Part shown: piece by piece, positions 1 through 25,690 of the stretch
Numbering within the stretch: position 1 is the first letter of the stretch
Layout: the number at the start of each line of letters is the position of its first letter
Assembly: GCA_005191425.1 (NCBI GenBank)
Contig: SUPR01000046.1
Span: 1-25,690 of the forward strand
Source: Candidatus Helarchaeota ASGARD archaeon Hel_GB_B
GTDB taxonomy: Archaea > Asgardarchaeota > Lokiarchaeia > Helarchaeales > HEL-GB-B
Length of the DNA stretch: 25,690 nucleotides
Direction of reading: 5' to 3'
The notes under the pieces: model-generated
The model's input: only the letters and a program-made list of their open reading frames with translations
Told to the model about the DNA's origin: nothing
Database searches by the model: none
Program-made: the position numbers and the translations under genes

Positions 1-618
1 GATTATTATTGTAGGTGGAAGGCATTACACTATATAGCAAAAAGATTTTTTCAACCATTAATTGCAACAGTTATTGAATTAGTTAATAGAGTAAAATTCA
101 ATATTATAAATGATTACAAAAACACGAAAAAAGGTGTTATTAGATGGACAATTCAAGATATTAATGGTAATATAAATTTAAGAGGAGAAAAGGATTTTAC
201 AGTATTACCCTGCACTTCAATTGAAATCGATGAAATTAACTTAGATAAAAAAATTCAGAAGATAATAAAAAAGAGTATTATATTTTATAGATTATATAAT
301 AAAAAAAATGAATTAATATTTAGAGGATTTAGATTATTTACTGCTCCTAAAAATCTTAAATTAAAAAATCCAAATCTTACATGGGAAATTAAAAAAATTA
401 ATGACAAAAAATTCGAGTTATCGATCAAAAGCCAAGAAATTGCTCTTTACATAAATATTAGGTCTAACAAATTTGATTTTATAGCTTCAGATAATTATTT
501 TTCATTAAATAAAGGAGAAAATTGTAAAATCATATTAAATCTTAATAATAAATTAACTATGGACGAATTAATATCGAATATTAATGTGGAATCTTTGTTT
601 GAACTAATGAATGATTGA
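1..618 (+). CDS. GH2 beta-mannosidase, C-terminal part (5' end outside window; not in ORF track)
   Basis: Frame 1 is open from base 1 to TGA at 616-618 and reads DYYCRWKALHYIAKRFFQP...TAPKNLKLKNP...SDNYFSL. This matches the DYxGRWKALHY and SDNYFxL motifs of beta-mannosidase C-terminal regions. Confidence 0.85.
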   Translation, partial: DYYCRWKALHYIAKRFFQPLIATVIELVNRVKFNIINDYKNTKKGVIRWTIQDINGNINLRGEKDFTVLPCTSIEIDEINLDKKIQKIIKKSIIFYRLYNKKNELIFRGFRLFTAPKNLKLKNPNLTWEIKKINDKKFELSIKSQEIALYINIRSNKFDFIASDNYFSLNKGENCKIILNLNNKLTMDELISNINVESLFELMND

Positions 619-642
619 AATAAAACATTTTATAAAATAGAA

Positions 643-1212
643 TTAATTTTTCGTCTCATTTTTATTTATTTCGGACAGCATATAATTCAATAATCTTTTT
701 GCAGTTTGTTCAAGATCGCCACTATTATCTATAACAAAATCAGCGGTAGGTAAATCTTGATTTTTTCGAGCTCTTTTAAGACGACTTTTCATTAACTTTT
801 TATTTTCTCTACCACGTTCTTCTAATCTTTTCTTGGTTATTTCAAAAGGTACTTTTACAAAAATCACTTTAACATTAGGATATCTTTTTCTGGCTAGTGG
901 AATAATTTTGCGGCTTACATTAATGAGAACTGGATGACCATTTGACAGCCAATTATCAATTTCTTTTTTTATTCCATAATAAAGTCCATAAATATGCCAG
1001 GATAGTGCAAAAACTCCGTTATTTTTTAATTTTAGAAAAGATTTCTCATCAATTGATTCAAAGTCTTCAGTTTCAGGTGATGGAGGCCTGGTTATTACTC
1101 TTATTGGAATTTTCAATTCTTTTAAATTATTAGGATATAATTTTTTCACTTCTTTTATTAATGAATCTTTTCCACTGCCTGAATTACCAACAATAAGAAA
1201 TAGTATACTCAT
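643..1212 (-). CDS. phnN: Ribose 1,5-bisphosphate phosphokinase PhnN (guanylate-kinase-like fold)
   Basis: P-loop VGNSGSGKD, RVITRP, FALSWHIYGLYYGI, VLINVSR, RLEERGRE and VIDNSGDLE, all typical of PhnN; 189 aa. Confidence 0.8.
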   Translation of the reverse strand: MSILFLIVGNSGSGKDSLIKEVKKLYPNNLKELKIPIRVITRPPSPETEDFESIDEKSFLKLKNNGVFALSWHIYGLYYGIKKEIDNWLSNGHPVLINVSRKIIPLARKRYPNVKVIFVKVPFEITKKRLEERGRENKKLMKSRLKRARKNQDLPTADFVIDNSGDLEQTAKRLLNYMLSEINKNETKN

Positions 1213-1231
1213 TTTTTATTCAATTATTTAT

Positions 1232-2278
1232 TTAATAATAACCTAATTTCTCGCATATTGTTTTTGCTATACTCAGATTACGAATACAAATATCTTTTGG
1301 TTCCCATGGCCATTCACAACCAGCAGCAAACATATACATCCCCCCAGGTTTTCCAATCTCTAAAATATTAGATACATCATTAATAATTTCTTCAGGGGTT
1401 GAGTCTCTTTTACCTAGTAGTGATGTATTGGAATTTCCTCTAATGCAGATTTCATTACCTATTTTTTGTTTTGCTAATTTTAAATTAACTTGATAATCAA
1501 TATCTAATATAGATGCGCCGGACTTGGCTATTAATTTGAGCATATCATTTCCATTTTTATCAATAGTTGAATTATCGCCACAAGTATGATAGAGTACTGG
1601 AACATATTTTTGAATATCCTTAAATAACTTCTGAGTATATTCAAGACAAGCTTCTTTATATCTCCATGGACCAATTTGGGAAATAGCTGAATCTCCAGCC
1701 CCAATAATATCTGCACCAGCTTCAATTTGTAATTTTGCAAATTCTAGTTGGACAGGAACAATTCTTTTAATGAGTTTTTTAATTATATCATTCCATTTTT
1801 TGTTGTTGATTTTAAATACATTCATCATTCCAAATAAAGATACAATTTCTGCAAACGGTGCTTCAATCCACCCAATTATACATTGTTTAGTCCCGACTTT
1901 TTTGGACAAAATACTTATTGCTTTAACACGTTCCATAATTCTATCAGAACTAGTTAAATCAGGAGTTTCCATATTATCGAATTCTTGCCAATTTAATTCA
2001 GTCCCTTTTTTAGGGACAGGCGTATGTCCAGAGAAATCAATTTCAACGCCCCAAGCACTTGCCTCTCTATATGCATCTGTAGAAACATTTACATGGTCAA
2101 TACCAAAAAATTCTGAGCATTTAATTTGAGAATTAGCCAGTATCTCTGGATCTTTCACATACTTACCAGAATAATCAATATCATTTAAAACTGCTGCTAA
2201 ATGCATAATAAATGGGTTAAATGGAACTTTTTCAGGTATTCCACTAATTGCAGACATAGTTAAATCTCTTGAATTCAA
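1232..2278 (-). CDS. MtaA/CmuA/UroD-family (methylcobamide:thiol methyltransferase-like) protein
   Basis: TTG start. N-terminus MNSRD...G.PEKVPFNP, IIGWIEAPF, QIEAGADII and IRGNSNT. Zn-binding HxC...C motif retained (YHTCGD; AAGCEWP). Confidence 0.85.
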   Translation of the reverse strand: MNSRDLTMSAISGIPEKVPFNPFIMHLAAVLNDIDYSGKYVKDPEILANSQIKCSEFFGIDHVNVSTDAYREASAWGVEIDFSGHTPVPKKGTELNWQEFDNMETPDLTSSDRIMERVKAISILSKKVGTKQCIIGWIEAPFAEIVSLFGMMNVFKINNKKWNDIIKKLIKRIVPVQLEFAKLQIEAGADIIGAGDSAISQIGPWRYKEACLEYTQKLFKDIQKYVPVLYHTCGDNSTIDKNGNDMLKLIAKSGASILDIDYQVNLKLAKQKIGNEICIRGNSNTSLLGKRDSTPEEIINDVSNILEIGKPGGMYMFAAGCEWPWEPKDICIRNLSIAKTICEKLGYY

Positions 2279-2388
2279 AAAATCAACTCATTAAAAACCT
2301 TTTATTTAATATTTTAATAGATTGTCATTGATTATAATGATTACATTAAATTATCTTATTTTATTATTTATGGGACAATAGATTCTTT

Positions 2389-4152
2389 TCATTTAGTATT
2401 TTTATCATGTATATAAAGTGATGTGTTTAATTTTTTTAATTTTTCAATATCGATTTTGATTATCTCTCTATCATAAGTTAAAAGTCCGTTAATTTCGCCT
2501 TCTACATCAGTAATTTGAGTATAAATAGCAGCACATAAACCTTTATTTATTAATGGTTTTAATCTATTAATTAATTCTGTATATTTAATAACTAATTTAT
2601 TTTGATCTGATAATTTACTATAAGAAAAACTATGTTTTTTCTTTTTCCATAGATGATTATTAATTTTTAGACCTAAACCACCAAATTCTCCTAGAACTGC
2701 AACTCTATGATTTTCTATTTTAGGACATTTTGGGCCCACATATTTATGAATATCATGAATATCACCAACTTTCTTATCAAACCAACCACTTGCGTTATCA
2801 ATTAATCTTGATAAATCATGTTTTTTAATATAATTTACTACTTTTTTAGTTTCAAATTGCCCCCACCCTTCATTAAATGGTATCCAAACAATAACAGAGG
2901 GAAAATTGTAAAGAATTTCAATCATAGATTTAAGGTCTTTATAATAATTTTTTTTACATACTTTATTTCTTTTTTTACCAATAAAAAAAAGAGACTTACC
3001 ACCATTTGGCATATCCTGCCAAACTAGCATTCCAATTTTATCACAATGATAATACCATCGAGATGGCTCGATCTTTACATGTTTTCTAATCATATTAAAG
3101 CCAAGTTCTTTTGCTATCTCAATATCGTATTTCAAAGCCGAATCAGTAGGTGCAGTATATAACCCATCTGGCCAATATCCTTGGTCAAGCACACCATACT
3201 GAAAAATTTCTTTATTATTTAATAATATTCTGGGAATTCCATTATTATCTTTTCCTATACTTATTTTTCTCATTCCAAAATAACTTTCTATTGAATCAAT
3301 TTGTTCATTATTTCTTAAAATAGAAATATTTAAATCGTAAAGAAAAGGAGAATCTGGACTCCATAAATTTGGAGATGGAATATCCAGAATAAATGATTTG
3401 TTTATTTCTATTGTCTTGGAAACTATTTCTCTTTTTTTATCCAAAATCTGTATAAAAATAAAATCTTGGGGATTGGGATTCTGTACCATTATTTCAATAT
3501 TCAAATTTTCTTCATCAATGTTAGGAGTAATCTTTAAAGATGTTATAAAGGTTGTTGATATCGGTTCTAACCAGACTGTCTGCCAAATTCCAGAAATAGG
3601 AGTATAAAAAATCATAAAAGATCTTAGTAATTGCTTACCTCTCTCTTGACAACTTTTTCCAGTAGGATCCCATACAGATACAATTAATTCATTTTCATTA
3701 TTATTAATAAATTCTGAAATCTCAAATGAAAAAGGTATATAGCCGCCTCTATGGTCTCCAATCCTTTTTCCATTTATCCAAATTGTGCTCTCCCAATCAA
3801 TAGCCCCAAAATGCAATAATATTTTCTTACCATTCCATGATTCAGGTATTGTAAAAAACCGACGATACCATAACTTATTTTTTGGAGTTAAACGTTTTTT
3901 TACACCAGATAATGCAGATTCGATAGGAAATGGAACTAAAATTTTTCCATCAAAAGATTTAGGTATTTCATTATCCTTTTTAGGTCGTATTGCATAGTCC
4001 CATAGTCCATTTAAATTTATCCATTCATTTCTTCTGAGTTGTGGCCTTGGATATTCAGGTAATGGGTTTTTTGGACTAACATCTTGAACCCATCGAGTTA
4101 CAATTTTGTCTTTAATGGGATGCCAAATCTCTTGAGAACCATTATTTTTCAT
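2389..4152 (-). CDS. Glycoside hydrolase family 2 (beta-galactosidase/glucuronidase-like)
   Basis: PLPEYPRPQ, WINLNGLWDY, LHFGAIDW, ISGIWQTVWLE, GFNMIRKHVK, acid/base PFNEGWGQ and nucleophile GEFGG. No signal peptide seen. Confidence 0.92.
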   Translation of the reverse strand: MKNNGSQEIWHPIKDKIVTRWVQDVSPKNPLPEYPRPQLRRNEWINLNGLWDYAIRPKKDNEIPKSFDGKILVPFPIESALSGVKKRLTPKNKLWYRRFFTIPESWNGKKILLHFGAIDWESTIWINGKRIGDHRGGYIPFSFEISEFINNNENELIVSVWDPTGKSCQERGKQLLRSFMIFYTPISGIWQTVWLEPISTTFITSLKITPNIDEENLNIEIMVQNPNPQDFIFIQILDKKREIVSKTIEINKSFILDIPSPNLWSPDSPFLYDLNISILRNNEQIDSIESYFGMRKISIGKDNNGIPRILLNNKEIFQYGVLDQGYWPDGLYTAPTDSALKYDIEIAKELGFNMIRKHVKIEPSRWYYHCDKIGMLVWQDMPNGGKSLFFIGKKRNKVCKKNYYKDLKSMIEILYNFPSVIVWIPFNEGWGQFETKKVVNYIKKHDLSRLIDNASGWFDKKVGDIHDIHKYVGPKCPKIENHRVAVLGEFGGLGLKINNHLWKKKKHSFSYSKLSDQNKLVIKYTELINRLKPLINKGLCAAIYTQITDVEGEINGLLTYDREIIKIDIEKLKKLNTSLYIHDKNTK

Positions 4153-4344
4153 TTACTAGCCCAACATTCAGCAATTAATAGATATATAATAAATTAAAAT
4201 TCATAAATAAACAATTTAAAAATTTCTTCACTTTTCCAGTTCTTCCGAATGTTAAAAATTTACCTCCATTTGTAATTTTTTTGTTTGTACCATAAATATT
4301 TGAGTCCAATATTGAAGAGATTTTACTAAAATACACAATTTCAG

Positions 4345-4719
4345 CTAAAATGATGGTAGTATATATCTATTTTCCCGAGAGTACTTATAAAATAGATTAT
4401 ATAATATCCATAAATTATAAATGACCATGGGAAATAAATAATAAAATATGCTTACAATGAATATACTGGACGAAGTTCTTATCATGAAGAAGTTGGCCAT
4501 TTTAAAGGCGGTCTCTATTCCCCATCTATCCTTATATTGGGTTGCTATTTTTTTCAAATTATGATTAGTGCGGTTTCTTATCACTTTATTGGTAGTATAT
4601 GCATGGTATAATTTGAGAGTATCTTTCTCAGCCTTGTGAATCTCCGAGAGATTTGTCCATTCACTTTCATTTTTTACAAAGAAGACATTGAATTTATAAT
4701 CTCTGCTGTTTTCTCTCGG
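4345..4719 (-). mobile_element. Truncated IS4-superfamily (ISH3-like) transposase remnant, C-terminal DDE part only
   Basis: Frame open from 4719 to TAG at 4345. It contains YKDRWGIETAFK (Y-2-R-3-E motif) followed by IRTSS...FYYLF...YNLW. N-terminus absent (stop at 4720-4722). No terminal inverted repeats recognised. Confidence 0.75.
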
Positions 4720-4753
4720 TCAATCTTTGTTGATTGAAATTTAGAAATGATAA

Positions 4754-7507
4754 TTAGCTTGATTCAAATATATATCTTCCCGATTTTATTTCGAATAACG
4801 CCCAATTTTTTTTAAACTCAATAAATTTGATCCAATCTGAATCAAAAATAGATTTACCATTCTCGGTTATGGAATTTTTATTCTTAGCAGGAATATAAAT
4901 TGTAGCAGTAGTATTACAAGGTATTTTTAATTCTAAATTAAACTTATTATTTTTAAAACTCCAGCTCACGCTGATTCTACCATAAATGGAGTCATAATAA
5001 CCTTTTGCCCAAGTCAAGGTCTTATAAGGAATGGGTCTAATTATTATATGTTTATAACCAGGGTGTTTTTCGTCAAAATTAATTCCTAAAATTATTCTAT
5101 ATATCCATTCGCCAATAGCTCCTATTGAATAATGATTAAATGAATTCATCATTGGTGATTGAAAACCTCGTCCTTTTACATAACCATCCCATCGCTCCCA
5201 CATTGTTGTAGCTCCATTTTTTATCATATAATACCATGATGGAAATCTCTCGCTTTGTAACAATTTGTATGCTAATTCTACATAACCCCAATTTATCAAC
5301 TCCAGCATCATCATAATTGTCGTATGAAAACCAGTTGAAATTCTATTGTCATACTTTTCTATAGATTTTATCAGATTCTTTACTGCTTTTTCTCTTAAAT
5401 TTTCAGGTAATAAATCAAAATGTAAAGCAATGGCATAGCCTGCTTGAGTATCACCTTCTATTTTACCTGATTCAGAAACAAATTGTTTTTTAAATATTTC
5501 TTTAATTTTTAATGACAAATTAGAATATTTTATTGCGTCATCTTCATTTCCAAGTAATTTTGCCATTTTTGAGAGAATATTGGTAGAGTAAGCAAAAAAA
5601 GCGGTCGCAAATACTTTTTTAGGTATTTTACCCCCTTTACTGGGATAATCTTTTGATTTGATAGTGTCGCCATTTAGCCAATCATTGTATGCCTGTCCAG
5701 TATGATGTTTCCAAATTAAGTTAGGATTTTTTGAATAGACATGATCAATAAATCGTTTTGCTGAATTATAATGGTGTTCTATCACCCGTTTATCGCCATA
5801 ATTCAAGAAAATTAACCATGGGAGAATAACACCACAGTCAGCCCATCCAGGAGCATTTAAAGTAAATTTTATTCCCATTTTTAAAAAGTTATTGGGTGAA
5901 AAATCAGAGTACCGGCCATCTTCTATTTGAGCATCTCTAATGTCTTTAATCCATTTAGTATAAAATGCTGCCATGTCCATGTTAAATATAGAAGTTTGAC
6001 AAAATATATTTGCATCACCCATCCATCCAAGTCGCTCATCACGCTGTGGACAATCTGTTGGAACACTTATCAAATTATCAATTTGTGTCCAGAAGATATT
6101 TTTCCATAGTTTATTTAACATTGGATCAGAACTTTCAAAAGCACCAGTTTTCCTTATGCTCGAAGAAATGACATAAGCTTTTAAAAAATTAAGATCCAAT
6201 TTAGTTCCTTGTTTTAGACCACTAACTTCTACGTATTGAAATCCATGATAAGTAAAATAGGGGTGATATTCTTTTTTTCCATTTCCATTATAGATGAATT
6301 TATCGGTTGCTTTAGCAAATCGTAAATTTTTGGTATATAATGACCCATCTTCTTTTAGCATTTCACCATGTCTAAGTTTAATTATTCCATCTTTTTCACA
6401 AATAGATTCATTTATAATTATTTTACAAAAACCAGCTATATTTTGCCCAATATCGAATATAAAAATACCAGGTTTTGGTTCTGAAATAGAAGTTGGACTT
6501 AATTCTTTTATAATTTTTATTGGCTCATTCATTTGTGCTACCAAATTTACGTTTATACTGTCGTCTATGACCACATTTTTCCATTCAGAATCATTAAAAC
6601 CTGAGATGTTCCAATTTGGAATTTCTTTTCTTGAATCATAAATTTCACCAAGATAATGGTCAGACCGCCTAATAGGACCATCATAATAAATTTTCCAACT
6701 AGAATCAGAGTTAATTATTCTTTTTTCATCATTAGAAAAAGTAATTTCCATTTGAAATAAAAATCTACGGTCATTTCCCCATATTCTTGATCCAGTTATA
6801 AAACCAATATTACCAATATACCATCCATCTCCGAGAATTGCACTAATAATATTTTCTCCTCGTTCCAATAAATTAGTTACTATAAAAGTCTGATATTGAA
6901 CTCTATAATCATAATCTGTCCATTCAGGAGCTAAAAAATGGTCGCCAACTCTTTTACCATTAAGAAATAATTCATATTCTCCCAAAGCAGAAACATAAAT
7001 TACTGCTTTCTTGATTTCATGATCAATTACAAACGATTTTCTTAATAAGGGAGAAGGGTCTTCCTTCCTTTTCCTTAGAAATTTTCTGATTTTATTAAGA
7101 AATATTTTCTTTTTAGGAGGTCCAATCCATTTTGCAGACCACTCATCAGAATTGAGTAACCCTATCTCCCAATAAGCAATTTCACTCCAGTTAGAAGGGT
7201 TATTGTCCTTGTCCCAGACCATTACCTTCCAAAAACATTCCATTCTAGATTTTAATGGCATACCATGATATTCAATTTGGTTCTGTATATCCGACTCAAT
7301 TTTCCCTGTATCCCATAAATTACCTTCATTTTTTTCGATTAAATCTTTACTATCCGAAACAATGATCCTATAAGCATTTTGGAAATCTCCTCTTCTATCA
7401 GAGATTAATTCCCAACTTAACCTCGGATTTGTAATATCTATTCCAATTGGGTTTATTAAATATTCACACCTTAAATTAATTACTTTTATTGTTATTTTAG
7501 ACACCAT
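4754..7507 (-). CDS. Alpha-L-rhamnosidase, GH78
   Basis: LRCEYLINPIGID..PRLSW, PLLRKSF, SALGEYE, FTYHGFQYVEV, catalytic PTDCPQRDERLGWMGD, GATTMWERWDG and MNSFNHY. Confidence 0.95.
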   Translation of the reverse strand: MVSKITIKVINLRCEYLINPIGIDITNPRLSWELISDRRGDFQNAYRIIVSDSKDLIEKNEGNLWDTGKIESDIQNQIEYHGMPLKSRMECFWKVMVWDKDNNPSNWSEIAYWEIGLLNSDEWSAKWIGPPKKKIFLNKIRKFLRKRKEDPSPLLRKSFVIDHEIKKAVIYVSALGEYELFLNGKRVGDHFLAPEWTDYDYRVQYQTFIVTNLLERGENIISAILGDGWYIGNIGFITGSRIWGNDRRFLFQMEITFSNDEKRIINSDSSWKIYYDGPIRRSDHYLGEIYDSRKEIPNWNISGFNDSEWKNVVIDDSINVNLVAQMNEPIKIIKELSPTSISEPKPGIFIFDIGQNIAGFCKIIINESICEKDGIIKLRHGEMLKEDGSLYTKNLRFAKATDKFIYNGNGKKEYHPYFTYHGFQYVEVSGLKQGTKLDLNFLKAYVISSSIRKTGAFESSDPMLNKLWKNIFWTQIDNLISVPTDCPQRDERLGWMGDANIFCQTSIFNMDMAAFYTKWIKDIRDAQIEDGRYSDFSPNNFLKMGIKFTLNAPGWADCGVILPWLIFLNYGDKRVIEHHYNSAKRFIDHVYSKNPNLIWKHHTGQAYNDWLNGDTIKSKDYPSKGGKIPKKVFATAFFAYSTNILSKMAKLLGNEDDAIKYSNLSLKIKEIFKKQFVSESGKIEGDTQAGYAIALHFDLLPENLREKAVKNLIKSIEKYDNRISTGFHTTIMMMLELINWGYVELAYKLLQSERFPSWYYMIKNGATTMWERWDGYVKGRGFQSPMMNSFNHYSIGAIGEWIYRIILGINFDEKHPGYKHIIIRPIPYKTLTWAKGYYDSIYGRISVSWSFKNNKFNLELKIPCNTTATIYIPAKNKNSITENGKSIFDSDWIKFIEFKKNWALFEIKSGRYIFESS

Positions 7508-7916
7508 ATTATTGATAATTTAAATAAAATTAAGTAGAATATCATTAATTTATTTTGTGTTTAATTAATTAATAAATTAATTTTTTAAAAAGTACTGGAA
7601 TAAATAGATGGAAAATTATTTATATTTTAGATTATAAAAGATAATGTCTAGTTTTTTTTAAAATATTTGTCTTAGTTAAAAATTTTTTAAAATTTACGAT
7701 TATTATATTATTTGGATTTCTATTTCAACATTTAAATTTCTAAAATTTGCGTTTGTATAAAAAGATTTACATTAAAATTCTTTTATAATAAAATGGATTT
7801 ACTTCATTTACAATCAAAAATTTATATTTAATTAGATATCTTTTATAAATGAAAGAAGATAAATGAAGATAAATAAAGATTAAAAAAGTGATAAATAATA
7901 AAATTGGGATGTATAA

Positions 7917-11090
<3,174 letters not shown>

Positions 11091-11159
11091 TTTAATCATT
11101 TCTTTTTATTCAATTCGTTTTATTTTAACTTTAGTAAGTAGTTCTCATGTTTGAAATTC

Positions 11160-12017
11160 TTAAGAATTAATATTATTACTAAGAATTCTGATTATTCTGG
11201 GATGAATATATTCGCATATTTTTATATTAGAACCACCATGTGTATTTATCAGATATTTTCCATCACATACATTTTCTGCACAGTTTTTTACCAATTTTAC
11301 AAGTTCTAAAAAGAAATTCTTAGATAATCCACGACTACCATAATCTCCTAAGGCGGTATCATGTCCTAGTAAATGTACGATCAAGTCAGGCTGAAATTCC
11401 TCAACTCGTCTAATAAATTCATTTTTTACTTTTGATAAATATTCCGTATCATTAGTAGAATATCCAGAATCAATACAAATTTTCGTACCATTGTCTTCAA
11501 TTTTATTTGTATCGCAAAAACATACATGTAATATGTTATGTTTTCCAAACGTAATAGCTCTTGTACCGTTTCCATGGTGCGAATCGGTATCGAGAATTGC
11601 AATTTTAAAATTAGTAAATTTCTGTTCTAAGTTTGCAATTATACCACCACTAACAGAAGCATAAGTTCCACCCCATCCATTATCAGGTCCTGCATGATGC
11701 CCAGCAGCGACACCAAAACACAGAGCATTATGAAATTCGTTTTTCATTATTCTTTCTGCAGCATCAACACATCCACCAACAGTATATCTAGCACCTAAAT
11801 AATCCCATCTCCTTTTTAAATATTCAAAATATTCTTTTGTATGAACTTTTAACAATAATTCTTCAGAAATTAAAGGTGGTTCAATTAATCGAACATTTTT
11901 TAAGTTTAATTCGGATTCCATTACTTTAGGAAAATTTTGAAATTTATTATTAATGATATCCCAAATTTTCTTGTTAAATAATTCATGAAAGTATACAGCT
12001 GTTATATTTAAAACCAT
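11160..12017 (-). CDS. Histone deacetylase/AcuC-family Zn hydrolase, divergent
   Basis: LLLKVHTKEY, GHHAG dyad, DTDSHHGNGT and GHD Zn ligands, FQPDLIV. The ATG at 12017 is preferred over the GTG at 12026, which is part of a GTGAT SD-like motif. Confidence 0.85.
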   Translation of the reverse strand: MVLNITAVYFHELFNKKIWDIINNKFQNFPKVMESELNLKNVRLIEPPLISEELLLKVHTKEYFEYLKRRWDYLGARYTVGGCVDAAERIMKNEFHNALCFGVAAGHHAGPDNGWGGTYASVSGGIIANLEQKFTNFKIAILDTDSHHGNGTRAITFGKHNILHVCFCDTNKIEDNGTKICIDSGYSTNDTEYLSKVKNEFIRRVEEFQPDLIVHLLGHDTALGDYGSRGLSKNFFLELVKLVKNCAENVCDGKYLINTHGGSNIKICEYIHPRIIRILSNNINS

Positions 12018-12435
12018 AAAAATCACTAATTATTATTAATTTTTGATAATATAATTTATAAAGTTCCAATTAATTTAAAGAATTCTACACATGTAATGCT
12101 TATTCAAAAATTGTTTAAATATGATGCATAATAAATATCTGTAACTTTTTATTAATCGCATAAAAAAATATATGTTAAATTTAAGTAAAAAAATAAAAAA
12201 ATAAGAGAATATATTCTATAAAAGAATTTACAGATATATTCATTTTAAAAATAGATATCTCAGAATTAAATAGTAAAATATCGTATATATTTTTCAAATT
12301 TCTGAATAAAATTAATAAAATTTTTGTACTATTTAAAAAAAGATTATTGGTTTAATTTAATAATAAAGACAAATGAGCTTAAAAGTATAAAAATTAATTA
12401 AGACATTAAAAGATAATAATTAAAAAATATGAAAG

Positions 12436-12711
12436 ATGATCAAAATGGCAAAAATTGAAGTCAAAAAACCAACGAAAGAAGAGATTGAAGAAGCTAAAAA
12501 CTGGGGTATCTGGGAAAAGGAACCAAGCGAATTTGATTGGTATTATGACACACCGGAAAGTTGTTATATATTAGAAGGAGAGGTAACAGTTAAAACTGAA
12601 GATGGAGATGAGGTAACTATTAAAGCTGGAGATCTTGTTCACTTTCCACAAGGATTAAAATGTGTTTGGAATGTAAAGAAAAAAATTCGTAAACATTTTA
12701 CTTTTAAATAA
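12436..12711 (+). CDS. Cupin-domain protein (DUF861/cupin_3, EutQ-like)
   Basis: WGIWEKEPSEFDWYYDTPESCYILEGEVTV...IKAGDLVHFPQGLKCVWNV. Confidence 0.9.
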   Translation: MIKMAKIEVKKPTKEEIEEAKNWGIWEKEPSEFDWYYDTPESCYILEGEVTVKTEDGDEVTIKAGDLVHFPQGLKCVWNVKKKIRKHFTFK

Positions 12712-12740
12712 TTTCTTTTATTTTTTAGATTAGATAAAAG

Positions 12741-13313
12741 ATGAGAAAATTAGGAATTTTAAGATTTGGAAATATAGATAATGATTTGATTTTGTTTATT
12801 ACTAATGAATTAGGAAAAATTTTTTCTAATGTATTTAATAAAGTAGAGGTTTTAAAAAAAATAGAAAAAATTCCACCGATTGCATTTAATCAACAAAGAA
12901 ATCAATATAAAGCCCCCTTAATCATGGAAGTCATTCGGTCAAATGCTCTTAATAGTGGTTATGACAAAATATTAGGAATTGTAAATGTCGATTTATATGT
13001 CCCAAACTTAAATTTTATATTTGGACAAGCAGAATTCTCAGAATCAGGGAAGGACACGCGTGCATGCATTATTTCTATAACAAGGTTAATGCCAAGTTTT
13101 TATAAAAACATAGAATTGAATAAAGATTTGGTCAAATTATTATATTTAAGAACCTTAAAGGAAGCTCTTCATGAAATAGGCCATACTCTAGGATTACGAC
13201 ATTGTAATTCATTTAATTGCGTTATGCGGTTTTCAAATTGTTTAGAAGATACTGATGAAAAACCTGCATATTTTTGTAAAAAATGCGCTAAAAAGATTGG
13301 CATTTTTATTTAA
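12741..13313 (+). CDS. amzA: Archaemetzincin (peptidase M54)
   Basis: HEIGHTLGLRHC zinc motif, CVMRFS Met-turn, FCKKC completing the Cys4 site, and RNQY, DLYVPNLNFIFG. Confidence 0.92.
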   Translation: MRKLGILRFGNIDNDLILFITNELGKIFSNVFNKVEVLKKIEKIPPIAFNQQRNQYKAPLIMEVIRSNALNSGYDKILGIVNVDLYVPNLNFIFGQAEFSESGKDTRACIISITRLMPSFYKNIELNKDLVKLLYLRTLKEALHEIGHTLGLRHCNSFNCVMRFSNCLEDTDEKPAYFCKKCAKKIGIFI

Positions 13314-13453
13314 AAAAAGTAAAATTACAATAAAACAAAATGAAACTAAGGTAAACACATAAAATTTTCAAGTAACTAAAAAATTAGAAAGATATTTACT
13401 TTTATTGTAAGATAAATCCAGTTAAAATTTTAATTTTTAAGTATATAAAATAG

Positions 13454-14971
13454 TTACAATAAATTTCTGTTAAATATCTGGTATTGCTCATCAAAATTAT
13501 GCGTAGAATTTATAGAAAATGCTTTTTGGAAAAACGCTTGGTCATTAGGATTAAAGTATTTAAATCCAAAATAGTTCCATTTGGTATCAGGATCGAGAGT
13601 AGAGCATAGTAATAATTTATTATCAAGAAAATTATGTATTAGAATTCTAGTTTTCTTTTTAGTATTAATTACACCGTGAATTAAAATATTATCAGATAAA
13701 TTTGAGAAATTATTAGAAAACATAAAATTTATCTGGCTGATATCCAGTCTTTTATTTTCAATTAATTTAGCAATTAAAAAGGCAGCATTTTCATAAAGTT
13801 GTTCATTTGAATTTCCCCAAAGATAAACATGCGAATGCGAAGTATATTCGTCCTTTTTTAGCTTTTTTTGTAAACTATAAGGAGATAATAATTTGATAAG
13901 ATTAAGACCAAGAATATTTTCTGCATCAGTTAAAGTGCCGCCATTTTGGATAAAATCTTGGGAAATCAAAAATTTTATATTATCTTTTGCGTGAAATGGT
14001 GTAAAATATGGAAAATCAGTTCCAAAAAGCAATTTTTCAGACCAAGATCGAGATGCGTTGGGGATATTTTGTTTATACCAATTCATAAATGAGAGAAAAA
14101 AGTCATGTGTCCCCTTTCCGTGGAGCATTGAAATTTCGCCCCAGATATTTGGGTCAGAAATAACTCTATAGACTTCTTCATTTCCAATATAACCCATAGC
14201 ACAATGAGCTACTATTACTTTTAAATGGTTAATTAATTCGGGAGCATTTTTTTTCAATTGATTACGAGTTTTATGGACTAATTCTTGTATGTCAATAATG
14301 GATTGGGCACCTCTTGTATCAAAAATTACTGGAATAGAGTTTTTAGCAGCAGTTATTAATACTTTTACTGCGAAGTCAGCAGATATTTCGTCAGTCCAGC
14401 CATCGGATCTTGGATGGAGTTTTAGACCTCTTAATCCTAGAGTATTAATTGCATAATCTACTTCATCAGGGGCTTGTGTCTGCCTTGGGTTTACTCTGCA
14501 ATATCCAATTAATCTCATTGAATTTGGGAAATGCGTACTAAATCGAGCAATATTCAAATTTGATGCCCGGTATTGTGCTTCAGGTTTATTATCTCTGAAG
14601 GTATCTTGAAATGGAAAACAAACACCATGGTCTATTAACCATCCACCGTTCATTTTATCAAAAACAGTAGAATAATTGCTACTATTTCTTTCTTTTAAAA
14701 ATTTGAAAACATTATAAATAAATGGCATTGGAATAAATTTAAATTCAAAACGGTGGACTTTTCCATTTATAGATAACTGATAGTTTAATACACTTTCTTT
14801 TTCTACTTTACTCTGAGTTTCAATATAAAAATTATAAGTACCACCAGGAGCTAAAGGGTTCATGTTACTAACACTATCAATATCACTACCTAAGTGAGAA
14901 TGAGCATCAATAACAATTATTTTTTTGAAAATAACTGAATTGTCAGGCAAGGTTATTTTTACTAGAATCAC
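13454..14971 (-). CDS. Amidohydrolase (amidohydro_2-type TIM barrel) with insertion and ~140-aa unassigned C-terminal domain
   Basis: DAHSHLG, GLRGLKLHP, VIVAH and LLFGTDFPY. The start is placed at GTG 14971 (AGGTG motif upstream, 19 bp gap after the ligase stop) rather than 15022, which overlaps the upstream gene. Confidence 0.82.
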   Translation of the reverse strand: MILVKITLPDNSVIFKKIIVIDAHSHLGSDIDSVSNMNPLAPGGTYNFYIETQSKVEKESVLNYQLSINGKVHRFEFKFIPMPFIYNVFKFLKERNSSNYSTVFDKMNGGWLIDHGVCFPFQDTFRDNKPEAQYRASNLNIARFSTHFPNSMRLIGYCRVNPRQTQAPDEVDYAINTLGLRGLKLHPRSDGWTDEISADFAVKVLITAAKNSIPVIFDTRGAQSIIDIQELVHKTRNQLKKNAPELINHLKVIVAHCAMGYIGNEEVYRVISDPNIWGEISMLHGKGTHDFFLSFMNWYKQNIPNASRSWSEKLLFGTDFPYFTPFHAKDNIKFLISQDFIQNGGTLTDAENILGLNLIKLLSPYSLQKKLKKDEYTSHSHVYLWGNSNEQLYENAAFLIAKLIENKRLDISQINFMFSNNFSNLSDNILIHGVINTKKKTRILIHNFLDNKLLLCSTLDPDTKWNYFGFKYFNPNDQAFFQKAFSINSTHNFDEQYQIFNRNLL

Positions 14972-14990
14972 AGTTAAACACCTGTAAATT

Positions 14991-16415
14991 TTACCAAAAT
15001 TTTGGATAATTTGGTTTTCCATTTAATGGAGAATAAGTAGGATTTACAATACAATTATGAGTCATATATACCAAATCGCCTAATAATTTGAAAGCATCAC
15101 CTTGTCTATAATTGTAAAGGCTTAATTGATATTCAGCTTCTGTTAGGGGAGGGTCTGCCCAATCAACTGATCCATACACTGAAATTATAATTGGGTCAAG
15201 AAAAGGAATTTTTCTTAATGGGACTTTAAAAAACTTTTTTATTGATTTATCTTCACCTATAAATCTAAGCATACCTTTAACAGCATCTTGCATTAATCTA
15301 CCTTCTGTATTAAAATAGCAATCAGCAAAATTTGGGTCTATACTAGCGATTTGGTCACTATCAGCGTCTTCGGTCCTAAAGACTGAGAATAATCCTCTTG
15401 ATATTGCACCAACTCGGTTTTTAACTATAGTGGCTGACCCTACATCGGGAACTTCCCTCATATTTCTAGCTTTAAAAGCAAGTAATTGTAATAATAAAGC
15501 TATACCAATTCTTCTTGCGATAGAGGTTTGTGCATCAGAAATTCTTGTCTCGATTGTCCCAAAATCAGTGTATGGAAATATATCCTGTTGTCTGGCGTCT
15601 TCTAATGATGCTTTTTGAATAGTATTTAAAAAGAAATCGATATTATTTGGATCGGTCATATATGGGATGTAGTGTTTAGGATCATTTAAAGAAAGCATGG
15701 TATCATTTTTCTTAAGTCTAATACTACGAACACAACCGGGACATGCATAACGCTTCCCTATTATTTTGATAGCATCAGTAGGATGGCCATTCATAAGAGA
15801 GGAATTTACCGACAATGCCAAGATGTGTGGTAAAAAATTTCTAAACATATTGTATATCTTGATTTTTTCATAATCGTCCTTGAAGGTCCCCATATGACTA
15901 TGGTCAGCGAAGGTAAGTCCTCTAAAATATTCTTGCTGTAATGGATTAAATCCAGCAGAAACTAAGAATAATTCTTTAGGGAGTACCAATTCAGCTATTA
16001 ATAAAACAGCTTGAGCCCACCAAACTAGTTCTTCAATATATTCACATGGTGGAGTAACACATTCTAATATATAAGTGATTGCTGCAACATTTCCATCTCT
16101 TCCAAAAATTTCGATATCAATTGGTTTTCCATGAAGTTTATAGCTTAAAGTTAAAACATCTCCTTTTTCTTCGTTATATGTTATCATTGGTGTATCAGCA
16201 ATTTTTTTCTCGATTATTGATGGGATATTTTCGTATTCAATCATATGAATTAAAATGTCTCTAGCCTGTTCTACCATTTTTTTCATGAGAAAGACCATGT
16301 CATCGCCTTTAAGAAATTGGCCATTTTCGTCTAGCATTTGGATTTCCATTTCTATTCCATGACTAAAAGGTAAAGGAATTGGTTTTTTAGGGAATTCCCA
16401 TTTTTGTTTGCTCAA
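14991..16415 (-). CDS. Carboxylate-amine ligase, glutamate-cysteine ligase family 2 (GCS2/YbdK-like)
   Basis: HGIEMEIQ (ExE), LECVTPPC, LVSAGFNP, FADHSHMG, ILALSVNS and DIFPYTDFGTIETRISDAQ align by eye to the GCS2 motif series. TTG start with GGAG upstream. Confidence 0.85.
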   Translation of the reverse strand: MSKQKWEFPKKPIPLPFSHGIEMEIQMLDENGQFLKGDDMVFLMKKMVEQARDILIHMIEYENIPSIIEKKIADTPMITYNEEKGDVLTLSYKLHGKPIDIEIFGRDGNVAAITYILECVTPPCEYIEELVWWAQAVLLIAELVLPKELFLVSAGFNPLQQEYFRGLTFADHSHMGTFKDDYEKIKIYNMFRNFLPHILALSVNSSLMNGHPTDAIKIIGKRYACPGCVRSIRLKKNDTMLSLNDPKHYIPYMTDPNNIDFFLNTIQKASLEDARQQDIFPYTDFGTIETRISDAQTSIARRIGIALLLQLLAFKARNMREVPDVGSATIVKNRVGAISRGLFSVFRTEDADSDQIASIDPNFADCYFNTEGRLMQDAVKGMLRFIGEDKSIKKFFKVPLRKIPFLDPIIISVYGSVDWADPPLTEAEYQLSLYNYRQGDAFKLLGDLVYMTHNCIVNPTYSPLNGKPNYPKFW

Positions 16416-16455
16416 ATTTATTACTCCTTTTTAATTTTTTAAATTTCTTGTGCAC

Positions 16456-17544
16456 TTATTGAAAAATGTTAAAAAATTTTAATAAAAGAGTTTTATTATC
16501 TAATAAATTAGTTGTAAATATAATATTAATTACATTTATATTCATATTTTGAGTTATTTTTTCTAAATCTTCATACAAAATTCCATGACTAAATAATTTA
16601 TCATCAATTATAATTTCTATCTCATTCTTTAATCCATCATCAATTTTTTGAATGATTTTCTTATAATTTTCTTTATTATCTTTTCCAATAATTATTGAAG
16701 GCATTTTACCAATGGGTGATATAAACCCAACATTGAATAAATATAATTGTGTAATTTCAGGAGGTAATTGGCTTTTAACAAAATACTCAAAGGCATTTTT
16801 TATCACTAAAGCGTCTTCTTTAGAGTATTCTTGGTCGATGGGGTAAGTTATATAATAAAAAAGTTTTTTTCTTAATCTTTTTAAATTGAAAAAAATATCA
16901 CGGAGAAATTGAAGTTCTTGACCTCCAGTAGTGTCGATCAGGTCAGGATTGTAAAATAAGATGGTGATCAAATGAGAATGAATATTTTCACCAATGGGGT
17001 TAGCATCGCCACCAATATTAATAAAATGATTTACTTCTTTTGGAGCAGCTGATGTATCTATTACATTAAAATAAATATTTTTTATTAATATTAAATTTTC
17101 AATTATTTGTTCCTTAAATACCTCTTTTTTAATTGTTTTCGGGACATTAGGTTGTGCAATTTGTGGTGTACTTATCCCATTTAAGCTGTTTGGCTGGTTT
17201 GTCTGAATAGGCGGGACATAATTTGGGCTTGGAACCTCAATAATAGATTTGATTCTCTTCTTAAATAACCCAATAACTTTAATTGATAAATTCTGAAGTC
17301 CTGGTTTTAATGGCTGAACTTTTATAGATAAATCTTTTACTTGATTTACATCAAGATTAAATTCTGGTTTTTCGGATATTTCACATTTTAAATTTGGATA
17401 TTGAAATTTCAATATATATTTCGATGCTATATTTCCAGTATTTTTTATTTTTATATCAATCGCATATTTATTTTTAGTCTGAATTAAGCTCATCGGTATA
17501 TTTACAATTTCAAGTTCACAGTCCTGTATGATCTGCTCATTCAT
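16456..17544 (-). CDS. Hypothetical protein: N-terminal Ig-like beta-sandwich, P/Q/N-rich linker, C-terminal alpha/beta domain
   Basis: IKIKNTGN...FNLDVNQVKDLSIKVQPLKPGLQNLSIKV is a CARDB/Ig-like pattern; PNYVPPIQTNQPN linker. Start uncertain (17544, 17553 or 17601). Confidence 0.65.
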   Translation of the reverse strand: MNEQIIQDCELEIVNIPMSLIQTKNKYAIDIKIKNTGNIASKYILKFQYPNLKCEISEKPEFNLDVNQVKDLSIKVQPLKPGLQNLSIKVIGLFKKRIKSIIEVPSPNYVPPIQTNQPNSLNGISTPQIAQPNVPKTIKKEVFKEQIIENLILIKNIYFNVIDTSAAPKEVNHFINIGGDANPIGENIHSHLITILFYNPDLIDTTGGQELQFLRDIFFNLKRLRKKLFYYITYPIDQEYSKEDALVIKNAFEYFVKSQLPPEITQLYLFNVGFISPIGKMPSIIIGKDNKENYKKIIQKIDDGLKNEIEIIIDDKLFSHGILYEDLEKITQNMNINVINIIFTTNLLDNKTLLLKFFNIFQ

Positions 17545-17710
17545 AAAAAACATTTCCGATTTATATTTCCTAAATACTTGAATAAACAGACAAAAGAGCA
17601 ATATGATATAAAAAAATTTAGTAATTTTTTAATGCGTGTTTACAAGGAAATTTAAGATATTAGTTTTTGAGAAGTTAATATACTTTTTAGGAAAATATCA
17701 TTTTAATAAT

Positions 17711-19768
17711 TTAATGGCGACCACCTTTCAATTTTACGACTAAATCTCGTGCTCTTTTAGAGTACCAAATCAACAATTCGCCCATATCATTAGGTTTAAA
17801 ATATTCTCCGCCGCATTTTCTGGCGACATCGTTCATTAATTCATCATTACAGTTTCCTATTCCGACTATATAAAAAACTAAATTTGGATTGGGTACGAAA
17901 TATTTATTTACATTTTCTACAAATTTATTTCCATCGGTAGGATGTCCATCAGTTAATAATACAATCATACAAGGTTTGTCAGTGCCATCAATTGAATTAT
18001 ATGCCTCTAATACGCCTGCAGCTTCTTCAATTGCTTCACCCATATTTGTAGCCATTCCTTGTGCTTCACCAATTTTCGTAACTATTTCATTAGCTGCGAC
18101 TTCTAAAATTCCATGTTTTCCACTAGCTGAATCAAAAAATGGCATACCTTCACCAAAATCTATTACTTCAGCAACATCCGCAAAACGGATAATAGAAACT
18201 TTTTCACCGAAACCTCTTCCTACTTTTTCAGCTAAAAACAATAGTGCAGCAAATGCTGCACCAAGTCTTCGAGGAACATTGGTACCATCTTTAAAATAAC
18301 TTAAAAATTTGGTAATATTTGTTCCGCTCATTGCAGCATGGATACCTTCAACTGCTGGTGCAATATTTTTTACAAACATATCTCTAGCTAACATTGATGA
18401 TGAAATATCAATAATCAAAATAGCATTGAACGTGACTAAGCCTTCAGGCCTTAAATTTAAGCTGGACGTCATTTTTACTTCAGCTAAAATTTCACCAGTA
18501 AGATCAGGAATGCTAGATATAATTTTAATAGCAGCATTCGCATCTTTCCACCTTAATTTTAATCCTTTAAAAATTACATATTGATTTAACCATTCTTTTA
18601 ATACTTCAGTATTATTCCTGATTACAGTTAGTGTGTCCCAAAGGTTTTCTCCAGAAATCGGACTAATTCCTAATTCAACGTTTTGAAGCGGAATAACGTT
18701 AGACATGTTTTTTCTTACAGTAACTTCTGTTCCACCTATACCAGCAGCTTCAAATATTTCATCTGGAATTTTTATTATATTATCAGAAAGCGTCCTATTT
18801 ATTGTTACTCTTCCTGCACCCCAAGCACCAGTTAAATTATCTTCAAACCTTATAATATCATTTTCTTGTAAATCAAGAGTCAATAAATTTCGTTCAGATA
18901 ATTCAATTTTCCCGCTATCGATTCCAGTCCCTATTTCAACTTCCAACTCAATTTGTTCTTTCTTTACAATGGGAGGTTCAGCTTGTGGATTGAATACAAT
19001 TACTTGTGTTGAAAGGATATCAGCTGTTGAATAAGTTTCTTGGTCCATCCATATCTGGTCATCTTGCACCATGGCAATTTGTACTCTTGCTCCGCCAAAT
19101 ACTCCAGGTCTTGTAGGATCTTCATACATAATGGGATCGTTATTGTTTAATTCTAAATATTGGGCAACATTTTGACTAATTTGGACTAACCCATTCATAG
19201 GTGTCTGAGTTAATACAATATTTAATGTCAGAGTTTTTTCAGGCTTCTGGACTTGAGAAACTTGTGGACGAGTCGGTGTAGTAGATGGTATTTTTGTGGT
19301 AATTTTTTGTGTACTAGGTGATGGAGTGGGAATTTGTTGAGAAGGTATTGAAGAAGTAGTATAACTCGGCTGCGACGGTGCTGGAGGTGGCGGAGGAGCT
19401 GGTGCCGGTGGCTTCGGAGCTGATACACTCGGATAACTCGGCTGCGACGGTGCTGAAATATTAGCTTGAGAAGATGGAGTGGAAATAGTTGGATTACTTT
19501 CTTTTTTAGAAATAGTAAATGATCCCATCCATTTGATATTTTTCTCATATTGAGAAAAAAGATTATTATCAATAAATGCCATATAATCGTTACAATCTCC
19601 GATTTCTATAATAGCTTCACCAGATATTCCAGCAGTTTTATCATAGTAAATAACAGGGGTTCCATTTGTAACTTGAAGGTTATTAGCATTTGTTTGATTT
19701 ATAATAATTTTATTACCTAAATTTTCTCGTGGTTCAATATTTAGAAATATATCTACCATTTTTTTCAT
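17711..19768 (-). CDS. Multi-domain protein: 3x Cdc48-N-like double-psi barrel repeats + Cdc48 N-subdomain-2-like region + vWA domain
   Basis: vWA with intact MIDAS (LIIDISSSM, ATNMGEAI, VLLTDG; FYIVGIG, GGEYF). Three internal repeats at about aa 5-88, 179-259 and 272-353 resemble the VAT/Cdc48 N-domain. Pro/Ser linker at aa 89-178. Confidence 0.8.
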   Translation of the reverse strand: MKKMVDIFLNIEPRENLGNKIIINQTNANNLQVTNGTPVIYYDKTAGISGEAIIEIGDCNDYMAFIDNNLFSQYEKNIKWMGSFTISKKESNPTISTPSSQANISAPSQPSYPSVSAPKPPAPAPPPPPAPSQPSYTTSSIPSQQIPTPSPSTQKITTKIPSTTPTRPQVSQVQKPEKTLTLNIVLTQTPMNGLVQISQNVAQYLELNNNDPIMYEDPTRPGVFGGARVQIAMVQDDQIWMDQETYSTADILSTQVIVFNPQAEPPIVKKEQIELEVEIGTGIDSGKIELSERNLLTLDLQENDIIRFEDNLTGAWGAGRVTINRTLSDNIIKIPDEIFEAAGIGGTEVTVRKNMSNVIPLQNVELGISPISGENLWDTLTVIRNNTEVLKEWLNQYVIFKGLKLRWKDANAAIKIISSIPDLTGEILAEVKMTSSLNLRPEGLVTFNAILIIDISSSMLARDMFVKNIAPAVEGIHAAMSGTNITKFLSYFKDGTNVPRRLGAAFAALLFLAEKVGRGFGEKVSIIRFADVAEVIDFGEGMPFFDSASGKHGILEVAANEIVTKIGEAQGMATNMGEAIEEAAGVLEAYNSIDGTDKPCMIVLLTDGHPTDGNKFVENVNKYFVPNPNLVFYIVGIGNCNDELMNDVARKCGGEYFKPNDMGELLIWYSKRARDLVVKLKGGRH
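19361..19455. repeat. Exact 23-bp direct repeat pair (19361-19383, 19433-19455) flanking a polyproline-coding GC-rich tract
   Basis: ataactcggctgcgacggtgctg occurs twice and encodes APSQPSY on the minus strand; hand count 61/95 G+C over the span. Confidence 0.9.
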
Positions 19769-19797
19769 CTTTAAATATTTTACAATATAAAAATAAA

Positions 19798-20238
19798 TTA
19801 TCCGAATATTGATTTTAATCGATCTTCGGGTTTTTTAACAAGATCACCAAGAATCTTATCAAAAATGGGAATAAATTCATCATATTCTGAGAGGTCTCTT
19901 GATAAGTCAATCGACCCATATTTATCGATAAATTCTTCAATTATTTTTGTTAATGCGCGTTTTGCCAATTTTAAATTAAGTTTTTTGTCCCCTATACAAT
20001 AAGAAATAATATTTTCTGTTTCTGTTTCATCTATCCGATGAGTTAAAAGAACAATTTTAAAATTTTTCATACTAAATGATTCTATTTCATCTGAAAAAGC
20101 TTGAGCAGCAAATGAATTCAATGCACTTAAGAAACCACTTCTAAGAATAGGATCTACTGGCATTGAATGTTCTTCATAATATTGTTTTGATATTAAGGGG
20201 ACACCATTATTGATTATTCCTAATTCATAGATTACCAA
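19798..20238 (-). CDS. Stand-alone longin-domain protein (Asgard eukaryotic-signature type)
   Basis: Beta-beta-alpha-beta-beta-beta-alpha-alpha pattern: IYELGIINNGVPLI, DPILRSGFLSALNSFA, IESFSMKNFKIV, IISYCIGD, LTKIIEEFIDKY, YDEFIPIFDKIL. TTG start with GGAG upstream. Confidence 0.8.
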   Translation of the reverse strand: MVIYELGIINNGVPLISKQYYEEHSMPVDPILRSGFLSALNSFAAQAFSDEIESFSMKNFKIVLLTHRIDETETENIISYCIGDKKLNLKLAKRALTKIIEEFIDKYGSIDLSRDLSEYDEFIPIFDKILGDLVKKPEDRLKSIFG

Positions 20239-20613
20239 TTCATTTATTCTCCATATTTTAATTAAACCACTTATTGATTAGGAAACTAACATCTTTTTAA
20301 TTTTAAGAAAATGATATGAAATTAATAAATATATAATAAATATAACTTTTAATTAATTTTTATCGTTTATTTATTTTTTTATATATATTAAATAAACATA
20401 ATTAATATTATCTTAAAAGAATTCGTTATTTTAATAATAATAATTTATATTTTCAGAAATTTTGTAAAATATATTTATAATTAACAGCCATTTATCTAAT
20501 TAGAGAGATAATCTTAAGAATAAAAGGAGTTATAAAATCAAATGCGATAAATATTTAAGACCAATTATGAAAAAGAGATATATTTTGGTAATGTTTTAGA
20601 ATAACACTAAAGA

Positions 20614-21360
20614 TTGAGCAATGGAGAGATTTACGATTTGAGTAATGATAAAATAAAGTTGCTAGTTTCACCACGATCAAAAGTCGAAGCAGAGGAATGT
20701 ATTAAAGCGGAAGTTGATATTATTGATATAAAAAATCCAGTCGAAGGTAGTTTAGGTGCAAATTTTCCTTGGATTATTAAGGAAATTTTAGAGATTGTTC
20801 CAAAAAATATACCAGTAAGCGCAACAATCGGAGATCTACCAGACCTCCCGGGTACTGCATCTCTTGCTGCTCTGGGAGTTGCAACATGTGGGGTCTCATA
20901 TATTAAAGCAGGTATTAAGGGCCCTAAGAATATTGAAGATGCAATTAATTTAATGAAGAAAATAAGTAAAGCAGTTAAAAGTTATAATAAAAATATAAAA
21001 GTAGTTGCTGCCGCTTATGCAGATTATAAGCGATTTGGGACGATAAATCCTTTATTAATCACAGAAGTTGCCCAGAAAGCAGAATGCGATGTTGCTATGA
21101 TCGATACCGGGATTAAAGACGGAAAAGGTCTTTTTAATTTTCTAAATACAGATGATTTGAAAAAACTGATTAACGATGGCCATGAGAAAAATCTAGAAGT
21201 CGCTTTGGCTGGTTCTCTAAAGGAAAAAGATATAGTCGTTTTGAAAGATTTGGCGCCAGATATTATTGGAGTAAGAGGGGCTGCTTGCGAAGGATATGAC
21301 CGATTAAATGGATCCATTAAAAGTAGTAGAATTAAAGTACTAAAGGAGTTATTGGTCTAA
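20614..21360 (+). CDS. mfnB: (5-formylfuran-3-yl)methyl phosphate synthase (4-HFC-P synthase), methanofuran biosynthesis
   Basis: KLLVSPRSKVEA, DIIDIKNPVEGSLGANFPW, PVSATIGD, YIKAG, YAD, AMIDTGIKDGK, ALAGSL, PDIIGVRGAAC. Confidence 0.93.
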   Translation: MSNGEIYDLSNDKIKLLVSPRSKVEAEECIKAEVDIIDIKNPVEGSLGANFPWIIKEILEIVPKNIPVSATIGDLPDLPGTASLAALGVATCGVSYIKAGIKGPKNIEDAINLMKKISKAVKSYNKNIKVVAAAYADYKRFGTINPLLITEVAQKAECDVAMIDTGIKDGKGLFNFLNTDDLKKLINDGHEKNLEVALAGSLKEKDIVVLKDLAPDIIGVRGAACEGYDRLNGSIKSSRIKVLKELLV

Positions 21361-21361
21361 A

Positions 21362-22624
21362 CTAATTATCTTTATTAAAGGTATCAGAATATTTTTTAGC
21401 AAACCCATATAAACTTTTAATTTCATTGTAGGATAATTTATCAGTTTCAAAAATTACATGTTCAGTATCATAATGATCCCAATTCTTATCAATTATTTTA
21501 ATATTAAATACATCATTTCCTTCATCAAATAATCTTGAGCCGGGATAAGGAGTTGCAATAAAAAAGTCAATTCTATCTTCCCCAGGGATGAGTGGTAATT
21601 TTTCAATAAATTTAATAGTTTTTTCAAAAGATTTTTGAGAATCACCTGGTAATCCTATTATAAAATAGCATTGAACAGCAATTCCTGCTTTTTTAGCATT
21701 TGAAATTCCGGATTTAATTTTATTAAGTGATTGAAATTTTCCGTTCAATTTTAATAAATTTGTATCTGCACTTTCTATTCCAATTGCAATAACTTTACAT
21801 CCAGCCTTTGCCATTTCGCGCGTCATTTGATACGATAATTTATCTCCTCTGAGTTCTGCACCCCAAGGTATATGAACATTATATTTATTTATTAATTTAC
21901 AAATTTCTAATGGAATATCCGAATAAATGTTTATGTTATCATATAAATTTATGAACTGATATCCAAGGTTTTCTAAATCAGCCATTTCTTTTACTATATT
22001 TAGAGGATTTCTGACCCGGACATTAGTAAAAAGTTTTTGTCTGACGCAAAAACTACAATTGAATGGGCATCCTCTATTAACAATAATTGAAGCTACATCA
22101 TAATGAGTTGGTATAATGTTTTTTCTATCAGGGAATGGAAAAGAATCCACATCAAAAATCTTTGAGAACCCATTTGATAAAACTTTTTTACCATTTCTAT
22201 AGGCTAATCCCTTTGTTTTTCTATAATTGTTATTTAATAAATGATACAATTGAAACAAAGAATATTCGCCTTCTCCCAAAATTATGAAATCAATATTAGA
22301 CTGTGAGCTGAGAATTTCCTTCCACATAAAAGAAGCGTGTGGACCACCCATCACGATCTTACTATCAGGCGATTTAGTTTTAATATAATTTATCGTTTTT
22401 AATGCAACATTATATGTATTAGTGAGACAGGTAATCCCGATTAATGGTGGTTTTGACATCAAATATGAATTAAAAAGCGCTTTATCATTTGTATCAATTA
22501 CTTTAACTTCTAGCCCCTTCATTCTTAAATATGTAGCCATTGTTAATAATCCTGAAGGAGGTTCTCGGTTATATGATCGTTTTGTTAATAATTCGGTACC
22601 TGGATTTAATAATAAAATGTCCAT
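21362..22624 (-). CDS. Cobalamin-binding radical SAM protein (class B type)
   Basis: N-terminal B12-binding domain (PPSGL, IVMGGPHAS, GEGE), NRGCPFNCSFC (CxxxCxxC), IGIESAD, FIIGLPGDS, TPYPGS. Confidence 0.92.
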   Translation of the reverse strand: MDILLLNPGTELLTKRSYNREPPSGLLTMATYLRMKGLEVKVIDTNDKALFNSYLMSKPPLIGITCLTNTYNVALKTINYIKTKSPDSKIVMGGPHASFMWKEILSSQSNIDFIILGEGEYSLFQLYHLLNNNYRKTKGLAYRNGKKVLSNGFSKIFDVDSFPFPDRKNIIPTHYDVASIIVNRGCPFNCSFCVRQKLFTNVRVRNPLNIVKEMADLENLGYQFINLYDNINIYSDIPLEICKLINKYNVHIPWGAELRGDKLSYQMTREMAKAGCKVIAIGIESADTNLLKLNGKFQSLNKIKSGISNAKKAGIAVQCYFIIGLPGDSQKSFEKTIKFIEKLPLIPGEDRIDFFIATPYPGSRLFDEGNDVFNIKIIDKNWDHYDTEHVIFETDKLSYNEIKSLYGFAKKYSDTFNKDN

Positions 22625-22734
22625 TCGATATCAAGAATAATATATTAAATATTAAATATAAGATCTTTTAATATTGAAAAAAATTTGAGAATTAATTAGG
22701 ATTTGATGAATAATACCGATAATTAATTATCTCC

Positions 22735-23169
22735 CTAAAATATATCATTTTCCTTTAATTTTTGTAGAATATAATCACAAACTTTTTCGATATCTTTTTC
22801 TTTAATATTGCTCATTTGTGATATCTGTGTTAATTCATTAATATCTTTTAAATTTAATATCTTTTTGGGAACAATCTTATTTACGTTTATAACCAAATCA
22901 GGTTTAATGTCCAATTTTCTAAAAATCTGAAAAGCACAAGCACCAGAGCACCCGTCGATAATTACGCTAAAATTAGATGTTATATTATTTTTCATTATAT
23001 TAAAATATTGCTCTTTTTTTAAAATAAAATATTTTAATGTAATTGTAAGACATAGAACTGAACAATTTTTTGCAATGGAACTCTTTTCACTTAATCTAAT
23101 TGCAGCTTGGCGGGCTAATTCACCGTTATATTCAGCACCTGAACAAGGAATAAATATAACAGATTTCAA
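22735..23169 (-). CDS. DGC-domain putative zinc-binding protein (paralog 3)
   Basis: IFIPCSG...GELARQAA...VLCL...IIDGCSGACA; TTG start. Confidence 0.85.
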   Translation of the reverse strand: MKSVIFIPCSGAEYNGELARQAAIRLSEKSSIAKNCSVLCLTITLKYFILKKEQYFNIMKNNITSNFSVIIDGCSGACAFQIFRKLDIKPDLVINVNKIVPKKILNLKDINELTQISQMSNIKEKDIEKVCDYILQKLKENDIF

Positions 23170-23171
23170 TT

Positions 23172-23462
23172 TTAAATCAGTCCTTTTTCCTTTAGTTTTA
23201 ATTTTAATTCACGCTTAAGTTTATATGGACTTGTAATGATTTTCTCACCATCAATAACTACACTATTTCCATGCAAATTTAATTTTTTGGCTTCGTCAGA
23301 ATCTAAATTCTTAGTTTCAAACTGAACTAAGCGAACATATTCCATGATGTTAGAAAACACTTGATTTAAGAAACCTTCAAACATACATGCACAAGCATTC
23401 AACGGAACAAATATATCTAATTTTACTTTATTATTTCCTGAATTTTTTCCATTTTCAGACAT
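23172..23462 (-). CDS. Small thioredoxin-fold/ArsD-like CxC protein
   Basis: KLDIFVPLNACAC ... SVVIDGEKI fits a small thioredoxin-like fold; GGTGAT SD upstream. Family assignment is tentative. Confidence 0.55.
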   Translation of the reverse strand: MSENGKNSGNNKVKLDIFVPLNACACMFEGFLNQVFSNIMEYVRLVQFETKNLDSDEAKKLNLHGNSVVIDGEKIITSPYKLKRELKLKLKEKGLI

Positions 23463-23476
23463 ATAATCACCTTTTT
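23463..23476 (-). promoter_or_regulatory. Archaeal Shine-Dalgarno motif (AAGGTGAT) upstream of the thioredoxin-like gene
   Basis: Minus strand reads aaaaaaGGTGATtatATG; complementary to the conserved archaeal 16S 3' end. Confidence 0.65.
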
Positions 23477-23496
23477 TAGATTATTTTAATTATTTT

Positions 23497-24522
23497 TTAA
23501 ATTGTTTTTTCATTAGGAGAGCAAATTTTTTCAATTTTAGAGGATAATTTTAAAATAAGAATCATAAGTGGAATTTGAATTATTGGAGCAAAAGCAGCTG
23601 GAAGGACAGTTAATCCACCAAATGTTGTTAAAGCTATAGCTATAGTAATTGAATGATTTTTTGCTGTAATTCCATATGTTAATGCGATTGTATCTTCATA
23701 ACAACAATTAGTAAACTTTGAGTAAATTATTCCAATAATTGCTAAAGATGGATAAAGAATAATAATTCCAAGAGATATCATTAAAATATAATCTAAATTA
23801 AGTAAAATAGTAGTAGATTCTAGAGATATTGAAATAAATACAATCATATACATTCCAAAGCTAGAAATAGTTGGAAAAATAGGTTGGATCTTTTTAAATT
23901 TTTCAATTTTAATTAGTTTTATTAATGCTAATCTTGTTAAATAACCAGCAATAATAGGCAATAAAATAATTAATAGCAATTTTTGAAGCATCATCAAAAT
24001 ATCAATCTGTATATAAATTCCAACTAAAATTACCATCCAAAATGGAATTAAAAAAATAGATAGAATTAAGCTTAATGATACAATAATTAGAGCAGATTCA
24101 ACTTTACCTTTTGCAAATCCAGTCCAAGCAATTACCATTCCACTACACGGAACAGTAGACTTAAGTACAAAACCTACATAAAGCATCATGTCTAAATTTT
24201 TAATAAAATATGTACCAATTAAATCACCAAGTAATGGAGAAATAATAAAATTTAAGATTATAGCTGAAATCATCAATTTTAAATTTTTTAAACTATCTTT
24301 TATTTTCTCAATTTTTAAATTAATCATCATAGGATATAGCATGATAAATAAAGGAATAGAAACATAAGGTTTAACAAATTTTATGGAATATGAAAAATAA
24401 TAGCCAAAAATTAGACCTAAAATAATACAAATTAAAATAAAAATTGGCAAAAACTTTTTGTTCAACTCAGAAAATCTAGTAATTTTTGATTTTATCTCTT
24501 TAATTTCGGAGTTCAATAACAT
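23497..24522 (-). CDS. acr3: Acr3-like (arsenite efflux / BART-SBF superfamily) membrane transporter
   Basis: About 10 hydrophobic segments, LFIMLYPMM, LNFIISPLL, PCSGMVIAWTGFAKG (Acr3 Cys motif), LLLIILLPIIAG. Confidence 0.75.
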   Translation of the reverse strand: MLLNSEIKEIKSKITRFSELNKKFLPIFILICIILGLIFGYYFSYSIKFVKPYVSIPLFIMLYPMMINLKIEKIKDSLKNLKLMISAIILNFIISPLLGDLIGTYFIKNLDMMLYVGFVLKSTVPCSGMVIAWTGFAKGKVESALIIVSLSLILSIFLIPFWMVILVGIYIQIDILMMLQKLLLIILLPIIAGYLTRLALIKLIKIEKFKKIQPIFPTISSFGMYMIVFISISLESTTILLNLDYILMISLGIIILYPSLAIIGIIYSKFTNCCYEDTIALTYGITAKNHSITIAIALTTFGGLTVLPAAFAPIIQIPLMILILKLSSKIEKICSPNEKTI

Positions 24523-24772
24523 TACCTTTAAAATATAGTATAAAGTAATTATGGATACATCAAATTTTTAATTATAATTTCATTGTTAAAATTGAATTAT
24601 TGATAAATTTTGTTTCATATCTAAGTTTTTAGATATGTTGATCCATATTTAAATTTTATATTTAATTTTTTAAAATTTTAAATTTAAAAAAAATAGAACA
24701 TTTAAAAAATGATTGGTAAAAAAAGAATGAGAATATTATAAAATAATTCAGGATTTCATTTGTATTTCATTT

Positions 24773-25207
24773 TTATTGATTTTTGAATAGATCATTTACT
24801 TTTTTTGATACTATATCTGCGATTTTTTCAACAAATAAATTACCATTTTCATTTAAATGTTCTTTAGAACCAAGTTTTAATTTAGGGTATTTTTTAATAA
24901 AATCTTCAATATTAAATGTAGCACTGACAGGCCCACTATAATTTTCAATAGCGATTTTTGCGCATTGTTTATTGCAACCTTCTATTGTAATTGTTGGGTG
25001 CTTTTTGACAAAATCACGTTCATTACCATGACGTTCTAATCCACCAGCTTTAAAAAGTCCTTGACAGAAAATAATAGTTTTATGAGGACATTTTTTTTCA
25101 AAAATTATTCTGGCTACTGCTCTAGATAATGTCCCATTTATTATTTCAGGTCCACTACATGCTACGATTAAAATTTTTTGTTTAATTCGGATGATATTTA
25201 CCCCCCA
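24773..25207 (-). CDS. DGC-domain protein (paralog 2); no canonical start codon, missed by ORF track
   Basis: Manual translation: (WGVN)IIRIKQKILIVACSGPEIINGTLSRAVARIIFEKKCPHKTIIFCQGLFKAGG...HPTITIEGCNKQCAKIAIENYSG...NENGNLFVEKIADIVSKKVNDLFKNQ*, stop TAA at 24773-24775. Confidence 0.85.
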   Translation of the reverse strand, partial: WGVNIIRIKQKILIVACSGPEIINGTLSRAVARIIFEKKCPHKTIIFCQGLFKAGGLERHGNERDFVKKHPTITIEGCNKQCAKIAIENYSGPVSATFNIEDFIKKYPKLKLGSKEHLNENGNLFVEKIADIVSKKVNDLFKNQ

Positions 25208-25639
25208 TTATTTATTGATTTTATTATATTTACTCGTCTTAAAGTAATTTTTTATTTTTTCAGTGATTTCTTTTGCTAATAAATATGCTAACTTTTTTGC
25301 GTTTTTACCAATAGGTATAATTGATTCTTCAGCTTCAATATCTGAATTTTTATCAATAAAGGCATCAACCATAATTTTGAAGATAATATTTCCACCTGCA
25401 ATCGAAACATTATTTTCGGCACATTTTACCGGACAGCCATCGAGAACAATACATTTATGATCTTTTAATGATATTAATTCTTGTTCATCATCTCTCATAA
25501 TTAATGGAAGACACCCTAAAATTGTATTATTTGGTAATAAATCATTTGTAATGATATATGTTGCTTCCCTTCCAATAGAACCGGAAACTTTTCCAATTCC
25601 ATCACATGAAACAATTATTATTTTTTCTTTGTTTTTCAT
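25208..25639 (-). CDS. DGC-domain putative zinc-binding protein (paralog 1)
   Basis: IIIVSCDGIGKVSGSIGREA...LGCLP...CIVLDGCPVKCA. Confidence 0.88.
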   Translation of the reverse strand: MKNKEKIIIVSCDGIGKVSGSIGREATYIITNDLLPNNTILGCLPLIMRDDEQELISLKDHKCIVLDGCPVKCAENNVSIAGGNIIFKIMVDAFIDKNSDIEAEESIIPIGKNAKKLAYLLAKEITEKIKNYFKTSKYNKINK

Positions 25640-25690
25640 TTTAATTACATTTTATAGTATATTATTATATTTTTGCTAAATAAAATTAGC

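Follow-up and report, generated by a model that had tools for sequence, protein, structure and literature searches.

Ligases of the YbdK/GCS2 type (PF04107; E. coli YbdK, 1r8g, and Salmonella 1tt4), like glutamate-cysteine ligases, use ATP to convert a carboxylate into an acyl-phosphate. A related fold operates in pupylation, where the ligase PafA couples proteins through a carboxylate and an amine and is accompanied by Dop (deamidase/depupylase), which serves in removal or maturation. ATP-dependent amide synthetases are also genetically coupled to amide-cleaving enzymes in glutathionylspermidine synthetase/amidase and in PuuA/PuuD.

We analysed a stretch of 25,690 nucleotides from an Asgard archaeon, Candidatus Helarchaeota Hel_GB_B (contig SUPR01000046.1; hereafter the window), in which positions 13454-16415 of the minus strand hold two ORFs, a ligase and, downstream of it, a barrel enzyme. 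The ligase has its whole fold and its motifs in common with YbdK/GCS2 ligases, but is about 100 aa longer, carries a conserved 53-aa beta-meander insert, has obligate partners (the hydrolase, a vWA protein and a partner domain), and belongs to an Asgard-restricted family whose members from other lineages have long extensions or are parts of giant fusion proteins. PafA and Dop possess the same carboxylate-amine ligase superfamily fold, but are structurally much more distant from it than YbdK is, and Dop is a ligase paralogue, whereas the second enzyme of the module is a predicted TIM-barrel metalloenzyme. This hydrolase shares the barrel, the HxH motif, a strand-6 His and a strand-8 Asp with the Amidohydro_2 enzymes ACMSD, LigI, LigW, LigJ, IDCase, 3nur and 3cjp, and differs from them by a strand-5 Asp, an insert of about 85 aa after strand 1 and a C-terminal domain of about 130 aa. 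In the glutathionylspermidine and PuuA/PuuD couples one or both enzyme folds differ from those of the module, there is no vWA/Cdc48N partner, and pathway genes are linked, whereas none was seen at the module. No description of the module was found in the literature searched.

Organisation of the locus

The genes are ordered VWA-partner-ligase-hydrolase, here and in Hel-type relatives, and the locus is the most compact version of the module, with a single operon and a minimal ligase (Table 1). The ligase ORF starts at TTG, preceded by the Shine-Dalgarno sequence AAGGAG. Its 32-nt overlap with the hydrolase is probably an artefact of ORF calling, since the closest hydrolase homologues are 505 aa long and start at the position of Val18, where a candidate GTG (14971) has AGGTG 10 nt upstream and lies 19 nt past the ligase stop codon; the true hydrolase is probably also 505 aa long and begins at this codon.

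Table 1. Features of the module locus (window coordinates).
Feature	Coordinates	Strand	Extent	Evidence or remark
YbdK/GCS2-fold ATP-dependent carboxylate-amine ligase (P0001)	14991..16415	-	474 aa	Pfam GCS2, hhalign, AF2, VIA
Ligase beta-meander insert, between ExE and Glu118	16086..16232	-	~residues 62-110	Motif spacing, AF2 strands, conservation
Amidohydro_2-type, predicted metal-dependent TIM-barrel enzyme (P0002)	13454..15022	-	522 aa (longest ORF)	Pfam, AF2, VIA
Hydrolase insert, barrel strands 1-2	14633..14884	-	~residues 47-130	AF2 secondary structure: helix, beta-hairpin, helix
Hydrolase alpha/beta C-terminal domain	13457..13855	-	~residues 390-522 (~130 aa)	Confident AF2 model
381-aa ORF carrying the partner domain	16456-17601	-	381 aa	Probable start ATG 17544
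Partner domain	16459..17037	-	C-terminal ~190 aa of the 381-aa ORF	BLASTP, hhalign, alignment of family
Protein with Cdc48-N-like barrels and vWA domain	17711..19768	-	685 aa	Pfam VWA, VWA_2; CDC48_N in relatives
First gene of the operon	19798..20238	-	146 aa	Weak Longin match

Within the window no proteasome or AAA+ gene is linked to the operon, and neither the window ORFs nor the conserved neighbours include linked genes for a Pup-like tag or a proteasome. The first gene of the operon, whose match to Pfam Longin lies below the cut-off (17.7 bits), was rejected as part of the module and is a local addition: no gene near the module at other loci is homologous to it, and it does not resemble the 352-aa coiled-coil protein encoded beside the module in Loki-type loci. 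Loki-type loci also conserve, upstream, a 241-aa gene resembling cis-prenyl-diphosphate synthase (DGNRRWA motif), which we read as plain synteny, and the genes found in family f8 between the ligase and the hydrolase-VWA pair (DUF92, SPFH/NfeD, Rce1-like) appear unrelated.

The two enzymes and their additional domains

The ligase barely passed the cut-off of Pfam GCS2 (21.6 bits against 21, over a single 33-residue stretch), and its hhalign comparison with a YbdK profile covered YbdK residues 3-355 (Prob 100, E 2.5e-50). Its AF2 model (pLDDT 92.8) matched 1tt4 and 1r8g in VIA with Z of 32.8 and 32.4 over 330-331 residues, the alignment with YbdK spanning 330 of about 353 residues (rmsd 2.8 Å, 21-22% identity), and Foldseek (E 6e-15) likewise supported a glutamine-synthetase/GCL-type fold over the whole catalytic domain; Z to Dop/PafA was 19-20, and no Pfam Pup_ligase match was obtained at E <= 0.01. 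As modelled, the ligase is a full-length YbdK-fold enzyme of the GCS2/YbdK superfamily. The catalytic motifs ExE, E, HxH and E-x-R, already picked out by a previous sequence-only reading of this DNA, were borne out: E22, E24, E118, H172, H174, S231, R233, E289 and R291 do not vary among 75 members of the family, and the corresponding motifs, S-x-R included, align to matching residues of YbdK. With fold and motifs intact, the enzyme is predicted to be catalytically competent. An Arg-to-Phe change in a 'D-I-R-P' stretch was discarded as a substrate clue, the YbdK-like consensus being WDVTPF, with the Arg unconserved there too.

The insert that the same reading had placed between the first two motifs is real, but it was drawn too long, at about aa 30-110. 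The second Glu of ExE and the next catalytic Glu are separated by 94 residues, against 41 in E. coli YbdK, which gives an insert of about 53 aa. The model shows strands at residues 77-81, 85-94 and 97-106, and the region is among the best conserved of the family (Y92 and D107 are invariant in the 75 members). The ligase studied here has neither the Lys-rich arm at the N-terminus nor the C-terminal extension found elsewhere in the Asgard family, and is the minimal core form.

The hydrolase matched Pfam Amidohydro_2 (PF04909) with 33.1 bits (cut-off 26.4), the same Pfam family being matched by 52 of 66 members of its own family, and gave no match to NCBIfam models or, by sequence, to solved structures (best E 0.4). 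In its AF2 model (pLDDT 91.3) residues 35-382 form a TIM barrel that aligned with solved barrels at Z 20-22 over 228-259 of the ~347 residues of the barrel region, with a Z of 22.2 to 3nur and 3cjp. The scores were flat across the superfamily (Z 22-16), running evenly from 22 to 19 over uncharacterised proteins, LigW, ACMSD, LigJ, LigI and IDCase, at 11-19% identity. The ligands proposed earlier (HxH, K-x-H, H and D) hold across the family: H41-x-H43 on strand 1 is at least 90% conserved, and K201-x-H203, D235, H273 (strand 6) and D336 (strand 8) are invariant. The GLKLHP motif is present, and K-x-H is common to Amidohydro_2 generally, not special to this family. Of the usual ligand set (HxH, strand-5 His, strand-8 Asp), HxH and the Asp are present, but on strand 5, as had been noticed, Asp (Asp235) stands in place of a residue that is His in six of nine ordinary Asgard Amidohydro_2 proteins.

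Both accessory regions described after HSHLG and at the C-terminus of the hydrolase were modelled with high confidence and have no Pfam family in any of the 66 members searched. In the ~85-aa insert N55, P56, P59, G61 and T62 are nearly invariant; the length of the C-terminal domain is conserved across the family, and an ESM Atlas search with this domain gave no lead. That the two enzymes have opposing activities was an assumption of the sequence-only reading; the nearest structures of the barrel are decarboxylases, lactonases, hydratases and uncharacterised proteins, not amidases.

Partner proteins, inheritance and gene fusion

The 685-aa protein contains a DxSxS...T...D motif, predicted to form an intact MIDAS site, and CDC48_N was matched in 4 of 11 members of its family (best E 5.6e-8); it is likely to be the docking hub of the module. 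The partner domain is encoded directly upstream of the ligase at every locus examined. BLASTP matched it to the C-terminus of a ~620-aa protein upstream of the ligase in Loki-type loci, and hhalign to a protein of ~220 aa whose gene immediately precedes that of the long ligase in other families (Prob 95, E 3.9e-8). Its profile had no match in Pfam or among solved structures (PDB), and ESM Atlas returned, for the 381-aa ORF, only its own ~620-aa relatives. The C-terminal extensions of long ligases were considered as relatives of this domain or ORF and rejected, comparison revealing no relation. We found no small tag protein, nor a conserved C-terminal Gly or Glu in any module protein; as its C-termini are unconserved, the partner domain is not an obvious C-terminal tag.

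In a survey of 200 Asgard genomes from 27 families, where kinship inflates co-occurrence counts, ligase, hydrolase and vWA protein were found in the same nine families (f2, f3, f7, f8, f9, f20, f23, f27 and f28), for instance in 38-39 of 40 genomes of f2, 35/43 of f8, 5/5 of f9, 6/6 of f20 and 7-8 of 10 of f23. No ligase or vWA protein was found in the remaining 18 families (e.g. 0/21 in f6 and 0/19 in f13), and the hydrolase profile gave only weak, generic Amidohydro_2 matches there. The module escaped detection in roughly half of the Asgard families sampled, and so is not a core function. The trees of the three proteins are congruent, including a duplicated copy: in each of the three, the second copy of genome G038 falls with family f23, indicating that the set was duplicated as a unit. 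The four parts are co-inherited, and the three proteins tested co-diverge. The 80 loci listed in a search of 185,579 species genomes are all labelled Asgard or unclassified archaeon except one labelled 'bacterium', which is probably a mis-binned contig; among these loci, the module is restricted to Asgard archaea.

Arrangements other than that of the Hel-type loci also keep the module genes linked, and in f8, f9 and f20 the hydrolase and VWA genes form, in this order, an adjacent pair. Gene fusions also occur. P0294/P0395 unite the whole vWA partner (E 7e-56) and the ligase in one protein, while a ~875-aa protein beside the hydrolase-VWA pair joins a hydrolase-like domain, predicted to be catalytically dead, to a domain resembling the vWA partner (E 3e-35), in the order of the gene pair. 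Ligases of other lineages have extensions of 500-900 aa, are joined to a helix-hairpin-helix domain or to Zn ribbons, or form part of proteins of 2200-3800 aa. Neither a ligase-hydrolase fusion nor a partner-domain fusion was present among 169 proteins (representatives and cluster members). An ATP-dependent amide ligase is locked to a metalloenzyme and a Cdc48N/vWA protein by inheritance and gene fusion, and these comparisons support the view that ligase and hydrolase are not ordinary stand-alone metabolic enzymes.

What the module may do

The reading we prefer, with a probability of roughly 45%, is that of an amide-ligation machine made of several proteins, with a macromolecule as its substrate. 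Its catalytic subunits would be the ligase and the barrel enzyme, and the partner domain and the Cdc48N-like/vWA docking protein would complete this Asgard-restricted set of four parts. By analogy with YbdK and glutamate-cysteine ligase, the ligase would form an acyl-phosphate from ATP and a carboxylate and then join it to an amine, on a macromolecular substrate that is most likely a protein or peptide. The MIDAS site of the vWA domain, which would bind carboxylates, and the Cdc48N-like barrels may present this substrate. The barrel enzyme, through a putative His/His/Asp/His/Asp metal site, would act on the same substrate or on the product, most likely hydrolysing the amide and so reversing or trimming the mark. 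The macromolecular, multi-protein setting that the sequence-only reading had suggested from the accessory domains finds support in the co-inheritance of the vWA protein, the gene fusions and the long ligase extensions elsewhere. A more specific version is tentative: an Asgard-specific, ubiquitin-independent protein-conjugation system, in which the ligase would write an isopeptide or gamma-glutamyl-type amide onto target proteins, the metalloenzyme would erase or mature it, and the vWA protein and partner domain would select the substrate.

Alternatively, the module could belong to a small-molecule pathway. A metabolite, cofactor or polyamine would then be converted by the ligase into an amide, of gamma-glutamyl or another type, the barrel would catalyse a later step (decarboxylation, or hydrolysis in a protect-transform-deprotect scheme as in PuuA/PuuD), and the vWA protein and partner domain would only scaffold or regulate. 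YbdK and glutamate-cysteine ligases, the nearest relatives of the ligase, use small molecules, the characterised Amidohydro_2 relatives use small aromatic or dicarboxylic acids, and a divergent gene for the 4-HFC-P synthase of the methanofuran pathway adjoins the operon. However, that neighbour is not conserved at the other module loci compared, the loci examined have no oxidoreductase, transporter or other pathway gene in common besides the module, and an obligate vWA/Cdc48N partner, fusions, giant multidomain forms and long arms would be odd for a metabolic ligase, which makes this explanation rather doubtful. A further alternative is ordinary glutathione-type chemistry, with a divergent GshA producing gamma-glutamylcysteine beside an unrelated hydrolase. 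Besides the Pfam GCS2 match at threshold, it can draw on weak matches to the NCBIfam YbdK/GshA models (TIGR02050, PRK13515-13518), but the best of these reached 46.2 bits against cut-offs of 176-425 (PRK13518: 30.2 against 395), with scores between roughly a tenth and a quarter of the respective cut-off. The ligase thus belongs to none of the curated GshA/YbdK equivalogs, not even to haloarchaeal GshA; this, the conserved 53-aa insert, and the fact that the ligase is strictly inherited together with the hydrolase and vWA partner, with congruent trees, render the idea very improbable.

The two enzymes might also act in the same direction, the barrel first preparing the substrate by deamidating or trimming it to expose a carboxylate, as Dop does on Pup, and the ligase then conjugating it. 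PafA and Dop, structural relatives of the ligase, offer the precedent, and the hydrolase is the part tied most tightly to the vWA protein, through both the gene pairs and the dead-hydrolase-vWA fusion. Given that no precursor or tag gene was found, such a sequential scheme seems unlikely.

Being the most compact version of the module, with one operon and a minimal ligase, this locus is a convenient start for expression and reconstitution of the proposed amide-ligation machine. No known prokaryotes are more closely related to eukaryotes than Asgard archaea, and protein-handling systems specific to Asgard lineages bear on the origin of eukaryotic regulation; eukaryotes use Cdc48-N-type barrels and vWA domains in ubiquitin/proteasome and segregase pathways. 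A small-molecule product of the module would imply a hitherto unknown metabolite or cofactor in Asgard archaea; modification of proteins by it would add, to ubiquitin-like systems and pupylation, a third way in which prokaryotes tag proteins.

Genomic setting and co-inheritance of the module

The window has a low G+C content (about 28%) and belongs to an Asgard genome of 3.5 Mb with an estimated completeness of 94%; by their labels, the closest relatives of its proteins belong to Helarchaeota, Lokiarchaeota or Promethearchaeota. Five minus-strand ORFs with short intergenic gaps form an apparent operon. An AAGGAG Shine-Dalgarno sequence precedes the TTG start of the ligase. The 32-nt overlap of the hydrolase and ligase ORFs arises only with the first hydrolase ATG; the closest homologues, of 505 aa, start at the position of Val18, a GTG at 14971 that lies 19 nt past the ligase stop codon, with AGGTG 10 nt upstream, and residues 1-16 have an AlphaFold pLDDT below 50. 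The two genes are tightly coupled whichever start is used. For the 381-aa ORF the probable start is ATG 17544 (residue 20), where the alignment with its closest homologue (locus L057) and the public record of the sequence both begin.

Around the operon, positions 1-11090 hold a glycoside hydrolase cluster, and 11160-13313 three genes immediately downstream of the operon, none of which (0/3) is conserved with the module.

Annotated features of the window
Feature	Coordinates	Strand	Remark
Mannosidase Ig domains	1-618		
GH2 enzyme	2389-4152		
alpha-L-rhamnosidase	4754-7507		
LacZ-type beta-galactosidase, 1057 aa	7917-11090		
Histone-deacetylase-family protein	11160-12026		
EutQ-like cupin, small	12436-12711		
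Archaemetzincin metalloprotease	12741-13313		convergent with hydrolase
Hydrolase	13454-15022	-	operon
Ligase	14991-16415	-	operon
381-aa ORF	16456-17601	-	operon
vWA protein, 685 aa	17711-19768	-	operon
Weak-Longin protein, 146 aa	19798-20238	-	operon
4-HFC-P synthase	20614-21360	+	divergent, upstream of operon
B12-binding radical SAM enzyme	21362-22624		
DGC-domain protein	22735-23169		
SBF-family transporter	23497-24522		
DGC-domain protein	25208-25639		

Close paralogues of the two enzymes are absent from the genome of the window; the ligase gives one match there, and the sole other match of the hydrolase is a weak, generic Amidohydro_2 protein (E 2.6e-4). Across 200 other Asgard genomes from 27 families (f2-f28), the ligase was detected in nine families (f2, 38/40; f3, 1/3; f7, 1/1; f8, 35/43; f9, 5/5; f20, 6/6; f23, 8/10; f27, 1/1; f28, 3/3) and in none of the remaining 18 (for example f6, 0/21; f13, 0/19). 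Strong hydrolase matches (E below 1e-70) occurred in the same families in nearly equal numbers, the weaker ones elsewhere being ordinary amidohydrolases of 250-330 aa, and a search with the last 416 aa of the vWA protein gave the same family pattern. Discordant genomes were few, and most are fragmented or incomplete assemblies. The surveyed genomes are kin and their counts therefore non-independent. The informative points are the all-or-none pattern of the three proteins at family level, the presence of two full, paralogous sets in f9 and f20, and the maximum-likelihood trees of the ligase, the hydrolase and the vWA partner. In all three trees, the second set of one genome (G038) groups with f23 (support 100/98, 99/96 and 100/100) and the window proteins group with f3. 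The ligase and hydrolase are strictly associated with the Cdc48N-like/vWA protein and the partner domain.

Gene order varies. The window and Hel-type relatives have VWA, partner, ligase, hydrolase; Loki-type loci have partner/scaffold, ligase, hydrolase, and VWA at a separate place in the genome; f9 and f20 have hydrolase, VWA, with a long ligase in divergent orientation; f23 has hydrolase, ligase, VWA; and in f8 a hydrolase-VWA pair lies 7-9 kb from the long ligase. A 352-aa long-coiled-coil protein is often encoded 3' of the hydrolase in Loki-type loci (36/80 loci, L059-L136).

In a survey of one genome per species (185,579 species), 225 loci encode a relative. Among the 80 of these that were listed, 79 carry Asgard or unclassified-archaeon labels; the exception, L128 (DATKTW010000113.1), bears the label Candidatus Nanopelagicaceae bacterium. 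Its ligase is of typical Loki type, with 48% identity to that of the window, and the contig is probably mis-binned Asgard DNA.

The two enzymes

The ligase barely reaches Pfam GCS2 (21.6 bits against a cut-off of 21) and scores at most 46 bits against the NCBIfam YbdK and GshA models, whose cut-offs are 176-425; the possibility that it is a GshA, raised in the sequence-only reading, finds no support in these scores. A profile of 75 family members matches the YbdK profile (Prob 100, E 2.5e-50, YbdK residues 3-355), and the AlphaFold model has a pLDDT of 92.8 and a pTM of 0.94. The ligase is thus a complete YbdK-fold enzyme despite its weak database scores. Its structural relatives, also ranked by Foldseek, are headed by YbdK (Z 32.8 and 32.4; 330 residues; rmsd 2.8 A), followed by plant GCL (26.5), GshAB (21), Dop/PafA (19-20), GshA (18-19) and glutamine synthetases (about 15). 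Invariant in the family are E22, E24, E118, H172, H174, S231, R233, E289 and R291. The stretch between the ExE motif and Glu118 counts 94 residues, against 41 in E. coli YbdK, so that the long insert noticed earlier exists at about half the length then given. The ~53 additional residues fold into a beta-meander (strands 77-106), one of the best-conserved regions in the family. In Loki-type ligases (L059-L136) a Lys-rich arm of about 90 aa extends the N-terminus; the window ligase lacks it.

The hydrolase reaches Pfam Amidohydro_2 (33.1 against a cut-off of 26.4 bits), and its sequence matched no NCBIfam model and no solved protein. Its model (pLDDT 91.3; barrel, residues 35-382) is closest to the uncharacterised amidohydrolases 3nur and 3cjp (Z 22.2), followed by LigW, a COG3618 enzyme, ACMSD, LigJ, LigI and IDCase (Z 19-21.6), all at 11-19% identity; neighbours were also ranked by Foldseek. 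Most of its known relatives are enzymes other than amidases. No Amidohydro_2 subtype is prominent among the matches of the predicted structure, and by these matches and the NCBIfam search the enzyme is not recognisable as a known subtype such as the decarboxylase/lactonase considered in the sequence-only reading. Model and alignment predict an active site of H41-x-H43 (after strand 1), K201 and H203 (strand 4), D235 (strand 5), H273 (strand 6) and D336 (strand 8), all invariant or nearly so. When nine ordinary Asgard Amidohydro_2 proteins were aligned to the family profile, the GLKLHP (K-x-H) motif was common to all, and the column of Asp235 held His in six of the nine. Two further regions are modelled with confidence, an insert that follows strand 1 (about 47-130) and an alpha/beta domain at the C-terminus (about 390-522); Pfam covers neither.

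Partner proteins, fusions and long forms

The last ~190 aa of the 381-aa ORF match the C-terminus of a ~620-aa protein upstream of the Loki-type ligase and, in a profile comparison (Prob 95, E 3.9e-8, 173 columns), a ~220-aa protein whose gene immediately precedes that of the long ligase in f8, f9, f20 and f27. This partner domain, with no match in Pfam or PDB, has a D-x3-F-G-G-G-x3-Y motif that is degenerate in the window (FSHG); the N-terminal half of the ORF has a weak, below-cut-off match to an Ig-like domain (TRAPPC13_C).

The window vWA protein has an intact MIDAS motif, and CDC48_N was found in 4 of 11 family members (best E 5.6e-8). In P0294 and P0395 an entire vWA partner (E 7e-56 to its profile) is fused to the ligase. 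In f8, a ~875-aa protein (L045:15840-18461 (+); L046:15134-17770 (+)) adjoining the hydrolase-VWA pair combines a hydrolase-like domain, without equivalents of HxH, the K/H strand or D235/H273/D336, with a Cdc48N/vWA-partner-like domain (E 3e-35); it is a pseudoenzyme paralogue of two module parts. Given these fusions to the ligase and to a hydrolase-like domain, the vWA protein looks like a hub contacting both enzymes.

In f8, f9, f20, f23, f27 and f28 the ligase lies in ORFs of 980-1400 aa whose C-terminal extensions match no Pfam family. Among 1.84 billion representatives, a profile search yielded fusions to Zn ribbons and to a helix-hairpin-helix domain, and metagenomic giants of 2200-3800 aa (P0275, P0283, P0296, P0297) with an Asgard-type ligase domain near the C-terminus, accompanied in one of them by a helix-hairpin-helix domain; the remainder of the giants matches no Pfam family.

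A putative macromolecular ligation system

Full-text literature searching found no paper describing the ligase-hydrolase-vWA set. A 2008 analysis of pupylation groups PafA with GCS and glutamine synthetase, and the terms 'amidohydrolase' and 'vWA' are absent from its text (PMC2588565).

A small-molecule pathway is a serious rival explanation of the module: the divergent gene adjoining the operon encodes a 4-HFC-P synthase of the methanofuran pathway (Pfam 4HFCP_synth, E 9e-82), but this neighbour has no conserved place beside the module at other loci or in other genomes. Obligate docking partners, fusions, long arms and giant forms argue instead that the substrate of the ligase would be a macromolecule. 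In sequence and model, the ligase is YbdK-type with intact catalytic residues and the barrel enzyme has an intact metal site. The ligase would form an amide through an acyl-phosphate, and the barrel enzyme would work on the substrate or product of the ligase, where it may hydrolyse the ligase product or, just as well, have a Dop-like preparatory role before ligation.

Follow-up and report, generated by a model that had tools for sequence, protein, structure and literature searches.

A conserved Asgard archaeal protein that joins Cdc48-type barrels to a metal-binding vWA domain and belongs to a gene set with a ligase and a hydrolase

Introduction

What does a Cdc48-type N-domain do in a protein that has no ATPase? 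The question is raised by an open reading frame on the minus strand of a 25,690-nt stretch of the Hel_GB_B genome (the whole stretch is hereafter called the window), which is translated without internal stops into 685 amino acids. A preliminary description had read the product as a Cdc48/VAT N-domain amplified three times and fused to a vWA domain, and had proposed an adaptor or decoy in the style of Ufd1/Rpn10. We find that it is a real, highly conserved Asgard-archaeal protein joining Cdc48-type barrels to a metal-binding vWA domain without an ATPase. Since it belongs to a three-gene set with an amide-forming ligase and a metal hydrolase, the protein probably serves these enzymes as a binding subunit and is less likely to be a ubiquitin adaptor. 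The three genes, encoding ligase, hydrolase and binding protein, form a conserved, unstudied enzyme module in archaeal relatives of eukaryotes that could be a new protein-modification system.

Results

From its N-terminus the protein begins with a double-psi barrel, which a disordered, Pro/Ser-rich linker of 87 aa separates from a second barrel; a complete Cdc48/NSF-type N-domain and a vWA domain follow (Table 1). Alignment with orthologues suggests that the second ATG, at aa 4, may be the true start.

Table 1. Positions of the vWA gene, its encoded domains and the neighbouring genes within the window
Feature	Position	Strand	Details	Basis
Whole vWA gene	17711..19768	-	685 aa: barrel, linker, barrel, Cdc48-type N-domain, vWA	
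R1, first double-psi beta-barrel	19502..19756	-	aa 5-89	model, hhalign, Pfam matches in orthologues
Disordered linker	19241..19501	-	aa 90-176	low pLDDT, composition
R2, second double-psi beta-barrel	18983..19240	-	aa 177-262	BLASTP, model, hhalign, N-domain profile
R3, Nn subdomain (double-psi barrel) within the complete Cdc48/NSF-type N-domain	18701..18961	-	aa 270-356	
Nc (beta-clam) subdomain of the N-domain	18440..18700	-	aa 357-443	aligned jointly with Nn to known N-domains
vWA domain	17729..18439	-	aa 444-680	Pfam, fold
MIDAS codons	18395-18409; 18047-18049; 17948-17950	-	D-x-S-x-S; T574; D607	
Longin-like gene	19798..20238	-	146 aa; upstream of the vWA gene, gap 29 bp	Pfam Longin
Downstream gene	16456..17601	-	probably 363 aa, start near 17544	
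GCS2/YbdK-type ATP-dependent carboxylate-amine ligase	14991..16415	-	474 aa	Pfam GCS2, G-h-E-x-E signature
Amidohydro_2-type metal hydrolase	13454..15022	-	522 aa	Pfam, invariant ligands

That the protein holds three mutually alignable repeats was confirmed both by BLASTP (R1 against R2, E 5e-6; R2 against R3, E 1e-7) and by hhalign with profiles from 51 orthologues, which gave 97.0% for R1 and R2 (E 1e-10), 96.9% for R1 and R3 (E 1.7e-10, 82 columns) and 99.0% for R2 and R3 (E 2.3e-18, 81 columns). Judged by their sequences, the three barrels are homologous. Failure of the repeats to model as double-psi beta-barrels had been set beforehand as a refuting outcome; in the AlphaFold2 model (mean pLDDT 80.9) each of them, bounded at aa 6-88, 180-259 and 272-353, runs strand-strand-helix-strand twice, the order of this fold. 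The R1 region of the orthologues matches Pfam Molydop_binding in 33 of 51 cases (best E 4.5e-9) and CDC48_N weakly in 22 of 51 (best E 9e-4), while R2 was recovered in five related genomes as a second N-domain-profile match just upstream of R3 (E 1e-7 to 6e-6). Between R1 and R2, residues 92-170 of the linker are modelled as disordered, with pLDDT below 50; the linker contains 28% Pro, 21% Ser and 13% Thr, includes a short poly-proline run and varies from 63 to 241 aa across orthologues.

R3 continues into a beta-clam subdomain (Nc), giving the double-psi barrel followed by beta-clam that defines a Cdc48/NSF-type N-domain, and Nn and Nc together align to the N-domains of p97, NSF, PEX1 and CDC48A. 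The claim of a complete Cdc48 N-domain at this position therefore holds. The claim of threefold amplification, by contrast, applies to the Nn barrel, which is present in three copies; Nc follows R3 only, and the full N-domain occurs once.

As the preliminary description had also proposed, a MIDAS-intact vWA domain begins where the D1 AAA domain would begin. Pfam VWA (PF00092) and VWA_2 (PF13519) both score above their cut-offs, and the MIDAS is complete, with D454, S456, S458, T574 and D607 invariant in the 51 orthologues and in 15 of 15 members of a wider core alignment. The best structural matches of this domain are classical MIDAS vWAs rather than SABA, and a VIA-align comparison with the full model returned vWA matches only among the 50 rows listed. 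A pattern check found no Walker A in the 685 residues: in place of D1/D2 AAA+ domains with Walker A and B, the vWA domain fills the position after the N-domain, and the protein stops 5 residues past it. The N-domain is thus shared in kind with Cdc48/p97/VAT, NSF/Sec18 and PEX1 (CDC48_N plus CDC48_2), whereas the vWA domain that follows it replaces their AAA+ rings, and the N-domain is preceded by a disordered linker and two further copies of the barrel alone. The domain that binds cofactors in Cdc48, NSF and PEX1 is here used again in a protein that has no motor. Among known intracellular vWA proteins, Rpn10, TFIIH p44/Ssl1 and ArnB (vWA2) of Sulfolobus all differ from it in having no Cdc48-type N-domain; Rpn10 has UIMs, p44 has zinc fingers, and ArnB works with an FHA protein and kinases.

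Apart from the weak CDC48_N matches to R1 of some orthologues, the relationship to canonical N-domains is not visible in direct searches with the long form. Pfam CDC48_N gave no match to the 685-aa protein at E up to 1, a PF02359 scan of the genome did not recover the window, the long-form N-domain profile retrieved nothing relevant among PDB sequences, and profile comparison of long-form R3 alone or Nc alone with Cdc48 N-domains was insignificant (10% and 1%). Short paralogues, which align end to end with aa 272-681 (30% identity, E 7e-47), exceed the CDC48_N cut-off of 35.1 bits with 35.7 and 38.1 bits. Compared by hhalign with 32 canonical Asgard Cdc48 N-domains, the N-terminal part of the core alignment gives a match of 97.3% (E 2.6e-11, 144 columns), the core profile finds VAT-N (1cz4) in the PDB at E 0.0017, and public precomputed Pfam calls place PF02359 and PF00092 together in most of 89 short-form relatives. 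At the level of family profiles the N-domain is homologous to canonical ones, and this becomes clear only through the short paralogues. A weak CDC48_N match elsewhere in the genome (C121) lies in an AMP-phosphorylase-type protein and is unrelated.

The conserved core is the C-terminal 420 aa, in which one complete N-domain leads directly into the MIDAS-competent vWA domain, and this core is found alone as proteins of 410-500 aa across many Asgard lineages. In a Lokiarchaeia/Helarchaeota-type class it is preceded by two extra N-terminal barrels and the proline-rich disordered linker, which are a gain of that class. Aligned long-form orthologues are at least 43% identical, which ranks the protein with the best-conserved of the Asgard-restricted proteins in the window. 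A search of 1.84 billion representatives recovered 96 proteins at E up to 1e-30, consisting of cores, extended cores, long forms and hydrolase fusions; nearly all occurrences known to date are in Asgard archaea. Public databases name the family only 'VWA domain-containing protein' or 'hypothetical protein' and give no function, and a literature search found no description of the family or of the gene set described below. The objection that the architecture might be already annotated and widespread with a known function is therefore borne out as to its spread in Asgard archaea and fails as to function.

In the window and in the Helarchaeota relatives L008 and L057, the vWA gene forms one operon with genes for a ligase and a hydrolase, which here overlap each other by 32 nt. 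The ligase family profile matches the YbdK structures 1r8g and 1tt4 at E 7e-15, and the HxH, K-x-H, H and D ligands of the hydrolase family are invariant. The linkage extends beyond the long-form class: when gene coordinates were compared by hand, 31 sampled genomes outside that class proved to carry the hydrolase gene immediately upstream of, and in the same orientation as, the core gene, and the ligase gene lay within 3 kb (families f6, f8 and f20) or 7-12 kb away (f7) in the same lineages. Second and third paralogous triads occur within single genomes. Across 27 Asgard families, the ligase, hydrolase and core families have an almost identical distribution, so that the core is tied to Amidohydro_2-like and GCS2-like genes by both position and occurrence. 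Hydrolase and core are also found fused, in proteins of 870-890 aa with a hydrolase-like N-half and an N-domain-plus-vWA C-half. Because the fused copies have lost both the metal ligands of the hydrolase and the MIDAS residues, they indicate structural pairing, not joint catalysis.

The complex of the hydrolase with aa 268-685 was also predicted. Its score was 0.35, compared with 0.00 for the best of three controls, and counts as weak support: of 80 solved complexes 58 attained the mark for this score, as did 2 of 110 mismatched pairs, and at 0.60 or under only 7 of the 80 did so, together with both mismatches. Contact agreement across the runs was at least 48%, and partner pLDDT was at least 78.

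The other genes of the operon are less widely conserved. The 146-aa product of the upstream gene matches Pfam Longin at E 0.0035, under its cut-off, and falls in an Atlas cluster with Fuz_longin_1 (score 0.91). Its adjacency to the vWA gene was seen in close Helarchaeota relatives only, being present in L057 and absent in L008. The longin-like protein has no NPR2 match, the window contains no GTPase gene, and a correspondence to the Roadblock protein found beside f2 orthologues was ruled out (hhalign 2.5%). The gene downstream of the vWA gene is conserved in the Helarchaeota-type operon only; its product combines an Ig-like N-terminal part, a Pro/Gln linker and a C-terminal part without a family match, and shows a weak Pfam match to TRAPPC13_C. 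The product is 26% identical to that of the neighbouring gene in L008 (E 3e-24), and L057 has a 363-aa gene in the same position. A search by BLAST and hmmsearch for the 381-aa neighbour as a split-off C-terminus of the large ligases found nothing.

Discussion

We favor, with a probability of about 0.55, the view that the vWA protein is not an enzyme but acts in the cytoplasm in binding or as a scaffold, completes a set of three with the GCS2/YbdK ligase and the Amidohydro_2 hydrolase, and binds the hydrolase and probably the ligase. Beyond the observed fold, homology, motifs, linkage and fusions, we infer physical binding, the nature of the substrate and a write/erase logic as follows. The vWA protein would bind the hydrolase, and probably also the ligase, and present their substrate or partner. 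By analogy with Cdc48 cofactor binding, the groove of the N-domain may hold a peptide or protein partner, and the MIDAS metal may coordinate an acidic side chain or carboxylate, as in other vWA domains. The role of the ligase would be to make an amide bond at a carboxylate, and that of the hydrolase to break it. Against a binding subunit weigh the weak score of the predicted complex, the loss of both the metal ligands and the MIDAS residues from the fused copies, and the fact that a small-molecule pathway would produce the same gene linkage. So does the position of the long form in f2, a sister family, where the ligase-hydrolase pair is 8-53 kb away or on a different contig. There it adjoins Roadblock, gelsolin-like and actin genes, and it may have a second or different role. 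These f2-type neighbors were considered as homologues of the window neighbors and rejected, as they are not homologous.

A tentative and rather unlikely extension of the binding-subunit reading is an Asgard-specific reversible protein modification, in which the ligase would write an amide mark on a protein carboxylate, the amidohydrolase would erase it, and the Cdc48-N/vWA protein would serve as substrate receptor or reader. If true, the closest archaeal relatives of eukaryotes would possess an independent analogue of ubiquitin-like tagging, the third alongside ubiquitination and pupylation. The likeness to PafA and Dop of pupylation is one of analogy only and lies in the pairing of an amide hydrolase with an ATP-dependent carboxylate-amine ligase whose fold is related to GCS2; PafA is reported to derive from a GCS2-like precursor (PMC2588565). 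The Asgard hydrolase differs in being an Amidohydro_2 TIM barrel rather than a paralogue of PafA, a small gene resembling Pup was not encountered, and the modification is putative.

To our knowledge, DEPDC5/Iml1 (Sea1) is the only characterised protein with an NSF/Cdc48-type N-domain directly before a vWA-fold domain (SABA, similar to the trunk of Sec23). The NTD-SABA half of the GATOR1/SEACIT scaffold could have its archaeal counterpart, or even its ancestor, in the core, which would act with longin or Roadblock partners in a small-GTPase regulatory complex, a reading that we consider improbable. Foldseek with the full model placed Sea1/Iml1 and DEPDC5 chains among the p97 matches (8adl_W, E 5.1e-10; 9o5e_H, E 6.0e-10; 9xzy, E 6.3e-9), and residues 3-374 of Drosophila Iml1 align to aa 274-638 at E 5.6e-11. 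The NTD of DEPDC5/Iml1 resembles the Sec18/NSF N-domain and SABA resembles Sec23, a combination described as unique to Iml1/DEPDC5 (PMC8534245). A longin-like gene lies upstream here, a Roadblock gene adjoins the f2 orthologue, and NPRL2-like longins have been reported in Asgard archaea (10.1101/2020.10.19.343400). However, the same Foldseek lists give p97 N-D1 scores that are just as good, and the two-domain alignment therefore does not discriminate DEPDC5/Iml1 from p97. The likeness is one of fold and order, at 9-12% identity: at E up to 1 none of 51 members matched Pfam IML1, the best 60 of 91 matches of a PDB profile search (E up to 10) included neither a DEPDC5 nor a Sea1 chain, and none of the best 150 proteins in the search of 1.84 billion representatives was of DEPDC5 length and matched both domains. 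Unlike SABA, the Asgard vWA domain is classical with an intact MIDAS; SHEN, DEP and CTD are absent from a protein that ends with its vWA domain; and the conserved gene partners are enzymes, not Nprl2/3, with the longin-like gene seen adjacent only in close relatives and lying outside the NPR2 family. The shared order of folds nevertheless makes the core a concrete, testable candidate for the prokaryotic origin of this half of the scaffold.

The f2 loci and the linker, with its high proline content and poly-proline run, could instead point to an actin-cytoskeleton scaffold in which the long form works with gelsolin-like, Roadblock and actin-family proteins. In f2-type genomes a Roadblock gene (Robl_LC7, E 3.9e-5) and a gelsolin-like gene border the orthologue, the gelsolin-like assignment being weak (E 0.08-0.1) and below any threshold, and an Actin-family gene lies two genes downstream (L006, L007 and L056). 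As the Roadblock and actin homologues of the Hel_GB_B genome are on other contigs, and short forms without the linker still retain the ligase-hydrolase linkage, we regard such a scaffold as quite unlikely.

The proposed role as a Ufd1/Rpn10-like adaptor or decoy, of the ubiquitin or Cdc48-cofactor type and without an ATPase, did not fare better and is very unlikely. The genome does encode four canonical Cdc48-type ATPases. However, the protein ends with its vWA domain and has neither a UIM nor a SHP-type tail, the approximately 20 loci examined contained no gene for ubiquitin, E1/E2, the proteasome or Cdc48, and the enzymes with which it is conserved, a ligase and a hydrolase, come from other families.

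Finally, free glutamate and cysteine are the substrates of GCS2/YbdK enzymes, most Amidohydro_2 members have small-molecule substrates, and 1r8g and 1tt4 are the only solved relatives of the ligase, all of which would fit a small-molecule metabolism in which ligase and hydrolase make and break a low-molecular-weight amide with the vWA protein as a metal-handling or assembly factor; this is the least probable reading, as a peptide-binding N-domain is unusual for a metabolic enzyme pair, as are the 650-900-aa non-catalytic extensions borne by the ligases of other lineages, and degenerate fused copies have been retained.

A single complete N-domain precedes the vWA domain

The region 17711-19768 (-), singled out in the preliminary description, is a single ORF encoding a 685-aa protein (the vWA protein) within an AT-rich window (about 28% G+C). 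In a Pfam scan this protein matched the vWA family alone (aa 450-663, slightly over both cut-offs), and its nearest solved structure by sequence is ArnB, a vWA protein of Sulfolobus (5a8j, E 0.002). Upstream of the vWA domain, three mutually alignable repeats (R1, R2 and R3) had been described, and these were recovered both by pairwise BLASTP (R1/R2, E 5e-6; R2/R3, E 1e-7) and by hhalign using sub-alignments taken from 51 orthologues (R1/R2, probability 97.0%; R1/R3, 96.9% over 82 columns; R2/R3, 99.0%, E 2.3e-18).

An AlphaFold2 model built from the 51-sequence alignment (mean pLDDT 80.9) displays a strand-strand-helix-strand arrangement occurring twice per unit in three units (aa 6-88, 180-259 and 272-353), with aa 92-170 disordered, followed by an extra beta-rich unit (aa 358-441) and an alpha/beta domain that continues to the C-terminus. 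When modeled separately (pLDDT 87.9, pTM 0.80), aa 268-445 aligned with the complete p97 N-domain over all 178 columns (E 1.4e-10, TM 0.69/0.72). The proposed architecture, a Cdc48-type N-domain amplified three times and fused to a vWA domain, is confirmed, except that three copies exist of the barrel subdomain but only one of the complete two-subdomain N-domain.

Shorter relatives link the family to Cdc48

No CDC48_N match was found for the window's vWA protein, either in a Pfam scan of the protein or in a PF02359 scan of the genome. Among the 51 orthologues, the R1 region matches two double-psi-barrel families, Molydop_binding in 33 (best E 4.5e-9) and CDC48_N in 22 (best E 9e-4). Shorter relatives provide the decisive evidence for sequence homology to Cdc48. 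Searching with a profile of aa 268-445 recovered full-length orthologues only within the window's own class, together with a second group of matches in other Asgard families, ORFs of 426-514 aa that comprise an N-domain and a vWA domain and nothing more. Two of these exceed the CDC48_N Pfam cut-off of 35.1 bits (35.7 and 38.1 bits), and their end-to-end alignment with the window's protein spans its aa 272-681 (30% identity, E 7e-47). In a 15-sequence core alignment containing the window's protein, the N part matched 32 canonical Asgard Cdc48 N-domains (97.3%, E 2.6e-11) over 144 columns extending into the second subdomain, and matched VAT-N in the PDB (E 0.0017). In a set of 89 short-form relatives (with names including Freyr-, Jord-, Sigyn-, Thor-, Hod- and Heimdallarchaeota), most have both PF02359 and PF00092 among their public precomputed Pfam calls, and all are labeled only "VWA domain-containing" or "hypothetical". 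The direct profile-profile link to Asgard Cdc48 N-domains is new here.

One weak CDC48_N match elsewhere in the window's genome (27.8 bits; a 506-aa ORF, G000:C121, L005:1480-3000, +) was rejected, as it is actually an AMP/thymidine-phosphorylase-type protein matching through its N-terminal barrel-like domain. Similar ORFs of ~500 aa also match in other Asgard genomes and are false leads for PF02359 scans.

The vWA family is distributed across Asgard archaea

More than 259 close relatives of the vWA protein were found, every one Asgard-named, and the N-domain profile matched in 58 of 151 sampled Asgard genomes. A search of 1.84 billion proteins yielded 96 representatives (50% identity) at E up to 1e-30, with lengths corresponding to cores, cores with C-terminal extensions, long three-barrel forms and fusions of ~880 aa. 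A few family members are labeled non-Asgard in public records (P0186, P0187 and P0164; Zixibacteria, Bathyarchaeia and Bathyarchaeota), and these probably represent mis-binned contigs rather than genuine occurrences. Several metagenome runs from hydrothermal vents and marine sediments contain DNA near-identical to window 13454-20238, with word shares of 0.79-0.95 for three runs, each from a different study; none of these is recorded as RNA.

A ligase and a hydrolase are linked to the vWA gene

After clustering neighbors of the vWA gene at 16 loci, two families were seen to recur beside it in distant lineages: an Amidohydro_2-like hydrolase of about 500 aa and a GCS2-like ligase of 470 aa in the window's class and 990-1400 aa in others. 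Genome-wide profile searches for both enzymes, set against the positions of core genes (N-domain plus vWA), showed that in 31 of the sampled genomes, all from outside the window's class, the hydrolase gene sits immediately upstream of the core gene and shares its strand; in the same lineages the ligase lies 3 kb or less, or 7-12 kb, from the core gene. Single genomes can hold two or three paralogous triads, and the three families occur in a near-identical set of Asgard families. In one of these (f23), the core gene escaped the N-domain profile but was located by BLAST beside the other two. The 500-900-aa C-terminal region of the long ligases matched no Pfam family save for one weak ASH (Ig-like) match. 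The window's ligase is just 474 aa long, and here an Ig-like protein is encoded separately, between the ligase and vWA genes.

The hydrolase is also found joined to the core, in fusion proteins of 870-890 aa with a hydrolase-like half and an N-domain-plus-vWA half. Because alignment shows every hydrolase metal ligand and every residue of the vWA metal site (MIDAS) to be replaced in them, these fusions look like inactive scaffold copies retained beside the active pair; all stand-alone copies keep both sets of residues. A predicted complex of the hydrolase and aa 268-685 lends weak support to an association, with a score of 0.35 (best of three controls, 0.00). Among solved complexes, 58 of 80 reached the mark, as did 2 of 110 mismatches, but only 7 of the 80, along with both mismatches, did so at 0.60 or under; runs shared at least 48% of contacts, with partner pLDDT at least 78.

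Fusions, long ligases and gene arrays at the compared Asgard loci
Feature	Locus and coordinates	Strand	Size or class
Hydrolase-core fusion	L044:3391-6063	-	~880 aa
Hydrolase-core fusion	L045:10840-13461	+	~880 aa
Hydrolase-core fusion	L046:10134-12770	+	~880 aa
Hydrolase-core fusion	L050:9492-12107	+	~880 aa
Hydrolase-core fusion	L055:3543-6224	+	~880 aa
Long GCS2-like ligase	L040:9442-13017	-	990-1400 aa, outside window's class
Long GCS2-like ligase	L047:9446-12880	-	990-1400 aa, outside window's class
Long GCS2-like ligase	L051:4148-7849	-	990-1400 aa, outside window's class
Long GCS2-like ligase	L054:7618-11817	-	990-1400 aa, outside window's class
f2-type array around long-form orthologue	L006:5905-15342		
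f2-type array around long-form orthologue	L007:6251-15542		
f2-type array around long-form orthologue	L056:1-4850		

The vWA protein as a candidate binding subunit

The vWA protein is without a catalytic domain and has two kinds of binding module: the N-domain, which binds cofactor peptide motifs in known relatives, and a vWA domain, whose MIDAS in known relatives coordinates acidic side chains. Given these modules, the gene linkage and the fusions, we propose that it would act as a binding subunit connecting a partner or substrate with the hydrolase, and probably with the ligase too. The G-h-E-x-E signature is kept in the ligase, whose only solved relatives are YbdK proteins, the metal ligands are kept in the hydrolase, and the Pup ligase PafA descends from a GCS2-like enzyme (PMC2588565), so by analogy it is conceivable that the two enzymes write and erase a protein mark. 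A literature search found no papers describing the vWA family or the ligase-hydrolase-vWA gene set.

The nearest characterized architecture is the NTD-SABA pair of DEPDC5/Iml1: in DEPDC5, an NTD like the NSF/Sec18 N-domain and a SABA domain like Sec23 form a unique combination (review, PMC8534245), and Sea1/Iml1 and DEPDC5 chains rank among the p97 N-D1 matches in a Foldseek search with the full model. However, since p97 N-D1 scores equally well, no DEPDC5/Iml1 sequence signal was detected (Pfam on the 51 orthologues; PDB profile search, among the matches listed) and the remaining DEPDC5 domains are absent, the vWA protein looks like DEPDC5/Iml1 in its predicted fold but is not assigned to that family. 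The suggestion of an ATPase-less Ufd1/Rpn10-style adaptor had fold likeness as its sole basis, and is not supported: no ubiquitin-binding element was found in the protein, and no gene for ubiquitin, the proteasome or Cdc48 was seen at any of the roughly 20 loci compared.

A different context is seen in the sister family f2, where the long form has Roadblock and gelsolin-like genes as its neighbors and a gene of the actin family follows two genes downstream; in the window's genome, the Roadblock and actin homologues sit on other contigs. The f2-type arrays encode, in order, a gelsolin-like protein (weak match), Roadblock, the vWA protein, a 135-aa protein with weak ACT and MazE-like matches, a ~300-aa protein, the actin-family protein and a ~865-aa protein without a family.

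The window operon and its surroundings

In the window, the gene order is longin-like gene, vWA gene, Ig-like protein (363/381 aa), ligase and hydrolase, with gaps of 29 to 109 bp and one 32-nt overlap (the gap ahead of the Ig-like gene is 166 bp if the 363-aa start holds). Two relatives from Helarchaeota have the same operon, and the placement of the long three-barrel form inside a ligase-hydrolase operon in this Helarchaeota-type genome is new here. The Ig-like gene, 16456-17601 (-), is listed with a TTG start that yields 381 aa; translation probably begins instead at the ATG near 17544, since L008 and L057 encode orthologues of 363 aa. Synteny with the Helarchaeota contig L057 reaches past the operon (window 7917-13313 and 20614-22624), with a GH2 beta-galactosidase, a cupin and a Peptidase_M54 (archaemetzincin-type) gene on one flank and 4-HFC-P synthase, a B12-binding radical SAM enzyme and an HDAC-family gene on the other; the HDAC-family gene lies on opposite sides of the operon in the window and L057.
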